From contig JAGGXW010000003.1 in the NCBI GenBank assembly GCA_021162815.1, positions 3,542 through 67,541 of the forward strand: a stretch of DNA of 64,000 nt, written 5' to 3'. The stretch's first letter is position 1. The number at the start of each line of letters is the position of its first letter. Shown one piece after another: positions 1 through 64,000 of the stretch. Origin of the DNA: Thermoplasmata archaeon. Its GTDB lineage: Archaea; Thermoplasmatota; E2; UBA202; JdFR-43. The notes below the pieces were generated by a model. The model had not been told where the DNA came from. It searched no databases and was given only the letters and a program-made list of their open reading frames with translations. The position numbers were made by a program, and so were the translations under genes.

Positions 1-125
1 TTTATTGATATCGCCTTTGAACCGACAGCCGTTGCCATTGAATTGGCAACATCGTTGGAGCCGATGTTCCATGCCATGTAAAGTCCGGCAAAAATGACTA
101 TCGCTAGTATAGCGAGGGAAATCAT
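1..125 (-). CDS. Inorganic phosphate transporter, PiT family (N-terminal fragment, runs off window start)
   Basis: Reverse strand from the ATG at 125..123 reads MISLAILAIVIFAGLYMAWNIGSNDVANSMATAVGSKAISI. This is the conserved N-terminus (GxNDxAN region) of PiT phosphate permeases. The ORF is truncated by the window edge and absent from the ORF track. Confidence 0.6.
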   Translation of the reverse strand, partial: MISLAILAIVIFAGLYMAWNIGSNDVANSMATAVGSKAISI

Positions 126-173
126 GAAAAGAAATGAGGAAAATGTTAAAATATCTTTCTCACTACATTACCC

Positions 174-1412
174 ATGGATATAACAATCATAGGAGGAGGA
201 TATGTGGGGCTTACCACAGCGGTTGCATTTGCCAGTCTTGGTAACAATGTTAGAATAATAGATGTTGACGAGGAAAAGGTAAGAAAGATAAATGATGGCA
301 TTGCCCCCATATATGAGGAAGGGCTGCAGGAGATGATGAATGAAAACATGCACAGAATAAAGGCAACCTCTTCATATGATGAGATTGATGATGTTGTTTT
401 CATATGCGTTGGCACCCCATCCATGCCGGATGGCTCCATCAATCTTGATTATGTCATGAAGGCTGTTGATATGGTTTCTGATAGAATGGAGAGTGGATTG
501 ATCATAATAAAAAGCACCGTTTTTCCAGGAACGACTGAAAGGTTGCTTTATCCGATGGTAGAGAAGAAGGGCAAGGATATAAGCATGGCGATGAATCCTG
601 AATTTCTGAGAGAGGGAGTGGCACTCCATGATTTTCTCTATCCTGATAGAATTGTCATAGGTGTGATGGATGAAAGAGGGGAAAAGGTGCTTAAAGAACT
701 TTATTCCCCAATAGACGCTCCTGTTCTTGTAACAACTCCAACAACTGCAGAAATGATAAAGTATGCAAGCAACGCATTGCTTGCAACAAAAATAAGCTTT
801 GCCAATGAAGTGGGCAATCTCTCCAAAATGCTCGGAATAGATGTTTACGAGGTTATGAAAGGCGTTACAATGGACCACAGAATCTCTCCCTATTTTCTCA
901 ATGCTGGCGCTGGCTTCGGCGGCTCCTGCTTCCCCAAGGATTTGAGGGCTTTGCGGGAGGGGGCAAAGAAGATGGGATATGAGATGAGGATAGTTAATGC
1001 TGTGCTTGAAGTTAATGAGAGGCAGCCTTTGAAAATGATAGAATTGCTTGAAAAGTATGTTGAGGCGAGGGGAAGCAGCATAGCGGTTCTTGGTTTGGCA
1101 TTCAAGGCGAATACGGATGATATAAGGGAATCGAGGAGCATACCACTGATAAGAGAGCTTCTGAAGAAGGGCGCAAATGTAAAAGCATATGATCCCATGG
1201 CGATGGATAACATGAAGAAGATATTTCCTGAAATTGAGTATTGCAACAGCGTTGATGATGCCCTTAAAGATGCTGATGCCTGCCTCATAATGACTGACTG
1301 GAATGAATTCAAAAACATTGATTTCAGTGGAATGAAAAGAAAGATTGTAATAGAGGGAAGGAGAATTCTTGAGAACAAGGAAGGAATAATATACGAGGGA
1401 ATATGCTGGTGA
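174..1412 (+). CDS. UDP-glucose/GDP-mannose 6-dehydrogenase family (nucleotide-sugar dehydrogenase)
   Basis: 412 aa. N-terminal Rossmann motif IIGGGYVGL, catalytic-Cys motif GAGFGGSCFPKD and a C-terminal UDP-binding domain pattern. Confidence 0.85.
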   Translation: MDITIIGGGYVGLTTAVAFASLGNNVRIIDVDEEKVRKINDGIAPIYEEGLQEMMNENMHRIKATSSYDEIDDVVFICVGTPSMPDGSINLDYVMKAVDMVSDRMESGLIIIKSTVFPGTTERLLYPMVEKKGKDISMAMNPEFLREGVALHDFLYPDRIVIGVMDERGEKVLKELYSPIDAPVLVTTPTTAEMIKYASNALLATKISFANEVGNLSKMLGIDVYEVMKGVTMDHRISPYFLNAGAGFGGSCFPKDLRALREGAKKMGYEMRIVNAVLEVNERQPLKMIELLEKYVEARGSSIAVLGLAFKANTDDIRESRSIPLIRELLKKGANVKAYDPMAMDNMKKIFPEIEYCNSVDDALKDADACLIMTDWNEFKNIDFSGMKRKIVIEGRRILENKEGIIYEGICW

Positions 1413-1452
1413 AATAGGTCAAATTTTTAATTCTCATCTCTCTTTATAAATG

Positions 1453-1525
1453 GGGCCTGTAGCCTAGCGGAGAAGGCGGCAGCCTTCGGAGCTGCAGATC
1501 GAGGGTTCGAATCCCTCCAGGCCCG
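1453..1525 (+). tRNA. tRNA-Arg (anticodon TCG)
   Basis: 73-nt cloverleaf folded by hand. Acceptor GGGCCTG pairs with CAGGCCC and discriminator G. D stem GCCT/AGGC. Anticodon stem GCAGC/GCTGC with loop CTTCGGA (U33, anticodon TCG, G37). T arm GAGGG-TTCGAAT-CCCTC. CCA is not encoded. Confidence 0.75.
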
Positions 1526-1695
1526 TAAAATTCTTAAGATAAGCTTTTGCCAAGACCCTCCGATTTTTGGGGGGTGTTGATTTCTCCTCTTAGGCTTGAG
1601 TTTTAATGGGTCTTCAAGATCTGGATTTTCCACGGCTTTTATACACGAAATTTTAATCTTCAAAAAATTGATATTTATTCAAACTATTTAAATTA

Positions 1696-2238
1696 ATGAT
1701 TAAGAAAATCATTGTTGTTGCTCTTGTATTTTGTATGCTGACTCCCTTAATTTCAACAGCATTCTATGATGATATAAACAATGCTGGTGGGGATGGCATT
1801 CATGCTATGGGTGATATGGAAAATCATAAATGTCTTGTGTTGGGAATAGGGTATTTTATTGATTTAAGTTCTGTTGGGCACAGGATCGTAAATTTCACCC
1901 TTTTTATACTGGAACACTTTATCTATATAACAGATGTGGTTCTCTGGACTGTTTTAGTGATTTATCTCTTCATTTCAAATATTCTCCCTGGAATGAAAAT
2001 ACCTCATCAGAAGTTTATGGTTACTTATTACTCAGCGGGTTATGTATGGGCATATGGAAAAGAGGAGAAATGGATGGTATCCTCTGAAGGGGATGAAGGG
2101 CCATTCGCCATGGGAATGAGAAACTTTACAGGGATATGGTTGCAATTGCCGATAATAATAAACCCCATAAAATATCCTCCAATATGTATGGATGTTTTTG
2201 CAGGATATGCCGATGATATTTATATATGGCGTGAATGA
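1696..2238 (+). CDS. Hypothetical protein with N-terminal signal/TM segment
   Basis: 180-aa ORF directly downstream of the tRNA with a hydrophobic N-terminus. Composition is Ile/Tyr/Asn-rich and I recognise no family. Confidence 0.35.
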   Translation: MIKKIIVVALVFCMLTPLISTAFYDDINNAGGDGIHAMGDMENHKCLVLGIGYFIDLSSVGHRIVNFTLFILEHFIYITDVVLWTVLVIYLFISNILPGMKIPHQKFMVTYYSAGYVWAYGKEEKWMVSSEGDEGPFAMGMRNFTGIWLQLPIIINPIKYPPICMDVFAGYADDIYIWRE

Positions 2239-3623
2239 GTGATGGGTGTAAAAAAGAAATTAAGCTAGGTGTAAAACAGGAATATATTATGTTGCAATTT
2301 CCAATGCTGGAGTTGGATATAAATAAAAAATATCAGAATATCTCAAAAATTTTTTTATCTCATTATGGTTGTATTTCCATGGAAGAAGACGAACCAACTG
2401 GAGCGGACAATGAATTTTCCGATGAATTCTATGGTGACTATGAAGATAAAATTGAAGAGAATCTCCAGATGGAAGGGAAAAAGAAGGAAAGAAAAAGGAG
2501 AATAAGGGAAGTTAATGTTAAAAGCTCATCCCTCACCTTTGTTGCTGGAGTTATGTCCTTGATAGCCTTCTCCATGTTTTTGTATGCATTTCCTTCTGGA
2601 ATTGATGTTGCACCTGTGCATTCCATACTGCATGAGGGAGAGTTCGCATTTTATGGTGCCATTTATGGAAACGGAAACATAGAGCTTTATGGAGAAAACT
2701 GCACATTGTATGTGGAAAATGGAACATTCAATGTTGATGAAGTGAAGATAGTTGGGGTGGCATTATATAATATCTCCTATGCATATTACAACTCAAGCGG
2801 AGCCAGATTTCATGAGATCTTTCTGAAGGGAAATGTTACAATCATGTCCCGTGAAATATATTACTCGGGCTATGTAAATGGAAAAATCAATGGCAACATG
2901 TCAGCAAGATTTGGGGGAGAGATAGAAATGAAGGGTGCAAAATATGTTGACAGTTATGTTTATGAAGAAAAGCCATTTCTCAAAATAGTTCCCGTAGCCA
3001 TGGATAAGATATTCATTCTTGAGGATGGTTATACTGAGATAGAGGGAACGAGCATAAATGCCAGCAAGCTTTATACAAGAGGAGAAGGAAAGTTGATGGG
3101 TGAGGGGCTGAGCATAAAAAGCCATATTGAATTTGTTGATAGTAAATTTTACACCACGGAAAAGTCATTCTATATCATCCCATACAAAATCATATTTATA
3201 TGGATTGCAGCCATAATTATATTCATTGCATCTCTCTTTGTTAAAGGTGGGCAGAGAGATATGGATAAAAAACTTTATGGGACAAGCGTGATTCTGGGCA
3301 TATTTTTCTTTGCCATTTCACTATTTCTCTGGATAAAGCAGGCTGAGGTGATATTTGGAAAAAGCATTGCTTTATCCCTCACCCTTTCAAGCATTGTTAC
3401 GATAACATTCTTCCTGCTCCCATATATAGTTGCAGTTGCCATAATAGGATTTCCCATCAAAACAGCCATAACATCAGCCATGAGCATGCTCGGCATGACC
3501 AATCTTGGCAAGGCAATAGGAAGGCCCGCTGGCTTCATTGCCTCCTTCTGGCTTGGCATTGTGCTGCTTCCGTGCATACTGAACATGATAATTGTTCCTT
3601 TCATAAGGTTGTTTTCGGGTTAA
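2235..3623 (+). CDS. Hypothetical membrane glycoprotein (extracellular Asn/Tyr-rich domain plus C-terminal multi-TM region)
   Basis: 462 aa, overlapping the upstream stop (ATGA). Central region has many N-x-S/T sequons (NCT, NGT, NIS, NSS, NVT, NMS, NAS). The C-terminal ~150 aa forms four or more hydrophobic helices. The real start may lie downstream of the charged N-terminus. Confidence 0.45.
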   Translation: MSDGCKKEIKLGVKQEYIMLQFPMLELDINKKYQNISKIFLSHYGCISMEEDEPTGADNEFSDEFYGDYEDKIEENLQMEGKKKERKRRIREVNVKSSSLTFVAGVMSLIAFSMFLYAFPSGIDVAPVHSILHEGEFAFYGAIYGNGNIELYGENCTLYVENGTFNVDEVKIVGVALYNISYAYYNSSGARFHEIFLKGNVTIMSREIYYSGYVNGKINGNMSARFGGEIEMKGAKYVDSYVYEEKPFLKIVPVAMDKIFILEDGYTEIEGTSINASKLYTRGEGKLMGEGLSIKSHIEFVDSKFYTTEKSFYIIPYKIIFIWIAAIIIFIASLFVKGGQRDMDKKLYGTSVILGIFFFAISLFLWIKQAEVIFGKSIALSLTLSSIVTITFFLLPYIVAVAIIGFPIKTAITSAMSMLGMTNLGKAIGRPAGFIASFWLGIVLLPCILNMIIVPFIRLFSG

Positions 3624-3624
3624 A

Positions 3625-4398
3625 ATGAATCTGCAGCCAGTTTATGGTGAACGAGCTCTTTACTGGAAAGATGAGAATGCCATCATTGTGGCTGATCTGC
3701 ATATCGGAATGGAATTTGAATTTAGAGAGCATGGAATAAACATTCCCTTCCAGACTGACAGGATGGTGGAGAGATGTGAGAGGCTTATAGAGAGCACGGG
3801 GGCAGAGAGGATTATAATACTTGGAGATTTGAAGCATATGATAGCTGGCAAAGAACAGCTCATGGAGGAGAGAAAGCATGTTTCAATTTTTCTCAAAAGG
3901 CTGTCTGAAAAAGTTGAGATAGTGCTTGTAAAGGGAAATCATGATGGGAGCATAAGAAGCAGGAGAATGAAAATATATGGTCCAAGGGGAATAAAGATTG
4001 GAGAGGTTTTCCTCTTTCACGGTCATGCTTGGCCGGGAAAGGAAATTGCTGATGTATCCATTGCCATTGCCTCTCATCTCCATCCCCATGTAAAGATTGT
4101 AAACGAGCTGGGTTATTCGTACATTCAGCCATGCTGGGTGAGAGGAAAAATGAAAAAGGAAATTATGAAAAAGAGATACGGAAGGGAAAAGAAAATGGAA
4201 TTCATAATAATGCCGGCATTCAATGAAATTGCTGGAGGTGTTGCAATAAATGAGAGCATGCCTGAAAAGGTGTTTTCCATGATGGATATGGATAATGCAA
4301 ATGTTTTCTCTCTTGAGGGAATAAATTTTGGAAGGATAAGAAATTTAAGGTATACGCATATTATGCATGGTGAGAAAAATGAAGGTGCTGATAACTGA
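3625..4398 (+). CDS. Calcineurin-like metallophosphoesterase (ICC/COG1407-like)
   Basis: 257 aa with the ordered phosphoesterase motifs ADLHIG ... ILGDLKH ... GNHD ... GHAWP. Confidence 0.6.
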   Translation: MNLQPVYGERALYWKDENAIIVADLHIGMEFEFREHGINIPFQTDRMVERCERLIESTGAERIIILGDLKHMIAGKEQLMEERKHVSIFLKRLSEKVEIVLVKGNHDGSIRSRRMKIYGPRGIKIGEVFLFHGHAWPGKEIADVSIAIASHLHPHVKIVNELGYSYIQPCWVRGKMKKEIMKKRYGREKKMEFIIMPAFNEIAGGVAINESMPEKVFSMMDMDNANVFSLEGINFGRIRNLRYTHIMHGEKNEGADN

Positions 4399-5311
4399 TG
4401 AGGTTGCTGAGGAAGCAATCAATAAGCTTAAAGAAAAGCATGAGGTTGTTTATAAGGAGCTGAGAGGAGAGGAACTTGCCAAGGAAATTCCAGAGTATGA
4501 TGCTTTGATGGTGAGGAGTGGCACAAAGGTGACAGCAGATATAATTGAAAAGGCTGAAAAACTGAAGGTAATAGGAAGAGCAGGCATAGGAGTGGATAAT
4601 ATTGATGTGGAGGCAGCAAGCAGGAAAGGAATATATGTTGTTAACGCTCCATCTGGCTCAACCATAAGTGTTGCAGAACTCGTCATAGGGCATATGCTCT
4701 CTCTTGCCAGACACCTTCCAAAGGCTGATTATACACTGAAGCACGGAGAATGGGCAAAGAAAAAGCTCAAGGGCATAGAGATTTATGGGAAAACCCTTGG
4801 CATAATAGGGCTGGGCAGAATAGGCAGGGCTGTTGCTGAAAGAGCAAAGGCAATGGGAATGAATGTGATAGGCTATGATCCATACATAAAGGAATGCGAG
4901 GTTGCAGAGATGATGCCTTTTGAGGAGGTGTTAAAAAAAGCAGATTTTGTAACAATACATGTTCCTCTGACGGAGGAAACAAGACATATCATCGGAAGCA
5001 GAGAGCTGGAGATGATGAAAAATACAGCGTATCTCATAAATTGTGCGAGAGGAGGAGTCGTTGATGAGAATGCATTGTACGAAGCCCTTGCCAATGGAAA
5101 AATAGCGGGCGCCGCCCTGGATGTTTTTGAAAAGGAACCTCCAGAGGGAAGCAAACTGCTTGAGCTTGGTAACATTGTTGTGTCCCCCCACATTGGTGCA
5201 TCAACCAAGGAAGGGCAGATAAGGGCAGGGGTGATATGCGCGGAGCAGATAATGAAAGTTCTTGATGGAGTGGAGCCAGATTTCTGGGTAAACAGGAACA
5301 TGATGAAATGA
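4367..5311 (+). CDS. D-isomer-specific 2-hydroxyacid dehydrogenase (D-3-phosphoglycerate dehydrogenase-like, no ACT domain)
   Basis: NAD-binding motif GIIGLGRIGRAVAERA and a catalytic-domain pattern with a conserved RGG and a His in the PHIGAST region. The likely true start is the ATG at 4379 (MKVLITDE). Confidence 0.8.
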   Translation: MVRKMKVLITDEVAEEAINKLKEKHEVVYKELRGEELAKEIPEYDALMVRSGTKVTADIIEKAEKLKVIGRAGIGVDNIDVEAASRKGIYVVNAPSGSTISVAELVIGHMLSLARHLPKADYTLKHGEWAKKKLKGIEIYGKTLGIIGLGRIGRAVAERAKAMGMNVIGYDPYIKECEVAEMMPFEEVLKKADFVTIHVPLTEETRHIIGSRELEMMKNTAYLINCARGGVVDENALYEALANGKIAGAALDVFEKEPPEGSKLLELGNIVVSPHIGASTKEGQIRAGVICAEQIMKVLDGVEPDFWVNRNMMK

Positions 5312-6981
5312 AATTTGAGGTAAAGAGCAGGTGCTGCTTTACTAGGAAGGGCATACTCAGCATTTTCGAGAGGGAGGTGGAAACCCCTGCCATATTCTGG
5401 TATGCCTCCAAGAGAATAAAGGCTCCGGAATGGGCCGAGGTGAGGCTTGGAGAGGATATAAAAGCAGGAGGAAGTTTTTTCTATCCTGCAGAAGGAGACA
5501 TGCCCTCTCCATTGATTTATCCTCACTTTTTTCCAGAAGAATTCCATGAATTCATGCTTTCCACTGGTGGCTCAGACACTTTTCAGATTGTGAGCGGGAA
5601 GATAAAGAAAAGGTATGGTGGGGAGAAGATATACATTCTTGCAAATTCAATGGAACTTTACTCCAACCCAAGAAATTTTGTTAATGCCATTGTGAATGTT
5701 AGGAATAGCATAGGCTACTCGCCATTATACGCTCCAGCAATAGCATTGCCATACAATATTCCTGTGCTTGCATACATGGGCATAGATATCTTTGATTCTC
5801 TTGCCACAATAATGATGAGCAGAGAGGGCTATCTCCTTTCATCAGAGCACTTTGTCCCGTCGGAATTGCCTTTCGAGGAAGTGCTGATGCACAATTACAA
5901 AGTCATGGAGGAGGAGCTAAGAAAAACAAGGCATGCCATCCAGCACGGATGGCTCCGCAGCCTGGCGGAAAGCAGGGCGATGCTTTATCCGGAACTTGCT
6001 TCCATGATAAGGCTTTTTGATGAGGAGCATTATGAATTTGCGGAGAAAAGATGGCCGGTGAATGGTGGCCAGATTAAGGCAACATGTATGTCCCTCAATA
6101 GAGCAGATATAAGGAGGTTTAGAGAGCGGGTCATATCAAGGTACAGGAAGCCAGAAAGTGCAAAAATTCTTCTCCTGCTTCCATGTTCTGCCAGAAAGCC
6201 GTATTCTGCGTCAAAGTCCCACAGGTTATTCAGAAAGGTTATCAATGAGTCTGCAAACAAGAATGTGATTCATGAGGTTATTCTTACTTCCCCTCTCGGA
6301 ATAGTTCCAAGAGAGCTTGAGAATTTTTATCCTGCTATGCACTATGATATCTCTGTCACAGGAAAATGGAGTGAGGATGAAAAGAAAATGCTTCTTGACA
6401 TGCTGAATGAGTATCTGAGAATAAATGATTATGATGTGATAATAAACCATCTTCCTCCAGAGATGGATTTTGTGGATATTGGAAGGAGAACAGCCAAGAA
6501 ACATGTCACAAGTGAGGAGAGCCTGAAAATGCTCCAGGATGCTTTGAGAGTGTCGGAGGAATATGAATATGTTCACCATGGAAAGAGAAGATACGACAAT
6601 GCTCATTCCATGCTTCTATTCCAGTTTGGAAAGAGCTTTATTGAAGGATGCAATGTTAAGGGCAGATTCCCGGGTTATAGAATTTTCTGTGATGACAAGC
6701 AAATTGCAGCCTATGTTCAGTCCAGAGGAATGTTTTCATTGACCCTTGCGGGAGCGGATAGAATAAAGGATAGTTACTGGGTTGAAATTGATGACTTCAT
6801 TCCAAAGGGAAGTGTTTTTGCAGCGGGAATAAAGAATGCAAGTGATGAAATAAGGTCTGGAGATGAGGTTGTTGTAATTCACAATGAAGAGATAAGGGCT
6901 GTTGGTGTGGCGGTAATGAATGGCGAGGAGATGGTGAGGAGCAGGAGAGGGGAAGCGATAAAAACAAGACATCACATATAG
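5308..6981 (+). CDS. arcS: Archaeosine synthase ArcS (TGT-like N-domain, PCx3KPY motif, C-terminal PUA domain)
   Basis: 557 aa. The motif LPCSARKPYS matches the ArcS signature PC-x3-KPY. The C-terminal ~80 aa have a PUA-like pattern (VVVIHNEEIRAVGVAVMNGEEM). Start overlaps the upstream stop (ATGA). Confidence 0.7.
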   Translation: MKFEVKSRCCFTRKGILSIFEREVETPAIFWYASKRIKAPEWAEVRLGEDIKAGGSFFYPAEGDMPSPLIYPHFFPEEFHEFMLSTGGSDTFQIVSGKIKKRYGGEKIYILANSMELYSNPRNFVNAIVNVRNSIGYSPLYAPAIALPYNIPVLAYMGIDIFDSLATIMMSREGYLLSSEHFVPSELPFEEVLMHNYKVMEEELRKTRHAIQHGWLRSLAESRAMLYPELASMIRLFDEEHYEFAEKRWPVNGGQIKATCMSLNRADIRRFRERVISRYRKPESAKILLLLPCSARKPYSASKSHRLFRKVINESANKNVIHEVILTSPLGIVPRELENFYPAMHYDISVTGKWSEDEKKMLLDMLNEYLRINDYDVIINHLPPEMDFVDIGRRTAKKHVTSEESLKMLQDALRVSEEYEYVHHGKRRYDNAHSMLLFQFGKSFIEGCNVKGRFPGYRIFCDDKQIAAYVQSRGMFSLTLAGADRIKDSYWVEIDDFIPKGSVFAAGIKNASDEIRSGDEVVVIHNEEIRAVGVAVMNGEEMVRSRRGEAIKTRHHI

Positions 6982-7550
6982 CCGACCATCTCTATTTTTC
7001 CATTATCTATGAGTACATAGTCCCCTCGCCTTCCAACACTGCAGTTTATGACATATGTTTTATTGTAAAGTGTATAACCCGGATTTTCATGAACATGCCC
7101 GCATAGCAGGTATAAAGGCTTTTTTCTTTCAATTAGTTCAAGCAACCACTTATTTCCAATATGCCATCCAAGAAATGATTTGTCCTGCAGCCTGTAAGGA
7201 GGAACATGGGAAACAATGATATCAAACTCAGTCTCCTCAATAGGTATTCTTTCTCCATTCAATGTGAGATATTCCCTTTCAGGATTTTCTCCGCCAAAAC
7301 CGGCAATTTTCATTCCACCGTATTCAAAAATTTCTCCATCTATCATCTTTATTCTTTCAAATTTCAATCTTCCATCCATATTGCCATGCACTGCCAGAAT
7401 TGTGGCATTATCTGGAACAACGCTTTCATCTATGTTTCCTATATCTCCTGCTATTATTGCCAGCTCCGGCTCAAGCTCCTTTATGGCATTAAAAAATTTG
7501 GTGTATCTTTCCCTTCTACCATGAAAATCAGCAGAGCATACTATTTTCAT
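6972..7550 (-). CDS. Metallophosphoesterase (YfcE/MJ0936-like)
   Basis: 192 aa with motifs DFHG ... AGDIGN ... HGNMD ... GHVHE. Confidence 0.7.
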   Translation of the reverse strand: MKIVCSADFHGRRERYTKFFNAIKELEPELAIIAGDIGNIDESVVPDNATILAVHGNMDGRLKFERIKMIDGEIFEYGGMKIAGFGGENPEREYLTLNGERIPIEETEFDIIVSHVPPYRLQDKSFLGWHIGNKWLLELIERKKPLYLLCGHVHENPGYTLYNKTYVINCSVGRRGDYVLIDNGKIEMVGYM

Positions 7551-7768
7551 TTCTGCTGCTTGTATTTCCAGTTTATTGCCCTGTTGAGCTTTATATATAT
7601 CTCTGCTCCCTTATCAATAACCTTTGTTTCCTCAACAACATTTATTGCCTCCTCTGCTAAAATATGAAGTATTTTTCTTATCTCCTCTCTATTCTTATCA
7701 AGCAGTCCATGAAGCTCCTTTATAATCTCATTTAGGTCTTCACCTTCTATTGTTACCTGAATCTTCAT
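7547..7768 (-). CDS. Hypothetical small protein (73 aa), co-oriented with the RHH gene upstream
   Basis: ORF with ATGA start/stop overlap to the downstream phosphoesterase gene. Charged, helical composition and no recognisable family. Confidence 0.4.
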   Translation of the reverse strand: MKIQVTIEGEDLNEIIKELHGLLDKNREEIRKILHILAEEAINVVEETKVIDKGAEIYIKLNRAINWKYKQQK

Positions 7769-7772
7769 GATC

Positions 7773-8018
7773 TTACCTCCTTTTCTTCTTTATTTTTTCA
7801 TCAAGAAGCATCAGAAGCTCCTCTATTTCATCCTCGCTCACATAGCTCTCTCTCTGCTCCATTTTTATCTCAAATAATCTCAGTCTTATTGCCTCCTTGC
7901 ATAATTCAGCGACACTGGTATAACCCAGCTCGGGATTTTTTGTTATAAGCTTTTCAATTTCCTCGTGAAGCTCCTTCGGTATTGAAATGGTGCTGTACTT
8001 GAGTTTCTTCTCTTCCAT
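7773..8018 (-). CDS. Ribbon-helix-helix (CopG/Arc/MetJ-like) DNA-binding protein
   Basis: 81 aa. The N-terminus KYSTISIPKELHEEIEKL fits the RHH beta-strand and first helix. It is a clear paralog of the ORF at 8999..9226. Confidence 0.6.
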   Translation of the reverse strand: MEEKKLKYSTISIPKELHEEIEKLITKNPELGYTSVAELCKEAIRLRLFEIKMEQRESYVSEDEIEELLMLLDEKIKKKRR

Positions 8019-8065
8019 AAAGCCTAATGTATATATTGATATATTTATTTTACTATTGTTTTGAG
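8019..8065. promoter_or_regulatory. Bidirectional AT-rich promoter region with a palindromic TATA-like element between the RHH gene and the AGT-EndoV gene
   Basis: TGTATATATTGATATATTTATTTT lies about 25 to 35 nt upstream of the ATG at 8066, and on the other strand upstream of the ATG at 8018. This fits archaeal TATA spacing for leaderless transcripts. Confidence 0.3.
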
Positions 8066-8968
8066 ATGGGTGTTAATATTCCAGATTTATATGAAGAAAC
8101 TTACATGCTAACAAAGCAGATTCCGAGGGGCGAGGTATCAACCTACGGCGCAATAGCCAGGGCGCTGGGCGATGTGATTGCGGCCCGAGCAGTTGGAAAG
8201 ATGCTGCATGAGAATCCATATAAGGAGGTGCCATGCTATCGTGTCATTCATTCTGATGGCAGGGTTGGAGGCTATGCTGGAGGTGTGGAGAAGAAAATTG
8301 AGATGCTTAAAAGAGATGGAATTGAGATAATAAATGGAAAAATTGATCTGAACAAATACCTGTTTGATGATTTTGTTACGGACATGCCATTAAAGAGGCT
8401 GAGAGAGGAGCAGGTGAGGGTAGCATCCATGGTAAAGCAGGATGGAGAACTGGAATGGAAGATAATAGGGGGGATGGATGTTTCGTACGGCAACTACGCC
8501 CACGGAGCATATGTTGAGATGGACAGTAATGGCAGGATAATAAGAGGTTATACTGTTTCAATGAAGATAAGATTTCCCTATATTCCCACATATCTTGCAT
8601 TCAGAGAGCTTCCCGTTCTGGAGAGGCTGTATGAAAAGGCAGAGGCGGATATAATAATGGTGGATGGAAATGGTATTCTCCATCCCTTAATGGCGGGTCT
8701 TGCAAGCCATTTTGGTGTTGTTATGGATGTGCCAACCATAGGTGTTGCAAAGAAATTACTCCTCGGAGAGATTTTGAATGATAGCATCATATTTAATGGA
8801 AAGGTTGTTGGAAAAAAGGTTGGCAGGGTTTACATCTCTCCAGGACATAAAATTGGTGTTGAAAGTGCGGCAAAAATTGCAAAAAATTTTATGAAATACT
8901 CCATTCCAGAGCCAGTAAGGCAGGCTCACATTCTTGCCAATAAGGAGAGGAGAAAGAGAGAGGGATAA
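8066..8968 (+). CDS. nfi: Bifunctional O6-alkylguanine-DNA alkyltransferase (C-terminal AGT domain) fused to endonuclease V
   Basis: N-terminal ~90 aa show the AGT DNA-binding and active-site pattern (STYGAIARALG ... AARAVGKMLHENP ... VPCYRVI ... GGYAGG). The remainder carries EndoV motifs (GMDVSY, YIPTYLAFRELP, VDGNGILHP, GVAKK). The ORF track starts at 8027, but its first 13 aa read like translated promoter sequence, so the start used here is the ATG at 8066. Confidence 0.8.
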   Translation: MGVNIPDLYEETYMLTKQIPRGEVSTYGAIARALGDVIAARAVGKMLHENPYKEVPCYRVIHSDGRVGGYAGGVEKKIEMLKRDGIEIINGKIDLNKYLFDDFVTDMPLKRLREEQVRVASMVKQDGELEWKIIGGMDVSYGNYAHGAYVEMDSNGRIIRGYTVSMKIRFPYIPTYLAFRELPVLERLYEKAEADIIMVDGNGILHPLMAGLASHFGVVMDVPTIGVAKKLLLGEILNDSIIFNGKVVGKKVGRVYISPGHKIGVESAAKIAKNFMKYSIPEPVRQAHILANKERRKREG

Positions 8969-8980
8969 ATTATATATTTC
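8966..8980 (+). promoter_or_regulatory. TATA-like box upstream of the second RHH gene
   Basis: AAATTATATATTT lies about 20 to 30 nt upstream of the ATG at 8999. Confidence 0.3.
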
Positions 8981-8998
8981 CCTCATGATTTAGTGAGC

Positions 8999-9226
8999 AT
9001 GGTAAAATACAGTACCGTCTCCATACCAAAAGAACTCCACGAGGAGATAAGAAGGACTGTTCTCGCTGACCCGAGGTTCAAATACAGGAGTGTGGCTGAA
9101 TTTTCTATAGAGGCCATACTTATAAGACTGGATGAAATAAGAAGAGAACTTGAAAAGGAGAAAAGAAATAGAAAAAAAAGACTGGCAAAAATTGTCCAGG
9201 ACATTAAAAAGGAGCTGAAGCTGTAG
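8999..9226 (+). CDS. Ribbon-helix-helix DNA-binding protein (paralog of 7773..8018), first gene of the ten-gene operon
   Basis: MVKYSTVSIPKELHEEIRR aligns with KYSTISIPKELHEEIEK of the other RHH gene. The ORF track opens at 8993 with a GTG, and the ATG at 8999 is more plausible. Confidence 0.6.
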   Translation: MVKYSTVSIPKELHEEIRRTVLADPRFKYRSVAEFSIEAILIRLDEIRRELEKEKRNRKKRLAKIVQDIKKELKL

Positions 9227-9271
9227 TAGAAAAGTTTATATATTTGTTGCTATATATGCAAAATGGTGATT

Positions 9272-9317
9272 TAATATGCCATGGGGTTATGGATTTGGTA
9301 GAGGATGGAGAATGGGA
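9272..9317 (+). repeat. Direct repeat, copy 1 (about 42 nt spanning RBS/start of micro-protein A)
   Basis: TAATATGCCATGGGGTTATGGATTTGGTAGAGGATGG recurs at 9489..9535 with one mismatch plus a 1-nt indel. Confidence 0.7.
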
Positions 9318-9491
9318 AGAGGAAGAGGATTTGGAGCCACACTTGGTTACTGTCCATATACAGGCTTACCAAGAGGCTGGAGATGGTTTATGCCTTATGG
9401 AAACGCAGGGGCGTATGGATACAGAGTGCCGTACACATACTACACACCTTATACACCATATTACAGGCCATACTATCCATGGTGGTGGTAA
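9276..9491 (+). CDS. Gly/Tyr/Trp-rich low-complexity micro-protein A (71 aa)
   Basis: MPWGYGFGRGWRMGRGRGFG ... YYRPYYPWWW. It shares its first 11 aa and about 42 nt with the next ORF, and its stop lies 2 nt before the next ATG. Confidence 0.45.
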   Translation: MPWGYGFGRGWRMGRGRGFGATLGYCPYTGLPRGWRWFMPYGNAGAYGYRVPYTYYTPYTPYYRPYYPWWW

Positions 9492-9535
9492 TAATGCCAT
9501 GGGGTTATGGATTTGGTAGAGGATGGGGAATGGGA
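9489..9535 (+). repeat. Direct repeat, copy 2
   Basis: See copy 1. Confidence 0.7.
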
Positions 9536-9706
9536 TGGCAGTACGGCATGCCATGGCAGCAGTATGGACAGTCATACATGCCTTATCAGCCATACCAGCC
9601 AAGTGTTGAGCAGGAACTTTATATGATTGAGCAGGAATTGAATGCCATAGAGGCAAATCTCGCAAACATAAAGAGAAGGCTTGAGGAGCTGAAAAGAAAT
9701 AAATAG
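9494..9706 (+). CDS. Gly/aromatic-rich micro-protein B with C-terminal coiled coil (DUF5320-like architecture)
   Basis: MPWGYGFGRGWGMGWQYGMPWQQYG ... followed by the heptad-like EQELYMIEQELNAIEANLANIKRRLEELKRNK. The ORF track merges it into the longer, implausible ORF at 9305. Confidence 0.5.
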   Translation: MPWGYGFGRGWGMGWQYGMPWQQYGQSYMPYQPYQPSVEQELYMIEQELNAIEANLANIKRRLEELKRNK

Positions 9707-9722
9707 GGATAGGGTTTAAGGG

Positions 9723-10229
9723 TTGATTAATATGAGAATACTTGTAGCGACAAATTCAGGTGGACTGGATGACATGGTATCATCGGTTTTTGCAAGAAGC
9801 CCCACATTTACTATAATAGAGGCTGATGGGCAGGAAATAAAGGATGTTAAGGTTATACCGAATCAGTTTGCAAACGCCGTACATGGAGCGGGAATACAGG
9901 CAGGCCAGTTTGTGGTGAGCCAGGGAATAGATGTGGCAGTTGCAGGCAATTTTGGGCCCAATGTTTCCTCCATACTTGCCCAGGCAGGGGTGAAGGCAAT
10001 TCCCGCCCAGGGAGTGGTGAAAGATGTCGTCAATGACATACTCTCTGGAAACATGCAGGCTCAATCATTGGCAACTCCAGCACCATCCTATCCTTCTCCG
10101 CAGCAGTATGCACCACCACCCTCCATAAATCCAGATGAAAAAATAGATGAGATGGAGGAGAAGATAGCAAGAATAGAGGCGATGATAAAGGAAATAAAGG
10201 ATATGCTGAAGCATCTCAGGGAGGAATAA
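9723..10229 (+). CDS. NifX/NafY-like dinitrogenase FeMo-cofactor family domain protein (PF02579-like) with Pro/Gln linker and coiled-coil tail
   Basis: MRILVATNSGGLDDMVSSVFARSPTFTIIE ... GAGIQAGQFVVSQGIDVAVAGNFGPNV ... AGVKAI fits the NifX-like fold. The C-terminus PQQYAPPPS ... EKIARIEAMIKEIKDMLKHLREE resembles the tail of micro-protein B. Confidence 0.75.
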   Translation: MINMRILVATNSGGLDDMVSSVFARSPTFTIIEADGQEIKDVKVIPNQFANAVHGAGIQAGQFVVSQGIDVAVAGNFGPNVSSILAQAGVKAIPAQGVVKDVVNDILSGNMQAQSLATPAPSYPSPQQYAPPPSINPDEKIDEMEEKIARIEAMIKEIKDMLKHLREE

Positions 10230-10230
10230 A

Positions 10231-10461
10231 ATGGCAATGGGCATGGGCAGAGGAGCAGGCGCAGGCAGCGGCAAAGGAAGAGGAGCCGGAGGCGGAGCAG
10301 GCGGCGGCTACGGCGGTAGAGGCAGAGGCGGAGGAAGAGGAGCAGGGCCAGGTGGAGAGTGCAGGTGCCCTGCTTGTGGCTATACCATGCCTCATCAGCC
10401 AGGTGTGCCATGCTTTCAGCTTACCTGCCCCAAGTGCGGGGCAAAGATGATAAGAGTTTAA
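10231..10461 (+). CDS. Gly/Arg-rich micro-protein with C-terminal C4 zinc ribbon
   Basis: GRGAGAGSGKGRGAGGGAGGGYGGRGRGGGRGAGPGG followed by CRCPAC ... CPKC, four Cys in ribbon spacing. Its ATG is 2 nt after the upstream stop, and its stop abuts the next ATG. Confidence 0.5.
   Translation: MAMGMGRGAGAGSGKGRGAGGGAGGGYGGRGRGGGRGAGPGGECRCPACGYTMPHQPGVPCFQLTCPKCGAKMIRV
10240..10355 (+). repeat. GC-rich (GGN)n simple-sequence tract inside the micro-protein gene
   Basis: About 115 nt of GGC/GGA/AGA/GCA repeats in an otherwise AT-rich window. Confidence 0.6.
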
Positions 10462-11298
10462 ATGATAATAGCTGTTGCAAGCGGAAAGGGGGGCACAGGC
10501 AAAACAACCGTTGCGACAAATCTGGCCATCTCCATAGGAAAAGCCCGCATACTTGATTGCGATGTTGAGGAGCCAAATGCCAACATTTTCCTTAAATTTG
10601 ACATGGAAAAGAAGGAGGATGTGAATGTTCTCATTCCATCCATAGATAAGCAGAAGTGCACACTCTGCGGGGATTGTGTGAATGCATGCAGATATAATGC
10701 CCTCGCAATGTTGCCAAAGGATATTCTTCTTTTTCCAGAGCTTTGCCATGGATGCGGGCTATGCAGCATGGTTTGCAAATATGATGCAATAACCGAGGTG
10801 CCGAGAAAGATAGGTGAGATACTATATGGAAAAAATGAGGAAATAGAACTGTATCAGGGTCTCCTCAACATTGGAGAGGCGATGGCAACACCCATAATAA
10901 AGGAGTTGAAGAAATATTCCAATGATATGACAATAATAGATGCTCCTCCAGGAAATGCATGCCCCACCATGGAGGCGATAATAGATTCAGATTTCGTCAT
11001 TCTTGTTACAGAGCCAACTCCATTTGGCCTTCATGATTTGAAGATTGCTGTAAGCATTGTGAGAAAATTTGGAATACCTTTTGGAGTGATAATAAACAAG
11101 TATGGAATAGGTGATGATGGAGTGGAAAAATACTGCGAGCAGGAGGGGATAAGGATTATGATGAAAATACCCCACAGCAGGGAAATAGCAAATCTTTACT
11201 CCAAGGGCATACCCTTCGTTGAAAAAATGGAGGGATGGAAGGAAAGATTTATTGAGCTTTATGAGGAGATAAAAAATGAAACAGGTGGCAATAGCTAG
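10462..11298 (+). CDS. MinD/ParA-family P-loop ATPase with inserted 2x[4Fe-4S] ferredoxin domain
   Basis: Deviant Walker A SGKGGTGKTT. Two ferredoxin-type Cys clusters (CTLCGDCVNAC and CHGCGLCSMVC) are inserted after the P-loop. Confidence 0.85.
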   Translation: MIIAVASGKGGTGKTTVATNLAISIGKARILDCDVEEPNANIFLKFDMEKKEDVNVLIPSIDKQKCTLCGDCVNACRYNALAMLPKDILLFPELCHGCGLCSMVCKYDAITEVPRKIGEILYGKNEEIELYQGLLNIGEAMATPIIKELKKYSNDMTIIDAPPGNACPTMEAIIDSDFVILVTEPTPFGLHDLKIAVSIVRKFGIPFGVIINKYGIGDDGVEKYCEQEGIRIMMKIPHSREIANLYSKGIPFVEKMEGWKERFIELYEEIKNETGGNS

Positions 11299-12133
11299 TG
11301 GAAAGGGTGGAACAGGAAAGACAACCCTCACTGCATCATTTGCATCTCTGGCAAAAGATAATACTGTATTTGCAGATTGCGATGTGGATGCATCAAATCT
11401 CCATTTAATTTTTGATCCCGTTGTTAAGGAAAAGGAGGATTTCTACGGCATGGAGCTGGCTGTTGTTGACAAGGAGAAATGCATAATGTGCATGGAGTGT
11501 AAGAAGGCATGCAGGTTCGATGCTATAACAGAGAATATTGACATAATAGCGGAGAGATGCGAGGGATGTGGTGTATGCGAATATGTATGCCCCGTCAAGG
11601 CAATAGAAATGAAGCCAAGGAAATCGGGAGAGGTTTTTGTCTCGGAATCAAGATTTGGATGGCTTGTTCATGCAAGGCTCAATATCGGTGAGGAAACAAG
11701 CGGGAAGCTGGTGGCGGCGGTGAGGAATAAAGCCAAAGAGGTGGCAGAGAAGAATGGTAAAGATATGATAATAATAGACGCTCCGCCAGGCGTTGGATGC
11801 CCCGTTATTGCTTCCATAAGTGGCGTTAATCTCGTTGTTATTGTTGTTGAACCCACGTCTGCTGCAATTCATGATATGAAGAGGGTTAAGGAGGTTGCAG
11901 ATCACTTTAAGGTGCCATGTGCTGTGTGCATAAATAAATATGATATAAATGAGGAGAAGGCAAAGGAGATTGAGGAGTATTGCAGGGAGAATGGAATTGA
12001 GATTGTTGGCAAGATTCCCTATGATACAGTTATCACAGATGCGATGGTGAATGGCAAGAGTGTTGTTGAATACAATAAGAAAGTGGCAAATATTATGAAA
12101 GATATATGGATAAATGTCAAAAATAAATTATAA
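11276..12133 (+). CDS. MinD/ParA-family P-loop ATPase with inserted 2x[4Fe-4S] ferredoxin domain (paralog)
   Basis: SGKGGTGKTT with CIMCMECKKAC and CEGCGVCEYVC. Overlaps the upstream gene by 23 nt. Confidence 0.85.
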   Translation: MKQVAIASGKGGTGKTTLTASFASLAKDNTVFADCDVDASNLHLIFDPVVKEKEDFYGMELAVVDKEKCIMCMECKKACRFDAITENIDIIAERCEGCGVCEYVCPVKAIEMKPRKSGEVFVSESRFGWLVHARLNIGEETSGKLVAAVRNKAKEVAEKNGKDMIIIDAPPGVGCPVIASISGVNLVVIVVEPTSAAIHDMKRVKEVADHFKVPCAVCINKYDINEEKAKEIEEYCRENGIEIVGKIPYDTVITDAMVNGKSVVEYNKKVANIMKDIWINVKNKL

Positions 12134-12620
12134 GGTGCTGAAAAGGATAAAGCTCGTGATTACAGTTATTATAATTGCTGGAGTTATAATTGACACCACC
12201 CTTGTTTACATGGCTGCAAGTTCTCTCAAAATAAATGGAGAGAGAATAAACGGAATATATCCTGAAAATGTTGTTAAGGGCTATTATGAGGTTAAATTTG
12301 AGTTGCAGATTGAAAATCCACAGGACAAGAGCATAGAGGTTGATTACATAAGTTACAACGTTTATATAAACAATGAATTTGTGGGAAAGGGAGCAAAACC
12401 TGCTTTTTCAATTCCTCACGGGGTGCATAACTACACATTCAGCTTGACATTCAACATTTACAATCTCTCTTCATCAACTTCTTCCATAATAATGAATCAG
12501 GGAAACGTGGATGTTAAAATTAAAGGGGATGTTATTGTTCCATTGAAATTTCTTGGCTTATTCACATGGAGGTATATAAAATTGCCATATGAGAAGACTG
12601 AGAATGTGAGAATAAAATGA
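12114..12620 (+). CDS. LEA14/WHy-like (LEA-2 family) membrane-anchored protein
   Basis: N-terminal TM helix followed by a beta-rich domain whose pattern (VKGYYEVKFELQIENPQDKSIEVDYISYNVYINN) is typical of LEA-2/NDR1-like folds. Overlaps the upstream gene. Confidence 0.45.
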   Translation: MSKINYKVLKRIKLVITVIIIAGVIIDTTLVYMAASSLKINGERINGIYPENVVKGYYEVKFELQIENPQDKSIEVDYISYNVYINNEFVGKGAKPAFSIPHGVHNYTFSLTFNIYNLSSSTSSIIMNQGNVDVKIKGDVIVPLKFLGLFTWRYIKLPYEKTENVRIK

Positions 12621-13846
12621 AAAAGGAATTGCTCAAAGCAGGATATAAAAGTGCGTTTTATGTTCTCATAGCCACTTTTGCCCTCTCCATATTCAAACTT
12701 GCTGCAGGTATAATCTCAAACACTCTTGTTGTGGTTGTTGATGGTATGCATTCAATGGTTGATATGGTTGTTCTGATGGTGGCATACATTGGAATAAGAA
12801 TATCATGCAAGGAACCTGATAGAAAATTTCAGTATGGGTATTACAAGGCGGAGAGCATAGCCTCTCTTTTCATTTCTTTATTCATTTTTATTGTTGCATT
12901 TAAATTCATGTACGAAGGCTATATGGCTCTTTTTAAAGAGCCTGAGAGCAAAATGCCATATCTTGCAATATTTGCAACAATCGTTTCCATAATCTCCTCA
13001 TATCTCATGTCTGTTTATCTTCTCAAAGCGGGAAAGAAAACAAAGATGCACTCCCTCATAGCCACATCAAATGAAAGAAAAATGGACATGCTTTCCTCCC
13101 TGATTGTCATTATTGCAATAGTGCTTGGTATGTACCACATAAGATATGTTGAGGGGATAATAACCATGGGCATAGCAGCAATAATACTGAAGACAGGCAT
13201 TCTGAGCTTAAGAGATGCCATAGCCTCTCTCATGGATGTGAGCCCGAGAGATGCTGAGGAGAGAGTAAGAAAAATACTGGAAAATGCCAGAATAAGAGGA
13301 TACAAGGATTTAAAGCTTAGAAAGGCAGGGCCCTTCATATTCGGAGAGGTGAAAATTCTGCTCGATGCATCAATGGATATCCAGTCAGCCCATGATATTG
13401 CAGATGAAATTGAAGAAAAGGTAAAGAAAATAGGGAATGTTGATGGTTTCATAACCCATATCGAGCCATATTCTGGAGATGAGGTTAAGATGGCAATACC
13501 TGTGGAGAAAAGAAGCGGTGATGCAAACATAAGCAGAATATTCGGAAGATCCAGATATTTCATGCTCGTTTATATTGATACAAAGAATAAGGGCATAAAG
13601 AAACTATTCTTTGAGGACAATCCCCATCACGCAAAGGAAAAGCACGCTGGATTGGCGGCCGCCAGCATGCTTGCGGAGACGGGCGTGAGGTGCGTGGTGG
13701 TGAATAAGATAGGGGAGATAGCGTATTATGCTTTGAAAAATAAGGGAATCAGGATTTTTGAGTATGATGGCAGGGCTCTGGAGGCTGTGGATGAGTATAT
13801 GAAAGGGAAGCTTAAGGTGTTGAAAGAGCCAAAGAAGGTGGAATGA
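12617..13846 (+). CDS. Cation diffusion facilitator (CDF) metal transporter fused to a C-terminal NifX-like (PF02579-like) domain
   Basis: Six TM helices with the CDF signature (VVDGMHSMVDM, HxxxD sites). These are followed by the usual cytoplasmic CDF C-terminal domain and then an extra ~100 aa (RIFGRSRYFMLVYIDTKNKGIKKLFFEDNP ... LAETGVRCVVVNKIGEIAYYALKNKGIRIFE) matching the NifX-like fold. Confidence 0.8.
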   Translation: MKKELLKAGYKSAFYVLIATFALSIFKLAAGIISNTLVVVVDGMHSMVDMVVLMVAYIGIRISCKEPDRKFQYGYYKAESIASLFISLFIFIVAFKFMYEGYMALFKEPESKMPYLAIFATIVSIISSYLMSVYLLKAGKKTKMHSLIATSNERKMDMLSSLIVIIAIVLGMYHIRYVEGIITMGIAAIILKTGILSLRDAIASLMDVSPRDAEERVRKILENARIRGYKDLKLRKAGPFIFGEVKILLDASMDIQSAHDIADEIEEKVKKIGNVDGFITHIEPYSGDEVKMAIPVEKRSGDANISRIFGRSRYFMLVYIDTKNKGIKKLFFEDNPHHAKEKHAGLAAASMLAETGVRCVVVNKIGEIAYYALKNKGIRIFEYDGRALEAVDEYMKGKLKVLKEPKKVE

Positions 13847-14427
13847 TGTCATATGAGGATTTTTATGCAACGGACTTCGGAAGGTTTGTTCTTATGAATG
13901 AGGCAGGATATGTGGCAAAGAAAATGCACGGTCTGTTGTTAAGTGTTGGATGCGGTACGGGTATAATAGAAAGGGAGATAGCAAAGGAGGGAAATGAAAT
14001 AATATGTCTTGAGCCATCTGAGGAGATGGTAAAGCTTGCCAGGAGCAGGGTTGAGGTGGTGGAGGGTTATGCAGAGAATATGCCTTTCAGAGATGGAATG
14101 TTTGATGGCGTGTTTTTCATAACCTCCCTCGAGTTTGTTAACGATTATAAGAAAGCCATTGAAGAAGCCCACAGGGTTCTCAAGGAAAATGGAGTGTTTC
14201 TTGCCATGATGCTCAATTTCTCATCCGATTACTTTGCAAGAGCCTATGAAAAGGAGGGCTACATAAGAAGAAATATAAAGCACATGAATAATGAAATGAT
14301 AAAGAAGCATGCTGAAGAATTTTTTGATACCCGGCATTCTCTCTTTCTTTGCGAGGATATGGGCAGTGAATGCGATGATAAAAACAAACTTCTTTATGTG
14401 GTGGAGGGAATAAAGCTCTTACCATGA
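13843..14427 (+). CDS. Class I SAM-dependent methyltransferase
   Basis: Motif I LSVGCGTGII and a post-I acidic residue, a Methyltransf_11-like pattern. ATGA overlap with the upstream gene. Confidence 0.75.
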   Translation: MMSYEDFYATDFGRFVLMNEAGYVAKKMHGLLLSVGCGTGIIEREIAKEGNEIICLEPSEEMVKLARSRVEVVEGYAENMPFRDGMFDGVFFITSLEFVNDYKKAIEEAHRVLKENGVFLAMMLNFSSDYFARAYEKEGYIRRNIKHMNNEMIKKHAEEFFDTRHSLFLCEDMGSECDDKNKLLYVVEGIKLLP

Positions 14428-14844
14428 TTTTAACCTTTCCAGAATTATGGAGGGATTTATTTCCAGCACTCCCTCCATGCTCTTTATTTTATCAAGCAAT
14501 CTGTTCATCTCCCTGCTATCCTTTGCCCATATATCGGCCATTATCATATGTCCTCCCGATGTTATCGCCACACATTTAACATTTTCCATCTCCGTAAGCC
14601 TGCATGCGATTTTCAGAAATGCATTTGTATCTGTATTTATGCCCACATGAGCCACTATTTTGTATCCAATTTTTTCAGGATTTATCTTAAGTGTGTATCC
14701 CTCTATTATTCCATTTTCCTCCAGTTTCTTTATTCTCTTCCTCACCGCCGTCTCGGATATACCCAGCCTTCTGGCTATCTTTATGTAAGGCGTCCTTGCA
14801 TTCTTTGAAAGCATTTCCAGTATTATTTCATCCTTTTCGTCCAT
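14419..14844 (-). CDS. Lrp/AsnC-family transcriptional regulator
   Basis: N-terminal HTH (ILEMLSKNARTPYIKIARRLGISETAVRKRIKKLEENGII) and a C-terminal RAM domain. Confidence 0.85.
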   Translation of the reverse strand: MDEKDEIILEMLSKNARTPYIKIARRLGISETAVRKRIKKLEENGIIEGYTLKINPEKIGYKIVAHVGINTDTNAFLKIACRLTEMENVKCVAITSGGHMIMADIWAKDSREMNRLLDKIKSMEGVLEINPSIILERLKSW

Positions 14845-14904
14845 TCTGGTTCGGAATTTAAACCAAATGGTTATATATTCGCTCTTTATAACTCTTCTGA
14901 TATC
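14845..14904. promoter_or_regulatory. Divergent promoter region between the Lrp-family regulator and the Mbx/Mbs-like operon
   Basis: 60-nt AT-rich spacer containing TTATATA-like elements on both strands. Confidence 0.3.
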
Positions 14905-15417
14905 ATGGAGGAGGGAAAATTTGCATATGTCGCAGTAGTTTTAACCATTATATGGATTGCCCTGATATACAGCCCGGGCATATCAATGGAAGCTTTTCTC
15001 CAGGAGTTTATTGCAGGGGTTGTTGTTGCAGTGGCCATAGCTGCCATAACAGCAGGGAATTTTGAGGATGCTGGATTGAGATATTTTCATCCGAGAAGGG
15101 TGGCATATTTCATAGCATTTCTGTTCATATTTCTCATTGAGATGATAAAGGCAAATCTCAACATGGCAAGAATTGTCCTCTCGCCAAAACCTCCTGTGAA
15201 GCCAGGTATAGTTGAGATAGAAACAGAGCTAAAACAGCCATCTGCAAGGCTTTTCCTGGGGAATGCAATAACTCTAACTCCTGGAACAATGACCCTCGAT
15301 TATAAAGATAACAAGGCATATATTCACTGGGTTTATGTTGAAAGCGAAGACAGCAAAAAGGCGGGAGAGATAATAAAGGGAAAGTTTGAGAAATTCCTGA
15401 AGGAGGTGTACTCATGA
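14905..15417 (+). CDS. Mrp antiporter-like subunit E (MbsA/MbxA-like)
   Basis: Hydrophobic N-terminus and the MnhE-type motif ITLTPGTMTLD. Confidence 0.65.
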   Translation: MEEGKFAYVAVVLTIIWIALIYSPGISMEAFLQEFIAGVVVAVAIAAITAGNFEDAGLRYFHPRRVAYFIAFLFIFLIEMIKANLNMARIVLSPKPPVKPGIVEIETELKQPSARLFLGNAITLTPGTMTLDYKDNKAYIHWVYVESEDSKKAGEIIKGKFEKFLKEVYS

Positions 15418-15674
15418 ATCTGTATTTCTTTTATTTGATAATATCAATTCTTGCTCTTGCCATAGCTCTCTCCGCATACAGGCTGATAAAGGGACCAAGC
15501 TCTGCTGACAGGGCTGTGGCTCTTGATGCCCTCACAAACATAACAACGGCTCTTCTTGCATTAATAGCTGTAATTTCCGCAAGATTCATCTATCTTGATG
15601 TCGCCCTTGTTTATGCCATACTTGCTTTCATAGGTGTTATTGCCATAGCAAGATATCTGGAGGGGGGAATATGA
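15414..15674 (+). CDS. Mrp subunit F-like (MbsB-like)
   Basis: 86 aa with the MnhF motif GPSSADRAVALDALTN. ATGA overlap. Confidence 0.65.
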   Translation: MNLYFFYLIISILALAIALSAYRLIKGPSSADRAVALDALTNITTALLALIAVISARFIYLDVALVYAILAFIGVIAIARYLEGGI

Positions 15675-16006
15675 CGGAAATATTGAATTACCTCGGCATG
15701 CTATTTGTTTTCATCGGAGCCCTGTTTTTCCTCTTCGGCTCCATAGGGTTGATAAGAATGCCAGATTTATACAACAGAATGCAGGCATCAACAAAAACCA
15801 CAACATTGGGGGTGCTATCCTTCCTATTTGGCCTGGGTTTGATGGACCTGCAGTGGATGATTAAATTACTTGTAATAGCTCTCTTCATCGTTCTCACAGC
15901 ACCCGTGGGAGCGAGCGCTCTCGCCAGAGCGGCGTACAAGCATGGTATAAAGCTATGGGAAAACAGCGTTGTTGATAAGTATAGGGGAGGTAAGAAAAAT
16001 GATTGA
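15671..16006 (+). CDS. Mrp subunit G-like (MbsC-like)
   Basis: MnhG motif GLIRMPDLYNRMQASTKTTTLG. Confidence 0.7.
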   Translation: MTEILNYLGMLFVFIGALFFLFGSIGLIRMPDLYNRMQASTKTTTLGVLSFLFGLGLMDLQWMIKLLVIALFIVLTAPVGASALARAAYKHGIKLWENSVVDKYRGGKKND

Positions 16007-16247
16007 GTTCACCATAATGGCATGGATACTTGCATTGCTGGCTGCTGCAGCCGCCATATATGCTGTTGAGACAAAAGATTTGATTTCATCTGCCATAGCA
16101 ATGGGGGTTGCAAGCCTGGTTGTATCAATAATGTTTCTTCTGCTTCAGGCTCCAGATGTGGCGATAACGGAGGCTAGTATAGGGGCTGGAATTACAATGG
16201 CCGTGTTTGTGTATGCAATAGGAAAGACAGGGAGGTGGGAAGAATGA
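15969..16247 (+). CDS. MrpB N-terminal-domain-like small membrane subunit (DUF4040/MbhD-like)
   Basis: Two or three TM helices containing APDVAITEASIGAGI. Confidence 0.55.
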   Translation: MLISIGEVRKMIEFTIMAWILALLAAAAAIYAVETKDLISSAIAMGVASLVVSIMFLLLQAPDVAITEASIGAGITMAVFVYAIGKTGRWEE

Positions 16248-16969
16248 GAAAGCTGGCAGGAATTGTCATAGCAGGAATATTCTTCATTTCAATGATGATG
16301 CTATTTTACCACCTTCCAGCCTCTCATGACTTATCTTCAAATGAGTATTATTACAGGAATCCAATAAATGGAAGCGTTGCCAACGAAAGCATTCCGGAGC
16401 ATTATATAAAATATACAAAGAATGAGACAGGAGCTGTCAATGCAGTTACAGCAATAGTTGTTGAGTACAGAGGTTTTGATACCCTTGGAGAGGTGACGGT
16501 TCTATTCACGGCAGCAACAGGTGTTTCCTTTTTACTTTCCCTTGCCGTGAGAGGAAGGAAAAGGGAGGAAGCAAATCTCATTCTTAAAGAGGGTTCAAAA
16601 CTTGTTCTTCCATTCATACTGCTTACTGGTGCATACATATTCATTCATGGGCATTTAACACCAGGAGGAGGATTTCCAGGAGGGAGTGTTGTTGCCTCTG
16701 GTTTCCTACTCATGATGCTTGCCTATCCGAAGTTCTTCATGAAGGATAGAATATCATGGTTTGAAAGCGCCGCAGGCACCGCATTTGTTGTTATTGGATT
16801 ACTCGGCCTTGTTCTTGCCACCTCATTTCTGCAGAATTTCATTCCTGTTGGCACGCCGGGACAGCTTGTAAGTGCTGGAATAATTCCTCTCATCTACATA
16901 GCCATAGGATTTAAAGTTGGCTCTGAGTTGAGTGCAATAGTTAATAAAATGAAGGAGGTGCAGGGATGA
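16235..16969 (+). CDS. MrpB-like membrane subunit (MbhE-like)
   Basis: MnhB-domain motif NAVTAIVVEYRGFDTLGEVTVLF. Confidence 0.65.
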   Translation: MGRMRKLAGIVIAGIFFISMMMLFYHLPASHDLSSNEYYYRNPINGSVANESIPEHYIKYTKNETGAVNAVTAIVVEYRGFDTLGEVTVLFTAATGVSFLLSLAVRGRKREEANLILKEGSKLVLPFILLTGAYIFIHGHLTPGGGFPGGSVVASGFLLMMLAYPKFFMKDRISWFESAAGTAFVVIGLLGLVLATSFLQNFIPVGTPGQLVSAGIIPLIYIAIGFKVGSELSAIVNKMKEVQG

Positions 16970-17298
16970 TATGGGCAATGTATTTTGCGGTTGCAGTGCT
17001 TCTGACAGCAGGACTTTATGGGGTAATAACAAAGAAGAATCTGATGAAGGTGTTCATTTCACTTTCAATAATGGAGACAGGAGTAAATCTCCTGCTCATA
17101 ACCATAGGCTATATACCTGGAGGAACGGCTCCAATTGAGAATGGTAACTTTGCGAAATATGTTGATCCAGTTCCTCAGGCTCTCGTTCTCACAGCCATAG
17201 TCATAGGTGTTTCCGTTACGGCCCTTGCATTATCACTTCTCATAATGTATCATTCAAAGGCAGGAACACTAGAATATAAGGAGGGGATGAAATGGTAA
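16966..17298 (+). CDS. MrpC/NuoK-like membrane subunit
   Basis: 110 aa with three TM helices and a NuoK/MnhC-like pattern (LSIMETGVNLLLITIGY). Confidence 0.65.
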   Translation: MIWAMYFAVAVLLTAGLYGVITKKNLMKVFISLSIMETGVNLLLITIGYIPGGTAPIENGNFAKYVDPVPQALVLTAIVIGVSVTALALSLLIMYHSKAGTLEYKEGMKW

Positions 17299-18644
17299 TG
17301 CATCCTGTATTGCTTATAGCCATTCCATTGCTTGTTGCCTTCATTATACCACTCTTCAAAAAATATGGTCCCAGCATAGCTCTTGGTGCCCTTGCTCTGA
17401 ATACCGGCATATCCATAGCTTTATTCTCTGTTGTCTACTCCACAGGAACAGTTCATGAAATCATAGCAGGATTTGCTCCTCCCATAGGCATATTTCTTGC
17501 AGTCGACAGTCTCTCTGCCCTCCTTGCAATGATAATCAATTTATTTGCTCTGATAAACTTCATGGCGATAGGGAAGGCAAGCGAATACAAATTTTCAATG
17601 CTTTACCTTCTCGCAGTCGCTGGCTCCACGGGAATAGTGATAACGGGAGACATATTCAACATGTTTGTATTCTTTGAGATAACTGCAGTTGCTTCCTATG
17701 CTCTTGTGGCATCCAGAAAGGATAAGAAGTCAATGGAGGGAGCCATAAAATACATGATTCTCGGCTCTCTGGGCTCAATATTCATACTCATCGGTATAGC
17801 CCTAATATACAGCCAGCTTAAGAGCCTGAATATATATGATATAGCAAGCAGAATCTCAACAATGGATGCAAAAATAAAGTGGGCATCCGTTGCCATGCTG
17901 CTTACAGGAATAGGTGTGGAGGCGGAGATATTCCCTCTCAATGGATGGGTTCCGGATGCATATCAGGGTGCTTCTGGTGGTGTTGCATCTCTCCTTTCTT
18001 TTGGACCTTCGAAGGCAGCCATATATGCAATAGCGAGAATAATGCTTGTGATATTTCCTCTTCAGAAGGTTTATTACCTTGTGCTTACCATTGGAGTTAT
18101 CACCCTGCTGATAGGTGAGCTGGCTGCTCTGAAGCAGGAGAATGTTAAAAGAATGCTGGCATACTCCTCCATAGGACAGATGGGGCTTATAACAATAGCC
18201 ATAGCCATGGGCATGAATGAGAAGAATGCAATACTGGCAATATTCTTTTTAATGGTGAGCCATGCATCATCGAAAGCATCTCTCTTCTTGCTTTCCGACT
18301 CCAGTGGAATGGGAAGCGCGGCGACCAAATATACTGGCATTGTCTCTGTGCTGGGCATTGTTGGAATGCCTCCATTTGCCGGATTCTGGGGCAAATGGTA
18401 TCTTTTGATGGCTGCCATAAATGGTAATATGCTCTGGGTGATAGTACTCATATTCTTCTCCGGCATAGTTGAGGCAGCATACTTTGCAAGATATCTGCAC
18501 AGATATTATGGCAATGAGGAGAGTTTCTCGAGGCTTACAAAATACTCAATGGCAGTGCTTGCCACAATGAGCCTGATATTTGGATTACTCCCGCTAATAT
18601 ATGAAATGGGTTTAAAAACACTATTTGGAATGGGAGGTGTGTGA
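17292..18644 (+). CDS. MrpD/NuoN-like antiporter-type membrane subunit (MbsH-like)
   Basis: 450 aa, polytopic, with the NuoL/M/N-family proton-pumping fold pattern. Confidence 0.75.
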   Translation: MVMHPVLLIAIPLLVAFIIPLFKKYGPSIALGALALNTGISIALFSVVYSTGTVHEIIAGFAPPIGIFLAVDSLSALLAMIINLFALINFMAIGKASEYKFSMLYLLAVAGSTGIVITGDIFNMFVFFEITAVASYALVASRKDKKSMEGAIKYMILGSLGSIFILIGIALIYSQLKSLNIYDIASRISTMDAKIKWASVAMLLTGIGVEAEIFPLNGWVPDAYQGASGGVASLLSFGPSKAAIYAIARIMLVIFPLQKVYYLVLTIGVITLLIGELAALKQENVKRMLAYSSIGQMGLITIAIAMGMNEKNAILAIFFLMVSHASSKASLFLLSDSSGMGSAATKYTGIVSVLGIVGMPPFAGFWGKWYLLMAAINGNMLWVIVLIFFSGIVEAAYFARYLHRYYGNEESFSRLTKYSMAVLATMSLIFGLLPLIYEMGLKTLFGMGGV

Positions 18645-20475
18645 AATGCTTGATATAATACTTGCCGAAATACTGGTGGCTGCCATAATAACATTTTTTG
18701 TGGGGAGAAAGTTAGCAGCCATTATAGCCATGGCCGTTTCAATTCTCCCTTTAATCGCTCTGCTTGACTGGGCATCTCTGTATGGGTTTAATATCATACA
18801 TCTTGGAATTGAAAAAAGCATTTCCATACCAATTGCTGGCGTTTCGCTGAATCTCGCCATAACTCCCTTAGGATGGTTCTTTGCTCTGATGATTATTCCA
18901 TTATTCCCGGCAATAATGCTTTTTTCCTACTCCTTCTACAAGAAAAATGATGGTTTCTATCCATTTATGCTGCTTGCACTTCTCTCCAGCATAGGCATAA
19001 TAATGGCAAAGGACATGCTCACATTCTTTTTATTCTGGGAGATGATGTCATGGTCGTCCTTCCTTCTCGTTTACAGAAGCCGGGATAAGGAGGCGGTGAT
19101 GAGTTATTTCATATTCTCTTCTCTCTCAGCATTTCTGATATTCCTGGGCATACTCATAATATATCAGCAGAACGCCTCTCTCCTCCTTTCAAGTATAAAC
19201 ATTGAGAGCAATGCCTATGGAGTTGTTGCAATCATTTCACTCATTGCAGGGTTTGCAATAAAAAGCGTTCTCATGCCACTGCATGCATGGGCACCCTATG
19301 TTTACTCTAAGTCAGATGAACCATTTGTTGCTTTTCTTGCAGGAGGCCTGAGCAAACTTGGCTATTACGGAATGTTTCTCATTCTTTTCATTCTTGCAGG
19401 AGCAAAGGTTCTTGAAACTTACTTTACAAATCTCTCTCCAAATTACATTCTGGCTGTGTTCGGCGCTTTATCTGCGTTCATAGCAACTTTAATAGCCTTC
19501 ATGCAGGATGATATGAGGAAGCTTCTGGCTTACTCCTCCATAGGTCAGCTTGGATACATAGCCATTGGATTTGGAATAGGCACTCCTCTGGCAGTATCTG
19601 GAGCATTATTCCAGGCATTCAATCATGCTTTCTTCAAGGCTGTGCTTTTCCTGGCTGCTGGGGCTGTGGCATATCGCACAGGCAAGTGGAAGATAAGTGA
19701 GCTTGGAGGAGTTGGATACAGAATGCCTTTCACATTCATGGCTACCTTATTTGCCATATTTACTCTCGCTGCAATACCTATAACCAGTGGATTTGCAGCA
19801 AAATGGTTGCTTTATGAATCTGCCATAGATGCCAAATACATATTTGTGGCTCCAATCATGCTCATAGCAGGTGTGGGAGCATTTCTCTATTCTTTTAGAA
19901 TACTGTATGGCGTCTTTCTCGGAGAGAACCGTTATCCCAACATAAAGGAGGCGCCAAAGAGCATGGTTGCAGCAATGTTCATTCTTGTCATGCCTCTCCT
20001 GATATTTCTCATCTTTCCTGGCTACATGCTTGATATGATGCATGATGCACTCATATCGGGCAATATAGCCACGCTGAATCATAACGCGTTTGTCATAGAA
20101 ACATCTCTTGCATCCTACAACACCATTGCTGTGATAGTGGCATTGATGATTGCCCTCATTCCAGCCATACTCATATATAAGACGAGAAAGCATAGAGTTG
20201 TTGATTTCATGGATAATTATCTTGCTGGAGAGCTTCCAGAGCTATATGATAATAAGATATCAATGCATGCAGCAAGCAGGTTCTACAAGCCCATAGAGGA
20301 GATAATAGGGCCGTATTTTGAGCCAGGAACAATGAGTTACTATATGGCTATCTATAGAGGTCTTAAAGCAATATCAGATGCTGTAAGGAAGATTTATACT
20401 GGTAAGGCGGGTGATTATGCAATATATGTCACTCTCTTCCTTCTCATAATAATGGGGTGGTTTATATGGATGTGA
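18625..20475 (+). CDS. MrpA/D / NuoL-like antiporter-type membrane subunit (MbsH-prime-like)
   Basis: 616 aa, polytopic, second antiporter-like paralog. Overlaps both neighbouring genes. Confidence 0.75.
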   Translation: MEWEVCEMLDIILAEILVAAIITFFVGRKLAAIIAMAVSILPLIALLDWASLYGFNIIHLGIEKSISIPIAGVSLNLAITPLGWFFALMIIPLFPAIMLFSYSFYKKNDGFYPFMLLALLSSIGIIMAKDMLTFFLFWEMMSWSSFLLVYRSRDKEAVMSYFIFSSLSAFLIFLGILIIYQQNASLLLSSINIESNAYGVVAIISLIAGFAIKSVLMPLHAWAPYVYSKSDEPFVAFLAGGLSKLGYYGMFLILFILAGAKVLETYFTNLSPNYILAVFGALSAFIATLIAFMQDDMRKLLAYSSIGQLGYIAIGFGIGTPLAVSGALFQAFNHAFFKAVLFLAAGAVAYRTGKWKISELGGVGYRMPFTFMATLFAIFTLAAIPITSGFAAKWLLYESAIDAKYIFVAPIMLIAGVGAFLYSFRILYGVFLGENRYPNIKEAPKSMVAAMFILVMPLLIFLIFPGYMLDMMHDALISGNIATLNHNAFVIETSLASYNTIAVIVALMIALIPAILIYKTRKHRVVDFMDNYLAGELPELYDNKISMHAASRFYKPIEEIIGPYFEPGTMSYYMAIYRGLKAISDAVRKIYTGKAGDYAIYVTLFLLIIMGWFIWM

Positions 20476-21422
20476 GCGCAATTATGATAAAATCTGCGGT
20501 TGTGATTGCATACGCTTTCATAGGAACATTTATTGGCTTGCTCTTCCTCGGTGTAGGAAGAAAAATTGTTGCAAGGGTGCATAATAGAGTTGGCCCTCCA
20601 TTCTATCAGGGTTTCATAGATGTTGCAAAACTGCTGAGTAAAAAAACCAACATAAGTCATGGATGGATATTTGACCTCGCTTTATTATTCTCCATATCCG
20701 GCATACTGCTTGCATTTGCATTCCTTCCTGTTGGAGGGATAAAGCTTCTCAGCACGGATGGTGATGCATTCCTTGTTCTTTATCTTCTTGCCATCCCTGC
20801 TCTGGGCTTTGCGCTGGGTGCAGGGGCTTCAGGTAATCCAAATGCCGGGATAGGGGTTATGAGGGCTCTTGTCATGATGCTTTCCTATGAACTGCCATTT
20901 GTGATAACCATGATAGCCCTTATGATATATTATGATACAACCTCCATAGCAAGAATTGTTGAATTGCAGAGTGTGAACGGAATAAGCAGCTGGGCAATAT
21001 TCATACCACCTTTCATGCTTGCAGCCGCAGTTGCTGACATGGCTCTTCAGGGTATGCTGATGGAGCAGCCATTTGATATTCCAGTAGCTCCTCATGAGAT
21101 AGCATCTGGCCCGATGGTGGAATTCGGTGGGAAGTATCTTGGAACTTTAATGCTTTACAAGGCCATAAGCATTGTTGTGGAGACAACGCTTTTTGTTGAC
21201 TTCTTCCTTGGAGGGGGTGTAATAATGCATGGTGGCATCGTTGCCAACATAGCAAATTTCATTGTCTGGTTTGTGCTCATATTTATTGTATTCACCCTCT
21301 CCCTGCTCATAAACACTGCATTTCCACGCTTCAGAATAGAGCAGGCTTTCACATTTTACTGGAAGTATGAGGCAATACTTGCAACAGTTGCCTTAATATG
21401 GGTTTACTGGATGGTGATATAA
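20457..21422 (+). CDS. NuoH-like membrane subunit (MbsM-like)
   Basis: NuoH signature region RVHNRVGPPFYQGFIDVAKLL. Confidence 0.75.
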   Translation: MVYMDVSAIMIKSAVVIAYAFIGTFIGLLFLGVGRKIVARVHNRVGPPFYQGFIDVAKLLSKKTNISHGWIFDLALLFSISGILLAFAFLPVGGIKLLSTDGDAFLVLYLLAIPALGFALGAGASGNPNAGIGVMRALVMMLSYELPFVITMIALMIYYDTTSIARIVELQSVNGISSWAIFIPPFMLAAAVADMALQGMLMEQPFDIPVAPHEIASGPMVEFGGKYLGTLMLYKAISIVVETTLFVDFFLGGGVIMHGGIVANIANFIVWFVLIFIVFTLSLLINTAFPRFRIEQAFTFYWKYEAILATVALIWVYWMVI

Positions 21423-21423
21423 A

Positions 21424-21975
21424 ATGATGAGATATGAAGAATGGAGTGGAATAGCCAGGAAGGCAAGCAAGCGTTCATTGTGGATGGTTCATTTCTGCAC
21501 AGGGTGCGGAGCAATTGAGATGCCACCTGTTATGACATCCCGCTATGACATGGAAAGATTCGGCATAGCTTCCATGGCTACGCCCCGCCAGGCTGATGTT
21601 TTGCTCATAACCGGCTATCTCACCGTTAAAACATTAAAGAGAGTTGTACAGGTGTATGAGCAGATGCAGTCTCCAAAATATGTAATAGCCCTTGGCTCAT
21701 GTACCATGAATGGAGGTATGTACTGGGATTCATACAACACCATAAAAAGGCTGGATAAGTACATTCCTGTGGATATATATGTGGCGGGTTGCATGCCCAG
21801 GCCAGAAGGGATAATGAATGCATTCCTGAAATTAATGAAGCTCATCGATGAGGGAAAAGCCAGAGGATGGGAGAGATATAAAAAATATTATGAGAGGTAC
21901 AAGAAAAACCAGGAGATGGCATTCAATTTTGTGAAGAAGGAAGAAAAAGAGGAGGAGAAAAATGAAGGCGATTGA
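21424..21975 (+). CDS. NuoB-like [4Fe-4S] small subunit (MbsJ-like)
   Basis: Four-Cys pattern FCTGCG ... GSCTMNGG ... GCMPRP, typical of NuoB and the small subunits of group-4 hydrogenases. Confidence 0.8.
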   Translation: MMRYEEWSGIARKASKRSLWMVHFCTGCGAIEMPPVMTSRYDMERFGIASMATPRQADVLLITGYLTVKTLKRVVQVYEQMQSPKYVIALGSCTMNGGMYWDSYNTIKRLDKYIPVDIYVAGCMPRPEGIMNAFLKLMKLIDEGKARGWERYKKYYERYKKNQEMAFNFVKKEEKEEEKNEGD

Positions 21976-22432
21976 ACTGCTTGGAAAAGGGGAAGAGATG
22001 AATGGCAGGGCTTATGTGAAGATTGATAAAAGCGAGCTGGAAGAGGCGATTAAAACACTCAAGGAAAATGGTTACAATCATTTTGTCATGCTTTCATGTA
22101 TAGACTGGCTTGATGATGGAGAGTTTGAGTTAGTTTATCATCTATGGAGTTATGAGGAGAGAGAGCATGTTATGTTATCTGTTAGGGTGGCAAGAGATGG
22201 AGAGAGCATGCCATCCATGCATGAACTTTTCCCCCAAATAGAAACCTATGAGAGAGAGATACATGAAATGTATGGAATCAAATTTGAGGGCAATCCCAGA
22301 CTTACGCCTTTCTTCTTAGAGGGGTGGCGTGATATGCCCCCCATGAGGAAGGATTTTGATTCAAGAAAGTTCACCAAGGATGTGTTTGGAAACATATCCA
22401 CCATAGAGGAGGAAGAAGATGAAGGAATATGA
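21962..22432 (+). CDS. NuoC-like subunit (MbsK-like)
   Basis: 156 aa with the NuoC/30-kDa subunit pattern. Overlaps its neighbours. Confidence 0.7.
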   Translation: MKAIELLGKGEEMNGRAYVKIDKSELEEAIKTLKENGYNHFVMLSCIDWLDDGEFELVYHLWSYEEREHVMLSVRVARDGESMPSMHELFPQIETYEREIHEMYGIKFEGNPRLTPFFLEGWRDMPPMRKDFDSRKFTKDVFGNISTIEEEEDEGI

Positions 22433-23546
22433 ATTGTTTATAGGTCCGCAGCATCCTGGAATAACAGGAAACATGATGTATCATTTATGGGCAGAGGGAG
22501 ATACTGTTGTGAAGGCAGAGTGCAATGTCGGCTATCTCCACCGCGGATTTGAGAAATTGATGGAATCCCGTCTATGGATGCAGAATATCCCGCTTGTATG
22601 CAGAATATGCGTCCCCGAGCCAGATGTAAATGAAGCAGCATATTCTATGGCTGTTGAACAACTCATGGACTGGGAGGTGCCTGAGAGGGCAAGGTACATA
22701 AGAACCATTGTTCTGGAACTGGCGAGAATATCTGCATATCTCATGGCAATAGGGGGATATGCTGGCAGTATAGGAATTTACACACTCCCGCAGTGGATGA
22801 CAGGGGATAGAGATTACATACTTGACATATTTGAACAACTCACAGGGGCAAGAGTGTATCATATTTACATATGGCCTGGTGGTGTAAGATGGGATATGCC
22901 GGACAATTTGCCAGGTTTAATAGAAAGAACACTCAATTATATTGAGAAGAGGCTTGAACTTTATGATGATGTTCTTTTCAGAAACAGGATTTTCTTTGAT
23001 AGAGCCGTTGGCATTGGGAAAATTCCAAAAGAAAAGGCAATAGAATGGGGAGTTAGCGGTCCAAATCTGAGGGCATGTGGCTATGGATATGATGTGAGGA
23101 AACTCGAGCCTTATGCAGCTTATGATGAAATTGATTTTGATGTGGTTAAATATCCAGAACTCGGTAAATTTGAAGCTTTGTCAGATGGATGTGATGTGTA
23201 TACCAGAATGATAATAAGGAGACTTGAAATAGAGCAGAGCATAGACATAGTAAGGCAGGCCCTCAAAAAAATGCCTGAAGGGGATATCCTGCTCAAACAT
23301 CCAAACTGGCTGCGCTGGAAGGTGCCGGCAGGCTACGCATTTGCCAGAGTGGAGAGCAGCAAGGGAGAGTATGGTTATTTTGTTGTGAGTGATGGTGGTT
23401 TGAAACCTGTGAGGGTTCATGTTAGGGGCCCGAGCTATACGCATGGAATTAATGTTGCTGAAAGAATATTGAAGGGGGCAAATATAGCGGATGTATCCCA
23501 GATATTGTTCAGCCTTGATATTTGTCCACCGGATATAGAGAGGTGA
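22419..23546 (+). CDS. NuoD-like large subunit lacking the complete [NiFe] ligand set (Mbx/Mbs-L-like, not a hydrogenase)
   Basis: LHRGFEKL and an N-terminal CxxC (VCRIC) are present. The C-terminus ends DICPPDIER, with a single Cys where [NiFe] hydrogenases have DPCxxCxxH. Confidence 0.8.
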   Translation: MKEYELFIGPQHPGITGNMMYHLWAEGDTVVKAECNVGYLHRGFEKLMESRLWMQNIPLVCRICVPEPDVNEAAYSMAVEQLMDWEVPERARYIRTIVLELARISAYLMAIGGYAGSIGIYTLPQWMTGDRDYILDIFEQLTGARVYHIYIWPGGVRWDMPDNLPGLIERTLNYIEKRLELYDDVLFRNRIFFDRAVGIGKIPKEKAIEWGVSGPNLRACGYGYDVRKLEPYAAYDEIDFDVVKYPELGKFEALSDGCDVYTRMIIRRLEIEQSIDIVRQALKKMPEGDILLKHPNWLRWKVPAGYAFARVESSKGEYGYFVVSDGGLKPVRVHVRGPSYTHGINVAERILKGANIADVSQILFSLDICPPDIER

Positions 23547-23549
23547 AAA

Positions 23550-24038
23550 ATGAGCGTGTTAAAGCCTTTAAAGGCATGGAAACATCTTGCAAGAAAGCCG
23601 CACACCATAAGGTATCCGAAGGAAGAGCATACGGACATGGATGGAAATAAATTACCTACGGACAGGCTGAGGGGATTCCATTCAAATGATCTGAGCAGAT
23701 GCATAGGATGCAAGCTGTGCGGCAGTATATGCATGAACGGTGCTATAACATATGAAGAAATACCTGAACTTAAGGGAAAAGAGGGCGTTAAGGGAATAAA
23801 CATCCGCCCTGTCATAGATTATGGAAGGTGCTGCTTCTGCGGTTTATGCACCGATATATGTCCGACCAAATCTCTGAAACTCACACCCAATTACAAACTC
23901 ATAAGCACGGACATAAATGACTTCAAGTTCATGCCAACCCAGCTTGTGGAAAAGAATGAAAATTTCGAAATGGACCTGAATGCAGTGATGTTCAGCGCAA
24001 AGGAGTATGCAGAAAAATTTGAGAAGGAAGAAGACTAA
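23550..24038 (+). CDS. NuoI-like 2x[4Fe-4S] ferredoxin subunit (MbsN-like)
   Basis: CIGCKLCGSIC and CCFCGLCTDICP motifs. Confidence 0.8.
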   Translation: MSVLKPLKAWKHLARKPHTIRYPKEEHTDMDGNKLPTDRLRGFHSNDLSRCIGCKLCGSICMNGAITYEEIPELKGKEGVKGINIRPVIDYGRCCFCGLCTDICPTKSLKLTPNYKLISTDINDFKFMPTQLVEKNENFEMDLNAVMFSAKEYAEKFEKEED

Positions 24039-24865
24039 TCCTCTTTCTCTTTTTTTCCTTTCATCAGGTCAAGCATTTTCTTCTGTATTTCCAGCTGCTG
24101 TCTCGCATATGGAGCAATTGTGTTGTCCTGCACAAGCTCTTCAAATAGCATTTTTATCTCTTTAAATGGATGAATCCCATGCAGTTCATAGTAGCTCCTT
24201 GCCCTTGGAGTGCTTATCTCCCTTCCAGCTGCGGCAAATCCGAAGAACTTTCCCTTTTTTTCCACTCCTGCTCCTCCACCTATGATTGCTTCATCATCTC
24301 CAAGCCCAAAGCCAGATTGAGTTATGGGTATGATATTTCCAAAATCAAATATTCTTCCCAATATGCCCTGCTCACTGCTCAGATCAGCTATTTTGTCATA
24401 TCTCAGGCTTCTCTCCTTCCTTATTATTATCCCTCCCCTGGTTATGAGACGGAAGTTTGTTATGATGTATTTGTGGCTTTTTCTATAGACCTCCACAATG
24501 AACAGTCCAAGAATGAAGACCAGAATTGTATATGCAGGTATAAACCATCTATAGTTGCTCCATAAATTATAATACCATAGCATTAATATTCCTGCTGCAG
24601 AAACTGCAGCATAGACGAGAAAAATCAGCCATCTTATGAAAAGAAACGAGAGCACTATGCCAAGCACAATCATGCCAGCAATCCATATCGTCAACCCCTT
24701 CATCATGTCAATGGAAGAGCTGCTCATGCCACCATAAAAATAAAGCATCACAGCACCCCATATTACTGGCAGGAGCCACAGCATGTGATATTTTAAAAAT
24801 GAAAGAGGATGGGGCACAAGCTCATTCAGTTTTTTCTCATTCTCAAGCAGTTTTTCCACATTCAC
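24035..24865 (-). CDS. Membrane protein with bacterial PH (bPH_2/YdbT-like) domain
   Basis: Four N-terminal TM helices followed by YIITNFRLITRGG ... RYDKIADL, typical of bPH domains. Confidence 0.5.
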   Translation of the reverse strand: MNVEKLLENEKKLNELVPHPLSFLKYHMLWLLPVIWGAVMLYFYGGMSSSSIDMMKGLTIWIAGMIVLGIVLSFLFIRWLIFLVYAAVSAAGILMLWYYNLWSNYRWFIPAYTILVFILGLFIVEVYRKSHKYIITNFRLITRGGIIIRKERSLRYDKIADLSSEQGILGRIFDFGNIIPITQSGFGLGDDEAIIGGGAGVEKKGKFFGFAAAGREISTPRARSYYELHGIHPFKEIKMLFEELVQDNTIAPYARQQLEIQKKMLDLMKGKKEKED

Positions 24866-24900
24866 TTAACACGAATGGATAATAAATTTTGTTATATTTC

Positions 24901-25557
24901 TCATCTGGATTGTTCGAGTAATTCCTTTATAGTTTTCTGTTTCTCCTCCGAAAGCTTTTTCATTCCATTTCTTAACATGTATGCGATATTTCTATCACTT
25001 TCCTCCGCCCATTTTTTAAGAATATGAAAAACAGATTCTTCATCCTTCTTTGTTATCTCTCTCAGAGCCCATGCAACGGCTTTTTTCACATCCATGCTCT
25101 CATCTTTCATAAGGCCATCAAGCAGATCAAGACATTTCCTGCTTTCCTCTTTCCTTGTTATTATATATGCTGGCAATGTTGCTGCTGCCAGCCTCCTCCT
25201 CCTCCACACATTTTTGGAATTGGTTTCTTTCTTCAGCATTGAAAAAATTTCATTCTCATCTATCAACGCGAGATTTGATACAACTCTCAACGCCATCTGA
25301 TCGCATATCTCCCAATCAGATATATCATCCATCGTATCCAGAGCAAATTTCTTTACCTTTCCATACTCTGCCCTGCTCAATTTTTGAAGTGCAGCAATGA
25401 CAATCAGCCTTCCTTCTCTTCCTCCTCTCTTCCACAGCTCCATCATTGCCTTCTCATTCCATCCTTTTTTTGCAGAAAGTTTTCCGACCTCATTGCCTAT
25501 GGAGTTCAGCATGGTTGTTTTTGTCAATTTCATCTTGCCTGTCTTTTCCTGCCTCAC
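24901..25557 (-). CDS. DNA alkylation repair protein (AlkC/AlkD-like HEAT-repeat glycosylase family)
   Basis: 218 aa, helical-repeat protein with a pattern that resembles the DNA_alkylation family (NVWRRRRLAAATL ... VKKAVAWALRE). Confidence 0.6.
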   Translation of the reverse strand: MRQEKTGKMKLTKTTMLNSIGNEVGKLSAKKGWNEKAMMELWKRGGREGRLIVIAALQKLSRAEYGKVKKFALDTMDDISDWEICDQMALRVVSNLALIDENEIFSMLKKETNSKNVWRRRRLAAATLPAYIITRKEESRKCLDLLDGLMKDESMDVKKAVAWALREITKKDEESVFHILKKWAEESDRNIAYMLRNGMKKLSEEKQKTIKELLEQSR

Positions 25558-25644
25558 CTTCTCAAAAATTATGGAAAGGCTGATTCAATATCATCATTTG
25601 CCATGCATTCATAAATTTCCCGTGCAATTTCCTTTTCATTCATT

Positions 25645-26139
25645 TCAATACTCCAGTCCCTCTATGGCATTTGTTCCTGAATCAAAATAGTGCTTCACAT
25701 TCCTCATTTCTGTTACCAGATCTGCGGCATTTATTATCCTTTCATGAGCATTTCTTCCCGTTATTATTAAATTTGTTTCTCCTCTCTCCTCAATCAATCT
25801 CATTGCATCATCTATGTTAACGAGTCCCATTGATATGGCAACATTGAGCTCATCGAGTATGAGAAGGAAGGGCTTTTCCTTTTTTATCAATTCTCTTGCA
25901 AAATCCATGCCCTCTCTGGCAAGTTTATAATCTTCTTCAGATGGCTTTATCACGAATTCCTCCCTTCCAAACTGATATACGGGAAATGGTATGGCTTTTA
26001 TCTCTCCATACTCTCCCTTCTTGAGAAATTGCACCATGAACACCTTTTTGCCGTGACCATGCGCCCTGCAGCCTGTGCCTATGGCTGCGGTGGTTTTTCC
26101 CTTGCCGTCTCCTGTGAAGACAAGTACCTTTCCCTTCAT
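25645..26139 (-). CDS. cobO: Cob(I)yrinic acid a,c-diamide / corrinoid adenosyltransferase (CobO/BtuR type)
   Basis: P-loop TGDGKGKTTAAIG and the LDE motif (LLILDELNVAI). Confidence 0.75.
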   Translation of the reverse strand: MKGKVLVFTGDGKGKTTAAIGTGCRAHGHGKKVFMVQFLKKGEYGEIKAIPFPVYQFGREEFVIKPSEEDYKLAREGMDFARELIKKEKPFLLILDELNVAISMGLVNIDDAMRLIEERGETNLIITGRNAHERIINAADLVTEMRNVKHYFDSGTNAIEGLEY

Positions 26140-27314
26140 TCGAATTTATCCTTTGTTATTATTCTTATTTCTGCAGGAAGCTTTGCCACCTCTCCCATGG
26201 TTGTTGCCACTATTTCCTTTACTCCATTCTCAAAGGCTGTGTCCACAAGGCGCTGTGTTATGACGCCATCAAAAACGATGGTGTGGGGCTTGCTTTTTTC
26301 AATGTTTTCAACCAGTTTGGCAGTTTCCACCCTCGAAATTTCGTTGCCTTCTTCATCAATCAGCACTGCAGTGTGATTTCCCTTAACAGAATCGTATATT
26401 CGCTTTATTTTCTCCATCTCGTCATCCAGTTCCTTTTTCTTCATTCCCATGCTTTCCATGTACTGCTCGGCAGGAATCTTGTTTTTCAGTGCCTTCATCA
26501 CAAGCTTGTATGGTAGCTCTTCAACTTCCCTTGTTGGAGGCGCTCTTGCAACAAAATCAATGTCAGCCACCTGAAGAAGCTCTCTCAAAACAAGTTCTCC
26601 CCCTCTGTCTCCATCAACAAAGGCTGTGGCTATCTTTTCATTGCACAGCTCTATGATTGTTTTGGGTATGTTTGTTCCCTCCACCGCTATTGCATTCTTT
26701 ATTCCATGCCTGAGAAGATTGACAACATCATTTCTTCCTTCCACAACTATTATGGCATCGCTTTTATCCACATTTGGTCCTGCTGGAAGATGTTCTGGGC
26801 CATAGTATGTTATCTCCTCCACCTGCACGGACTGCCGTATCTCATCCGCAAGATTCGGCATCTCCTCCTTGCCCTGCTTTATCATGTCCGCAAGAATCTG
26901 CTTTGCCCTCTCCACAAGTTTCTTTCTCTTTGCAACTCTTATATCCTCAACCTTCTCGACCTTTATCTCAGCCTTGCATGGTCCTATTCTGTCAACACTC
27001 TCTATTCCTGCTGCAATTATTGCAGTTTCCACCTTTTCTAAGGCGGAGGTTAGTGTTAAGCTCCCCTCGCTCTTTCCCTTGTTTGTCTTGAGTTCAACCT
27101 CTATTCTTCCTATCCTTGCAGATTTCTGAAGATCTCTTAAATCGAGCTCCTCTCCCATCAAACCTTCTGTCTGCCCGAAAAGAGCCCCTATAACATCGCT
27201 CTTATCAACTACTCCATCCACCTTTATTTTAGCCTTTATCAAATATTTTGCCGCTGAAGGATCCAATGACAATGATATCACCTCTTTTAAACCAAATGCC
27301 TTAATCACAAACAT
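26136..27314 (-). CDS. dnaG: Archaeal DnaG-type primase (Toprim domain)
   Basis: Toprim signature AIAVEGTN ... FVDGDRGGELV plus the N-terminal domain typical of archaeal DnaG. Confidence 0.85.
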   Translation of the reverse strand: MFVIKAFGLKEVISLSLDPSAAKYLIKAKIKVDGVVDKSDVIGALFGQTEGLMGEELDLRDLQKSARIGRIEVELKTNKGKSEGSLTLTSALEKVETAIIAAGIESVDRIGPCKAEIKVEKVEDIRVAKRKKLVERAKQILADMIKQGKEEMPNLADEIRQSVQVEEITYYGPEHLPAGPNVDKSDAIIVVEGRNDVVNLLRHGIKNAIAVEGTNIPKTIIELCNEKIATAFVDGDRGGELVLRELLQVADIDFVARAPPTREVEELPYKLVMKALKNKIPAEQYMESMGMKKKELDDEMEKIKRIYDSVKGNHTAVLIDEEGNEISRVETAKLVENIEKSKPHTIVFDGVITQRLVDTAFENGVKEIVATTMGEVAKLPAEIRIITKDKFE

Positions 27315-27782
27315 TATTAAAAGCTTGCGATGATGAGGTTTGTAGAATATCGGAAGAAATAATAATACCTGTCTCCGCTCTTCTTTATCTTTTTATTAAA
27401 ACCAGAATGTAGTTATCCAGAAGTAAAATATCAATCTAAATATCAAAATAATATTTCAGATAATATTCTCTCCGTATTTGGAATTATTTTCTGTATTTTT
27501 GATTGCCGCCATGACATTTACTCTGTGATACTTTAATTACATAATGGATTTGGCTACCTTCAAATCATTTGATATTGCTCTTCTGAATATAAAACCGTTT
27601 TCAGTTTATAAAGTGATACATAGACCCCACTGGAGCAATTTTGTTATCTGAGCTGCACAGAACACACCATAATATCCACTTATTTAAACTGTTCTTCTGC
27701 CTGATTCAGTTGTAAATATAGAACATTCCAGAGATGGTGGAAAAATTTATTTTATTTCAATTCATGTATCCATAGGAATTGT

Positions 27783-28916
27783 ATGAAAGTTGCAATGGTC
27801 ACAGAGTGGTTTGATGCGAGGGGTGGTGGAGTTTCCGTGCATGTAAGGTATCTTACTGAGTTCTTGAGTAAATATGGTGTTGAAGTTGAGATAATAACAA
27901 GTCGCTGGAATTATGAAGAGATGCCCGTAGATGTACCGGTGCATGTGATTAAAGGACCAAAAGATCCATTTTTTAGAGTCAACATATCTCCCTGGATGTC
28001 TAAAGATATGATAAAAATAATAAAAAATGGAAATTTCGATGTTATTCATGCGCATCATGCATTTGCAAGAATGCCTCTTAGTGCCATCAGCATTGCCAGA
28101 GAGCTTGGTGTGCGAAGTGTGCTCACCACGCATACAGTATCATTTATGCCAGATTACGAATACCTCTGGAAAACGGTAAGTTACAGTTATCCTCTATATA
28201 GAATGATGATATCAAAGGCTGATGAAATAATTGCAGTGAGCGAATCTGCCAGAATGTTCATTTCTTATTTTACTGATGTGCCTGTGATAGTTATACCCAA
28301 TGGGGTGGATACATACAAATTTAGAAATATTGATAAGCGTATGGCTCGAGAACTGTTGGGGTTTGGTGATGAGCCATTTTTCCTGTATGTTGGCAGACTT
28401 GTGAGCAAGAAAGGCCTTTTTACTCTATTATTGGCGTTTAAAAGTGTTTTGAAAGAGGTTCCAGAAGCAAAGTTGAGGATCGCAGGCAAGGGGAAACTAA
28501 AAACTGTTCTATCTTCTTTTGCAAAAGCGCTGGGGATTGATAAAAATGTGGAATTTTTAGGTTATGTTCAGGACAATCTTCTAAATCCTCTTTTTTCGTC
28601 TGCGGATGTATTTGTTTTGCCGTCGGCATTTGGGGAATCCTTTGGCATAGTTATCCTGGAAGCTATGGCGTCAGGTACTCCAGTGATTGGCACAAAGGTG
28701 GGTGGCATAGAAGAAATTCTCAGCAATGGTAATGGTGTATTGGTTCCACCCTCAGATCCATCAGCACTGGCGAATGCTATGATTTCTCTTATAAATGATG
28801 CGGATTTACAGAGAAAAATTGTAAGAAGGGCTTTAGAAAGTGTGAGAGAGAAGTACGACTGGAGATGTGTTGCAAAAAAGGTGATGAGTGTTTATGAGAA
28901 GTCTTATGTATCGTAG
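27783..28916 (+). CDS. GT4-family glycosyltransferase
   Basis: GT-B fold with the EAMASGTPVIGTKVGGIEE donor-binding motif (E-x7-E). Confidence 0.8.
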   Translation: MKVAMVTEWFDARGGGVSVHVRYLTEFLSKYGVEVEIITSRWNYEEMPVDVPVHVIKGPKDPFFRVNISPWMSKDMIKIIKNGNFDVIHAHHAFARMPLSAISIARELGVRSVLTTHTVSFMPDYEYLWKTVSYSYPLYRMMISKADEIIAVSESARMFISYFTDVPVIVIPNGVDTYKFRNIDKRMARELLGFGDEPFFLYVGRLVSKKGLFTLLLAFKSVLKEVPEAKLRIAGKGKLKTVLSSFAKALGIDKNVEFLGYVQDNLLNPLFSSADVFVLPSAFGESFGIVILEAMASGTPVIGTKVGGIEEILSNGNGVLVPPSDPSALANAMISLINDADLQRKIVRRALESVREKYDWRCVAKKVMSVYEKSYVS

Positions 28917-29212
28917 CTCAAAACTCTATACTTTGATGCTTCAAACTATTCATGGAAAGTATTTGGATCGAAGATATCGAGAAATTGCAAGTATTGTGAA
29001 CAATCGAAGAGTTTTTGGTATTGGATGTGGACCTGCATTACTGGGTGAATACATTGTGAATACATTGGAAAAGATAGATATGCTGGGATGGATTTAAATC
29101 AGAAATTCGTGTTGTATGCCAGAAAGAAGGGATATAACTGTACAGTTGGCGATATTTTCGAAGAAGAATCCCCTGTGGTGGATGTTGGTGTGGCAGTAGA
29201 TGTACATCACTG
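28888..29212 (+). pseudogene. Frameshifted and C-terminally truncated class I SAM methyltransferase remnant
   Basis: Frame 1 gives ...RRVFGIGCGPALLGEYIVNTLEKIDM then a stop at 29097. The +2 frame continues YAGMDLNQKFVLYARKKGYNCTVGDIFEEESPVVDVGVAVDVHH then stops. Together these span MTase motifs I and II only, about 110 aa against the ~200 aa expected. Confidence 0.5.
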
Positions 29213-29342
29213 AAAACCAATTTTAGCACTTTTCAAACGACCCAATTTTTGACATTCAGTTCTTTTTCTATGATTCGGTAAATCAAAACCATGATAATCT
29301 GTGAATAAGGCTCTATCTGCCGTTAAAATTATTCTTGCCATC

Positions 29343-30725
29343 TTAATCACCTTTCATCACAGAACTTGCCATCTTTATAGCGCTGGGAATCGCCCTTCTG
29401 AATATGAAGCCCTTTCTTAAGATTAAATCTTTGATGAGATACAACGGGCGTATGTAGAAGGATATATATGCTTTCTGCAACAGTTTTGTTATTTGCTGGG
29501 AGGTGAAGTTTTTGAGTTTCATCACAGGATCCAAGGTTGTGTATTTTCTCCAGTTGAAACTCAGTATGAGGTTTTTCGATAAAGAATAATTCCACAATCT
29601 TGTTCCGGGATAGGGAGTGGCTATAGTGAACTGTGCATAATCCACTCCCACCCTTTTTGAAAATTTAATGGTTTTCTTTATATCTTTCTTTGTTTCATCA
29701 GGGAATCCAATAATGAATGCTCCTAAAGCACGGAGTTTATATTTTTTTGCTTTCTTAACTGCAGCAAGCGATTGCTCCGGTGTTATTCTTTTACCTATAA
29801 AATCCAGAGTACGTTTAGAACCGGATTCAATGCCAAAATACACGGTATGACATCCACCCCTTTTAAGAGATTGGGCAATTTCTTCATTAAAAAGATCAAC
29901 TCTGGAAGAGGCTGTCCACGAAATATCAAGTCCTTCCTCCACAATTCTTTTTGTTATCCTTATCGCTCTTGGTCTGTTAAGAGTAAAGGTATCATCTAAA
30001 AACTCTATTTCATGAATCCTGTATTTTTCATGAAGGTATTTCAATTCTTCAATTACCCTTGAATCGCTGTGCCCGCGCCACCTCTTTCCAAATTGAAGAG
30101 AAGAAGAGCAGAATGCGCAATTAAACGGGCATCCTCTGCTCGTCATTACAGTTCCAAATCTGACTCCATCTACCTGATATTTTTCCATTGGAAGTAAATC
30201 GTAGGAGGGCATGGGAATTGTATCAACATCCTTTATAAGAGGGCGCGGAGGATTATTCTTTATTTTACCGCCCATATTTATGCTTAACCCCAAAATATTT
30301 GAGACATCTCTATTTTTTTCTAAGGCATCAATAAGCTGTTTGAATGTTATTTCTCCTTCTCCCCTCACTATAAAATCTATGCATGGACATTCTTTGAATG
30401 TTTTTTCGGGAACAAATGTTACATGCGGTCCTCCTATTACGATTTTCACATTTTCATTATGTTTTTTTGCCATTTTTGCGACAGTATATGCATCAGGAAT
30501 CATGGATGTGGTTGAGGTGATACCAATAACATCGGGGTCATAACTCCTTATTATTCTATCAACATCCTCGTATGTATAATCTTCTGCCAGAGAATCAACT
30601 ATGTGAATATCATGTCCATCTCTCACCATGGAAGCCAGATATGCCAAACCGAGAGGTGGACCTGTTGTTCCGACAATTGCTTTAATTGCACTTATAGTTG
30701 GGGGAGAGAGTAGCAGAATTTTCAT
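29343..30725 (-). CDS. B12-binding domain / radical SAM protein (class B radical SAM)
   Basis: N-terminal cobalamin-binding Rossmann-like domain and the radical SAM motif RGCPFNCAFCSS. Confidence 0.8.
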   Translation of the reverse strand: MKILLLSPPTISAIKAIVGTTGPPLGLAYLASMVRDGHDIHIVDSLAEDYTYEDVDRIIRSYDPDVIGITSTTSMIPDAYTVAKMAKKHNENVKIVIGGPHVTFVPEKTFKECPCIDFIVRGEGEITFKQLIDALEKNRDVSNILGLSINMGGKIKNNPPRPLIKDVDTIPMPSYDLLPMEKYQVDGVRFGTVMTSRGCPFNCAFCSSSLQFGKRWRGHSDSRVIEELKYLHEKYRIHEIEFLDDTFTLNRPRAIRITKRIVEEGLDISWTASSRVDLFNEEIAQSLKRGGCHTVYFGIESGSKRTLDFIGKRITPEQSLAAVKKAKKYKLRALGAFIIGFPDETKKDIKKTIKFSKRVGVDYAQFTIATPYPGTRLWNYSLSKNLILSFNWRKYTTLDPVMKLKNFTSQQITKLLQKAYISFYIRPLYLIKDLILRKGFIFRRAIPSAIKMASSVMKGD

Positions 30726-32309
30726 TTAGCTCACCTCTATTTTTTCTATCTTTATATCCATCGGTTCCAGGGGCTTATCAACATCAACACCTTTCCTGAT
30801 TGCCCATTTTCTTATGCTTTGAACAATCAATCTTGAACCGAACTTTGCAAGTGGCATGAATACCAGTAAATTTGGATTCCCTTTAGTTACTCTCTTTAAA
30901 CCGTGGTCTACCTCCCATGCGAGATGTCTCCATGCATGATAAATATGCAGAATTCTTCCTTTGGTAAGATGCTCCTCAACATTAAAGAATTCCTTCTCCT
31001 TCAAACTGGCCATGGGAACAAAACCCAATGGAGTTACAGAGAAATGTGCTTTCTCACCCAGTTTTTCATATAATTTATTCTCCATTGTAACAATCAGCCT
31101 TGCTGTATCTATCTCATCTTCATCTGTCTCCCAGGGCAGGCCAACTATAGTTGTATATGCCGGAAACCAGTAGAATTTATTGAATGCGTATGTTCCGTTT
31201 AGCAGAACCCAGGGCCATTCATCAGCGCTGAATGGTTTCATCTTGTTGTTTGCTATCTTTTTTATCAACTCTGGAGAGGCTGTCTCAAACCCAACCTGGA
31301 TGCCAATCCATTTATTCAAATTTGCGTGGTCCAGCTCAGCAACCCTTTTAAGTATCCGTGGCGCAGCAAGAGCGCCTGCCACAGTGCCATGAGTGGGATT
31401 TGCGAAATCAGCTTTACTTAAAACCTCTTCAAATAAATTGATTACAGCATCTTCATTTGGATAAAAATTTCTCCTGTCCTCTACCATATAATTAAATATG
31501 TCCTCGCTGTGCAACCATGCCGTCCTCTGCCCGGCACCCAGATTTATATCCACTTCTTTCAATATTTTTTCTAAAGGATAAAATCTTGCCCTTCTCAAAT
31601 TTGGAGAACAAAATCTGCACCCTCTGCCACATCCACGCATAACCTCTATCATTCCTTTATAGGTGGGATTTACAACTGTGGGAATATCCTCAATCTTTGG
31701 CCAGTTTTTAATCTTTATAAAATTATCTGCTCCTTCATTTTCTATATCTCTGAAAATATCTCCTATGACGTGCTCGGTTTCTCCCCATATTACATGGTCT
31801 ATGCCTAACTCTTCCGTCAGATCCTGCTTCAATTCAAACTGCCATCCCGCCTGGCTTCCAACAACTATCTTGAATTTATATCCCTTTCTTTCTCTGTAAT
31901 CCCTTAATCTTCTTATAAAGGAAGTAAAAAGATATTTTGAATAGGATGTTTTCTTACCTCCCTCAGTAAACATTAAAGTTACGGGCCCCAAACCATAAGG
32001 GTCCATTGTGTTCACTCCAACTATCGTTGTTTTCTCATCTATAAATTTTTCAATCTTTTTTGGATGAGCGACTATGATATCCTCTCTCTTAAAGCCATCT
32101 TTTATAAGTGCTGCCTCCACCTTTCTTATTGCATATGGGGCCTGGATTAACATACCCCCCCTGTCTGGAAGCTGGGTGTCCAGAATTTTGTATATAAACT
32201 TTGGCACAGTTTCAACGGGTGCACATGGTAAAAAATCGAGAAGAGGTATATTCCTAAATGTGGATGTCAAGCTTGGGTCAGAGGTTAGGACTATTCTCAT
32301 TCTAATCAC
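30726..32309 (-). CDS. B12-binding-like domain / radical SAM protein (second paralog)
   Basis: A ~220-aa N-terminal Rossmann-like domain, then MRGCGRGCRFCSP. Its stop directly abuts the downstream gene. Confidence 0.7.
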   Translation of the reverse strand: MIRMRIVLTSDPSLTSTFRNIPLLDFLPCAPVETVPKFIYKILDTQLPDRGGMLIQAPYAIRKVEAALIKDGFKREDIIVAHPKKIEKFIDEKTTIVGVNTMDPYGLGPVTLMFTEGGKKTSYSKYLFTSFIRRLRDYRERKGYKFKIVVGSQAGWQFELKQDLTEELGIDHVIWGETEHVIGDIFRDIENEGADNFIKIKNWPKIEDIPTVVNPTYKGMIEVMRGCGRGCRFCSPNLRRARFYPLEKILKEVDINLGAGQRTAWLHSEDIFNYMVEDRRNFYPNEDAVINLFEEVLSKADFANPTHGTVAGALAAPRILKRVAELDHANLNKWIGIQVGFETASPELIKKIANNKMKPFSADEWPWVLLNGTYAFNKFYWFPAYTTIVGLPWETDEDEIDTARLIVTMENKLYEKLGEKAHFSVTPLGFVPMASLKEKEFFNVEEHLTKGRILHIYHAWRHLAWEVDHGLKRVTKGNPNLLVFMPLAKFGSRLIVQSIRKWAIRKGVDVDKPLEPMDIKIEKIEVS

Positions 32310-33787
32310 TTATCTGGAAGAGTTTGAGTTATCTTTTTCCACTCTTTTTCCATTATTATACATCCCGGATCTGGAGAAAGAATATCTCCGTAATAGGCAT
32401 ATGCCCTTGCCCTGCATCCTCCGCAAACATATCTGAATGAGCAGGTGTGGCACGCGTAATTTTCTGCATCTCTGTCTCTCAATTTGTTGAATACTTCACT
32501 GTTTTTCCATACATTTGTAAATCCATCTTTTAGAACATTACCTACTTTTATTGGAAGGAATACACACGGTTGGATATCTCCATTATGCTCTATTGAACAG
32601 TAAATTCTTCCTGCTCCGCATCCTCCAATGAATTCTGTTAAAGCCTTGGCGGCGCCACCAAATTCTGCAGGTATTTCCATTTCAGCAAAATGAGTTGGTG
32701 ATACCTTATCTCCTGTGCCTTTATCCATTGCAGTTATTGATATTCTTGCATATGCAGGACATGTGGAAAAAATCTGCATTTTTCCTTTTTCCCATTCATC
32801 ATATAAATACTTCATAAGTTTTTCTCTTTCAATGGGGCTGAGATCTTCTTTCACTATCTCCTTTCCTCTCCCGGTTGGTATGAAATTGAAAACAATAAAT
32901 CTATCCACCATTAACTTTCTGGCAAGCTCTATCATTTCTGGGAGGATATCCAGATTATAGTGAGTTATGGTGGTGGCTATACCTGTGGATAAACCGGCAT
33001 CTCTTGCATTTTTTATACCCCTTACTGCCCTCTCAAATGCATTCTTAACTCCTCTAAACTCATCATGAATTTCAGAATTCGGGCCATCCAAGCTAACTTC
33101 AACATATCTTATTCCAGTCTCCTTCAATCTTTTTGCAATATTCTCTGTTATCAGTGTCCCATTTGTCGCAATCGAAATATAAAATCCTTTTGAAGCGGCG
33201 TATTCTGCAACTTTCCAGAAATCTTTATTCATCAACGGCTCTCCTCCTGAGAAAGATATTGCTGCCACACCTGCCTCATCCAGTTGGTCAACAACATTTA
33301 ATTTTTCTTCTAAAGTAAGTTCATCAGGTGCCGGATATGGCGTTGCATTGGCGTAGCAATGCTTGCATTTGAGATTGCATTGCTTTGTAAAATCCCATAC
33401 AACCATAAAAGGGGCAATTAATCTCTGGGGTTTTGTAATCCCGTATTCGGCAATACTCCTTATTACTACTGCAAAACCTTTTCTCATATAGGGATCTTTA
33501 AGAAATTTTTTAATTGCATCTGGTTCTGCACCAAATTTTTCAGCACCTTTTTCAAGTGTACTTCCTACAATCTTGGCATGAAGACCTTCTCTAACATCTT
33601 CTGGCTCTTCAACACCTGCATATATCGCAAATGATTTCTCCAATTTTTTCACTTCGGTCATTTTTTTCAGAATGAAATTTATAAATTTATGATCCATAAT
33701 TTTGTGGAGATATTCTATGATCTCCCCTTCATTCATGTTATTTTTCATGTTATTTTTCTCACTCATTGCTACCCACCTCTTCATCAA
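32306..33787 (-). CDS. Radical SAM protein with C-terminal SPASM/twitch-type auxiliary cluster domain
   Basis: CNLKCKHC (Cx3Cx2C) about 130 aa from the N-terminus. C-terminal Cys-rich region CGAGRIYCS ... CHTCSFRYVCGGCRARAY. Confidence 0.8.
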   Translation of the reverse strand: MMKRWVAMSEKNNMKNNMNEGEIIEYLHKIMDHKFINFILKKMTEVKKLEKSFAIYAGVEEPEDVREGLHAKIVGSTLEKGAEKFGAEPDAIKKFLKDPYMRKGFAVVIRSIAEYGITKPQRLIAPFMVVWDFTKQCNLKCKHCYANATPYPAPDELTLEEKLNVVDQLDEAGVAAISFSGGEPLMNKDFWKVAEYAASKGFYISIATNGTLITENIAKRLKETGIRYVEVSLDGPNSEIHDEFRGVKNAFERAVRGIKNARDAGLSTGIATTITHYNLDILPEMIELARKLMVDRFIVFNFIPTGRGKEIVKEDLSPIEREKLMKYLYDEWEKGKMQIFSTCPAYARISITAMDKGTGDKVSPTHFAEMEIPAEFGGAAKALTEFIGGCGAGRIYCSIEHNGDIQPCVFLPIKVGNVLKDGFTNVWKNSEVFNKLRDRDAENYACHTCSFRYVCGGCRARAYAYYGDILSPDPGCIIMEKEWKKITQTLPDK

Positions 33788-34199
33788 TCTTTCCCAGATA
33801 TCTCAAACCATCTTCTATATGCTTAATTAATTCTCTATATTTATCTTTTTTATTTTCAAGAGATTCCCTCGCCTCGGTAAGAAATTTTATGACTCTTCTT
33901 CTTTCATTAGTTATTATTTTTACAAAATCAATAACTGCTCTGTAAGCGTAACATTTGCCCTTTTTATCTCTCTCTACAAGTTCATACCTCCTTAAATGAT
34001 TTAGAGCATTGACCACAGAACTATATGCATAGTCTATTTCTTGAGATATCTCCTTAGCACTCATGGGGGTGTTTTTAATTGCAAGTAAGGCGTATATTGT
34101 TGCTTCAATATCTCCCAAACCCCAGTGTGCCATTACTTTTTTTAAAGTGCGAAATGCTGCATGGTTTATAATATTTCTCATGTATTTGAGATATATCAT
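33759..34199 (-). CDS. Winged helix-turn-helix transcriptional regulator
   Basis: MSAKEISQEIDYAYSSVVNALNHLRRYELVERDKKGKCYAYRAV gives an HTH plus wing pattern. Overlaps the start of the radical SAM gene. Confidence 0.55.
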   Translation of the reverse strand: MIYLKYMRNIINHAAFRTLKKVMAHWGLGDIEATIYALLAIKNTPMSAKEISQEIDYAYSSVVNALNHLRRYELVERDKKGKCYAYRAVIDFVKIITNERRRVIKFLTEARESLENKKDKYRELIKHIEDGLRYLGKIDEEVGSNE

Positions 34200-34470
34200 A
34201 ATGATATATAAATATTCCTCCTATTTTTAACCAGCTCTTCATTATATTTTCTTTACCCCTTCCAAAGAATGGAAAAAAGAAAAGAATAAAATTTGCTATT
34301 CGTTCAACAAAGCAGTTATATGTATAACTCAGGCATCATCAAAACAAAATGAACAAATTTATTCATCATCACACATTCATTTTCATTTGATTTTTCATCT
34401 GTTAAATTAAACTTTAACGGGGTTAAAATTCTTTTTAGGTAGTGTTTATTTATATGCCTAATTTTAAGGT
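34200..34470. promoter_or_regulatory. Divergent intergenic region between the wHTH/radical-SAM operon and the LuxE-like/transglutaminase-like pair
   Basis: 271-nt AT-rich spacer. GGAGG sits 17 nt before the regulator ATG. Confidence 0.3.
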
Positions 34471-35832
34471 TTGATGCAGAATAATGATTATCTACCGAAG
34501 TTCAATAAGTATGCGAAAGATTATGTCCCGCATGTTAATACTCCAGTGGAGAAGGCAGTTTATGAGCCAAAGAGCTTTTTCAGCATTCCCGACAGGGAGG
34601 CAAATGAGTACAAATTCAAGGCAATAAAGTATGCATTCAAACATCATTATGAGAACAATTCATTTTACAGGCAGATGTGCAAGGAGAAGGGTGTGACTCC
34701 AGATGATATAAAGAGTATAGATGATTTTGTTAAGATTCCTCTTGTGCCTCATGAATTTTTTAAAGGTTATCCATCCGGCAAGGAATTTGCCATGTGGCTT
34801 GTTAGCATAATGAGCATTGACCCTCCAAAAATAGTTGTTAAGGGTAAAAATCCAACATATGATGATGTTATCTCAGCCTTTGCAGATGCCGGCATAGTTG
34901 TTGCATACAGCAGCGGAACGACGGGCAGATTCACATTCATACCCAGAGATGAGAACACATACAAGATGGCGGAATATTCCATAGGAAAGAGTGCCATTGA
35001 CATGCTCCAGCACTGGTGGGATTATGATACCTATGCATATCTTCTATTCCCCGATCCCAGAACAACAAACATATATGTGGGAAAGGTTACAAGAATTCTC
35101 TTTGATGTTGTGAAGGATACGAGAGTTGCTATTGAAACGAAAATAACCACAGACCTGCTCCGCATTTCCATGGGAAACGTTAGAAATCTGAAGGAAAAGA
35201 TGTTGAGCAAGCTCATAGCAAGCAAAATGAAGAAGATGAATGACCAGATGGTAAATAAGATAATAAAATGGGCTGATGAAAGGAATAAGAACAAAGACAG
35301 GATATTCTTTGCAGGCGCTCCCTTCATACTCAACATGGTCATGGAAAAGATGGATGAGGATGGCATTCGGTATGATTTTGGAGAAAGAGGAGCGATACTC
35401 ACGGGCGGCGGCTGGAAGACGCAGGAGGACAAAAGATTGCCTGTTGAGGAGTTCAGAAAGAAGGTGGAGGAGTTTTTCGGCATACCTCCTGAGAATACTC
35501 TTGACTTATATGCCATGGTGGAGGGAAATGGATTCATTGTTCACTGTCCGGAGAGCCATTATCTGCATATTCCAAAAACATATTATCATCCCATTGTGCT
35601 TGATGAGAATGATGAGCCTGTAGCTCCAGGAGAGGAGGGCAGGTTTGCATTCCTTGATGCTATTCCAAAAAGTTATCCTGGTTTCATAAAGACGGGAGAT
35701 AAAGTGAAGCTTATCGATAGCTGCGATTGCGGAAGAGAGGGTTATGTTCTTGAGCCTGAGGTTAGCAGAATAAGGGGCGAGGAAATAAGAGGTTGTGCTG
35801 AGGAAATGAGAAGAATTTTGAGAGAGGGATAA
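34471..35832 (+). CDS. Adenylate-forming enzyme, LuxE acyl-protein synthetase / PaaK-like family
   Basis: AMP-binding motifs AYSSGTTGRFTFIP and ILTGGGWK. Overall length and pattern resemble LuxE/F390-synthetase-like enzymes. Confidence 0.6.
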   Translation: MMQNNDYLPKFNKYAKDYVPHVNTPVEKAVYEPKSFFSIPDREANEYKFKAIKYAFKHHYENNSFYRQMCKEKGVTPDDIKSIDDFVKIPLVPHEFFKGYPSGKEFAMWLVSIMSIDPPKIVVKGKNPTYDDVISAFADAGIVVAYSSGTTGRFTFIPRDENTYKMAEYSIGKSAIDMLQHWWDYDTYAYLLFPDPRTTNIYVGKVTRILFDVVKDTRVAIETKITTDLLRISMGNVRNLKEKMLSKLIASKMKKMNDQMVNKIIKWADERNKNKDRIFFAGAPFILNMVMEKMDEDGIRYDFGERGAILTGGGWKTQEDKRLPVEEFRKKVEEFFGIPPENTLDLYAMVEGNGFIVHCPESHYLHIPKTYYHPIVLDENDEPVAPGEEGRFAFLDAIPKSYPGFIKTGDKVKLIDSCDCGREGYVLEPEVSRIRGEEIRGCAEEMRRILREG

Positions 35833-35834
35833 AA

Positions 35835-36812
35835 ATGAGGAAGTTAAGAGAGATAAGGGAGAAGGGCCACATCATGCCCTGGAGAATGTTTAAGGTGACC
35901 ATGCGCGCCTTGCCACCACTGGTAAAGGCAATGGTAAAGCATCCTGTAATGATAATCAAGAGCAACATGAATGCAAAGAAAATGATGGCAGAGATGAAAT
36001 ATGAGCTGCCATATGAAATACCCGTGTATAAACCAGGTATGCCCTACTGCAAATCAAATAAGAGGTATCTCAGGCCAACCCATCTATGCAATCCTCATGC
36101 ACCTGAGATAGTAGCCCTTGCCAACGAACTTGGAGCATTCCAGCTTGATGATTATGAATATGCGGAGAATGTTTTCAACTTTGTCAAAAACAACATAAAA
36201 CTTGCATTTGTCGGGCTGGATAGAGAGGTGGATACTTTGAGAAGAGGAGCCGGAACATGCGTTCATCAGCTTTCATTGCTTATTGCACTTCTCAGAGCAG
36301 GATGTGTTCCAGCAAGATACAGGCTATACAGTCTTGCCGTGGTTGAATCTCTTTATGAAAATGAGGTGAAAGCATCTGAAGTGGTTAGAGAATGGTATGA
36401 TGCGATGGGGGCCTTCATGCTTCATGGCACTGGAGAGGTTTACATAGATGGTGAGTGGCTTACGGCTGACCCAACATTCACGCCAGCCTACGAAGCAGCC
36501 ATGGGATTGCCACTTGCAAAGTTTGGCGAGGATCCTGTTGGCGTGTGGAACTTCCCGGTTGAGGGAACAGTAATGAGACTGGAAGGTCTGCCTTATGGGG
36601 CTGGAGCAGCATGGAACATCCTTGCAAATTTCATTGCAAAGGGAGAGAGGCTTAAGATAGACATGAGTATGGAGAGGGCAAGGGAGGAAGGAAGAAGGAT
36701 ACTTGAAGAGATGGGAATGGAAGCATATGATGAGATGGTTAGGAGGAAATATAAGGCAAAGATACCAAAAATAACCCTGGAAAAATCTCCACAGCTTGTA
36801 TTCGTAGATTAA
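35835..36812 (+). CDS. Transglutaminase-like cysteine protease superfamily protein
   Basis: Core motif GAGTCVHQLSLLIALLRAGCVPARY with downstream His/Asp candidates. Translationally coupled to the upstream gene by a 2-nt gap. Confidence 0.6.
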   Translation: MRKLREIREKGHIMPWRMFKVTMRALPPLVKAMVKHPVMIIKSNMNAKKMMAEMKYELPYEIPVYKPGMPYCKSNKRYLRPTHLCNPHAPEIVALANELGAFQLDDYEYAENVFNFVKNNIKLAFVGLDREVDTLRRGAGTCVHQLSLLIALLRAGCVPARYRLYSLAVVESLYENEVKASEVVREWYDAMGAFMLHGTGEVYIDGEWLTADPTFTPAYEAAMGLPLAKFGEDPVGVWNFPVEGTVMRLEGLPYGAGAAWNILANFIAKGERLKIDMSMERAREEGRRILEEMGMEAYDEMVRRKYKAKIPKITLEKSPQLVFVD

Positions 36813-36872
36813 GGAAAGCCGAACAAAACGTATTTAAATTTATTCCCTTTTCCTATTTGGAGGTAAATAAAA

Positions 36873-38486
36873 ATGAAATCTAAAATGCTGGCAGTATTTG
36901 TGGTTGCTGCAATGCTTGCAGCGGGTTTTGTTTCTGCAATTAACATGCAGATAGAGAAGAAAGAAATAAGAATAACAGGTGTGGCATCAGGCAATAGCTT
37001 GAGTGTTGCAGTGCACAAAATAAAGCCAATGAATCTTGCCATGGAAGGAAAGGAGATAAAGAATGCATTTCATCCTGTGGCAAGAACCACGGATATACCT
37101 GTAGGAAATCAAGAAACGACGGAGATGCATCCTACCGTTGCTACAGATGGCAAGGTTTATTTTGCGGGATATACAAATTCAGAGGATATTCTCACACAGG
37201 ATATATATATGGCATATTCTCCAGATGGAACAAACTGGCAGCCAACAGGGTACTGGAACATAGATGGAGTTGAGGATTATCCATCCTTTGATTACTGGGG
37301 AAATGGAAAGTATTACGGAACATTCCAGCCTGATCCAAGCACTTCCTATCAGTATCTCATGAACGCATCTGACATAACTGATCCAAGCACATACAGTCTT
37401 GTTTACTGGGACTGGAGCAGCTATGGATGGTATGATTTTAAAGAGCCTGCCATAGCATGTGACGGCAGCCAGAATCCATGGGAATATGGATTTATAGCAA
37501 CAATAGCATCAACAACCTACACTGGTTATGAATGCACAAATGCTCCTCATATGTTCTTTGCAGACCCGGAGGATTCAAATAGAGGTTATATAAGCTGGTA
37601 TAACACATACAATAACACAATGCACTGCGATGTGGATATTGATACCTCAACTCATATGGGTTACGCAGTTTATGACTGGCTCAATGAAAGCAGCAGCAAG
37701 TGGACAATCCTTATCTGGGAGAGAAGCTTTGAAGATCCTTTAAATGGAGACAGCACAGTTATTGAACTGAACAGTCAGCACAATGACCAGGTTCCATCTG
37801 TTGGAGCGGCAGGTGGATATGTTTACATAGCATGCCAGGAGGATTATAATATACCCGGTAAGAATGACATAGTTTGCTATTACAGCCATGATGGTGGCGT
37901 CACCTGGGAGGAGAGCGTTATAGCAGGAGATCCTGCAAAGGATGAGATGTATCCAAAGATTATTGCCTATGGCGACAGCGCAGCCTGCATATATCTCATG
38001 GATGGTGATGTGTACTATTCATTTACCACAGATGGAGGAGCAACATGGAGCGAGCCTGAGAAGGTAAATGATAATGCTGGCTCTGTTGTAATGGAATACA
38101 GGTCTGCAATGCTTGCCAAGGGTGGAGCCGTAATGTGGACAGATAATCAGGCAGGAAATTATGACGTGTATTATGACAATGTTGGAGTGCCATCAGCTCT
38201 GATTACCATAGAGGGCATAAAGGGAGGATTTGGAGTAAGTGCAACCATAAAGAACATTGGAGGAGCAGCTGGAAAGAGCATACCATGGAGCATAAAGTTT
38301 GATGGACTTGTTTTCCTAAACAAGGAGAAGAGTGGAACAGTTGATATAGCTCCTGGAGAGGAGAAGACAATCAGCACAGGATTTGCCCTTGGAATAGGCC
38401 CTGTCACAGTAACAGTAACAGCAGGAAGTGATACAGCAACTGCCAAAGGATTCATGCTTGGTCCCCTTGTGCTGGGACTCAAGTAA
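36873..38486 (+). CDS. Secreted BNR-repeat (sialidase-like beta-propeller) protein with C-terminal CARDB-like domain
   Basis: Signal peptide. BNR motifs YSHDGGVTWEES and FTTDGGATWSEP. C-terminal beta-sandwich pattern. Confidence 0.6.
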   Translation: MKSKMLAVFVVAAMLAAGFVSAINMQIEKKEIRITGVASGNSLSVAVHKIKPMNLAMEGKEIKNAFHPVARTTDIPVGNQETTEMHPTVATDGKVYFAGYTNSEDILTQDIYMAYSPDGTNWQPTGYWNIDGVEDYPSFDYWGNGKYYGTFQPDPSTSYQYLMNASDITDPSTYSLVYWDWSSYGWYDFKEPAIACDGSQNPWEYGFIATIASTTYTGYECTNAPHMFFADPEDSNRGYISWYNTYNNTMHCDVDIDTSTHMGYAVYDWLNESSSKWTILIWERSFEDPLNGDSTVIELNSQHNDQVPSVGAAGGYVYIACQEDYNIPGKNDIVCYYSHDGGVTWEESVIAGDPAKDEMYPKIIAYGDSAACIYLMDGDVYYSFTTDGGATWSEPEKVNDNAGSVVMEYRSAMLAKGGAVMWTDNQAGNYDVYYDNVGVPSALITIEGIKGGFGVSATIKNIGGAAGKSIPWSIKFDGLVFLNKEKSGTVDIAPGEEKTISTGFALGIGPVTVTVTAGSDTATAKGFMLGPLVLGLK

Positions 38487-38575
38487 TCTTTTCCCCTCTT
38501 TTTTGATTTTTAATGGCTTTTTTGAAATATCTCCCAAATCTTAAAAATGTTTATTAACTTCATTCATTTTCTTGC

Positions 38576-40306
38576 TTGATGTACATTCGACAGCCAATTG
38601 TAGCAGTCCTCGGTCATGTTGACCATGGAAAAACAACATTGTTAGATTACATAAGAGGCTCTGCCATAGCTGCAAGGGAGGCAGGCGCCATTACGCAGCA
38701 TATTGGCGCCACTGAAGTACCGCTTGATGCTATAGAAAAGATTTGCGGAAACCTGCTCAAAGGAAAGAAGTTTAAGATTCCGGGGCTGCTATTTATCGAC
38801 ACCCCAGGACATTTTGCATTCATGACTTTGAGGGCGAGAGGTGGTGCTCTTGCTGATATAGCTGTGCTGGTTGTTGATATAAACGAAGGTATACTTGATC
38901 AGACTGAAGAATCGATAAAAATACTTAAGAAGTACAAAACCCCCTTTGTTGTTGCTGCCAATAAAATAGATGCCATACCGGGATGGAGAAAGGTTGATGG
39001 AATCATTTCAAAAAGAATTGAACAGCAAAATGATATGGCGAAGAAAGAGTTTGAGGAGCGATTGTATAAACTCATAGGAGGACTGTATGATAGGGGTTTT
39101 TCATCCGAGAGGTATGACAAAATAAGGGATTTTACAAGAAACATTGCTGTTGTTCCCATCTCTGCAAAAACAGGGGAGGGCATACCTGAATTGCTTATGA
39201 TACTCATAGGACTGGCACAGAGATATCTTGAAAAGAATCTGGAGAGCGAGGATAAGGCAGGAGAGGGGACAATACTGGAGGTTAAGGAAGAGAGAGGACT
39301 TGGAACGACGGTGGATGTTATTGTTTACAATGGGACCATAAAAGCAGGTGATAAGATTGTTGTTGGTGGGAGAGATGGTGCATTCATAACGCAGGTTAGA
39401 GCATTGCTTAAGCCCAAGCCACTGGATGAAATAAGGGATCCAACTGACAAATTCCAAAATGTTAAGGAATGCATAGCAGCATGCGGAATAAAGATTGTTG
39501 CTCCAGAGCTTGAGAGAGCGTTTGCGGGCGCCCCCATAAAGGTGCTTGAGAATGAGGAAGAGGATATCAGGAAGATAGAGAAGGAGATGAGAGCAGATAT
39601 TAAAACAGATGATGAGGGAATAATTGTAAAGGCTGATGCCCTCGGCTCTCTGGAGGCTCTTTCATTTTTACTCAGGGACAAGGGAATAAAGATAAGAAAG
39701 GCTGAGGTGGGGGATATTTCGAAGAGGGACATAATGGAGGCAACCACAAATGCAGACAGACTTAATAAAGTAATACTGGGATTCAATGTCAGAGTTCTTG
39801 AGGAAGAGCATGAGGATGTGGAAATAATTGTTGATAGAATAATATACAAACTTCTTGAGAAATTTGAGGAGTGGAGAGAGAATAAGAAGAAGGAAATAGA
39901 GGAGGAGAGGAGAAAGGAGATAACATATCCCGGAATGATTTTGCTTTTGCCTGACTATGTATTCAGGGTGAGCAAGCCAGCCATAGTTGGGGTGAGGGTG
40001 GTTGCGGGAGAAATAAGAACGGGGCAAAAGCTCATAAGAGATGATGGCAAGCAGGTGGGGAGAATAAAGAGCATTCAATCTGACAAGAGAAGCGTTCAGG
40101 TGGCAAAGCAGGGAATGGAGGTTGCCGTTGCCATAGAGGGAGCAACAGTTGGAAGACAGATAAAGCCAGGGCAGACGCTGTTTGTGGACATTTCTCAGGA
40201 AGAGGCAAGAAAGTTGCAGGAAATGGAACTCTCTCCAGATGAGGCAGATGTGCTCGACAAACTAATAAAAATAAAAAGAAAGGAGAACAAATTATGGGGG
40301 GCATAG
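38576..40306 (+). CDS. infB: Translation initiation factor aIF5B (IF2 homolog)
   Basis: GTPase motifs GHVDHGKTTLLD, DTPGH and NKID, plus the characteristic C-terminal beta-barrels. Confidence 0.9.
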   Translation: MMYIRQPIVAVLGHVDHGKTTLLDYIRGSAIAAREAGAITQHIGATEVPLDAIEKICGNLLKGKKFKIPGLLFIDTPGHFAFMTLRARGGALADIAVLVVDINEGILDQTEESIKILKKYKTPFVVAANKIDAIPGWRKVDGIISKRIEQQNDMAKKEFEERLYKLIGGLYDRGFSSERYDKIRDFTRNIAVVPISAKTGEGIPELLMILIGLAQRYLEKNLESEDKAGEGTILEVKEERGLGTTVDVIVYNGTIKAGDKIVVGGRDGAFITQVRALLKPKPLDEIRDPTDKFQNVKECIAACGIKIVAPELERAFAGAPIKVLENEEEDIRKIEKEMRADIKTDDEGIIVKADALGSLEALSFLLRDKGIKIRKAEVGDISKRDIMEATTNADRLNKVILGFNVRVLEEEHEDVEIIVDRIIYKLLEKFEEWRENKKKEIEEERRKEITYPGMILLLPDYVFRVSKPAIVGVRVVAGEIRTGQKLIRDDGKQVGRIKSIQSDKRSVQVAKQGMEVAVAIEGATVGRQIKPGQTLFVDISQEEARKLQEMELSPDEADVLDKLIKIKRKENKLWGA

Positions 40307-42159
40307 ATATATTCCCCTATGAGCCGAGAGAAAACCAGATAAAAATAATGGAGGATATACTCTCTGCCCTATCAAATAAAGAAAATTTTATATTCAACGC
40401 TCCTGCAGGCAGCGGAAAAACAGCATGCGTTTTGTCCTCCTCCTTAAAATTTGCACTGGAGAATGGCAGGAGAATAATATATCTCACAAGAACAAATTCT
40501 CAGCAGAGACAGGCCATAAAGGAATTGAGGGCAATTTCCAGAAAAATTGATTTCAAGGCCATTGCAATCCAGGGAAAGGCGAACATGTGTTTGCTCATAG
40601 AGCAGATGCCATCCATGAAGGAGGGCAGCAATGAGGATATATCACGACTATGCAATGCCAGAAAGAAAAAGAGCATAGAGCATCTTAGAGGCATAAAGCA
40701 TGAGAATAGATGCACCTTCTTTGAAAATTTCATAATGAACAGGGAAAAACTGATTTTTTCTGGCATACTCTCAGCGGAGGAGATGATGGAGTATGGGAGA
40801 AAGCATGGAATATGCGCCTATGAGATAAATAAATTGAATATATCAGATGCAGATGTTGTTGTGGCGCCATACACATACATATTTGATCCATCTTTGAGAG
40901 AGAAATTCATATCGTGGTATGGTGGTAGATTTGATGACACAATACTCATAGTTGATGAGGCTCACAACCTTCCTGATTTTGCAAGGGAAGTGATGAGTGT
41001 TTCTTTATCCATCGGCACCGTAAAAAATGCGATGAAGGAGTATGAGGAGTATAACATTTCGGATGAGATTATATTTGAAGTCCTTGTCCTGCTTGCAGAA
41101 CTCATGGAGGGAATGGAAGAGGAACTTAAATTTTCAGAAACGGATGACATGCTCATTGAGGGCAGAATTGAAAGGGAGATGAAGGAAAGGGGTTTTGGAA
41201 GGGATAACCTAAAAAAGGTGGCTGAAGGCATGATGGTATATGGTGATGTTGTATCTGATATGAAGGAGAGCCAGAACATGTTGCCCCGCTCATATCTCAG
41301 AAGTACGGGAAATTTCATTGATATGTGGCTGGATACAGATGCCAAGTGGGTTAAGATAGCGGAAATGGGGACGAGAGGGACAAGAATAGAGGCATACTGC
41401 ATGGAGCCTTCTGTGGCCACATCCGTCATCAATAATTTTTACTCCAGCATTCACATGTCCGGCACATTGGAGCCAGTGGAGGAGTATGTGATGAGCATAG
41501 GAATAGAGGGAAAGATTGCCAGATATGGCTCTCCTTTTCCGGAAGAAAACAGAAAGGTTGTTTATGTTAAGGGGGTCACAACAAAATACTATATGGGCGA
41601 TGAAATGCTGTCCAGAATAGCTGAAATGGTTGTTAACACAGTCAATAAAGCGGGAAAAAATACACTCATATTCTTTCCCTCCTACTCTATAATGGAGAGA
41701 TTTTTATCCCTGCATCCAGAATTCAATTTAAAGGTTTTTGTGGAGAGAAAAAACGAAAAGCATGTTCAGCTTATCAAAAAAATAGATAGTTTTCGTAAGC
41801 ATGGGGGTGTTTTTCTTTCCGTGATGGGCGGCAGGCTGGCGGAGGGAGTGGATTTTCCGTCGGATGAGCTTGAGATGGTGATAATATTCGGCATACCATA
41901 TCCTCCTCCCTCCTCAAAGATGTTTGCACTGCAGCATTACTACGATAGAAAATTCGGGAATGGATGGAAATATGTTGTTGAGGCAAAGGCTGTGAGAAGA
42001 ATCCTGCAGGCTGTTGGAAGGTTGATAAGGAGTGAGAATGACAGGGGCATTGCCATAATAATGGATGAGCGGGCAAAAAGATTCACAAAATACATTGAAA
42101 TGGAAGAGGTTTCCTCTCCTGCAGAGGTTGTAATGGAGTTTTTCCAAAAAATAAAATAA
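40294..42159 (+). CDS. xpd: XPD/Rad3-family 5-prime to 3-prime DNA helicase with FeS domain
   Basis: Walker A APAGSGKT, DEAH-box-like VDEAHN, and four Cys in the insertion (MCL, LCN, RCT, ICAYE) consistent with the XPD 4Fe-4S domain. Confidence 0.8.
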   Translation: MGGIDIFPYEPRENQIKIMEDILSALSNKENFIFNAPAGSGKTACVLSSSLKFALENGRRIIYLTRTNSQQRQAIKELRAISRKIDFKAIAIQGKANMCLLIEQMPSMKEGSNEDISRLCNARKKKSIEHLRGIKHENRCTFFENFIMNREKLIFSGILSAEEMMEYGRKHGICAYEINKLNISDADVVVAPYTYIFDPSLREKFISWYGGRFDDTILIVDEAHNLPDFAREVMSVSLSIGTVKNAMKEYEEYNISDEIIFEVLVLLAELMEGMEEELKFSETDDMLIEGRIEREMKERGFGRDNLKKVAEGMMVYGDVVSDMKESQNMLPRSYLRSTGNFIDMWLDTDAKWVKIAEMGTRGTRIEAYCMEPSVATSVINNFYSSIHMSGTLEPVEEYVMSIGIEGKIARYGSPFPEENRKVVYVKGVTTKYYMGDEMLSRIAEMVVNTVNKAGKNTLIFFPSYSIMERFLSLHPEFNLKVFVERKNEKHVQLIKKIDSFRKHGGVFLSVMGGRLAEGVDFPSDELEMVIIFGIPYPPPSSKMFALQHYYDRKFGNGWKYVVEAKAVRRILQAVGRLIRSENDRGIAIIMDERAKRFTKYIEMEEVSSPAEVVMEFFQKIK

Positions 42160-42179
42160 TGAATGCATGATATTGTTGC

Positions 42180-43508
42180 ATGATATGTCCTCTTGACTTT
42201 AGATATGGCAGGGATGAAATAAAAAATATTTTCAGTGAGGAGAGCCGGCTGCAGTACTGGCTGAGGGTGGAGGCAACACTTGCCAAGGCTCATGCGCATG
42301 TGGGAAATATTCCCAAGGAAGCTGCAGAGGAGATAGAAAAGAAGGCAAATCTGAAGTATGTTAAGATTGAAAGAGTTAAGGAGATAGAGAAGGAGATAAG
42401 GCATGATGTCATGGCAATGGTGAAGGCTCTTGCCGAGCAGTGTGAGTACGGAAAATATATACACCTGGGAGCAACATCCTATGATATAGTGGATACATCA
42501 AATGCTCTTCAGATGAGAGATGCTCTGAACATAATTGAGGATGAAATGAAAAAACTGCTGAAAACCCTCCTCTCCCTTGCAAAAAAATATAGAAACACTG
42601 TCATGATTGGAAGAACTCATGGACAGTTCGCTCTTCCCATAACATTTGGTCTGAAGATGGCCGTTTTTGCATCCGAGGTGGGAAGGCATATAATGAGGTT
42701 GAGGGAAGTAAGAGAGGAAATATCAGTGGGAAAAATGTCAGGTGCTGTTGGTACAGGAGCTGCCTTCGGAGAAAAATTCTTTGAAATACAGGATTTTGTC
42801 ATGAAGGAGCTGGGTTTGAAGGCAGAGATTCCCGCAACCCAGATTGTTGGTAGAGATAGATACATATCTCTTTTCAGCCTTCTTTCAAATATCGCTGCCT
42901 CCATGGAAAAGTTTGCCACAGAAATAAGAAATCTTCAGAGAAGCGAGATAGGAGAGGTGGAGGAATTCTTTGAAAGCAGCAAGCAGGTTGGCTCCTCAAC
43001 AATGCCTCATAAAAGAAATCCAATAGTGTGCGAGCAGATAAGCGGGCTTTCCAGAGTTATAAGAAGCAATCTTATCCCCGCCTGGGAGAACGCTATACAG
43101 TGGCATGAGAGGGATTTAGCAAATTCGTCATCAGAGAGATTCATAATTCCCCATGCTCTTGTGCTGACTGACTGGGTGGTATATCAGATGAACAGGGTAT
43201 TCTCAAACATCGTTGTGAATGAGGACAGAATGAAGGAGAATATAGAGAAAAGCATGGGCCTGCCGATGGCGGAGGCTGTCATGATAAAGCTGGTGGAAAA
43301 AGGAATGAGCAGACAGGATGCTCATGAGCTCTTGAGACAGTGTTCAATGGAAGCAAGGGAGAGAAAAGTGCATTTGAGGGAGGTTCTTAAAGATCACGGA
43401 ATTGATAAAAAGATTGATGTGGATGAATTGTTCAGGCCTGAGAATTATACTGGAAAGGCTGGAGAGATTGTGGATATGGTTGTTGAGAAATTATCCAAAG
43501 AAATCTGA
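42180..43508 (+). CDS. purB: Adenylosuccinate lyase
   Basis: Fumarate-lyase signature region (GSSTMPHKRNP) and a PurB-like N-terminus. Confidence 0.9.
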   Translation: MICPLDFRYGRDEIKNIFSEESRLQYWLRVEATLAKAHAHVGNIPKEAAEEIEKKANLKYVKIERVKEIEKEIRHDVMAMVKALAEQCEYGKYIHLGATSYDIVDTSNALQMRDALNIIEDEMKKLLKTLLSLAKKYRNTVMIGRTHGQFALPITFGLKMAVFASEVGRHIMRLREVREEISVGKMSGAVGTGAAFGEKFFEIQDFVMKELGLKAEIPATQIVGRDRYISLFSLLSNIAASMEKFATEIRNLQRSEIGEVEEFFESSKQVGSSTMPHKRNPIVCEQISGLSRVIRSNLIPAWENAIQWHERDLANSSSERFIIPHALVLTDWVVYQMNRVFSNIVVNEDRMKENIEKSMGLPMAEAVMIKLVEKGMSRQDAHELLRQCSMEARERKVHLREVLKDHGIDKKIDVDELFRPENYTGKAGEIVDMVVEKLSKEI

Positions 43509-44843
43509 TATATCGAAATCAAGCTTATTGAGCATGTTTATAACCCTGCTGTCCCCTCTGAATTCATAATTATTCATGAAAAATGATATTCCTCCCATCA
43601 TGAATCCCCCAGAAAATGCTCCATGCCTGAATTTATTCATTCCATCTACATCTATGAGGGCGGAGACACCCATGAACGGGGCTGATGCCTGAGAATAGCT
43701 TCCCGCCTTGTATATATCATTTCCTATGAAATCTATTATTGCTGCAAATCCCATTTTTCCTGCATATCCCTGAGAATTATCTCCTGCCTGATAGTAGTCA
43801 TCTCCTTCCATGTTGAGAAGAATTGCAACTCCTTTGTTATTGCTCCCTGTTGCAAATGCCTGAGATGCATTTCTGGCAAGAAACATGTCATTTCCGGAAA
43901 GATCTATGAGAGCTGAAACCCCATCGAAAGAGCTTGCCTGCGAGAAATTTTTTGCATCGTATATGTCATCTCCCGATACATCAATCAAAATGGAGAAAGA
44001 CGACTCGGAATAACACTGCGTTCTCTCATTTCCTTTGTAGATATCACATCCAGATGCATCAAATAGCAAGGCAAGGCTGTTGTTATAGGAGGAGCATATG
44101 CTTCCATTGTATCTGTCATTTCCGTTCAGGTCCATGGTGAGGGCAAAGCCGTTACTGGCAGTGCATGTGTTAAGATAATTATCATTGCCTTCCTCATCAT
44201 ATATTACACAGCTTCCGTTTATGGAGTCAATATTTCTGTATTTATCATTACCCATGGAATCAAAAATGAAGGAGTTGTTCATATTTCTGTAAATATCATC
44301 TCCACCTGTTTCTATTATGAATCCGGGAGATGTATAAACATCATTTTCCTTTCCGCCTATCACAAACAGGCCATATGGCCCTCTCACTGTGGATGAATTT
44401 ATTTTTTCAATTATTGGAGCAGTTTCTCTTATTGCATTTATTATTCTGAACATGGAATTCATGTTATTCTCATTTGCCGTTTGAATATAGGAGTAGATGA
44501 GAAGGGCTATTGCCGCTCTCTGCTCCTCAGTTAATGATAAGGAATTTACAAACTGCTCTACCTCTGTGCCGTTGTACTCCATTCCCGTAAAATTGTAGTA
44601 GTCCTTCATTGCCTTTGATAACCAGTTGTTGCTGTCTTCTCCATTTATCACTATTAAATCCTCATATATGTTACCAGAGGAAAAGAAATTATTTTTTATT
44701 GCCATGCCAAAAGAGTGAACAAATCCTGTTATGTCCTCCTTGCTTGGTAGATCCTCTATATTAATATCGCTCTTTTCATAACCATGGGATGGCTGGTCAA
44801 CCAGCAGGACAATTAATATGAGGAAAGGAATAATCTTTTTCAC
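43491..44843 (-). CDS. Secreted protein with about nine tandem ~22-aa repeats (predicted beta-helix/beta-roll)
   Basis: Signal peptide, then the recurring unit [aliphatic]-[aliphatic]-D-x-S/G-G-N/D-D-x-Y-x4-SQA-x5. Confidence 0.55.
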   Translation of the reverse strand: MKKIIPFLILIVLLVDQPSHGYEKSDINIEDLPSKEDITGFVHSFGMAIKNNFFSSGNIYEDLIVINGEDSNNWLSKAMKDYYNFTGMEYNGTEVEQFVNSLSLTEEQRAAIALLIYSYIQTANENNMNSMFRIINAIRETAPIIEKINSSTVRGPYGLFVIGGKENDVYTSPGFIIETGGDDIYRNMNNSFIFDSMGNDKYRNIDSINGSCVIYDEEGNDNYLNTCTASNGFALTMDLNGNDRYNGSICSSYNNSLALLFDASGCDIYKGNERTQCYSESSFSILIDVSGDDIYDAKNFSQASSFDGVSALIDLSGNDMFLARNASQAFATGSNNKGVAILLNMEGDDYYQAGDNSQGYAGKMGFAAIIDFIGNDIYKAGSYSQASAPFMGVSALIDVDGMNKFRHGAFSGGFMMGGISFFMNNYEFRGDSRVINMLNKLDFDISDFFG

Positions 44844-44874
44844 TTTCTATTAAAACATCAATCCTATATATTCT

Positions 44875-45102
44875 TTATGAAAGATGCTTCAATTCTTCCA
44901 GCTCTTCTTCCAGTTTCTTTATCTTTTCCTTTATCTTCTCAAGCTTTTTCTCATATTTCTCCATCAGCTTATTGTATTTCTTTTCGTTTATCTCGTGCTT
45001 TCTCTTCTTCAAATCCTTTATATCCTCTCTTATCATCGCCCTTATTGAGTTCAGATCTTCAATCTTATCCTGGATTTTCTCCTTTCTCTTGTTTGCATCC
45101 AT
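44875..45102 (-). CDS. Hypothetical K/E-rich coiled-coil micro-protein
   Basis: 75 aa with continuous heptad character. The mirror ORF on the + strand is Leu/Ser/Pro-rich and implausible. Confidence 0.3.
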   Translation of the reverse strand: MDANKRKEKIQDKIEDLNSIRAMIREDIKDLKKRKHEINEKKYNKLMEKYEKKLEKIKEKIKKLEEELEELKHLS

Positions 45103-45140
45103 GATAGTAATATAAATCTATAAAAAAAGCTTTATGATTT

Positions 45141-45779
45141 ATGAAAGTTAAAAGATTACTTGGTTATGGAATGGAATCAAATGTTTATCTGATACTTGAC
45201 GAAAAAGTTGTTATGATTGATACCGGAACAGGATTTGAACATGAAGAATTGATGGAAGAGGTGAAAGAAATTGTTTCACCAGATAAAATAGATTATGTGA
45301 TAATAACCCATGAGCATTTTGATCATTGCGGGGGTGTGAAGAAAATTAAGGAGGAAACCATGGCGGAGATAATGATGCATGAAATTGCCGCTGAAATTGT
45401 GGAGAGCGGAAATTCAATATATGCATCCTTTTTTGGAGCAAGCCAGGAAAAATGCAGTGTTGATGTTAAATTCAGAGGAGGGGAAGTGCTGAATATTGGA
45501 GAAGGAAAACTCAAAATAATATATACGCCAGGGCATTCTCCGGGTAGCATATCCATATATGAGGAAAGAAGCAGAACATTATTCTCGGGAGATACAGTTT
45601 TTTCGGGGGGCTATGTTGGAAGAACTGATTTTTATGGTGGTGATATCAATGCTCTTGGAAAATCCATCTTGAAACTGGCGGAACTGAATGTTGAAACCCT
45701 CTGTCCCGGACATGGAGAAATGGTGGAGAATGGCGGAGAGCATATAAGAATGGCTCTTTTCTATCTCAATCTTCTATGA
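45141..45779 (+). CDS. MBL-fold metallo-hydrolase
   Basis: HEHFDHCGG motif plus downstream His/Asp ligands. Confidence 0.8.
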   Translation: MKVKRLLGYGMESNVYLILDEKVVMIDTGTGFEHEELMEEVKEIVSPDKIDYVIITHEHFDHCGGVKKIKEETMAEIMMHEIAAEIVESGNSIYASFFGASQEKCSVDVKFRGGEVLNIGEGKLKIIYTPGHSPGSISIYEERSRTLFSGDTVFSGGYVGRTDFYGGDINALGKSILKLAELNVETLCPGHGEMVENGGEHIRMALFYLNLL

Positions 45780-46143
45780 TTGGTTTATATGAAGAGATTT
45801 TATCTATTGCCTCCTCTATATTCTCCACCTTTGTTACAAGATAATATGATATCTTTTCCTCTCCTCCCTCTATTCTGCTTACCTTCATTATATATCCATC
45901 CTTGCCTTCATAGATTATCTCCTTTTTCACTTTCTCCTGACTTTTTTCCGGGTTTTTCTCGGTCATTTTGTTCTCCAGTCCCTCATCAATGAGTCTCTCT
46001 ATTTCCTTTAAGCTCTCCTTTGCTCTCTTTTCCCATGTCTTTTCCTTCAGTTTATCCTCCATACCAGAAAAGTATTCTTCCTCCATCTTCCTTTTCCTTT
46101 CATAAGGCAATGAGAATTCAGGCAGTACAAATTCCTTAACCAT
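45766..46143 (-). CDS. Hypothetical charged protein downstream of SRP54
   Basis: 125-aa Lys/Glu-rich ORF with no recognisable family. Confidence 0.35.
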   Translation of the reverse strand: MVKEFVLPEFSLPYERKRKMEEEYFSGMEDKLKEKTWEKRAKESLKEIERLIDEGLENKMTEKNPEKSQEKVKKEIIYEGKDGYIMKVSRIEGGEEKISYYLVTKVENIEEAIDKISSYKPIIED

Positions 46144-46171
46144 GAGAATTATTCAAGTAGCATTTAAAAAA

Positions 46172-47491
46172 TTAACTGAGTTTGAACTGCTTCATCAGTT
46201 TGCGCTGCATTTTTTTGTTTGAGAAACTCTTCATCATTTTCTTTGATATGTTGTATTGTTTGAGAAGCTCCTTTACATCCTTTGCCTCCACTCCTGCTCC
46301 TCTCGCTATCCTCTTTATTCTTGATGACTTTATTATGGACGGATTTTCAAGCTCTTCCTTCGTCATGGAATCCATTATCACCTTGAATTTTTTGAGCCTC
46401 TGCTGCGCTGCATATATATCATCATCTTTCATCTTCCCTCCGAAGGGGAGAAGTTCCATTATCTTGTTCAGGGGTCCCATTCCAGAAAGCATCTCCATCT
46501 GTTCGTACATGTCAATCAGTGTGAATCTGCCGCTCATCATCTTCTTTGCCTTCTCCTCCAGATCCTTCTCCTTCCCCTTTGCAACTTCTCTTGCCCTCTC
46601 CATCAGCGTTTCCAGATCCCCCATGCCCAGCAGACGGGAGAGAAAACGGGCCGCATTGAATTTCTCCAGGTCATCCATATGCTCTCCAGTTCCCACATAT
46701 ATTATCGGCGCTCCTGTCTCAGCCACAGCGGAGAGGGCGCCGCCGCCCTTTGCGGTGCCGTCCATTTTGGTGAGTATCACGCCTGTTATTCCTATGGCCT
46801 CGTTGAAAGCCTTTGCCTGCTTTCCTGCCTGCTGGCCCACTGAAGCATCTATGACGAGGATTTTTTCATCGGGTTTGGCAATGGATGCTATTCTCTTCAT
46901 TTCATCTATTAAATCGTCTTCAAGGGAGTGTCTTCCTGCCGTGTCTATTATTATTACATCATATCTGGAGAATTTTTCCAGGCCTTCCTTTACTATCTCT
47001 TCAGCTTTCCTGCCCTCTATGCCTCCATGAACCGGAACATTTATTCTCTCTGCTATTGTGGCAAGCTGCTCATATGCTGCGGGTCTGTGAATATCGGCTG
47101 CTATGAGAGCCACTTTCATCCCTCTTTTCTGGAACTTTCTTGCCAGTTTTCCGCAGGTTGTTGTTTTTCCCTGGCCATATAATCCAACCATCATTATTCT
47201 CTGCCTTTTCAATGGCAGCTCCCTTCCCTCTCCAAGTATTGATGAAAGCTCTTCATAAAGAATTTTGAGAACATGCTCTCTGTTGCTCATTCCCTTTGGA
47301 GGTTTTTCCTCAAGAGCCCTCTTTTCAATCTTTTTTGAAACCTTTAAGACAAGGGAAACATTCACATCCCCCATTATCAATGCTCTTTGAATATCCCTAA
47401 CAACTTCCTTTACGAGGGATTTATCCACAAATGGAGCATTTGCAACCTTTTTGAAAGCGCTTTTTAAAGCCTCACCAAAATTTTTCAGCAT
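46172..47491 (-). CDS. srp54: Signal recognition particle protein SRP54
   Basis: N, G and M domains. GTPase motifs GLYGQGKTTT, DTAGR and TKMDG, and a Met-rich C-terminus. Confidence 0.9.
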   Translation of the reverse strand: MLKNFGEALKSAFKKVANAPFVDKSLVKEVVRDIQRALIMGDVNVSLVLKVSKKIEKRALEEKPPKGMSNREHVLKILYEELSSILGEGRELPLKRQRIMMVGLYGQGKTTTCGKLARKFQKRGMKVALIAADIHRPAAYEQLATIAERINVPVHGGIEGRKAEEIVKEGLEKFSRYDVIIIDTAGRHSLEDDLIDEMKRIASIAKPDEKILVIDASVGQQAGKQAKAFNEAIGITGVILTKMDGTAKGGGALSAVAETGAPIIYVGTGEHMDDLEKFNAARFLSRLLGMGDLETLMERAREVAKGKEKDLEEKAKKMMSGRFTLIDMYEQMEMLSGMGPLNKIMELLPFGGKMKDDDIYAAQQRLKKFKVIMDSMTKEELENPSIIKSSRIKRIARGAGVEAKDVKELLKQYNISKKMMKSFSNKKMQRKLMKQFKLS

Positions 47492-47539
47492 CTTAAAATG
47501 AAAAAAAATGTTGTTAATATATTTTGGGATATGGGCTGC

Positions 47540-47695
47540 TTAACTATACTTCTTGAAGCCCATTTCCTCTGCTACTTCTCTGAAGCACTGTCTGCAGAGA
47601 TGCATTCCATATCTTCTTATTATTCCTCTTTTCCTTCCGCATCTCTCACATCCTTCTATTCTTCCATACTTCTTCTTTTTCTCCTTTATCTTCAC
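47540..47695 (-). CDS. rps14: Ribosomal protein uS14 (zinc-ribbon type, S14p/S29e), GTG start, not in the ORF track
   Basis: Reverse strand reads [51 protein letters not shown], which shows the conserved C-x2-C ... C-x2-C pattern and the [14 protein letters not shown] box. The GTG overlaps the L5 stop (GTGA) and a GGAGGTGA Shine-Dalgarno sits upstream. Confidence 0.8.
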
Positions 47696-48204
47696 TCTAT
47701 CACCTCCACATTAAACTCCTTCTTCATGAATTCCATTGTTTCCTCTTTCTTAACTCTATGCTTTGCTGGCAATTTTCTCTTTTCTATTCTTCTCTTCTTT
47801 ATTCTGTATCCCGGCTTTTCCATCGTAACGCATATGTCCATTCCGAATATGCCCACCTCAGGATCGTACTTCATGTCCTTGAATTCTGTGTGGTCTGTTA
47901 TTCCAAATGCAAAATTTCCCTCTTCATCAAATGACCATGCTGGCAATTTATAATTTCTTACCCACAAAGCTTCCTTCAGGAATTTTATTGCCTTCTCCTT
48001 CCTCAGTGTTACCTTGCAGCCTATGGGCATGCCTTTTCTTATGCCAAAATCTCTGTTGGTCATCTTGGATATTGTCCTCACGGGTTTCTGTCCTGTAAGT
48101 TCTTCCAGTAATTTTTCAGCCTTCCTCAGCCTCTCTCCGCCTTCTCCAACACCAATATTTACGGTAACCTTCTCTATCCTAACATTCTGCATCGGGTTAC
48201 TCAT
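47692..48204 (-). CDS. rpl5: Ribosomal protein uL5
   Basis: Typical L5 pattern ([14 protein letters not shown] ... [16 protein letters not shown]). Confidence 0.9.
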
Positions 48205-48904
48205 AGATATCCACCTTCGGCAACTCTACAACCGGTTTATCCTTTCCAACAGGAAATACATATGGTTTGATTGTGGAAAAGTTCTTCATCTTTACAATAT
48301 TTGGCATACTGCTTCTTGTTATTATTTCCTCATCAATTTCATCAATCTCTCCAGCATGCTCTCCTCCAGTTATTAGGGCAAGGTATCCCTTTTTGAACGG
48401 AATTTCATCAATTATCTCCTGCTCCGGAACCTTTATTTTGAGTACATCTCCTGTTTTGTATTTATCTTCATCCACGATCAAATTCCTTCCATCATGCATA
48501 TTGAGCTGTATTTTTCCTCCTCTCACCATTGTTTTGTTGTTTATTCTGCTCAGTTTCCATGTTGCCTCCTCTTCAGTTATCTTAACCAACCTCAGTCTTC
48601 CCTTGGTATCCATCATCATGCGATAATGTTCATTCATTTTCGGTATTGAAACAACATCCATCAGCCCGCACGGATATTTGTGGTCCCTCCTCGCCTTTCC
48701 ATCCACAAGTATTTCTCTACCTGCAATTATCTTCTTTGCCTCCCTTCCTGTATCCGCTATTTTGAGGTAATCCCTCACCACAACAAGCAGGGGGAGACTT
48801 CTATCAGCTGGATGGGGGCCAGGTGATGGTTTCACTGCCCACTTTTTGACTTTCCTCTCAACTCTCCATGTTTCCGGAGCACTAAATCTTTTCAGATGCG
48901 CCAT
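48197..48904 (-). CDS. rps4e: Ribosomal protein eS4
   Basis: [13 protein letters not shown] ... and a KOW-like region typical of S4e. Confidence 0.9.
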
Positions 48905-48940
48905 ATTCTCTGCCTGTAACTATTTTCTTATTAAAATATT

Positions 48941-50272
48941 TTACTGTTGAAATTTCATCAATTTTTTTACAACCTGCTCTGGATTTTTACCGAAGACCAG
49001 AATCATTGGTTCCTTTCCCACATCTCCCTCATGGTATATCATGTCAGGAAACTTTTTGACCTTTTTAATTGCAGTCTCCACTCCCCATGGCAGAGTTGCT
49101 CCCTCCTTTGCCTTTATTTCATCAGGCTCCTCTCTTCTATCATAGCTTGAAACGGTGAAGATTTTCTCCGCCCTCTTTATAATTTTTCTGTCAAATTTTA
49201 TGTTTATAACGCTTCTCTGTTCCTCATCATACTCCATTGCTTTCAGAAGAACTCTTGCAAGATGACGGGATGCACCAAATCTTATGCTGCCAGCCATTAT
49301 CATACCATCCATGCCTTTAGAAATTCTTCCATCTATTGCTGCTATGCCTCCAATACCCTTTGCATACTCCTTTGGCAGGGAATAGGCAAAATTTGTTCCC
49401 ACCTCGGGAATCATTTTATGGAAGGAATTCATTTTTTTGAGTTTATTTATTGCTCTTTCAAGAGATTCAACAGCATGCCATTTCATTGCAGGAATCATGG
49501 AATACGACATGTGATTTACAGGACAGTGACATTTGCCAATATTTGTCCCATACTGTATTGCCATGGTTATGAATTCCTTTGCAATTTTGACAGAGTTATA
49601 GACATTCTTTCCTTTTGCCATATTTGCTGTTATTGCAGCAGAGAAGCTGCATCCAATTCCATGTGTGCATCCTTCCTTTCTCAATGCTTTGTATTCCTTA
49701 ACCTTCCCATTGTGATACAGAATATCTGTGGCATACTTTCCACCGAAATGTCCTCCCTTAATTAAAACATATCTTGCTCCCATATCTGAAATTTCCTCAG
49801 CAGCTTTTATGGCATCCTCTTTACTTTCTATTTTCATGCCTGCAAGTTTTTCAGCCTCCATTCTGTTTGGTGTTATTACATCTGCCAGAGGAACAATGTA
49901 TTTTATGAATGCAGATATGGCGGAATCAGCAAGCAACTTATCCCCTGTTTTGGATATCATGACAGGATCCGAGACGAGAGGAATCTCATATTCCCTTATT
50001 GCTGATGCCACTCTCCTTACTATGTTTGCATTCATTAGCATGCCCGTTTTTGCAGCATCTATTCCTGTATCCTCTGCCACCGATACAATCTGTTTGTAAA
50101 CAACTTCTGCAGGAATGGCATGGATGGCAGAGATGCTGCACGTGTTTTGGGCTGTAACAGCCGTTATGGCAGCCATGCCGTGAACATTGAATGTCGAAAA
50201 TACCTTCAAATCAGCCTCTATGCCAGCGCCGCCGCCGCTGTCGCTGCCTGCTATGGTGAGTGCTTTTTTCAT
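48941..50272 (-). CDS. thiDN: Bifunctional ThiD (HMP/HMP-P kinase) - ThiN (thiamine-phosphate synthase) fusion, archaeal ThiDN
   Basis: N-terminal ThiD ribokinase-fold motifs (IAGSDSGGGAGIEADLK ... GCTHG) plus a ~170-aa C-terminal ThiN-like domain. Confidence 0.8.
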   Translation of the reverse strand: MKKALTIAGSDSGGGAGIEADLKVFSTFNVHGMAAITAVTAQNTCSISAIHAIPAEVVYKQIVSVAEDTGIDAAKTGMLMNANIVRRVASAIREYEIPLVSDPVMISKTGDKLLADSAISAFIKYIVPLADVITPNRMEAEKLAGMKIESKEDAIKAAEEISDMGARYVLIKGGHFGGKYATDILYHNGKVKEYKALRKEGCTHGIGCSFSAAITANMAKGKNVYNSVKIAKEFITMAIQYGTNIGKCHCPVNHMSYSMIPAMKWHAVESLERAINKLKKMNSFHKMIPEVGTNFAYSLPKEYAKGIGGIAAIDGRISKGMDGMIMAGSIRFGASRHLARVLLKAMEYDEEQRSVINIKFDRKIIKRAEKIFTVSSYDRREEPDEIKAKEGATLPWGVETAIKKVKKFPDMIYHEGDVGKEPMILVFGKNPEQVVKKLMKFQQ

Positions 50273-50354
50273 GTTTAATGCATTTGGTTTTGTATATTAA
50301 ATTTTTCAGTGGTTTTGTTAAAAAACATTTTAAATGGAACTGCATTGAATTATC

Positions 50355-51263
50355 ATGAAGGCTCTATTTGTTTCATTAATTGTTGTTGCTTCCTCATTTG
50401 CTATGGCGTTGCCTGCAGGAATATGGGTAAATATAGATGGGCCGGAGAACAATTCTCTTCTTCATTACAGGCATATCTATGTGAACGGCTCCGTTACGGC
50501 ATGCTGCAATGATAAGATAGTTAAATGGGGCTGGACACACTTCTGGAATGGAGGGAATGAGAGCAGAGAATATGAAGTGGAGTCAACTGTTCTCGTGAAC
50601 TTTTCAATAAAGATGGATTTGTGGCCTGGCAAAAATGAGATAACGGTGTATGGAGTTGCCATGTCGGGAAGCAAGGGATACAAGACCATAAATCTTTACT
50701 ATGATGGTCCTGTGGTCATTATAAATGGAAGTTATTCAGCAAAATCTGGAGAGAAAATTGATTTTAAAGGATATGCTTATGGAGGAACCAGGCCATATAA
50801 CTACACATGGCATTTTGGAGATGGAAGCGTTGCATATGGAAGCAACGTAAGCCATATATATTCAGATAAGGGTACTTACACTGTAACATTTGTTGTTAGA
50901 GATGCCAGTGGATATTATGATGAAGCCACAACAACAGTGGTGATTTATGAAGGGGAAGCACAGCCTCCGGAGATAAGCATATTGAAACCCATGCATGGTT
51001 TATACATAAATGACAGGAAAATACTGCCTCTTCCTGTATCTCTAATTGTGGGGGATATAACCATCGAAATAGATGCAAAAGATGAGCAATCTGGAGTTAA
51101 GATGGTCTCTCTTTACATAGATGACAGGCTCGTTGAGAATATTACAGAGCAGCCCTATGAGTATGCATATTCTCCCTCCTTGGGTCTTCATGCCATCTCC
51201 GCCATTGCCTATGATTATGCAGGAAATTATGCTCAGGCGGATTCTGTAATCTTTGCCATATAA
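50355..51263 (+). CDS. Secreted protein with PKD domain and C-terminal shared Ig-like domain
   Basis: Signal peptide. PKD motif YNYTWHFGDGSVAYGSNVSHIYSDKGTYTVTFVVRDASG. The C-terminal ~100 aa are homologous to the C-termini of 54441..55475 and 60183..62348. Confidence 0.65.
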   Translation: MKALFVSLIVVASSFAMALPAGIWVNIDGPENNSLLHYRHIYVNGSVTACCNDKIVKWGWTHFWNGGNESREYEVESTVLVNFSIKMDLWPGKNEITVYGVAMSGSKGYKTINLYYDGPVVIINGSYSAKSGEKIDFKGYAYGGTRPYNYTWHFGDGSVAYGSNVSHIYSDKGTYTVTFVVRDASGYYDEATTTVVIYEGEAQPPEISILKPMHGLYINDRKILPLPVSLIVGDITIEIDAKDEQSGVKMVSLYIDDRLVENITEQPYEYAYSPSLGLHAISAIAYDYAGNYAQADSVIFAI

Positions 51264-51300
51264 CCCGTAATCATTAAAATGATGTTGTGAATACAGGAAC

Positions 51301-52203
51301 ATGAAGCTGGTTGAATGTGTGCCAAATTTTAGTGAGGGGAGGAGAAAGGAGGTTATAGATGCCATAGTTGGAGAGCTCAATAACTACAAAGTCAAGGTGC
51401 TGAACATACATGCTGATGCTGATCATAACAGGACGGATGTAACATTCATAGGAGAGCCTGAAGAGGTGAAGAAGGCTGCGCTTGCCATGGCGCTGAAGGC
51501 TGTGGAGCTTATAGACATGAATAAGCATAAGGGAGAGCATCCCAGAATGGGAGCTATGGATGTCGTTCCATTCATACCCGTTGCAAATGTTACAATGGAA
51601 GAATGTGTTGAACTTGCACATGAATTTGCGAAGGAATTTTCAGAAAAGACTGGGGTGCCATGTTTCATGTATGAGGAGGCTGCTACGAGGGAGGATAGAA
51701 GAAATCTTGCAGATGTGAGGAGAGGAGAGTATGAAGGGCTAAAGGAGGAGATAGGTAAAAATCCTGATAAAACACCAGATTACGGGCCCAATAAGATGCA
51801 TCCCACAGCGGGAGCAACTGCAGTTGGAGCGAGGGAATTTCTCATAGCATTCAATGTTAATTTAGCAACCAATGATATTCAGATTGCAAAGAATATTGCA
51901 AGGGCAGTAAGGCACAGCAGCGGAGGCTACAGATATGTCAAGGCAATGGGCTTTGAAATCAAGGAGAGGGGAATAGTGCAGGTGTCAATGAATATGACAA
52001 ATTACAGAAAAACCCCTCTCTTCAGAGTGTTTGAAACCATAAAGAGAGAGGCGGAAAGGTATGGCACAAGGGTTCTATCAAGCGAGATAGTCGGAATGCT
52101 TCCAATGGAAGCCATGGCAGACATAGCATCATTTTATCTCCAACTGGAAGGATTTGACATCCAGCAGGTAATAGAAAAACGCCTCCTGGAGGAATTGCTA
52201 TGA
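51301..52203 (+). CDS. ftcD: Glutamate formimidoyltransferase (FtcD N-terminal transferase domain)
   Basis: VECVPNFSEGR N-terminus and the formiminotransferase-domain pattern. Confidence 0.8.
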   Translation: MKLVECVPNFSEGRRKEVIDAIVGELNNYKVKVLNIHADADHNRTDVTFIGEPEEVKKAALAMALKAVELIDMNKHKGEHPRMGAMDVVPFIPVANVTMEECVELAHEFAKEFSEKTGVPCFMYEEAATREDRRNLADVRRGEYEGLKEEIGKNPDKTPDYGPNKMHPTAGATAVGAREFLIAFNVNLATNDIQIAKNIARAVRHSSGGYRYVKAMGFEIKERGIVQVSMNMTNYRKTPLFRVFETIKREAERYGTRVLSSEIVGMLPMEAMADIASFYLQLEGFDIQQVIEKRLLEELL

Positions 52204-52799
52204 TGGTGGAGCAGCCATTCATCAATATCCTGGAAAAAATCGCCTCAAAAAGCCCCACGCCTGGCGGGGGGAGCGTGGCCGCCATGGCGGGAGCGATAGC
52301 GTGCAGTCTTGCAGAGATGGTATGCAACCTTACCATTGGAAAGAAGAAGTATGCTGATGTGGAAGATGATATGAAAGAGTATGCATCGAGGATGAAAGAG
52401 GCGAGGAAAAGATTTGAAGAGCTGGTGGATGAGGATGCCAGAGCTTTTGATGAGGTTATGAATGCCTATAAAAGCAATGATAAGGGAAAGATTGAGAATG
52501 CAATGAAGAAGGCTGCAGAAACGCCACTCAACACTGCAATGCTGTGCAGGGAGATTGCTGGTACGCTTGTAGAAATAGCCAGAAAGGGGAACAAAAATGC
52601 CATAACGGATGCTGGAGTTGCGGCATACATGATGTATACATGCTTTAACTCTGCTGTTTTCAATGTGAGAATAAATCTGAAGTATATTGAGGATGAGAAT
52701 TTTAAGGAAATCACAGTTCAGAAACTGAATGAGGCTGAGAAGGAAATAAAAGAATCTTTTGATTTGATTATTGAGGAAGTGGAGAGAGAATTAAAGTAA
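52200..52799 (+). CDS. Formimidoyltetrahydrofolate cyclodeaminase / methenyl-THF cyclohydrolase-like
   Basis: SPTPGGGSVAAMAGA motif of the cyclodeaminase domain. ATGA overlap. Confidence 0.75.
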   Translation: MMVEQPFINILEKIASKSPTPGGGSVAAMAGAIACSLAEMVCNLTIGKKKYADVEDDMKEYASRMKEARKRFEELVDEDARAFDEVMNAYKSNDKGKIENAMKKAAETPLNTAMLCREIAGTLVEIARKGNKNAITDAGVAAYMMYTCFNSAVFNVRINLKYIEDENFKEITVQKLNEAEKEIKESFDLIIEEVERELK

Positions 52800-52830
52800 A
52801 AAACTTTAATGACAAAGCGATAACATTGGC

Positions 52831-54444
52831 ATGAGGGAGATACAGGAAGTTGCAGCATCACTTGGATTGAAGGCAGAGGATATAATACCCTATGGAAGGT
52901 ACAAGGCGAAGGTAAGCATTGATGTGTTGAAGAGAGCGAATAAGAAAGGAAAGGTAATTCTGGTAACAACCATAAACCCCACACCTGGGGGAGAGGGAAA
53001 AACAACGGTCACAATAGGAATAGCACAGGCTCTTGCAAAGCTTGGTAAAAAGGCAACCCTTGCGATAAGAGAGCCCAGCATCGGACCCACCATGGGAATA
53101 AAGGGAGGAGGTACAGGAGGAGGAAAAAGCATGGTGGTTCCTTCAGATGACATAAATCTTCATTTTAATGGGGATATGCATGCTGTGAGCATGGCTCACA
53201 ATCTTCTTGCTGCAATGGTGGATAATCACATATATCATGGAAATGAATTCAACATAGATCCCAGGTATGTGGTATGGCCACATGTGGTTGATATGAATGA
53301 TAGAAGCCTGAGAAACATTGTTATCGGTCTTGGAAGCCCCAGGGATGGCATGCCCAGGCAGGATAGATTCTCCATAACGGCGGCATCAGAAATAATGGCC
53401 ATATTGTGCCTCTCAAAAAATATGGATGAGTTGAAGAAAAGATTGGCAAGGATAATAACCTCCTACTCTTACAATGATAAACCCATAACGGCTGGGGAGT
53501 TAAATGCTGTTGGCGCAATGGCAGCACTTCTGAAAGATGCCATAAATCCGAATCTTGTTCAGACGAGTGAGGGAGTTCCTGCCCTTGTTCATGGTGGTCC
53601 ATTCGCAAACATAGCTCACGGAACAAGCAGCATACTGGCTGCCATGATTGGCAGAGGATTTGCCGATTATTTTGTTACCGAAGCAGGATTTGGGAGCGAT
53701 CTGGGAGCAGAGAAATTCATTAACATTGTTTCCAGGCATGGTATAAAGCCGGATGCTATTGTGCTTGTTGTTTCAATAAAAGCCCTGAGATGGCATGGGG
53801 GAGGAGATATTTCAAAGAAAAGCATCAGAGCGGTTAAGAAGGGATTGAAAAATCTTGAAAAGCATGTAGAAAACATATCCATGTTTGGCATTCCATTCAT
53901 TGTTGCACTGAATAAATTCAAGGGAGATGGGGAGAATGAGATAAAAATTGTTGAAAATTTCTGCATGGAGAATGACATACCCTTTGCTGTTGCAGAGCCT
54001 TATGAGCATGGCGGAGAGGGATGCATTGAACTTGCAGGCAAACTTGTTGATATTCTCAACAACAGAAAGGCAAAATTGAAGTATCTTTACTCTCTGGAGG
54101 CGGGAGTCAAGGAAAAAATAGAAAGAATAGCCACTTCCATTTATGGGGCAGGAAGAGTGGTATATAGCGTTGCTGCAGAGGATGATATAAGAATAATTGA
54201 TAAACTCGAGCTTAACGAACTTCCAATATGCATGGCCAAAACTCCTTACAGCCTTTCAGATGATCCATCATTGAGAGGGAGGCCCAGAAATTTCAAAATA
54301 ACCATAAAGGAAATTCGCATCTCTGCAGGAGCTGGCTTTCTCGTTCCCATAACGGGCAAAATAACCACCATGCCAGGCCTGCCGAAGCATCCCAATGCCG
54401 TTAAAATAGATGTGGATAAGAGGGGAAGGATAATAGGGATTTAA
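52831..54444 (+). CDS. fhs: Formate--tetrahydrofolate ligase
   Basis: TINPTPGGEGKTT P-loop and full-length FTHFS pattern. Confidence 0.9.
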   Translation: MREIQEVAASLGLKAEDIIPYGRYKAKVSIDVLKRANKKGKVILVTTINPTPGGEGKTTVTIGIAQALAKLGKKATLAIREPSIGPTMGIKGGGTGGGKSMVVPSDDINLHFNGDMHAVSMAHNLLAAMVDNHIYHGNEFNIDPRYVVWPHVVDMNDRSLRNIVIGLGSPRDGMPRQDRFSITAASEIMAILCLSKNMDELKKRLARIITSYSYNDKPITAGELNAVGAMAALLKDAINPNLVQTSEGVPALVHGGPFANIAHGTSSILAAMIGRGFADYFVTEAGFGSDLGAEKFINIVSRHGIKPDAIVLVVSIKALRWHGGGDISKKSIRAVKKGLKNLEKHVENISMFGIPFIVALNKFKGDGENEIKIVENFCMENDIPFAVAEPYEHGGEGCIELAGKLVDILNNRKAKLKYLYSLEAGVKEKIERIATSIYGAGRVVYSVAAEDDIRIIDKLELNELPICMAKTPYSLSDDPSLRGRPRNFKITIKEIRISAGAGFLVPITGKITTMPGLPKHPNAVKIDVDKRGRIIGI

Positions 54445-55475
54445 AGAAGAACAGCGCTTATCATGTCTTCAGAGTACATTCCTGTATTATCATATGCTAT
54501 GGCTGTTAGAGAATGTCTTCCCGGAGAATGCCATCTGAATGCTCCATTGTAGTTCATCAATTTTTCGCTGTCCTGGTACAACTCTATTCTATTTATCCCG
54601 CTCTCATCGTAGCTGTATATGTTTACATCCACTCCACCAATTATGAGGGTATATGGCGTTGTGAGTATCTCCCTGCCAAATATGTAAAGTCGATTCTGCT
54701 TTGGAGATAATATGCTCACAGTAGGCGGTGTGTTTGAGGATATGAAAATACTTGCTGCATCTGCATAATATGCCTTGAAAGAATTTGTTTCATTTCCTGC
54801 ATTTTTTTCATGTGGCGTGCTGTTAAAAACTGCTGCTATGACGGCCAGATTATTCACATCATCCTGATCAATGTCCGGGAAGTTTATTTTTGAATCCCAG
54901 CTTACTGGTATCAACACTTCATCATGTGGGGCTATACTTATATTGCCAGTGTAAGCAAATTCCAGAAACCCAAAATGATACTGCATGGCATTGCAGTCAT
55001 CATATCTTGAGTTATACTCTGCAATATAAATTCTCAGAATGCCATTGTATTCTGTATTCCTCGCATTTTTTATTGTGGTTGTTATAAACAAACCTCTCTG
55101 GCACGGACATTCTATCCATGTTGCATTCACATTTATGTCGATGTTACTGCTTAACTTACTGCATTTATCTATTTTATTCGATATGTCTGAAACGTTGCTT
55201 CCTGTGCTTATCTCATACCCGCCGTTAAAAAATATCTCGGGATATGAATTGAAGTTATAATCATTTTTTATTCTGTTATGTGCAAATTCGTTCTTATCTT
55301 CAATCATTGTTACGTAAACAAAATCCCTCCGGCTGTTGTAGAGTGCGAAAAGCTCTTCATTAACTCTTGCTGAACCCTCATCCGAAGAATTTGATGCCAC
55401 TTCCAGAATAACTGACGCATTGGATAATGGAAGAACCAAAATAACCAGAATGGCAATCCCGCCCGCTATTTTCAT
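54441..55475 (-). CDS. Secreted protein with C-terminal shared Ig-like domain
   Basis: Signal peptide and many N-x-S/T sequons. The C-terminal ~100 aa (PPTVSILSP ... TAIAYDNTGMYSE) are homologous to the other two family members. Confidence 0.55.
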   Translation of the reverse strand: MKIAGGIAILVILVLPLSNASVILEVASNSSDEGSARVNEELFALYNSRRDFVYVTMIEDKNEFAHNRIKNDYNFNSYPEIFFNGGYEISTGSNVSDISNKIDKCSKLSSNIDINVNATWIECPCQRGLFITTTIKNARNTEYNGILRIYIAEYNSRYDDCNAMQYHFGFLEFAYTGNISIAPHDEVLIPVSWDSKINFPDIDQDDVNNLAVIAAVFNSTPHEKNAGNETNSFKAYYADAASIFISSNTPPTVSILSPKQNRLYIFGREILTTPYTLIIGGVDVNIYSYDESGINRIELYQDSEKLMNYNGAFRWHSPGRHSLTAIAYDNTGMYSEDMISAVLL

Positions 55476-55520
55476 AAATTATAAGGATATATCTATATAT
55501 AAAAGTTTTCAGCCTATATT

Positions 55521-57149
55521 TTATTTATTTTTCTGGTAAAACTTTATTTCCCTGCATCTGTTTAGGGCGGCAATAACCTCATATTTTCTTGGTTCTGCAT
55601 ATATGCCTTTAGGAGGAAGTAAGGAAAGAAATCCCTTCTGTTCCATTTCATTGACGACATCTCTCATCAATCCATTTTTCTTCAGCACAAGCTTTATTAT
55701 CTCTCCTATCGCATTTGATTGATAAGATTCTGCAATCTGCTCCACTTTCGATACATCTATTCTCCATCTTCCTATTCTTATCTCCTTCATACTTCCCTTA
55801 ACCTTTTCATTTGCCTCAACTCTTCCACTTGCCATTCTGTATGAAATGTTGAACTCTCTCGGCTCTTCTCTTATCCTATTGCTCTTTATTCTTTCAGCAA
55901 CTCTTTTTGCATCACTGCTCACATCTCTGGCCACATAGGAATCCATCATTATGACGCTGTCTGCAACATCAAAATATTCTCCAATTCCCCCGGCAACCAT
56001 TATTATTGAAACGCCAGTTTTTTTAAGCACTGGAATCATGTCTATAAACGGAGTTATGGGCTCCTTTTCTTTTGGAACGAGCTCCTGCATCTTTCTATCT
56101 CTTATCATTAGATTTGTGGCAGATGTGTCCTCATCAATCAGAAGCAATTTTGAACACGCTTCTACTGCCTCTGCTATGGCGGCGGCCTGCGAGGTGCTTC
56201 CCGATGCATTGGATGTGGTGAATTTTGATGTATCCTCTCCGTTTGGAAGGTGAGAGATGAAAGAGGAGATATTCACATTTCCTACAGTCCTTCCATCCTC
56301 TGCCCTTATTTTTACAGCATCTCTCCTTGTTATGACAAACTCTCTTCCATCATCGGGTATGTGGTTATACACTCCAGCGGATATTGCATCAAGCAGGGTT
56401 GATTTTCCGTGATATGCCCCTCCTACAATGAGAGTCATGCCTTCCTTTATCCCCATTCCCTCGTGCTTTCCATTGGGTGCATCAAATTCAACAAACATTG
56501 TTTCAGGAGATATGAAAGGCACTGCATTTTTCAACGGTTTCTCGCTTATGCCACTCTCCCTTGGAAGAATGGAGCCATTTTTAATGAACGAGACAATTCC
56601 CATTTTTTTCATCTTTTCTCTTATGAATTCTGCATCCTCATAGGTTGATACATGTTTTCTCACGATTTCATAGTCCTTATTGTCATAAACCATGGATTTC
56701 ATGGCTGCGGGAATGTCATTGAAAAAGATTCTAATGGCATTTTTTGAGATTATTCTCCTCCCATGAGCAGGGAGAGACACAAAGAATCTTATGATCAGCT
56801 CGTTTCCATGCAACTCCACAGAACTTCTTTTCAAAATTTTCTGGGAAGGTTTTATTATTTCAATATATCCTCTTTCTCTATTTCTTGGAGAGACAGTGAA
56901 CTCAAAAAATCTTCTGTTTATGTAGTCCTCAAATGCTACTTTCCTTATCCCTTCATAGAACTCTGCAGGATATGAAAGCCTGTCCATACTTACTGTTATG
57001 CTTACAGAGGAGGGAGGGGCAAACGGGTCAGGCTGGACATGATGAATGGTAAGCAAAAAATCTCCAAAATTGTATTTTCCTTCTATGCTTTTATATGCCT
57101 TGTATCCTCTGCCATCTATGCTCTTTAATTTTTTTATTAATTCGTTCAT
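55521..57149 (-). CDS. Predicted ATPase of the ABC class (COG3044-like)
   Basis: Walker A GGAYHGKSTLLDAI and Walker B LLLIDEDTSATN in the C-terminal half of a 542-aa soluble protein. Confidence 0.7.
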   Translation of the reverse strand: MNELIKKLKSIDGRGYKAYKSIEGKYNFGDFLLTIHHVQPDPFAPPSSVSITVSMDRLSYPAEFYEGIRKVAFEDYINRRFFEFTVSPRNRERGYIEIIKPSQKILKRSSVELHGNELIIRFFVSLPAHGRRIISKNAIRIFFNDIPAAMKSMVYDNKDYEIVRKHVSTYEDAEFIREKMKKMGIVSFIKNGSILPRESGISEKPLKNAVPFISPETMFVEFDAPNGKHEGMGIKEGMTLIVGGAYHGKSTLLDAISAGVYNHIPDDGREFVITRRDAVKIRAEDGRTVGNVNISSFISHLPNGEDTSKFTTSNASGSTSQAAAIAEAVEACSKLLLIDEDTSATNLMIRDRKMQELVPKEKEPITPFIDMIPVLKKTGVSIIMVAGGIGEYFDVADSVIMMDSYVARDVSSDAKRVAERIKSNRIREEPREFNISYRMASGRVEANEKVKGSMKEIRIGRWRIDVSKVEQIAESYQSNAIGEIIKLVLKKNGLMRDVVNEMEQKGFLSLLPPKGIYAEPRKYEVIAALNRCREIKFYQKNK

Positions 57150-57204
57150 TTTTCGTTTAATCGGCCGTGGTTTTAAAATGGTTTGGTAAGAAAGATTTTA
57201 TTGC

Positions 57205-57600
57205 ATGGTGCATTTAACAAATGTGAAAATAAGGGGTATAGAAAGGGAATGCCTTGATACCATAAAGGAAGGGGCAAAGTCGGTTCATCCAAGGGAGTTC
57301 ATAGCTTTGCTGTCTGTGGGGGATGATAAAAGCATAATATCTGAAATTGTTATGTTGCCACAAATGATGTCAGGAAAAAGGCATGCCACATTCAACATCT
57401 ACATGGCCCCCATAGATTTTTCAATTGTTGGCACCGTGCATTCTCATCCTTCTGGCAATCCAACACCATCAGATGAAGATTTGATATCCTTCAGCAAGAA
57501 TGGAATTGTTCATATAATAATTGGATATCCCTATGAGGATGATACATGGAGGGCCTATGATTATAACGGTAAGGAAATAGAGCTTGAGGTGATTGATTGA
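57205..57600 (+). CDS. JAMM/MPN+ metalloprotease
   Basis: JAMM motif HSHPSGNPTPSDED (H-x-H-x7-S-x2-D) with an upstream Glu. Confidence 0.75.
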   Translation: MVHLTNVKIRGIERECLDTIKEGAKSVHPREFIALLSVGDDKSIISEIVMLPQMMSGKRHATFNIYMAPIDFSIVGTVHSHPSGNPTPSDEDLISFSKNGIVHIIIGYPYEDDTWRAYDYNGKEIELEVID

Positions 57601-58694
57601 TGGATGAAATTAAAAAAGAGATTGAAGATGCTTTTAAAGAGGACTTACAATTTTCATCAGGAAGAATTTTAGGTTCGATGTGTACATCTCCTCATCCATA
57701 TGCAAAAGAGGCGTATATAAAATTCATTGAATCCAATCTCGGTGATCCGGAGCTGTTTAGGGGGAGTAAAAGGCTTGAGGAAAGAGCCATAAATTTTGTT
57801 GCAAAAATGCTTCATGCTCCAGATGGCTATGCAGGCATAATGACCTCTGGCGGGACGGAGAGCAACATAACTGCCATGTGGATATGCAGGGAGCTTATGA
57901 AAACAAAAAAAGCAATAGTGCCAAAGCATGCCCATTTCTCATTTGAAAAGGCCCTATCCATGCTGGGGATGAAAGCAGTTGTGGCAGATGGGAAGTACAG
58001 GATTACTCTGAAGGATGTGAAGCATGCTTATACGGGCAATGAAAAATGTGTTGTGGCAATAGCAGGGAACACCACATTTGGCTATATAGATGAAATAGAT
58101 GCCATATCTGACTTCTGCAGAGATGAGCATCTCTTCCTGCATGTTGACGCTGCATTCGGAGGCTTTGTTATACCCTTCCTCGATAACATGCCAGCCTTTG
58201 ATTTCCTGAATGATGGAGTGAGCAGCATTGCTGTGGATGCACATAAAATGGGAATGTCAGTGATACCATCTGGCTTTTTAATAATGCGCGAAAACTGGTT
58301 CGAAAAAATAAAGGTGAGGAGCAGATGCACTCACACAAGATACCAGTTCACCATGCTCGGTACCCGCCCTGGCGCTGCCGCTGCCGCATCCTTTGCCGTG
58401 ATGCATCATCTTGGAAAAGAAGGCTATAGAAAGGTTGTGAGGGCGTGCATGGATGTTACAGAGCATCTGGTCAGATTGCTTGAGAAGAATGATATCGAAT
58501 ATGTCAAGCCAGTGCTGAATGTCGTGGCCATTAAGGTGGAAGATGCTATTGAGGTTGCGGAGAAGTTGAAAAAAATGGGATGGATGGTTGGATATGACGA
58601 GGATAATGGGGTTATAAGAATCGTTGTGATGCCGCACGTCAAGAAAAAATTTATAGATGCTTTTGTTGAGGATTTGAAAAAGGTGGTGCAATGA
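57597..58694 (+). CDS. mfnA: PLP-dependent L-tyrosine/L-aspartate decarboxylase (MfnA family)
   Basis: Group II decarboxylase pattern with the PLP-lysine region SIAVDAHKMG. ATGA overlap. Confidence 0.8.
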   Translation: MMDEIKKEIEDAFKEDLQFSSGRILGSMCTSPHPYAKEAYIKFIESNLGDPELFRGSKRLEERAINFVAKMLHAPDGYAGIMTSGGTESNITAMWICRELMKTKKAIVPKHAHFSFEKALSMLGMKAVVADGKYRITLKDVKHAYTGNEKCVVAIAGNTTFGYIDEIDAISDFCRDEHLFLHVDAAFGGFVIPFLDNMPAFDFLNDGVSSIAVDAHKMGMSVIPSGFLIMRENWFEKIKVRSRCTHTRYQFTMLGTRPGAAAAASFAVMHHLGKEGYRKVVRACMDVTEHLVRLLEKNDIEYVKPVLNVVAIKVEDAIEVAEKLKKMGWMVGYDEDNGVIRIVVMPHVKKKFIDAFVEDLKKVVQ

Positions 58695-59236
58695 AGGTTG
58701 AGGAATGGATGAAAAAATCGCCCGTGGTGGATAAGAACGGATACAGATATGTTATACATCCCATCACCGATGGCATTCCGTATATAGAGCCGGAGATGCT
58801 TGAGGAGGTTGTTGAATGGATTGAGAAGGAAATGCCGGAATGCGAGCTTATTGTAACTATGGAGGCAATGGGCATCCCAATTGCAACAGCCCTTTCATTA
58901 AAGACAGGAATACCATTCAACATAATAAGGAAGAGAAAGTATGGGCTGGAGGGTGAGATTGAGGTTCTGCAGAAAACGGGTTATTCAGAAAAGAAGCTAT
59001 ACATCAATGGAATAGAAAAGGGGAGCAAAATCATTATCGTGGATGATGTCGTTAGTACAGGAGGGACATTAAAGGCTGTTGTTAATGCCTTGAAAAAGAT
59101 AGCTGATATAAGAGGAATATTCATAGCGGTGGGAAAGGGAGAGAGGGAAAAACTGGAGGAAGAAATTGGAATGAAAATCAGAACATATGTGGACATAGTG
59201 GTGGATGATGAGATTAAAATATTACGAAGTGAGTGA
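58691..59236 (+). CDS. Phosphoribosyltransferase-family protein (purine PRTase-like)
   Basis: PRPP-binding motif IIIVDDVVSTGGT. Confidence 0.7.
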   Translation: MKVEEWMKKSPVVDKNGYRYVIHPITDGIPYIEPEMLEEVVEWIEKEMPECELIVTMEAMGIPIATALSLKTGIPFNIIRKRKYGLEGEIEVLQKTGYSEKKLYINGIEKGSKIIIVDDVVSTGGTLKAVVNALKKIADIRGIFIAVGKGEREKLEEEIGMKIRTYVDIVVDDEIKILRSE

Positions 59237-60188
59237 GGAGGAGATTCTTAAAGCCGTAGAGGGGAGAAAAAGAATTTTGCTGAGAATGCCGGAGGGGCTG
59301 ATGTCCTATTCATCTAAAATTGCAAGCTTTTTGAAAGAAAATGGTGTTGAAGCAATCATAAATGCAGATGGATGTTTTGGAGCATGTGATTTCGTTGCCC
59401 CGCCGTCACTTCCAACATTATGCATAGGAGAGGCGGAGATGCCATATCTCAAAAAAACTTACAGAAATGTTGAATTCATTGAGGCAAGGTATCCTTTTGA
59501 TTGCTCCTTCATTGAGGAGCGTGCGGAAGAATTGCCGGAGAAACTTGGTATTGCAAGCATTACACCCTTCATTCAGGGCATTGATGAATGCAGGAGAATA
59601 CTGGAAAGGAATGGAAAGGAGGTTTTTATTGGAAAAAAGAGCAGGAGAACAAAATATGATGGTCAGTTGTTGGGATGCGATTTCTCATCTGCAATGCAGA
59701 TTTCCGGCCATGTGGATGCCTTTCTTTATATAGGGGATGGTATCTTTCATCCTCTTGGCCTGGCTATTTCCACAGGGAAGAAGGTCTATGTTGCTGATCC
59801 CATTGAAAGGAAGGTGGATTCTTCTGCCATCTCTGATGAGGTTAACAGAGTGATGAAAAAGAGATATGCTGTAATTAGCAGAGCCATGGGGAGAAAAACT
59901 GCGGGAATAATACTCTCCAGCAAAATCGGGCAGCGCCGCCCGCTGCTGGCAAGGGAGATGATAAAGCTTGCGGAAAAGGCGGGCATTGATGCGCATATGA
60001 TAGAAATGAACAATGTTAATGAAACCATAGATTACCTTCCATTTGACTTTTATGTTTCCACAGCATGCCCGAGAGTGGCGATAGATGATGCAACAAAATT
60101 CAGAAAACCTGTCCTCACGCCGATAGAATTTGAAATAATTGTGGGGGAAAGAGAATGGGAGAGTTACGAATTTGACCAGATTTTATAG
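59205..60188 (+). CDS. dph2: 2-(3-amino-3-carboxypropyl)histidine synthase Dph2 (diphthamide biosynthesis)
   Basis: Three-domain pattern with conserved Cys (DGCFGACD and two further domain Cys). The length is typical of archaeal Dph2. Confidence 0.85.
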   Translation: MMRLKYYEVSEEEILKAVEGRKRILLRMPEGLMSYSSKIASFLKENGVEAIINADGCFGACDFVAPPSLPTLCIGEAEMPYLKKTYRNVEFIEARYPFDCSFIEERAEELPEKLGIASITPFIQGIDECRRILERNGKEVFIGKKSRRTKYDGQLLGCDFSSAMQISGHVDAFLYIGDGIFHPLGLAISTGKKVYVADPIERKVDSSAISDEVNRVMKKRYAVISRAMGRKTAGIILSSKIGQRRPLLAREMIKLAEKAGIDAHMIEMNNVNETIDYLPFDFYVSTACPRVAIDDATKFRKPVLTPIEFEIIVGEREWESYEFDQIL

Positions 60189-62348
60189 GTTGAGACAGAG
60201 TATTTTTTCAATATTGTATGATGCTGAATTTCCAGCATTGTCGTATGCTGTAACGTTCAATGAATGCACTCCCAGGTCAGGATTCCATGTCCATGTGTAT
60301 GGCTTTTCATACATGTGATACATGTCCTTTCCGTCTGATGAAATTATTATCTGCTGCACTCCCGAATGAGCATCGCCTGCCTCTATTCCAACCGTTATCC
60401 TGCCTATCACCACTGCATCATATGGCAGCCCTATCAATGGAAGGGGAGGTATTATCTCTCTGCCAAATATGTTGATGTAGATATATCCTTTCATCGGTTT
60501 GTATATATTCACTGCAGGCGGTGTCTTATCAATTGTGAAGTTTGAGGTTATTCCTGTGCCAACATTACCAGCATCATCTATTGCAACAACCTTTATCCTA
60601 TATGTCCCATCGTCCCAGTCCTTTGCATTCACAGGCTGATTTCCATCATTGTTTGTTTTATTGACTATATTCTTCCATTCTCCATTTCCGTTGTACTCAA
60701 AATAAATGTATATGCTCCCATCCAGGTTTTCGTCAATATCATCGGCTGCTTCCCATGCTATGTCTATTATTATGTTTCCATTGCTATCCTTTCCGAAGGC
60801 TTCACCTCCTTTCGGAAATGTTACCGTTACCACCGGAGGGAGATTATCAAGAGTGAACATGGGTGATGTTCCTGTGCCAACATTACCAGCATCATCTATT
60901 GCAACAATCTTTATTAACGCCTTGGCAGAGTCGGTAAATGGATATGTATTCCAGCTGTAATTGCCCGTGTTATTCAGGCCCTCCTTAACAAGCACCCATG
61001 TTGTGCCATTATCTGAGGAATAGTATATTGAGATGTTTCCACTCAGATTTTCATCAATGTTATCTGATGCATTGTATATTATATAACACAATTTTTTGAC
61101 AAATCCGCCATCAGGCTTTATCACATTTATCTCCGGTGGAGATGTATCTTTCTTAAGGCTTATATTTTCAATTGCAACATTCCCTGCCATATCAACTGCC
61201 TTAAAATATATCTCATGTATTCCATCTGGCACTATGGGATAGCCCTCATATGGATACCATGCATCATCATCTATTCTGTAATACAATTCATCGAGATAAT
61301 CATCTGTTGCGGATAGAGTTATTTCCACATTGCTCACATACCACCCATTCTTTCCATCTGGGGAAGAAGGAGACAGTGAATAATGTATGGCAGGGGGAGT
61401 TGAATCTTTTTTGACAGTGCAGTTTTGAATTTCTCCTCTATTTCCTTTTTCATCAATTCCATAGAAGTATATTACATGAATGCCATCATCTGTTATGTTA
61501 AAGCTTCCATCATATATGCTCCAGTTATTCATGTCAAAGGAATAGTAAATGGTGGCATTCTCATCAGCATTTAATGTTACGGATACATTGCTTATGAACC
61601 ATCCATTCTCCCCTGCAGTTCCATTAAAGGAGCAGGTTATTGAGGGTGGAAAGATGTCGTAAGGGGAAATTAAAGGATACTCATCCTTATTTCCGTTTCC
61701 AGGTATGGAATAATTTTCATCTCCTATTCCATCTCCATTGCTATCGTTGCCGGAATAATCACTCCAGTAATTTCCCTCTCCATTGTCATACCATGTATTT
61801 ATTCCGGCATCAAAAGCACTGTTGGTGTTATTTATGAAATTGTTGTGATATATTTTATTTCCATCTCCCTGGCTGTATATTCCATAGTTGTTGCTATAGA
61901 ATCCATTCTGAAATATTATGTTATTCCCTCCATTTAATTCAATTCCCATATTGGCACCGTTTATTATATTGTGGCATATTGTACAGTAACTTCCGTTCAA
62001 TACTATACCGCTGCTTGATATAATGCAGTCTCTTACAATGCTATTATTTTTTTCTATCACCACGCCCTCAACAGAAAGATTAACAAGGGTAACATTTGTT
62101 GCATTTATTCTTATAATTCCCTTTATCACACTGCTTCCTTTATCTCCCACTATGCTTATGCTCTTGTTTATCCATAGATTTTCGTTGTGAGTGCCATGAA
62201 CATATATGGTATCGCCATTTCCAGCGGCATTTATAACAGCCTGTACGCTCTCTCCGTCATCCACATTGAAATTTATTGCAATGGTGTAAATACCTGCCAT
62301 TAATACAATCACAGTAAGTAATACAGCCTTCCTCATTTTTTCACGCAA
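60183..62348 (-). CDS. Secreted protein with right-handed parallel beta-helix (NosD/PbH1-like) followed by four or more tandem Ig-like domains
   Basis: Signal peptide. PbH1-like repeats (NNSIVRDCIISSSGIVLNGSYCTICHNIINGANMGIELNGGNNII). Four ~100-aa repeats each begin D-x-T/S-PP and end AIDDAGN/AYDNAGN. The last repeat equals the shared C-terminal domain of the other two family members. Confidence 0.7.
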   Translation of the reverse strand: MREKMRKAVLLTVIVLMAGIYTIAINFNVDDGESVQAVINAAGNGDTIYVHGTHNENLWINKSISIVGDKGSSVIKGIIRINATNVTLVNLSVEGVVIEKNNSIVRDCIISSSGIVLNGSYCTICHNIINGANMGIELNGGNNIIFQNGFYSNNYGIYSQGDGNKIYHNNFINNTNSAFDAGINTWYDNGEGNYWSDYSGNDSNGDGIGDENYSIPGNGNKDEYPLISPYDIFPPSITCSFNGTAGENGWFISNVSVTLNADENATIYYSFDMNNWSIYDGSFNITDDGIHVIYFYGIDEKGNRGEIQNCTVKKDSTPPAIHYSLSPSSPDGKNGWYVSNVEITLSATDDYLDELYYRIDDDAWYPYEGYPIVPDGIHEIYFKAVDMAGNVAIENISLKKDTSPPEINVIKPDGGFVKKLCYIIYNASDNIDENLSGNISIYYSSDNGTTWVLVKEGLNNTGNYSWNTYPFTDSAKALIKIVAIDDAGNVGTGTSPMFTLDNLPPVVTVTFPKGGEAFGKDSNGNIIIDIAWEAADDIDENLDGSIYIYFEYNGNGEWKNIVNKTNNDGNQPVNAKDWDDGTYRIKVVAIDDAGNVGTGITSNFTIDKTPPAVNIYKPMKGYIYINIFGREIIPPLPLIGLPYDAVVIGRITVGIEAGDAHSGVQQIIISSDGKDMYHMYEKPYTWTWNPDLGVHSLNVTAYDNAGNSASYNIEKILCLNL

Positions 62349-62387
62349 CTTAAATATTTCCTCATTTAAAATATTTTCCTGAATTGT

Positions 62388-63857
62388 TCATCTGAATGCA
62401 TATACCTCTCTGTATATTGGAGAGGAGATTATCTCATCCTTCTTTTCCCTGAATTTTATTACCCTTTCCTTTGCTTCCCTTGATTTTTCCTGCAATTCCT
62501 TCTCTTTTTCTCCTTTAACTCTGTGTATTTTGAGGAACCTATCTCTGTGAATATCTGGAAATACATTATACGTGCAGAATGGTATGATTCTTCTGCCTGC
62601 TGCATAATGGATGCTGCATCTCTGCACTCGATTAACATCATAATTGTAGTAATCCTGAAAATGCATCATTCCAAAGAACAGGAAGTAGTTATGGAACATT
62701 CCGAGAGACTTATAATCACCCTTCTCAAAAATTGCATCAAGTATTGCAGAGAGTTTATTTCCATTTGGCAACTCATCCTGAATTATGTATGTGCCGAGTT
62801 TTTTGGCCAGCGCCTTTCTTATTCCTCCATGAACTATTGCTCCTGGAATCAGTTTTGCTCCAAATACAGCCTTTTTAAGCTTGCTTCCGTGCATCTCATC
62901 TATCTCCTTTAGAAATCTATCAACATCAATAAATTCTGTTATTGGAATTAGTTTCTTCCTTTCTCTGTCCACATATGCATATGTCGCTATGCCGCACTTC
63001 TCATTGTTATAAAAATGAACATGCGGCTCATTTCCTATCACATCTGCCAGCGAAGCCACAGCAGGCACAGGGTACCAGGCTTCCATTCCAACTCCAAAAT
63101 GCTTCTTCATCTCATCTACTATGTCTGATTGCACTACCCTGAGTTTATCCCTATCTCCCTTCTTTATGTATCCAACAAGTGAGATGGGCTGAAAGTTTAC
63201 ACCTTTTATACCCTTATCCACATTATGCATTGCGAATCTTGCTATGTCTGGTGTTTCATGCAGATTGAGCTGACTAACCGTCGGCACTAAGACAATACTC
63301 CTTACTCCTCCTTCTCTATAAGCCTCAAGGGCAAAAGGAATTTCATAATGATTTTTTATATTACTCTTTGCATCTGCAGTCAATCCATCAAAGCTTGTGT
63401 ATATTGTATTAAGCCCTGCCTCTTTCCACTTCTTAACCTTTTCCACGGTTTTTTCTTTATTCTCGTAATAATCTATGCCCAGCGAGACGGAATTTGTATT
63501 CAGTTGGACATGCGGGGAGCCCATATCCTTTATCATTTTTATTATTACATCAAGGTCATCTCTTAGTGATGGCTCTCCTCCCGTAAGCTGCACTGGAGGA
63601 GTGTAACCGTTCATTTTCTTCGCAACTTCAAGCTCTTCTCTTATCTCCTCTATGCTTGGCTCATACACAAATCCTGCCTTTTCTTCATAAAAAAAGCAGT
63701 ACCAGCATCTCAAATCGCATCTGTTTGTGAGAACTATGTTTAGAAGGGCTGTTGTGTTCTTGTGCTCATTGCACAATCCGCAGCTTGCAATATCTCTCTT
63801 ATGCTTTATGTTTGTATTTATCTTTGCAACAAATTCTTCTGTAGCCTTGAATTTCAT
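62388..63857 (-). CDS. Radical SAM protein with N-terminal CxxC and long C-terminal extension (MJ0619/Tes-like, putative). The reading frame stays open to the window end.
   Basis: CDLRCWYCF (Cx3Cx2C) preceded by SCGLC. About 300 aa follow the rSAM core with further Cys (EKCGIATY, RCSIHYAAGRRIIPFCTY). No stop in this frame between 63858 and 64000, so the true N-terminus may lie beyond the window. Confidence 0.55.
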   Translation of the reverse strand: MKFKATEEFVAKINTNIKHKRDIASCGLCNEHKNTTALLNIVLTNRCDLRCWYCFFYEEKAGFVYEPSIEEIREELEVAKKMNGYTPPVQLTGGEPSLRDDLDVIIKMIKDMGSPHVQLNTNSVSLGIDYYENKEKTVEKVKKWKEAGLNTIYTSFDGLTADAKSNIKNHYEIPFALEAYREGGVRSIVLVPTVSQLNLHETPDIARFAMHNVDKGIKGVNFQPISLVGYIKKGDRDKLRVVQSDIVDEMKKHFGVGMEAWYPVPAVASLADVIGNEPHVHFYNNEKCGIATYAYVDRERKKLIPITEFIDVDRFLKEIDEMHGSKLKKAVFGAKLIPGAIVHGGIRKALAKKLGTYIIQDELPNGNKLSAILDAIFEKGDYKSLGMFHNYFLFFGMMHFQDYYNYDVNRVQRCSIHYAAGRRIIPFCTYNVFPDIHRDRFLKIHRVKGEKEKELQEKSREAKERVIKFREKKDEIISSPIYREVYAFR

Positions 63858-64000
63858 TATTTTATCCCAGTATTCTTTTGTTCCGATCCTCTCTATTGTT
63901 CCATTTTTTTTCAGAAGATATACGGTGCCATCTTTTTCAATATATGCAGCATCTATGGTTTCCGGTATTCTTCCGTTTCCGATAGTATTTTCATCAACAC

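Follow-up and report, generated by a model that had tools for sequence, protein, structure and literature searches.

The fusion of an O6-alkylguanine-DNA alkyltransferase (AGT) to endonuclease V (EndoV) in the AGTendoV protein of Ferroplasma acidarmanus is said to go back to Kanugula et al. (2005, PNAS 102:3617), where its alkyl transfer was reportedly shown biochemically. AGTendoV of F. acidarmanus and its orthologs from Thermoplasmatales are proteins of about 300 aa in which the AGT C-terminal domain, without the N-terminal one, is followed by EndoV. In human AGT the acceptor Cys is activated via a Glu-His-water-Cys network that includes His146 (PMC10779285). According to the same review, all AGTs carry the PCHR motif, the AGT N-terminal domain is not strictly required and is dispensable in AGT-EndoV fusions, and AGTendoV of F. 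acidarmanus has Asp in place of Glu172 and repairs O6-alkylguanine (PMC10779285). Fusions of EndoV with ATL proteins exist as well (PMC10779285, which cites Tubbs 2009). The ATLs (S. pombe Atl1 and the proteins from E. coli and V. parahaemolyticus) consist of a single AGT-C-like domain, with the N-terminal domain absent, and are devoid of the acceptor Cys; the V. parahaemolyticus protein bears Phe at the His position (PWFRV).

The gene described here was found in the window (the whole stretch of 64,000 nucleotides that was analysed), and its features are listed in Table 1. In agreement with the preliminary description, its product is built as an AGT C-terminal domain fused to EndoV and shares both the architecture and the length of AGTendoV. 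Pfam detects PF01035 (DNA_binding_1) at aa 9-85 (E 4e-24, 84.7 bits against a cut-off of 27) and PF04493 (Endonuclease_5) at aa 124-288 (E 6.9e-46, 156.8 bits against a cut-off of 23.4). The superfamily model TIGR00589 (ogt) is matched with 64.6 bits, above its cut-off of 46.4, and for stand-alone EndoV the scores stay below the NCBIfam equivalog cut-offs (132.6 versus 300 and 129.1 versus 230). The fused architecture is common to 120/120 best database homologs. Taken together with the active-site comparisons given below, these data suggest that the protein is probably a member of the AGT-EndoV (AGTendoV) family of Thermoplasmatota and works as a bifunctional enzyme in DNA repair, with both activities predicted from sequence and with a Tyr/Asp pair that would represent an old, lineage-typical variant of the alkyltransferase site and not its decay.

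Table 1. Positions of the AGT-EndoV gene, its domains and active-site residues, and the adjacent intergenic region within the window.
Feature	Position	Strand	Basis
AGT-EndoV CDS, complete	8066..8968	+	300 aa plus stop; ORF list and sequence
AGT C-terminal (DNA-binding and active-site) domain, aa 1-106	8066..8383	+	PF01035; PDB alignments to AGT and ATL structures
VPCYRV motif (V55-P-C57-Y58-R59-V60)	8228..8245	+	read from sequence
Cys57, alkyl-acceptor position	8234-8236	+	aligned to human AGT C145
Tyr58, His146 position	8237-8239	+	HMMER, BLASTP, multiple alignment
Asp84, human AGT Glu172 position	8315..8317	+	alignment; covaries with Tyr/Phe at 58
Endonuclease V domain, aa 107-300	8384..8965	+	PF04493; alignment to 2w35 and 4xpu
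Divergent intergenic region, AT-rich, 47 bp	8019..8065	.	TATA-like elements read from sequence

The reading frame 8066-8968 (+) is intact and comprises 300 codons followed by a stop codon. The mechanically defined ORF opens upstream, at ATG 8027, which would add 13 hydrophobic residues that are present in no homolog. A start at 8066, with a leader that is short or absent, is plausible, since most of the aligned homologs begin at the residue matching aa 6 or just after it and since the divergent upstream ORF, located on the opposite strand, ends at 8018. The protein thus begins at the AGT C-terminal domain, and between the end of the upstream gene and position 8066 there is no space for an AGT N-terminal domain, whose absence had already been stated in the preliminary description. 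The start annotated in the NCBI entry MCD6512016.1 (P0121), which is identical to the window protein from Met14 onward, is Met14 and cuts a conserved helix. The spacer 8019..8065 contains the TATA-like elements TATATATT at 8030-8037 and TATATTTATT at 8040-8049; because of the usual archaeal TATA spacing, it is likely to serve as a putative promoter region for both the AGT-EndoV gene and the divergent small ORF.

Tyr58 lies exactly opposite the His of the PCHR motif in HMMER alignments with the solved AGTs 1mgt and 4bhc, in BLASTP with human AGT and in the multiple alignment; the assignment of Tyr to the activating-His position, for which the preliminary description had proposed such an alignment check, has passed it. 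The nucleophilic Cys is retained, as was also claimed there: Pro56-Cys57 is aligned to P144-C145 of the human enzyme, so that the acceptor Pro-Cys motif of AGTs is present. The AGT domain harbors the helix-turn-helix with Tyr27 (human Y114) and Arg41 (R128, the Arg finger), the Asn50 hinge (N137) and Lys77 (K165), and these four residues are invariant or nearly so in the homologs; the list of equivalences is completed by C57 = C145, R59 = R147 and D84 = E172. The window protein therefore shares with the canonical AGTs (human MGMT, E. coli Ogt, Ada-C and P. kodakaraensis 1mgt) the C-terminal fold, the helix-turn-helix, the Pro-Cys pair and the equivalents of Tyr114, Arg128, Asn137, Arg147 and Lys165. 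It differs from them in the missing N-terminal domain, in the fusion to EndoV and in the two residues of the canonical PCHR network, His146 and Glu172, the places of which are taken by Tyr58 and Asp84.

Conservation of these positions was counted in the alignment of the query with 120 homologs (n=121). Cys57 is found in 120/121 sequences, and position 58 is occupied by Tyr in 69, His in 46 and Phe in 6 of them, i.e. 75/121 close homologs bear Tyr or Phe. Residue 58 covaries almost perfectly with positions 84, 54, 62 and 12, although this H/E versus Y/D pattern is confounded by phylogeny. Position 84 (the equivalent of Glu172) is Glu in 46/46 His proteins and Asp in 71/75 Tyr/Phe proteins; among the close homologs, Asp at this position goes with Tyr or Phe and never with His. 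The His proteins have Pro at position 54 (-3 from Cys), Met at position 62 (+5 from Cys) and Phe at position 12, while the Tyr/Phe proteins have Asp or Glu, then His, Asn, Tyr or Lys, and then Thr, Val or Ile, respectively. The full variant signature (Thr12, Glu54, Tyr58, His62 and Asp84) is present in the window protein. A PCHR-type fusion from Candidatus Aciduliprofundum boonei (P0078) has the same architecture, with 48% identity over the full length and identical EndoV residues, and such fusions differ from the window protein in having His, Glu, Pro at -3 and Met at +5 in place of Tyr58, Asp84, Glu54 and His62.

A scan of one genome per species yielded 505 genomes with a relative, of which the best 80, nearly all of them Thermoplasmatota MAGs and none from Ferroplasma, were analysed. 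PCHR together with Glu occurs in 24 of these 80 and PC[YF][RK] together with Asp in 53, with 3 exceptions; Cys, Tyr27, Arg41 and Asn50 are kept in 80/80. In a crude NJ tree combined with parsimony the aromatic state is spread over several clades, although the number of switches is not readable from a distance method at such high divergence. Judging from these counts, Tyr (or Phe) is a clade-wide, lineage-typical state that is not unusual in the AGT-EndoV family. PCHR, the textbook motif, does not hold for every AGT: in about two thirds of the Thermoplasmatota AGT-EndoV fusions sampled here, Tyr/Phe and Asp are used instead, and the statement that all AGTs carry PCHR (PMC10779285) passes over this PC[Y/F] class.

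The same variant was found in the lineage of the characterised protein. A profile search in 1.84 billion representatives led to a protein of Caldiplasma sukawensis (PCYK and Asp), from it to P0343, and from there to named Thermoplasmatales proteins. P0343 itself is probably a Ferroplasmaceae protein. Roughly 105 matches were obtained with P0343, 77 of them with PCYK and Asp and 19 with PCYR and Asp. Here the IPCYKV motif was found in the 'O6-methylguanine-DNA methyltransferase/endonuclease V' of Ferroplasma sp. Type II, in an 'endonuclease V' of Ferroplasma sp. and in a Picrophilus oshimae protein, and IPCYRV was found in a Thermoplasma acidophilum protein; Asp stands at the Glu172 position in each of these four proteins, and the last two bear the UniRef name 'Bifunctional methyltransferase/endonuclease'. 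Most of the sequences at least 74% identical to Ferroplasma Type II have PCY[KR], and the pattern gave no match in two (P0436 and P0444). Over 285-298 aa the window protein matches its counterparts in Ferroplasma, Picrophilus and Thermoplasma with 42-44% identity and E-values of 1e-69 to 1e-76. Like these orthologs, it has Cys followed by Tyr as well as Asp at the Glu172 position. The next residue is Arg in the window protein and in T. acidophilum (PCYR) and Lys in Ferroplasma and Picrophilus (PCYK). The lineages differ as well: the window protein belongs to an uncultured hydrothermal-type Thermoplasmata lineage, whereas the Thermoplasmatales orthologs are acidophilic. The Tyr residue can thus no longer be regarded as a departure from the Ferroplasma precedent, as was done in the preliminary description.

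The active F. acidarmanus enzyme very likely carries PCYK as well, as read from its congeners and not from the fer1 sequence, because the review gives Asp at the Glu172 position and Asp goes with Tyr or Phe but never with His. If the F. acidarmanus enzyme is indeed of the PCYK type, Tyr is compatible with alkyl transfer.

Fusions of AGT-like domains with EndoV were further classed by their active site (143 clusters at 50% identity). The Cys+His class comprises 52 clusters, with Asn (28) or His (19) at the position of Asn50 and with Tyr27, Arg41 and Lys77 kept in 50 clusters each. In the 32 clusters with Cys and an aromatic residue, Tyr27 and Arg41 are retained in all 32, and Asn50 and Lys77 in 31 each. 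The 56 clusters without Cys (V, I, L, A, W, T and others in its place) are the ATL-EndoV fusions of the literature; here Asn50 is mostly replaced (most frequently by Leu, Asp, Ala, Ser, Thr or Glu), position 27 is Tyr in 24 and Phe in 16 clusters, Arg41 is kept in 36 and Lys77 in as few as 11. The Cys+aromatic class therefore keeps the accessory residues as strictly as the PCHR class does, and conservation of the Asn hinge and of the Lys165 equivalent cleanly separates it from the Cys-less ATL-EndoV fusions.

These classes bear on the suggestion, made in the preliminary description, that the AGT domain may be a catalytically weakened, ATL-like module that recruits EndoV. Spelled out, this reading takes the domain to be dead or strongly weakened in transfer: alkylated guanine would be bound and flipped, after which incision would fall to the fused EndoV or some other nuclease. 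The resemblance to ATLs is considerable, since the protein has a single AGT-C-like domain with the base-flipping Tyr27 and Arg41, is devoid of the N-terminal domain, and is closest in its full-length fold to the stand-alone ATLs 3gva and 2kif; it does not extend to the acceptor residue, because Cys57, which is replaced in ATLs, is present here and strictly conserved in the close homologs and in the best 80 of the 505 genomes. His146 belongs to the activating network of human AGT (PMC10779285), Tyr or Phe would be unable to act as the same base, and the V. parahaemolyticus ATL has Phe at this very position. Nevertheless, the F. acidarmanus fusion, reportedly active in alkyl transfer, belongs to a genus with the same PCYK and Asp, as seen in the congener sequences. 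That ATL-EndoV fusions exist, and account for 56/143 clusters, provides a direct comparison: lineages truly without transfer have swapped Cys freely for V, I, L, A, W or T and have also let the Asn hinge and the Lys165 equivalent decay, whereas both are kept throughout the Cys+aromatic class and in the window protein. Constraint is relaxed in the Cys-less lineages and not in the Cys+aromatic class, which argues against a weakened, ATL-like domain. The conservation seen with Cys and Tyr/Phe matches that of active AGTs and not that of Cys-less fusions, so we regard this suggestion as unsupported and unlikely to be correct. A lower rate of alkyl transfer by the Tyr variant would still be compatible with the pattern of conservation.

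The AF2 model of the protein, built on the 119 homologs used for the EndoV comparison below, is confident (pLDDT 94.6, pTM 0.88). The best full-length structural match of its AGT domain is provided by ATLs, with a TM-score of 0.79 (normalised to target) for S. pombe Atl1 and about 0.8 for Atl1 and the Vibrio ATL; superposition with human AGT gives an rmsd of about 1.5 Å over about 80 residues. The EndoV domain matches solved EndoV structures with TM-scores of 0.78-0.80 (Foldseek, normalised to target). The pTM value suggests a fixed interdomain arrangement, and the review offers the speculation that DNA translocation could benefit from the additional contacts that the fusions make with DNA (PMC10779285). 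Both points would fit an AGT-like domain acting as an additional DNA-binding or processivity module for EndoV, with the conserved Cys serving redox sensing, regulation or another purpose outside repair. This explanation is very improbable: conservation extends beyond the helix-turn-helix to all of the AGT residues for lesion flipping and the pocket (Tyr27, Arg41, Asn50, Lys77 and Tyr70), there is no precedent for such a role, and for Ferroplasma the data, as cited, speak for true transfer of alkyl groups.

The EndoV half shares with EndoV (Nfi) from T. maritima (2w35) and E. coli (4xpu) the fold, the catalytic Asp/Glu/Asp/His set, the Lys and the PYIP wedge, and in comparison with these two structures its functional residues are complete; it differs from EndoV (Nfi) in the additional N-terminal AGT domain and in scoring below the stand-alone equivalog cut-offs. 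The metal ligands Asp138, Glu181, Asp200 and His288 correspond to D43, E89, D110 and H214 of the T. maritima enzyme in the alignment to 2w35, Lys229 corresponds to K139, and the wedge P171-Y-I-P174 to P79-P82. Among 119 homologs, D138, E181, D200, K229 and H288 are invariant, as is P171 of the wedge; the rest of the wedge is largely conserved, reaching at least 90% at Y172 and I173, while P174 does not appear in the list of conserved positions. A 99%-identical relative (P0001) carries the substitution D200N at a catalytic residue of this domain.

This substitution could be taken as a hint that the gene is decaying, or that the VPCYRV motif itself is a sequencing or assembly error. Such an origin is effectively refuted, and we assign it practically no probability: the reading frame is intact, Tyr at position 58 is common to dozens of species, and the identical protein is present in independent assemblies, namely as P0122 (100% identity; JGI, Logan and ENA assemblies) and as P0121 from NCBI.

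For the preferred reading, a bifunctional repair enzyme with a Tyr/Asp alkyltransferase site, the following mechanism can be proposed. The AGT domain would bind the minor groove via its helix-turn-helix, and Arg41 together with Tyr27 would flip out O6-alkylguanine. Cys57 would then take up the alkyl group irreversibly, in a single turnover. The EndoV domain, dependent on Mg2+, would cut the second phosphodiester 3' of deaminated bases such as hypoxanthine. Replacement of His146/Glu172 by Tyr58/Asp84 may be a case of size compensation, in which a longer Tyr is combined with a shorter Asp, with the packing and the hydrogen-bond network behind Cys being kept. More speculatively, a rebuilt network might also draw in positions -3, where the residue is acidic, and +5, where it is polar. 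A role of residue 58 as a general base seems unlikely and the Tyr hydroxyl cannot be essential, because many relatives with Asp have Phe here, which is unable to form such a hydrogen bond.

It is possible, although rather doubtful at present, that PC[Y/F][R/K] with Asp, the dominant configuration in archaeal AGT-EndoV fusions, represents a distinct way of Cys activation that works without a His general base. If so, kinetics, dependence on pH and temperature, substrate range or oxidation resistance would differ from those of PCHR enzymes, and EndoV might in addition respond to alkylation of the AGT domain to which it is fused. Cys activation in the PC[Y/F] class could also matter for engineering of thermostable SNAP-tag-like proteins. 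No structural or mutational study on Cys activation in this class was found in the literature. Text searches for a PCYR alkyltransferase and for H146A gave no match, a search for His146 and Glu172 gave one irrelevant paper, and a search for AGTendoV returned the 2023 review only (PMC10779285). As a discovery the window protein offers little that is new: the fusion has been on record since 2005, and in the lineage of the characterised protein Tyr is what is normally seen.

The surroundings of the gene were also compared. Ten of its neighbours in the window were checked in 80 related loci, and 0/10 recur beside the AGT-EndoV gene; without conserved neighbours there is no operon-level clue to its function. 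A second AGT-like sequence was sought within the window, and none was found. In this uncultured Thermoplasmata archaeon the gene has the look of a housekeeping gene for DNA repair that stands by itself. The labels of its relatives point to MAGs of hydrothermal type.

The family of AGT-like-EndoV fusions, represented here by the homologs P0157-P0305, is far broader than the literature we reached suggests. The alkyl-acceptor Cys is absent in 56 of its 143 clusters (50% identity), making these ATL-EndoV proteins. A subgroup with the motif CxCHR has His at the position of the Asn hinge and Asp at that of the EndoV ligand His288. Some members carry bacterial MAG labels (Campylobacterota, Bipolaricaulota/Acetothermia and Fibrobacterota). 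In the cluster representative P0174 the catalytic residues of EndoV are lost (Cys, Gln and Ser at positions 138, 181 and 200, respectively) and PCYR is kept.

P0001 is a homolog from another assembly with 99% identity to the product of 8066-8965. Its residue 200 is Asn, as opposed to the catalytic EndoV Asp200 (D110 in T. maritima) of the window protein; the further differences are E23K and K293E. The D110N variant of T. maritima EndoV is the inactive mutant used in crystallography. Asn200 of P0001 may mark an inactive allele that exists in nature, or it may stem from an error in sequencing.

The identical protein MCD6512016.1 at NCBI (homolog P0121, 287 aa) is annotated as starting from Met14. 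This start drops 8066-8104 and with it the N-terminal helix DLYxxxY, which is conserved and kept by the homologs. Judging by sequence, the start at 8066 matches the family better than Met14.

The AGT-EndoV gene is flanked by two small ORFs whose products are paralogous (57% identity over 49 aa, E 4e-18). Pfam search gave no meaningful match for either of them. Both contain the pattern YSTxSIPKELHEEI...SVAE...EAIxxRL, which looks like a ribbon-helix-helix fold. These ORFs were not found adjoining the AGT-EndoV gene in the best 80 of 505 related loci. Farther out lie a gene whose product resembles, by its domains, an archaeosine-pathway enzyme (ArcS/ArcTGT-like) and, at 9276-12133 on the + strand, clustered genes of five types.

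Genes and ORFs surrounding the AGT-EndoV gene
Feature	Position	Strand	Details
557-aa protein	5308-6981	+	partial TGT domain, DUF5591, TGT_C2, PUA
Small flanking ORF	7773-8018	-	81 aa
Small flanking ORF	8993-9226	+	77 aa
Tandem small ORFs	9276-9491 and within 9305-9706	+	G/Y/W/R-rich, beginning MPWGYGFGRGW
NifX-like protein	9723-10229	+	PF02579
Zinc-ribbon ORF	10231-10461	+	Gly/Arg-rich N-terminus
MinD/ParA-type P-loop ATPase	10462-11298	+	4Fe-4S ferredoxin insert
MinD/ParA-type P-loop ATPase, second	11276-12133	+	4Fe-4S ferredoxin insert

Follow-up and report, generated by a model that had tools for sequence, protein, structure and literature searches.

IssA is a thioferrate protein for iron-sulfur storage in the Thermococcales and wraps iron-sulfide particles in Pyrococcus. 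There, its NifX-like domain binds Fe and S by itself and then oligomerises; it is followed by a tail of 70 amino acids containing 7 cationic, 14 aromatic, 15 glycine and 11 proline residues and a single cysteine (PMC5524996). In P. furiosus, where the role of IssA is debated between storage and detoxification, S0 co-induces IssA and the sulfane reductase MBS, and IssA homologues are up-regulated in Methanococcus voltae grown on FeS2. The orange-protein (ORP) complex of Desulfovibrio also includes NifX-like proteins, together with the paralogues Orp3 and Orp4, each of which carries two [4Fe-4S] motifs (PMC6345978) and receives clusters from MrpORP in vitro. Published transcriptomes of strain G20 show co-variation of the orp genes with feoA and flavodoxin, and the function of the complex is still described as unclear. 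Here, we analyse an operon of an uncultured anaerobic archaeon, located in a stretch of 64,000 nucleotides (the window), in which pieces of both systems would be combined. With slightly better than even confidence, its genes G2 to G10 are assigned to an IssA-type intracellular iron-sulfide handling system.

Extent and Conservation of the Operon

A previous sequence-only reading of this DNA had described ten translationally coupled genes headed by an RHH repressor-type gene. All ten plus-strand ORFs are present at unchanged positions (Table 1), and so is the overlap of 23 nt between G6 and G7, but G1 lies 49 nt from G2 and the conserved unit comprises nine genes, G2 to G10 (9276-14427, plus strand), because the promoter-like element is kept before the G2 homologue in species lacking G1. 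A BRE/TATA-like element occupies the gap between G1 and G2 together with a GGTGA ribosome-binding site; by consensus, we take the element at 9227-9275 to be a putative archaeal BRE/TATA box. Near-identical elements of 48-49 nt precede the G2 homologues of loci L007, L008, L013, L015, and L016, where protein identity with the window is only about 50-75%. Further downstream, the genes are separated by 2 nt (G2/G3), 25 nt (G3/G4), 1 nt (G4/G5), and 0 nt (G5/G6), or overlap by 20 nt (G7/G8) and 4 nt (G8/G9 and G9/G10). Automatic gene calling yields, for the G2/G3 region, a single ORF of 133 amino acids (9305-9706), which is considered spurious, since conservation in relatives identifies G2 and the short G3 as the real genes.

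G1 has its own TATA-like box (aaattatatat, about 8967-8977), does not match any Pfam or NCBIfam family, and has no counterpart before the operon in loci L007, L008, L013, L014, and L016. A paralogue at 7773-8018 on the minus strand (57% identity over 49 amino acids) matches RHH_1 of Pfam with an E value of 0.32 only. The AlphaFold model of G1, consisting of an extended N-terminus and helices 11-20 and 32-72, gave no Foldseek match. The RHH assignment is not confirmed by these results; G1 is possibly an RHH-type DNA binder, outside the operon proper.

Table 1: Features of the operon region, in window positions.
Feature	Position	Strand	Description	Basis
G1	8999..9226	+	75-aa protein; lineage-specific upstream gene, outside conserved unit	ORF call
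Operon promoter and leader	9227..9275	+	Conserved; TAGAAAAG + TTTATATA (9235-9242)	Predicted
Second TATATAT in operon leader	9251-9257	+		Sequence
GGTGA before G2 ATG	9265-9269	+		Sequence
G2	9276..9491	+	71-aa free-standing homologue of IssA C-terminal tail	Motif, BLASTP, composition
G3	9494..9706	+	70-aa DUF5320 protein	Pfam PF17253, E 1.2e-8, 36.5 bits (cut-off 27)
G4	9732..10229	+	IssA-type NifX-like domain (1-104), Pro-rich disordered linker, C-terminal helix (134-164)	Pfam, AlphaFold
G5	10231..10461	+	76-aa protein; Gly/Arg-rich head (57% Gly, pI 12) and six-Cys/one-His ribbon	
G6	10462..11298	+	MinD/ParA-type deviant Walker A ATPase with inserted 2x[4Fe-4S] ferredoxin domain	Pfam CbiA/ParA, two Fer4
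G7	11276..12133	+	Paralogous MinD-ferredoxin ATPase	Pfam CbiA/ParA, two Fer4
G8	12114..12620	+	Single-pass membrane protein, LEA_2 domain	Pfam LEA_2, E 1.1e-6, 29.5 bits (cut-off 25.4)
G9	12617..13846	+	CDF-NifX fusion: Cation_efflux, ZT_dimer, Nitro_FeMo-Co	Pfam
G10	13843..14427	+	Class I SAM methyltransferase	Pfam Methyltransf_11, 1.1e-22

The nine genes recur in identical order, between different flanks, in loci with 75% and about 50% identity of the CDF protein, which is not a chance arrangement. Among 80 species-level loci, collected with the G4 family as anchor, the ATPase pair occurs together in 51, a DUF5320-like homologue of G3 before the NifX gene likewise in 51, and a Gly/Arg Cys-ribbon gene in 30. 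The core arrangement of DUF5320, NifX, Cys-ribbon, NifX, and two ATPase genes extends over about ten phyla, which bears out the recurrent neighbourhood of anaerobes that the sequence-only reading had pointed to; its domain calls for DUF5320, PF02579, the MinD-ferredoxin pair, LEA_2, the CDF-NifX fusion, and the methyltransferase were confirmed by Pfam as well. The nearest named relatives of the archaeon are Thermoplasmata of hydrothermal sediment.

IssA-Type Components

G2 is without a match in Pfam. Its motif GATLGYCPYTGLPRGWRW...PWWW corresponds to G(A)RLGYCPWTG.PSRR.LRW..GWW, the C-terminus of 33 IssA-type proteins, of which those with a source name belong to Thermococcus or Palaeococcus; LGYCP(W/Y)TG.P.R..RW is common to both. 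In BLASTP, 60% identity over 20 amino acids (E 1e-4) is found with P0185, the IssA orthologue of T. aggregans. With a pI of 9.9, eight Lys/Arg, no Asp/Glu, 14 Gly, 24 aromatic residues, nine Pro, and one Cys, G2 is nearly identical in composition to the cationic Gly/Arg/Trp tail of IssA, but it is a separate peptide, which is kept in eight further species. By homology, G2 is a detached IssA tail with its own gene.

G4 matches PF02579 (Nitro_FeMo-Co; E 2.3e-15) and is 41% identical over 111 amino acids (E 4e-16) to P0185, whose N-terminus MKIAIPTNGGG is the peptide encoded by the published cloning primer for PF2025. In a sequence search of the PDB, MTH1175, which is placed within the IssA clade (PMC5524996), scored best (8e-13), with the orange protein 2wfb at 6.6e-7. 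The AlphaFold domain (pLDDT about 96; residues 115-129 below 50) retrieved TM1816, PH0822, 2wfb (TM 0.84), MTH1175, NafY, and NifX with Foldseek. While the globular domain is like that of IssA, the place of the IssA tail is taken by a Pro-rich linker followed by a coiled coil; with a pI of 4.8 and no Gly among its last 40 residues, G4 departs from the published tail criteria, and its tail alone does not match the DUF5320 model, both of which count against the assignment. The link to IssA is supported by Rosetta-stone single chains: in the G4 relatives P0164-P0167, called DUF5320 plus Nitro_FeMo-Co by Pfam, NifX domain and Pro-rich linker are followed by an inserted IssA-like G/R/W segment and then the coiled coil. 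It is supported, too, by the T. aggregans IssA locus, which has the same accessory set, namely, a G10-like methyltransferase gene (phmmer E 1e-18; about 1.1 kb upstream of IssA), a radical SAM, an MBL-fold, and a MinD-ferredoxin gene, as well as two more tailed NifX proteins and a W/Y/G micro-protein. By homology, G4 contains an IssA-type NifX-like domain.

Small Cationic Proteins, ATPases, and Membrane Components

In G3, a Gly/Trp/Tyr-rich head precedes a coiled coil of four heptads, as read from the sequence. G5, formerly taken for a C4 zinc ribbon, has six conserved Cys and one His; it does not reach the threshold of any Pfam or NCBIfam family, zinc-ribbon matches in Pfam being sub-threshold only. 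Its motif GPGGxCxCPxCGxxxPHxxGxPCxxxxCPxCGxxMxR is kept in archaeal as well as bacterial phyla, with 1353 cluster representatives found at E <= 1e-3, and in relatives the gene has the NifX gene on one side and the ATPases on the other.

G6 and G7 are 35% identical. The solved structures nearest to G6 are archaeal MinD proteins, none with a ferredoxin insert. Eight ferredoxin Cys as well as C33 (DCDV) and C167 (DxPPGxxCP) are kept in at least 110 of 115 sequences; one of the two extra invariant Cys is located seven residues past the Walker B Asp, the spacing of Cys132 in NifH. G7 is likely the heterodimer partner of G6. The pair fits Orp3/Orp4 of the Desulfovibrio complex as these are described in the literature. 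The sequence-only reading, which had assigned no function to the operon, missed this relationship along with those of G2 and G4 to IssA.

In G8, an N-terminus rich in Lys/Arg leads into a hydrophobic segment, which points to a LEA_2 domain outside the cell. G8 is an accessory of a narrow clade, confined to the closest relatives L007, L008, L013, L014, and L016 (3 of the 80 species-level loci). G9 scores 198.7 bits with TIGR01297 (CDF); among sub-families it scores best with MamM, FieF, and MamB, which are iron transporters, in each case under the cut-off. Alignment with YiiP gives a transport site of H45/D49 and E153/D157, and this H-D/E-D combination differs from the standard Fe, Zn, or Mn signature, which counts against the iron-sulfide reading below. 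H259, H281, and E283 of the C-terminal domain are kept in 120 fusion proteins. By homology, G9 is a CDF transporter whose metal sites are intact and which carries a NifX-like domain on the cytoplasmic side. At least 120 clusters have the fusion architecture, but of the 80 loci only 10 contain it. The former designation as an export machine, for which the CDF protein was the sole basis, is not upheld. G10 homologues, in 19 of the 80 loci, are a recurrent accessory.

Proposed Function and Alternatives

The best reading of these sequences is that the system would sequester and mobilise iron sulfide, with an Fe-type CDF outlet. The G4 domain would nucleate an anionic, thioferrate-like iron-sulfide polymer. 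G2, G3, and G5 would coat and neutralise this polymer with their cationic, aromatic, and Gly-rich segments, in the manner proposed for the tail of IssA. Head and tail modules could be tethered non-covalently through the four-heptad coiled coils of G3 and G4, making the head-to-tail ratio tunable. The G6/G7 heterodimer would load or unload particles by means of ATP and its ferredoxin clusters, one route of unloading being the reduction of Fe(III), with release of Fe(II) or small clusters; in each subunit, a further metal site may arise from the two extra invariant Cys. G9 would vent surplus Fe(II) through the membrane, its NifX domain would dock to the store or sense it, and G8 and G10 would be accessory parts. 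The role is probably iron detoxification and buffering at high sulfide, which fits the Mbx/MBS-like respiratory operon adjoining the cluster in the window.

In some lineages, DtxR (8 loci), Fur (5), Rrf2 (4), or FeoA genes lie beside the core, and an Aenigmarchaeota cluster contains both FeoA and DtxR genes. Nitrogenase structural genes were absent from the scanned ORFs (from 24 to 64 kb, the 20 largest); with the iron regulators, this sustains the earlier view that the operon would handle metals or metalloclusters and not mature nitrogenase. Several points count against iron-sulfide handling: the window's own cluster is without an iron regulator, such regulators occurring in a minority of loci; radical SAM, MBL-fold, and DUF89 genes, recurrent in relatives' clusters, have no obvious storage role; thioferrate-like particles form in P. 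furiosus without IssA; and the orange protein binds a Mo-Cu-S cluster, while loss of the ORP complex affects morphology.

A first alternative is a line for assembly and delivery of Fe-S clusters or complex cofactors, in which NifX-like carriers would shuttle a precursor, small Cys-rich and cationic proteins would serve as scaffolds or chaperones, and G6/G7 would be ATP-dependent insertases or reductases resembling NifH, Mrp, or Nbp35. Folds of the NifX type are carriers of cofactor precursors, and the Foldseek matches of G4 include NafY and NifX in the NifEN complex; the deviant Walker A, two ferredoxin clusters, and two further Cys of G6/G7, the radical SAM gene within the cluster of 24 relatives, cluster transfer from MrpORP, and the reconstitution of ferredoxin by IssA particles in vitro (PMC5524996) are all in line with it. 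We nevertheless regard delivery instead of storage as unlikely: radical SAM gene, cysteine desulfurase, and obvious target enzyme are missing from the window's operon, and the IssA-tail homologue, the Gly-rich cationic head of G5, and the exporter are better suited to bulk mineral handling. Delivery and storage can, moreover, coexist. Handling of Mo or W thiometallates or Mo-Cu-S heterometallic clusters, with the CDF protein exporting the partner metal, is distinctly improbable, even though G4 matches 2wfb, a non-covalent binder of [S2MoS2CuS2MoS2]3-, in fold and sequence, sulfidic, metal-rich vent sediment would generate thiometallates, and the radical SAM genes of relatives weakly match MoaA and a tungsten-cofactor maturase, far below cut-off. 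Mo/W transporter or pterin genes are not recurrent in the clusters, those regulators that do recur belong to the iron/Fe-S type, G4 is nearer to IssA orthologues and MTH1175 than to ORP, and G2 is specifically an IssA tail.

Just as improbable is a mainly spatial ORP-type complex, in which MinD-like ATPases would act in cell division or positioning and the metal centres would be redox sensors only. It could draw on the MinD/ParA membership of G6/G7, on the morphological defects of D. vulgaris without orp expression, where the complex is called 'putatively involved in cell division', and on the polar location of MrpORP and the MinD-like amphipathic helix reported for Orp3/Orp4; yet the ORP authors themselves term this role a hypothesis, division genes are absent beside the cluster among 92 loci, and the recurrent partners are NifX-like proteins, IssA-tail/DUF5320 peptides, CDF proteins, and iron regulators. 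A chance juxtaposition of unrelated genes, with small ORFs that are no genes at all, could be argued from the missing Pfam families of G2 and G5 and from the disagreement of gene callers over G2 and G3. This is extremely improbable and already refuted by an order kept at 50-75% protein identity between different flanks, by homologues of every small ORF with specific motifs in many phyla, and by fusion proteins placing the domains in one chain.

Summarizing, iron-sulfide handling of the IssA type is the preferred assignment. The operon would be a compact version of the IssA gene set, split into pieces and supplemented by Orp3/Orp4-like ATPases and a metal exporter. It joins two poorly understood systems, IssA and ORP, and hints at the missing partners of both.

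Organization of the Operon and Domain Assignments

The ten open reading frames G1 to G10 were taken from the ORF list and the raw sequence. From G2 to G10, adjacent genes are separated by gaps of 0-25 nt or overlap by 4-23 nt, while 49 nt lie between G1 and G2. The latter stretch contains TAGAAAAG-TTTATATA, a second TATATAT, and GGTGA, and this element is found near-identical 5′ of the G2 homologues in five other species, where the proteins are only about 50-75% identical. Since it is retained in these five species without G1, G2-G10 is considered the conserved transcription unit; its putative promoter is of the archaeal type. G1 possesses a TATA-like box of its own as well as a 57%-identical paralogue. 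Thus, the single ten-gene operon proposed in the sequence-only reading holds for G2-G10, based on the junctions and the conserved gene order, and does not extend to G1. For G1, no Pfam match was obtained, and its paralogue matches RHH_1 at an E value of 0.32 only. The predicted monomer structure of G1, with an extended N-terminus and two helices, is compatible with an RHH fold; it returned zero Foldseek matches at E ≤ 0.001. The gene directly upstream of G1 encodes the DNA-binding domain of a methylated-DNA-protein-cysteine methyltransferase (DNA_binding_1) fused to endonuclease V (Pfam).

Automatic gene calls place a 133-aa "DUF5320" ORF across the start of the unit, the first 63 residues of which are an unconserved read-through overlapping G2 in another frame. 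Judged from conservation, the real genes of this region are G2 (71 aa) and a 70-aa G3. G2-type peptides are probably under-annotated in public genomes, because gene callers report the overlapping read-through ORF instead. The Pfam matches for which the sequence-only reading had asked, that is, PF02579 on G4, DUF5320 on G3, ParA and Fer4 on G6 and G7, and ZT_dimer on G9, were all obtained.

Coordinates of the genes and gene groups in the window and in contigs of relatives
Feature	Sequence	Position	Strand
Paralogue of G1	window	7773-8018	-
DNA_binding_1-endonuclease V fusion	window	8027-8968	+
G1 to G10	window	8999-14427	+
G2 to G10, proposed transcription unit	window	9276-14427	+
133-aa ORF of automatic gene calls	window	9305-9706	+
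Lrp/AsnC gene	window	14419-14844	-
13-gene Mrp-Mbh/Mbx-type membrane complex	window	14905-24038	+
NuoD/MbhL-like subunit	window	22419-23546	
Radical SAM group, first part	window	29343-33787	-
Radical SAM group, second part	window	34471-36812	+
Formate-tetrahydrofolate ligase	window	52831-54444	+
Three small proteins around tailed NifX gene	L021 (Thermoplasmatales relative)	136-1483	+
NifX+DUF5320 gene and IssA-tail ORF	L065 (Thermoplasmata MAG)	1853-2694	+
DUF134-Cys-ribbon fusion	L066	7412-7963	

Pfam assignments of the ten proteins
Protein	Match
G1	no match
G2	no match
G3	DUF5320 (PF17253), 1.2e-8; 36.5 bits versus cut-off 27
G4	Nitro_FeMo-Co (PF02579), 2.3e-15
G5	sub-threshold zinc-ribbon matches only
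G6, G7	CbiA/ParA and two Fer4 motifs each
G8	LEA_2, 1.1e-6
G9	Cation_efflux, ZT_dimer, and Nitro_FeMo-Co
G10	Methyltransf_11

An IssA-Type Protein in Pieces

In the published architecture of the thioferrate storage protein IssA, a globular domain (IPR003731) some 109 aa long is followed by a Pro-rich segment and a cationic Gly/aromatic tail with the sole Cys (PMC5524996). Several relatives of G4 (P0164-P0167) unite in one chain a NifX domain, a Pro-rich linker, a cationic segment of G, R, W, and Y, and a coiled coil, and they match both DUF5320 and Nitro_FeMo-Co in Pfam. A search with a single-chain relative of this kind led to proteins of 175-209 aa from Thermococcus and Palaeococcus, which match the IssA architecture and finish in ...GRGWGARLGYCPWTGQPSRRTLRWLYGWW; the N-terminus of the T. 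aggregans orthologue P0185, MKIAIPTNGGG, is exactly the peptide of the published PF2025 cloning primer. The comparison with IssA was based on these Thermococcus and Palaeococcus orthologues, not on the P. furiosus sequence. Over 111 residues, the globular domain of G4 and P0185 share 41% identity (E 4e-16), and the best solved relative of G4 by sequence is MTH1175, a member of the IssA clade (PMC5524996). Together with the PF02579 match, this places the G4 domain in the IssA clade by sequence similarity rather than by a tree. In the AlphaFold model of G4, the NifX fold is predicted with confidence, the linker is disordered, and the C-terminus is helical; structural matches in Foldseek include TM1816, PH0822, orange protein, MTH1175, NafY, and NifX.

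The published screen for IssA tails asks for a pI of at least 9, fewer than 5 Cys, and at least 20% Gly within the last 40 residues. On the G4 chain itself no such tail is found, with a pI of 4.8 and the last 40 residues forming a coiled coil with 0 Gly. The tail is present in trans, as its motif and composition are carried by G2, the conserved core of which is GATLGYCPYTGLPRGWRW and the C-terminus PWWW. The motif GYC[PA]xTG occurs in 33 of the collected proteins, each time in the C-terminal place that it has in the IssA tails; of the 8603 six-frame ORFs from the first 92 loci just 14 contain it, all of them G2-type small ORFs. Aromatic residues are more frequent in G2 than in the published tail, and the remaining counts are close.

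Composition of G2 and of the published IssA tail
Property	G2	Published IssA tail
Length (aa)	71	70
Cationic residues	8	7
Acidic residues	0	not reported
Gly	14	15
Aromatic	24	14
Pro	9	11
Cys	1	1

Because domain and fold of G4 as well as motif and composition of G2 match IssA, the window carries IssA as separate pieces, with G4 providing domain and linker under a coiled-coil cap and G2 the tail. Further cationic low-complexity peptides are G3 and the head of G5, which is 57% Gly. At the T. aggregans IssA locus the same accessory families are found in a looser arrangement. Its genes encode a methyltransferase like G10 (E 1e-18), one radical SAM and one MBL-fold protein, two further NifX proteins with tails, a 68-aa peptide rich in W, Y, and G, and a MinD-ferredoxin protein.

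Two observations on IssA relatives may be added. In L065, the IssA-tail ORF (...GWGARLGYCPWTGMPRGWRRWYWPWW) begins 15 nt past the stop codon of a 208-aa NifX+DUF5320 gene, which is either a recent split or an assembly frameshift. PF0738, a 21-kDa "methyltransferase type 11", is listed in the IssA immunoprecipitate with a nonsignificant expectation value of 7.7 (PMC5524996, Supplementary Table 1); it shares family and size class with G10 and with the methyltransferase adjoining T. aggregans IssA.

DUF5320 Proteins, Coiled Coils, and Cys-Ribbon Peptides

G3, a DUF5320 member, has a head rich in Gly, Trp, and Tyr and a coiled coil of four heptads. The DUF5320 model matches neither G2 nor, at E < 5, the tail of G4. 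Since the model misses this tail, a common origin of the coiled coils of G3 and G4 rests on the alignment with the fused relatives (A1) and on their equal heptad length. In the literature searched, no paper on the function of DUF5320 was found, and the link to the IssA tail has apparently not been made there.

G5 is without a Pfam or NCBIfam model at threshold. Its family has the motif GPGGxCxCPxCGxxxPHxxGxPCxxxxCPxCGxxMxR, and a library of 1.84 billion proteins contains 1353 of its representatives (E ≤ 1e-3). The Cys-ribbon motif also occurs 3-5 times in proteins of 600-1500 aa or C-terminally in proteins of about 130-200 aa (P0287-P0291, P0294, P0305), some of the latter being DUF134 fusions, for example in L066. 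G5 was also considered as a homologue of Dde_3197/Orp5, the small [2Fe-2S] protein encoded in the ORP operon; since Dde_3197 reportedly resembles NifX-like proteins, this idea was given up.

In L021, three small proteins are encoded around a tailed NifX gene. These include an 80-aa G2-like peptide and a 50-aa peptide consisting of nearly all Trp, Tyr, Pro, and Met (MPFGMGPYGWLMMPYIMPWIYTW...). Between the NifX and Cys-ribbon genes of this contig lies the gene for a 72-aa mini-ferredoxin with a single [4Fe-4S] motif and a C-terminal coiled coil of the G3/G4 type, which adds support to the idea that the coiled coil would serve as a shared docking module.

The ATPase Pair and the ORP Complex

G6 and G7 are 35% identical paralogues, each with a CbiA/ParA domain and two CxxCxxCxxxC motifs. 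In the alignment of the two with 113 homologues, the eight ferredoxin Cys residues are conserved, and two Cys residues outside the ferredoxin insert are kept in at least 110 of the 115 sequences, which come from many phyla. These are C33 (DCDV, switch-I-like) and C167 (DxPPGxxCP) in G6, equivalent to C35 and C175 in G7. C167 is located seven residues past the Walker B Asp, a spacing shared with the NifH cluster ligand Cys132. The two residues hint at an extra metal site that may be coupled to the nucleotide switch. The ferredoxin insert itself is present in none of the solved structures.

The ORP complex of D. vulgaris (DVU2103-DVU2109) is specific for anaerobes and comprises the paralogues Orp3 and Orp4 with two [4Fe-4S] motifs each, Orp5, the NifX-like orange protein Orp8, which binds a Mo-Cu-S cluster, and the Mrp-NifX fusion Orp9 (PMC6345978; PMC8359166). 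When compared with this published description, not with the sequences, G6 and G7 correspond to Orp3 and Orp4, being paired MinD-like ATPases with two ferredoxin motifs each. G4 matches the ORP structure 2wfb at 6.6e-7 in sequence and with a TM score of 0.84 in fold, and it is closer to the IssA orthologues and MTH1175. No Mrp-NifX fusion (Orp9/MrpORP) is encoded in the operon, where matches to the NCBIfam MrpORP model are partial and far below its 450-bit cut-off.

The CDF-NifX Transporter, the Metal, and the Neighboring Genes

G9 is a member of the CDF superfamily (TIGR01297, 198.7 bits versus 82; Cation_efflux and ZT_dimer in Pfam). Its best sub-family scores, 127 bits for MamM and 124 each for FieF and MamB, stay far below the equivalog cut-offs of 350-420. 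Aligned to YiiP, the transport site reads H45/D49 and E153/D157 versus D/D-H/D, the family consensus being [H/D]-D / [E/D]-[D/H]; conservation extends to the His/His/Glu ligands in the C-terminal domain. From its sequence the transporter looks functional, its site residues not being diagnostic of one metal.

For the identification of the metal, the recurrent gap genes of the relatives' clusters are informative, which were grouped by all-against-all BLASTP and scanned, by representatives, with Pfam and NCBIfam. They encode MBL-fold (28 loci), radical SAM (24), DUF134 (23), DUF89/ARMT1 (14), DtxR (8), J-domain (8), thioredoxin (6), CMD (6), Fur (5), and Rrf2 (4) proteins; Mo or W transport genes do not recur among them. 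As three unrelated iron or Fe-S regulator families and FeoA co-locate in the relatives, the gene associations point to iron as the metal handled. Published data agree with this reading, since IssA homologues are up in FeS2-grown M. voltae and the orp genes of strain G20 move with feoA and flavodoxin.

Downstream of the operon, at a distance of 478 nt, begins a membrane complex with two Proton_antipo_M, NuoH-, NuoB-, NuoC-, and NuoD-like subunits and a ferredoxin, next to a divergent Lrp/AsnC gene. Because the NuoD-like subunit retains the N-terminal CRIC and ends in DICPPDIER, not in DPCxxC, the complex looks Mbx/MBS-like rather than like a standard [NiFe] hydrogenase. The adjacency of the nine-gene operon and the membrane complex is also found in the related locus L007, not in L008. 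Farther downstream, three consecutive radical SAM genes (B12-binding rSAM, rSAM, rSAM-SPASM) adjoin genes for a LuxE-like acyl-protein synthetase and a transglutaminase-like protein, a group with a possible function in peptide or lipid modification. This archaeal contig also codes for a full-length formate-tetrahydrofolate ligase (FTHFS; E 4e-233).

Conservation across Lineages

In a genome scan, the closest named relatives of G4 were Thermoplasmata MAGs from hydrothermal sediments. The CDF-NifX fusion forms at least 120 clusters at 90% identity and is present in Aenigmarchaeota, Thermoplasmatota, Woesearchaeota, Methanomassiliicoccales, and CPR bacteria. In L007 and L008 (75% and 50% identity to the fusion), all nine genes recur in unchanged order between different flanks. 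L009 (41%) has DUF134, NifX, CDF-NifX, and two ATPases. In the Aenigmarchaeote locus L010 the order is RHH_1, DUF134, DUF5320, NifX, CDF-NifX, NifX, FeoA, DtxR, DUF5320, and two ATPases; in L011, from a CPR bacterium, small ORFs precede NifX, CDF-NifX, and NifX; and in L012, a Methanomassiliicoccales contig, the fusion gene stands on its own.

The scan with the G4-family alignment yielded 80 species-level loci, in which ORFs were called and searched with the ten window proteins and motifs. They belong to Thermoplasmatota, Hadarchaeota, Thermococci, Altiarchaeota, Methanomicrobia, Bipolaricaulota, Thermotogae, Armatimonadota, Parcubacteria, and Desulfuromonas. The pair of MinD-ferredoxin ATPases and a DUF5320-like gene are each found at 51 of the 80 loci (the pair at 31 of the 37 loci of at least 12 kb), followed by the Gly/Arg Cys-ribbon gene (30/80), the G10-like methyltransferase (19/80), the CDF-NifX fusion (10/80), and the LEA_2 gene (3/80). 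Usually, the genes run DUF5320, tailed NifX, Cys-ribbon, second NifX, ATPase, ATPase. The uncharacterized neighborhood of NifX-like protein, MinD-ferredoxin ATPases, and small DUF5320 proteins, which the sequence-only reading had named, is thus real, and a chance juxtaposition of unrelated genes is refuted, because gene set and order recur at loci of many lineages.

Proposed Mechanism and Alternatives

According to the mechanism proposed here, the G4 domain would nucleate a thioferrate-like iron sulfide, which the peptides G2, G3, and G5 would neutralize and coat, and the modules would be tethered by the coiled coils of G3 and G4, which are equal in length. The G6/G7 pair would employ ATP and electrons for loading or dissolving the particle, and surplus Fe(II) would be exported by G9. 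G8, the LEA_2 domain of which is probably extracytoplasmic, and G10 would be accessories. A role of the system in detoxification and buffering would fit, because in P. furiosus particles form without IssA, yet IssA improves growth at high sulfide and iron. It would also fit the genomic context, with the Mbx/MBS-like operon located downstream and the sulfane reductase MBS and IssA being co-induced by S0 in P. furiosus.

The strongest rival is a line for the assembly and delivery of Fe-S clusters or cofactors, which overlaps in part with the formation and dissolution of iron sulfide favored here. Handling of thiometallates (Mo/W-Cu) is argued against by the recurrent regulators and by the closer similarity to IssA, and the spatial or cell-division role suggested for the ORP complex is without any supporting gene association.

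Significance and Novelty

To our knowledge, IssA is the sole biological thioferrate store. The ORP complex of Desulfovibrio vulgaris, reportedly the subject of Fievet et al. in 2011, has lacked a function since that year. The operon bears on this function and on the questions how a one-Cys protein organizes thousands of iron atoms and how the iron is recovered. With its relatives, it unites domain and tail of IssA with ORP-type ATPases and a putatively iron-type CDF in a single unit that is inherited together; the separation of domain and tail is a natural dissection of IssA. Candidates for partners are also named, namely, DUF5320, the Cys-ribbon peptide, and the methyltransferase, together with the pair of additional invariant Cys residues in the ATPases. 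It is conceivable, if rather unlikely, that IssA, the ORP complex, DUF5320, and the Gly/Arg Cys-ribbon peptides are all parts of one ancient, anaerobe-wide machine that builds, coats, and dissolves protein-bound iron-sulfide nanoparticles. Its heads, whether NifX domain, cationic tail, or mini-ferredoxin, would be interchangeable and joined through a C-terminal coiled coil common to them; loading and unloading would fall to a redox pair of the Orp3/Orp4 type, NifH-like and gated by ATP, and CDF-NifX would be a dedicated outlet. If true, the ORP complex would obtain its missing function and IssA its missing partners. The operon and its relatives suggest that iron-sulfide handling of this kind is widespread among uncultured anaerobes, with DPANN archaea and CPR bacteria among them.

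IssA and the ORP complex are both published. What appear to be new are the IssA tail as a free-standing gene related to the DUF5320 world; the association of IssA-type proteins, ORP-type ATPases, the Gly/Arg Cys-ribbon family, and the CDF-NifX fusion in one co-inherited system of many phyla; the two additional invariant Cys residues of the ATPases; and the conserved putative promoter. This judgement is made because literature searches on DUF5320, COG1149/COG1433, and PF02579/IPR003731/DUF134 found nothing on the cluster beyond the IssA and ORP papers, COG1149 being unmentioned in the literature searched, and because the words "operon" and "MinD" are both absent from the IssA paper (PMC5524996). 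The operon is not a new category; two open problems gain from it testable partners and a natural dissection, and the whole account is one of comparative inference.

Comparison with Known Systems

Nitrogenase assembly (NifX/NafY/NifB-NifH) resembles the window system in combining small carriers of the NifX fold with a SIMIBI-class, deviant Walker A ATPase bearing Fe-S clusters; NafY and NifX are among the Foldseek matches, and a radical SAM gene is added in relatives. In contrast, the ATPases of the window are of the MinD family with inserted ferredoxin, not NifH (Fer4_NifH matches of G6 and G7 are weak and partial only), and its carriers have cationic low-complexity partners. nifHDK, nifEN, and nifB are lacking in the Pfam annotation of about 0-24 kb and of the 20 largest ORFs of 24-64 kb.

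With MamB/MamM and FieF/YiiP, G9 shares its best-scoring CDF core and the ZT_dimer with His/His/Glu ligands, and, as for MamB/MamM, its gene appears tied to an iron biomineral system. It differs by its H-D/E-D site, which is D-D/H-D in those transporters, and by its unique C-terminal NifX-like domain; unlike with MamB/MamM, no membrane-bounded organelle is implied. Regarding DUF5320, G2 is similar in its GYC and TGLP.GW motifs to the N-terminal half of longer members of this family from related loci.

Compared with the ORP complex, the window adds IssA-tail, DUF5320, and Cys-ribbon peptides, the CDF-NifX fusion, LEA_2, and the methyltransferase, and is without an Mrp/NBP35-NifX fusion (Orp9) and without sigma-54/OrpR control, as expected in an archaeon. 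Common to both are two paralogous MinD-like ATPases beside genes of NifX-like single-domain proteins, the anaerobe-specific occurrence, and, in clusters of the window's relatives, DUF134 regulators.

IssA forms thioferrate nanoparticles and is further defined by its induction by S0 or sulfide in the presence of iron. In the window, domain and tail are found on separate polypeptides, G4 is acidic with a coiled-coil end, and the cationic peptides G3 and G5 are added in one operon with two ATPases and a CDF protein. The likeness to IssA comprises the IPR003731/PF02579 domain followed by the Pro-rich linker in G4, the signature LGYCP(W/Y)TG.P.R..RW..WW with the single Cys and a near-same composition in G2, and the methyltransferase, radical SAM, MBL-fold, MinD-ferredoxin, and tailed NifX genes shared with the Thermococcus IssA locus.

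What the first reader, a model, noticed from the sequence alone, without database searches (positions are those of the whole stretch)
9272..9706. Tandem pair of Gly/Tyr/Trp-rich micro-protein genes that share a 42-nt direct repeat at their starts
Two adjacent ORFs (71 and 70 aa) both begin MPWGYGFGRGW, encoded by a near-identical 42-nt segment (9272..9317 and 9489..9535). They are separated by only 2 nt.

Copy A ends in an extraordinary aromatic tail (TYYTPYTPYYRPYYPWWW). Copy B replaces that tail with a clean heptad coiled coil (EQELYMIEQELNAIEANLANIKRRLEELKRNK). The C-terminal coiled-coil tail of the downstream NifX-like protein resembles the tail of copy B.

This looks like a recent partial duplication of an intrinsically disordered RGG/YG-type module with swapped C-terminal oligomerisation tails. 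The pair may act as a scaffold or as a phase-separating component of the operon.
Basis: seen in the sequence. Interest (0 to 1): 0.6.

Follow-up and report, generated by a model that had tools for sequence, protein, structure and literature searches.

The report
Free-standing IssA tail micro-protein pair
The two tiny genes are real and conserved; the first is a stand-alone copy of the tail by which the archaeal iron-sulfur storage protein IssA is thought to bind iron-sulfide chains. The second is a coiled-coil DUF5320 protein, so here an IssA-like protein appears to be built from separate pieces.

Summary
ORF A (9276-9491, 71 aa) and ORF B (9494-9706, 70 aa) are 2 nt apart and share their first 42 nt at 41/42 identity.

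The interpretation needs revising.
- The A+B pair is old. It occurs in at least five other Thermoplasmata lineages, but there the two 5' ends match at only 10-20 of 42 nt. The repeat is therefore a gene conversion of A's start onto B, specific to this lineage.
- A is not generic low-complexity sequence. It carries a near-invariant motif, GATLGYCP[WY]TG[LM]PRGWRW, under purifying selection.
- A is homologous to the C-terminal tail of Pyrococcus furiosus IssA (hhalign 98.9 %, E 1e-17). In the published model that tail binds the iron-sulfide polymer thioferrate.
- B is a member of Pfam DUF5320: a disordered aromatic N-terminus followed by a confident 32-residue helix.
- Elsewhere A and B are one protein, or B's module is fused to the neighbouring NifX/IssA-type domain.
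- In this window the NifX-like protein has a proline-rich linker and a coiled coil where IssA has its tail. Two MinD-ferredoxin ATPases follow, as at the P. furiosus issA locus.

Best reading: a modular IssA-like iron-sulfur system with its tail supplied in trans. The homologies are shown; the mechanism is inferred. Public gene calls miss A.

The parts
9227..9270 (+). Conserved upstream block: archaeal BRE/TATA-like TAGAAAAGTTTATATATTTG (9227-9246), a second TATATAT (9251-9257) and a Shine-Dalgarno-like GGTGAT (9265-9270). A would be the first gene of the transcription unit.
   Evidence: The block is nearly invariant across the five split loci aligned, while sequence further upstream is unrelated. 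Promoter function is inferred from the archaeal consensus, not tested.
9276..9491 (+). Gene A, 71 aa: a free-standing homolog of the IssA C-terminal tail. Net charge +8, no acidic residue, 34 % aromatic, one Cys, ends in PWWW.
   Evidence: 18 homologs found. hhalign against Thermococcales IssA gives 98.9 %, E 1.1e-17. BLASTP against P. furiosus IssA gives 11/20 identities on the core, E 5e-5. Composition. AlphaFold2 mean pLDDT 45.6 with no secondary structure. No Pfam or NCBIfam hit.
9276..9317 (+). Copy 1 of the 42-nt direct repeat (codons 1-14 of A); the inferred donor.
   Evidence: A orthologs all start MPWG[FRK]GFG.
9333..9386 (+). Core motif of A, residues 20-37: GATLGYCPYTGLPRGWRW. It contains the single Cys (C26).
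   Evidence: 13 invariant columns across 19 sequences. 7-10 synonymous versus 1-2 non-synonymous codon differences out of 18 between the window and relatives. The same motif, GSILGYCPWTGMP, holds the only Cys of P. furiosus IssA (PMC5524996).
9494..9706 (+). Gene B, 70 aa: a DUF5320 (PF17253) member with a Gly/Trp/Tyr/Gln/Pro-rich N-terminus lacking the Cys core, then a coiled coil. Probably translationally coupled to A, because the TGGTGGTGG codons for A's WWW form a GGTG-type Shine-Dalgarno sequence just before B's ATG.
   Evidence: Pfam 36.5 bits against a cutoff of 27, profile positions 36-99 of 99. Orthologs sit directly after A in five other lineages, with a stop/start overlap (TAATG) or a gap of 1-2 nt. 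Coupling is inferred from the sequence.
9494..9535 (+). Copy 2 of the 42-nt repeat; the inferred recipient of a gene conversion.
   Evidence: B orthologs start MFGMGWGW or MPYGMGWGY, and their first 42 nt match A's at only 10-20 positions. The ancestral GMGW is still visible directly after the converted tract.
9605..9700 (+). Coiled-coil helix of B (residues 38-69). It contains an internal 21-nt (one heptad) imperfect tandem repeat at 9606-9626 / 9627-9647.
   Evidence: AlphaFold2 helix 38-69 with pLDDT above 90. 9 of 10 a/d positions hydrophobic. Repeat family D5.
9732..10229 (+). IssA/NifX-type protein (Nitro_FeMo-Co domain), 165 aa: globular domain, proline-rich linker, then a four-heptad coiled coil (about 10134-10226) where IssA carries its cationic tail.
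   Evidence: PF02579 at 57 bits. 35 % identity to P. furiosus IssA, E 2e-17, running from the domain into the Pro-rich linker. Best solved relative is MTH1175 (1eo1); the Desulfovibrio orange protein ORP (2wfb) also matches. Heptads 8/8.
10231..10461 (+). 76-aa micro-protein: Gly/Arg-rich N-terminus (net +6) followed by a double-CxxC zinc ribbon.
   Evidence: Only weak zinc-ribbon hits. Conserved at this position in the split loci. Its role is not established.
10462..12133 (+). Two overlapping MinD/ParA-type P-loop ATPases, each with a 2x[4Fe-4S] ferredoxin insert (10462-11298 and 11276-12133). This is the Orp3/Orp4-type architecture.
   Evidence: CbiA/ParA plus Fer4 hits. Present downstream in many related loci. 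The P. furiosus issA locus has two similar genes placed divergently. Orp3/Orp4 are described in PMC6345978.
12114..13846 (+). Probable operon tail: an LEA_2 membrane protein (12114-12620) and a cation-diffusion-facilitator transporter fused to a second NifX-type domain (12617-13846).
   Evidence: Pfam. The same two genes follow in relative L001. Belonging to the same system is inferred from overlapping gene ends and conserved order.

Best explanation
A and B are the two halves of a DUF5320-type small protein that has been split in one Thermoplasmata lineage. [quoted passage not shown]

**Shown here**
- A is homologous to the IssA tail. Both have Gly/Arg/Trp repeats, the LGYCP[WY]TG[LM]P motif holding the only Cys, an aromatic end in WW(W), about 70 residues, a net charge of +7 to +8 and no acidic residue.
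- B is a DUF5320 member made of a disordered aromatic segment and a coiled coil.
- The next gene encodes an IssA-type NifX domain. Its proline-rich linker ends in a coiled coil instead of a tail.
- The three modules (NifX domain, tail core, coiled coil) are distributed over one, two or three polypeptides in different lineages.
- The 42-nt identity is a gene conversion specific to this lineage that overwrote B's start with A's.

**Inferred**
- As proposed for IssA, the NifX-type domain would nucleate an anionic iron-sulfide polymer, either thioferrate (FeS2-)n or a related Fe-S species.
- A would supply, in trans, the cationic and aromatic tail that wraps and neutralises the polymer.
- The coiled coils of B and of the NifX-like protein would pair with each other, or self-associate, to make the assembly multivalent.
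- B's aromatic N-terminus would contact A's aromatic region.
- Encoding A first, with B probably translationally coupled to it, would let the cell set the ratio of tail to nucleating domain.
- The two MinD-ferredoxin ATPases would load or mobilise the iron-sulfur material.
For: **Homology of A to the IssA tail**
- Profile-profile probability 98.9 %, E 1.1e-17; pairwise E 5e-5.
- Sequences shown; length and composition match.
- A Thermococcus IssA ortholog was recovered by the exhaustive search with the A-family profile.

**Selection on A**
- Invariant core.
- 7-10 synonymous versus 1-2 non-synonymous codon changes out of 18.

**B**
- Pfam DUF5320 above the curated cutoff; confident helix.

**Module shuffling** (64 genome loci)
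- Core plus coiled coil in one gene, next to NifX with a coiled coil: 24 loci.
- Core plus coiled coil in one gene, next to NifX with a Gly/Arg tail: 12 loci.
- Core without a coiled coil, next to a NifX-[Gly/Arg/aromatic]-coiled-coil fusion: 10 loci. The members checked against Pfam carry PF02579 + PF17253.
- Split A + B + NifX with a coiled coil: 5 genome loci plus the window and metagenome loci.
- A+B concatenated aligns colinearly with the long forms, and the lengths agree.
- B aligns as a long form lacking the core block.

**The NifX-like protein**
- 35 % identical to IssA, E 2e-17. Closest solved structure is MTH1175, which the IssA paper places in the IssA clade (PMC5524996).

**Locus context**
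- MinD-Fer4 genes lie next to issA in P. furiosus as well.

**IssA tail model**
- From PMC5524996.

**Gene conversion**
- 41/42 identity in the window versus 10-20/42 in five other split loci.
Against: - No biochemical, expression or proteomic data exist for this locus. Binding of thioferrate or any Fe-S species by A is extrapolated from a model of the IssA tail that the authors themselves proposed but did not test by mutation.
- A has no coiled coil, so how it joins the assembly is unknown.
- In 12 loci the only coiled coil is on the DUF5320-type protein and the NifX partner has none. Pairing between different proteins therefore cannot be universal, and self-association is equally possible.
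- B's N-terminus has only one basic residue, so B is not itself a cationic tail.
- In P. furiosus, thioferrate-like iron still forms without IssA (PMC8219758), so the physiological role of the whole family is unsettled.
- Fission and tandem duplication followed by reciprocal loss cannot be told apart.
- No multimer structure prediction was possible with the tools available.
Confidence: 0.6

Rival explanations
1. A and B are accessory subunits of an ORP-type (orange protein) complex, as in Desulfovibrio. There, MinD-ferredoxin proteins (Orp3/Orp4) and a NifX-type protein (Orp8) form a metalloprotein complex linked to cell division and matured by an Mrp-type Fe-S carrier. On this reading the small proteins tether or localise discrete clusters rather than a thioferrate mineral.
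For: - The two MinD/ParA + 2x[4Fe-4S] genes have the Orp3/Orp4 architecture (PMC6345978).
- The NifX-like protein also matches the solved ORP structure 2wfb, E 6.6e-7.
- One bacterial relative (L014) has a sigma-54 activator gene immediately upstream on the opposite strand, resembling the orp regulator arrangement (PMC4641369).
Against: - The NifX-like protein is closer to IssA (E 2e-17) and MTH1175 (E 8e-13) than to ORP.
- No MrpORP is present; the best NCBIfam score is 25-51 bits against a cutoff of 450.
- The specific sequence homology of A is to the IssA tail.
- The ORP literature that could be read describes no such small proteins. Fievet 2011 was not held, so the identity of DVU2107 could not be checked.
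- The two readings do not exclude each other.
Confidence: 0.2
2. One reading: a recent partial duplication of a generic disordered RGG/YG module whose two copies acquired different oligomerisation tails and act as a phase-separating scaffold with no specific ligand.
For: - 41/42-nt identity at the two starts.
- Predicted disorder of A and of B's N-terminus.
- Gly/Arg/aromatic composition.
Against: - The pair is conserved in other lineages that lack the repeat.
- A has an invariant Cys-containing motif under purifying selection that is shared with IssA.
- A and B correspond to complementary parts of a single-gene long form.
- The genes are tightly linked to NifX/IssA-type genes in about 56 of the 64 loci; most of the rest are cut off by a contig end.
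Confidence: 0.1
3. A is not a functional gene. The real product would be the 133-aa ORF (9305-9706) called by public pipelines, or the repeat would be an assembly artefact.
For: - Gene callers on two public assemblies call the 133-aa ORF and omit A.
- The exact sequences of A and B are absent from the protein collection.
Against: - The 5' extension of the 133-aa ORF and the 91-aa frame contain stop codons in relatives, whereas A's frame is conserved with mostly synonymous changes.
- A orthologs are called as genes in other assemblies.
- A has its own conserved promoter and Shine-Dalgarno block.
- The repeat is identical in three assemblies.
Confidence: 0.03

Closest known systems
IssA (iron-sulfur storage protein A, PF2025, Pyrococcus furiosus; Vaccaro et al. 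2017, PMC5524996)
   Same: - The NifX/IPR003731 domain is 35 % identical to the window's NifX-like protein, and both are followed by a proline-rich linker.
- The last ~45 residues of the IssA tail are homologous to A: Gly/Arg/Trp repeats, LGYCPWTG[LM]P with the sole Cys, and a WW end. Length (~70 aa) and net charge (+7 versus +8, no acidic residues) also match.
- MinD-ferredoxin genes lie adjacent in both loci.
   Different: - IssA is a single polypeptide. Here the tail (A) is a separate gene placed upstream, and the NifX-like protein ends in a coiled coil.
- A third protein (B, DUF5320) with a coiled coil is present.
- A has a long Tyr/Pro-rich stretch between the core and its WWW end that IssA lacks.
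- Thioferrate binding has been shown only for whole IssA and, heterogeneously, for its isolated domain. Nothing has been tested for this locus.
Pfam DUF5320 (PF17253), function unknown
   Same: - B passes the curated threshold.
- The one-gene long forms of the A family also hit PF17253.
- Canonical DUF5320 proteins (N-terminus MPxGDGTGP...GYCAG, then Gly/Arg/aromatic, then coiled coil) are weak hits of the A-family profile.
   Different: - B matches only profile positions 36-99 and lacks the N-terminal Cys-containing part.
- A does not hit the Pfam model at all.
- The LGYCPWTGLPRGWRW core is separate from the canonical MPxGDGTGP N-terminus; P0029 has both.
- No function or link to IssA is recorded in the two papers that mention DUF5320.
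[quoted passage not shown]
   Same: - An operon that combines a single-domain NifX-type protein with two MinD-like ATPases carrying 2x[4Fe-4S] motifs.
- Restricted to anaerobes (PMC6345978).
   Different: - No MrpORP or Orp5 homolog was recognised in the window's operon, and the promoter is archaeal rather than sigma-54 dependent.
- Orp8 binds a Mo-Cu-S cluster non-covalently.
- The small Gly/aromatic proteins are not part of the described complex.
Eukaryotic RGG/YG low-complexity domains (FUS-like)
   Same: Gly/Arg/Tyr-rich composition, predicted disorder and a likely role in multivalent assembly.
   Different: No homology. A has a fixed, Cys-containing motif, and its inferred partner is an inorganic anionic polymer rather than RNA.

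Membership tests
Pfam DUF5320 (PF17253) | Score above the curated gathering threshold of the family model | tested here: met
   B scores 36.5 bits against a cutoff of 27, E 1.2e-8, profile positions 36-99 of 99.
Pfam DUF5320 (PF17253) | The same test applied to A | tested here: not met
   No Pfam family at E <= 1. A is related only through the one-gene long forms that carry both the A core and a PF17253 coiled coil.
IssA (P. furiosus PF2025 type) | N-terminal IPR003731 / Nitro_FeMo-Co globular domain of the IssA clade | tested here: met
   The window protein at 9732-10229 hits PF02579 at 57 bits. It is 35 % identical to IssA, E 2e-17. Its best solved relative is MTH1175, placed in the IssA clade by PMC5524996. 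No phylogenetic tree was built.
IssA (P. furiosus PF2025 type) | Cationic, aromatic, Gly-rich tail with a single Cys, covalently attached to the C-terminus after a Pro-rich region | tested here: not met
   The tail exists and is homologous (A) but is a separate polypeptide. The NifX-like protein has the Pro-rich region followed by a coiled coil.
IssA (P. furiosus PF2025 type) | Binds thioferrate-type (FeS2-)n and assembles into 20-300 nm particles | not testable with these tools
   Requires anaerobic purification or reconstitution, XAS/EPR and electron microscopy.
IssA (P. furiosus PF2025 type) | Expression induced by sulfide when iron is sufficient | not testable with these tools
   No expression data are available for this uncultured Thermoplasmata archaeon.
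ORP complex (D. vulgaris) | Two MinD-like proteins, each with two [4Fe-4S] ferredoxin motifs (Orp3/Orp4) | tested here: met
   10462-11298 and 11276-12133 hit CbiA/ParA plus two Fer4 stretches each.
ORP complex (D. vulgaris) | MrpORP (Orp9): Mrp/NBP35 P-loop domain fused to a Nitro_FeMo-Co domain | tested here: not met
   NCBIfam NF041136 gives partial hits of 25-51 bits against a cutoff of 450. No such fusion occurs between 9200 and 13900.
ORP complex (D. vulgaris) | Sigma-54 promoter with a cognate enhancer-binding protein | tested here: not met
   The locus is archaeal with a conserved TATA-type block. A sigma-54 activator was seen only in the bacterial relative L014.

The most novel reading that the evidence does not exclude
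DUF5320 as a whole would be the trans-acting counterpart of the IssA tail. Across anaerobic archaea and bacteria, a NifX-type nucleating domain, a cationic-aromatic Cys-containing tail and a coiled coil would be interchangeable parts of one modular machine for handling iron-sulfide minerals, spread over one to three polypeptides. This would give DUF5320 a function and explain how tail-less IssA homologs such as MTH1175 could still work. It would also show that an inorganic-polymer-binding disordered tail can be supplied as a separate micro-protein whose dose is set independently.
Probability: 0.35. Interest if true: 0.75.

Novelty: new variant of a known kind. Interest (0 to 1): 0.6.

Why it matters
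[quoted passage not shown] How its disordered tail works, and how widespread the system is, remain open questions.
- This locus shows that the tail is a conserved, motif-bearing module that can exist as a free 71-residue protein. It also ties that module to DUF5320, a family with no assigned function that sits beside NifX-type genes in many anaerobes.
- That gives a concrete experiment: mix the separate parts with iron and sulfide and ask which are needed for polymer binding and particle formation. The fused IssA protein does not allow this.
- There is a practical annotation point as well. Gene callers miss A and fuse B to an out-of-frame extension, so such tail genes are probably under-counted.

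Tried and rejected
- **Homolog search with B**: no candidates, because the word index needs shared 5-mers. B orthologs were instead read from loci fetched through A.
- **Pfam and NCBIfam on A**: no hits.
- **Bacterial promoter/terminator scan**: counts equal the shuffled expectation and the organism is archaeal. I used an alignment of upstream regions instead.
- **Rfam at a permissive threshold over 8500-10800**: nothing, so no known RNA element explains the repeat.
- **PDB search with the A-family profile**: only influenza HA2 at E about 0.005 (a Gly-rich peptide followed by a coiled coil). I judged this spurious.
- **AlphaFold2 on A**: mean pLDDT 45.6 with no structure. This fits disorder but is uninformative with only 19 sequences.
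- **Fievet et al. 2011 on the orp operons**: not held, so I could not check whether DVU2107 is a DUF5320 protein.
- **First coiled-coil heuristic**: too strict, because it rejected Tyr-containing heptads. It was replaced.
- **RiPP-precursor idea for A**: considered because one relative (L011) has a radical SAM gene nearby. Rejected because that neighbour is not conserved.
- **The WWW end as a mere by-product of B's Shine-Dalgarno sequence**: considered and rejected as the sole explanation, because one-polypeptide IssA proteins also end in WW.
Full report
**1. The observation**

The window comes from an uncultured Thermoplasmata archaeon. Its NifX-like protein is identical to MCD6512019 from a Thermoplasmata metagenome-assembled genome.

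- ORF A is 9276-9491 (71 aa) and ORF B is 9494-9706 (70 aa). Both are on the + strand and 2 nt apart.
- Their first 14 codons (9276-9317 and 9494-9535) are identical at 41 of 42 nt.
- A 33-nt exact core occurs twice in the window and never in 100 shuffles.
- The same 560 nt, with both copies, occur in two other public assemblies. A Logan contig ends about where copy B starts, as expected at a real repeat.

**2. Both ORFs are genes; the alternative frames are not**

- A search with A found 18 relatives with an almost invariant block, G-x-G-A-x-L-G-Y-C-P-[WY]-T-G-[LM]-P-R-G-W-R-W.
- Between the window and two relatives, this block differs at 7-10 synonymous but only 1-2 non-synonymous codons out of 18. 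The 91-aa frame and the 5' extension of the 133-aa ORF are broken by stops in relatives.
- A 45-nt block upstream of A is conserved in the five split loci aligned: TAGAAAnnTTTATATATTT, then TATATAT, then GGTGAT. Sequence further upstream is unrelated. A therefore probably heads the transcription unit.
- Public gene calls on this very sequence report a 133-aa "DUF5320" ORF, which is B plus an out-of-frame extension across A, and omit A. This explains why neither exact sequence is in the protein collection.

**3. What B is**

- B passes the Pfam DUF5320 threshold (36.5 bits against 27), matching profile positions 36-99 only.
- AlphaFold2 gives a disordered N-terminus (pLDDT below 50 over most of residues 1-28) and one helix at residues 38-69 with pLDDT above 90.
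- 9 of 10 heptad a/d positions are hydrophobic.
- Only two papers mention DUF5320, and neither concerns its function.

**4. What A is**

An exhaustive profile search of 1.84 billion representative proteins found only 51 hits at E <= 1e-3. Of these, 17 carry the strict motif.

One hit is a Thermococcus NifB/NifX-family protein in which the motif sits at the end of a C-terminal tail, after a proline-rich linker. Searching with that protein recovered the 179-aa Pyrococcus furiosus protein. Its length and organism match IssA (PF2025) as described in PMC5524996.

- Its tail reads ...FGWGRGWGKGRGWGRGWGSILGYCPWTGMPSRRALRWYYGWW.
- A reads MPWGYGFGRGWRMGRGRGFGATLGYCPYTGLPRGWRWF...YYPWWW.
- Profile-profile comparison of the A family with eight Thermococcales IssA proteins gives 98.9 % probability, E 1.1e-17. 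The pairwise BLASTP is E 5e-5.
- A has 71 residues, net charge +8, no acidic residue and one Cys. The IssA tail has 69-70 residues, net charge +7, no acidic residue and one Cys.

The IssA paper describes this tail as proline-rich and then cationic, aromatic and glycine-rich, holding the protein's only cysteine. It proposes that the tail wraps anionic thioferrate electrostatically, with the aromatic residues stabilising the assembly. A is therefore a free-standing IssA tail. AlphaFold2 finds no fold in it (pLDDT 45.6), which fits the disorder-until-bound idea but is weak evidence.

**5. The neighbourhood is IssA-like**

- The next gene (9732-10229) has a Nitro_FeMo-Co domain. It is 35 % identical to IssA, with the alignment running into the proline-rich linker. 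Its closest solved relative is MTH1175, an IssA-clade member according to the IssA paper.
- Where IssA has its tail, this protein has a four-heptad coiled coil.
- Next comes a Gly/Arg-rich zinc-ribbon micro-protein, then two MinD/ParA ATPases with 2x[4Fe-4S] inserts, an LEA_2 membrane protein and a CDF transporter fused to a second NifX-type domain.
- Two MinD-ferredoxin-type genes also lie next to issA in P. furiosus.
- The MinD-ferredoxin pair plus a NifX-type protein is also the architecture of the Desulfovibrio ORP complex.

**6. One-copy and two-copy states**

A scan of one genome per species for CP[WY]TG[LM]PRG returned 64 loci. Most are Thermoplasmata, DHVE2 or Aciduliprofundum genomes. 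The rest are WOR-3, Hydrothermota, Aminicenantes, Caldisericota and Clostridia genomes. A NifX-type gene follows directly in about 56 of them, and most of the remainder are cut off by a contig end. Four architectures recur:

| Architecture | Loci |
|---|---|
| Tail core and coiled coil in one 88-144-aa protein, next to NifX with a coiled coil | 24 |
| The same one-gene form, next to NifX with a covalent Gly/Arg tail | 12 |
| Tail core without a coiled coil, next to NifX fused to a Gly/Arg/aromatic segment and a coiled coil | 10 |
| Split form: A (ending PWW or PWWW), B, NifX with a coiled coil, zinc ribbon and two MinD-Fer4 | 5 genome loci, plus the window and metagenome loci |

- For the third architecture, the fusions checked against Pfam carry PF02579 + PF17253 in one chain.
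- The split form is documented.
- Concatenated A+B (126-141 aa) aligns colinearly with the DHVE2 long forms (111-134 aa). The A/B junction falls in the Tyr/Pro-rich linker.
- Aligned on its own, B looks like a long form lacking the core block.
- The pair therefore arose by fission, or by tandem duplication with reciprocal loss, of a DUF5320-type gene. I cannot tell which.
- The fusions are Rosetta-stone evidence that the tail core, the coiled-coil module and the NifX domain work together.

**7. The 42-nt repeat**

- In five other split loci the first 42 nt of A and B agree at only 10-20 positions. A always begins MPWG[FRK]GFG, and B begins MFGMGWGW or MPYGMGWGY.
- Only in this window does B begin with A's sequence, after which the ancestral GMGW resumes.
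- The repeat is therefore a recent gene conversion from A to B, bounded by short homologies (ATGCC at one end, G[AG]AATGGGA at the other). It is not the origin of the pair.
- It suggests that the Gly/aromatic N-termini are interchangeable.

**8. Mechanism (inferred)**

By analogy with IssA:
- The NifX-type domain would nucleate an anionic iron-sulfide polymer.
- A would provide the cationic-aromatic tail in trans.
- The coiled coils on B and on the NifX-like protein would pair or self-associate to make the scaffold multivalent.
- The MinD-ferredoxin ATPases would load or mobilise the material.

Caveats:
- A has no coiled coil.
- 12 loci have a coiled coil only on the DUF5320 partner.
- B's N-terminus is barely basic.
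- P. furiosus still forms thioferrate-like iron without IssA, although the deletion strain grows poorly at high iron and sulfide.

An ORP-type role with discrete clusters remains possible and does not exclude the IssA-like reading.

**9. Novelty**

- B is an ordinary member of a known family of unknown function.
- The IssA paper notes that tails vary and that some homologs lack one. It does not describe a conserved motif outside Thermococcales or tails encoded as separate genes.
- None of the eight papers that mention both IssA and thioferrate, and neither of the two that mention DUF5320, was seen to link the two.
- I rate this a new variant of a known kind. It is of moderate to good interest to iron-sulfur specialists, and it is directly testable.

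Noticed in passing
window 10231-10461 (+): A 76-aa micro-protein with a Gly/Arg-rich N-terminus (24 Gly, net +6 in 42 residues) followed by CxxC...CxxC (GGECRCPACGYTMPHQPGVPCFQLTCPKCGAKMIRV). It is conserved at this position in the split loci. In L013 the order is reversed: zinc ribbon first, then a Gly/Arg tail ending GRGRW. It has no family assignment. IssA was purified with about one Zn per monomer (PMC5524996).
   Followed up: partly
window 12617-13846 (+); also L001 7301-8198: A cation-diffusion-facilitator transporter (Cation_efflux + ZT_dimer) fused at its C-terminus to a second Nitro_FeMo-Co (NifX-type) domain. It is preceded by an LEA_2 membrane protein (12114-12620) and both overlap the operon's gene ends. 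This suggests metal transport is coupled to the system.
   Followed up: no
window 9305-9706; L080 and L082 1074-1475: Public gene calls on this sequence report a 133-aa DUF5320 protein, which is B plus an out-of-frame 5' extension across A. A itself is not annotated, so stand-alone tail genes like it are probably under-counted in protein databases.
   Followed up: yes
window 9606-9647 (+): Inside B's coiled coil, two adjacent 21-nt units (one heptad each, EQELYMI / EQELNAI) are 71 % identical. This looks like an internal heptad duplication.
   Followed up: no
window 8993-9226 (+) and 7773-8018 (-): Two paralogous small proteins of about 80 aa share KYST[VI]SIPKELHEEI and end in a basic helix. 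They resemble ribbon-helix-helix regulators but have no Pfam hit. One ends 50 nt before A's promoter block, but it is not a conserved neighbour in relatives.
   Followed up: partly
window 8027-8968 (+): The Pfam hits recorded for the same gene in L080 show a fusion of a methylated-DNA methyltransferase DNA-binding domain (PF01035) with endonuclease V (PF04493).
   Followed up: no
L083 3084-4836 (-), P. furiosus COM1 CP003685: The two MinD-ferredoxin-type genes divergent from issA appear fragmented into five short calls, and one Walker A motif is degenerate (GGKGWNWKIY). They may be pseudogenised or frameshifted in this strain.
   Followed up: partly
L006 4955-5314 (+): In one split-form relative an extra 119-aa protein sits between the NifX-like gene and the zinc ribbon. 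It has a Gly/Arg-rich N-terminus and a PF04060 (putative Fe-S cluster) domain, making it another metal-binding module with a cationic Gly/Arg extension.
   Followed up: no
L014 2110-5444; L008 4336-5276: Bacterial relatives carry two NifX-type genes in tandem, one with a coiled coil (or DUF5320 fusion) and one with a long covalent Gly/Arg tail ending GRGW or GKGWF. L014 also has a sigma-54 activator gene immediately upstream on the opposite strand, resembling the Desulfovibrio orp locus.
   Followed up: partly
P0029 (158 aa, Logan contig): A single protein combines the canonical DUF5320 N-terminus (MPYGDCTGPDGQGPMTG) with the IssA-type core (GAQLGYCPWTGMPRGWRW). The two motifs are therefore separate modules that can occur together.
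   Followed up: no
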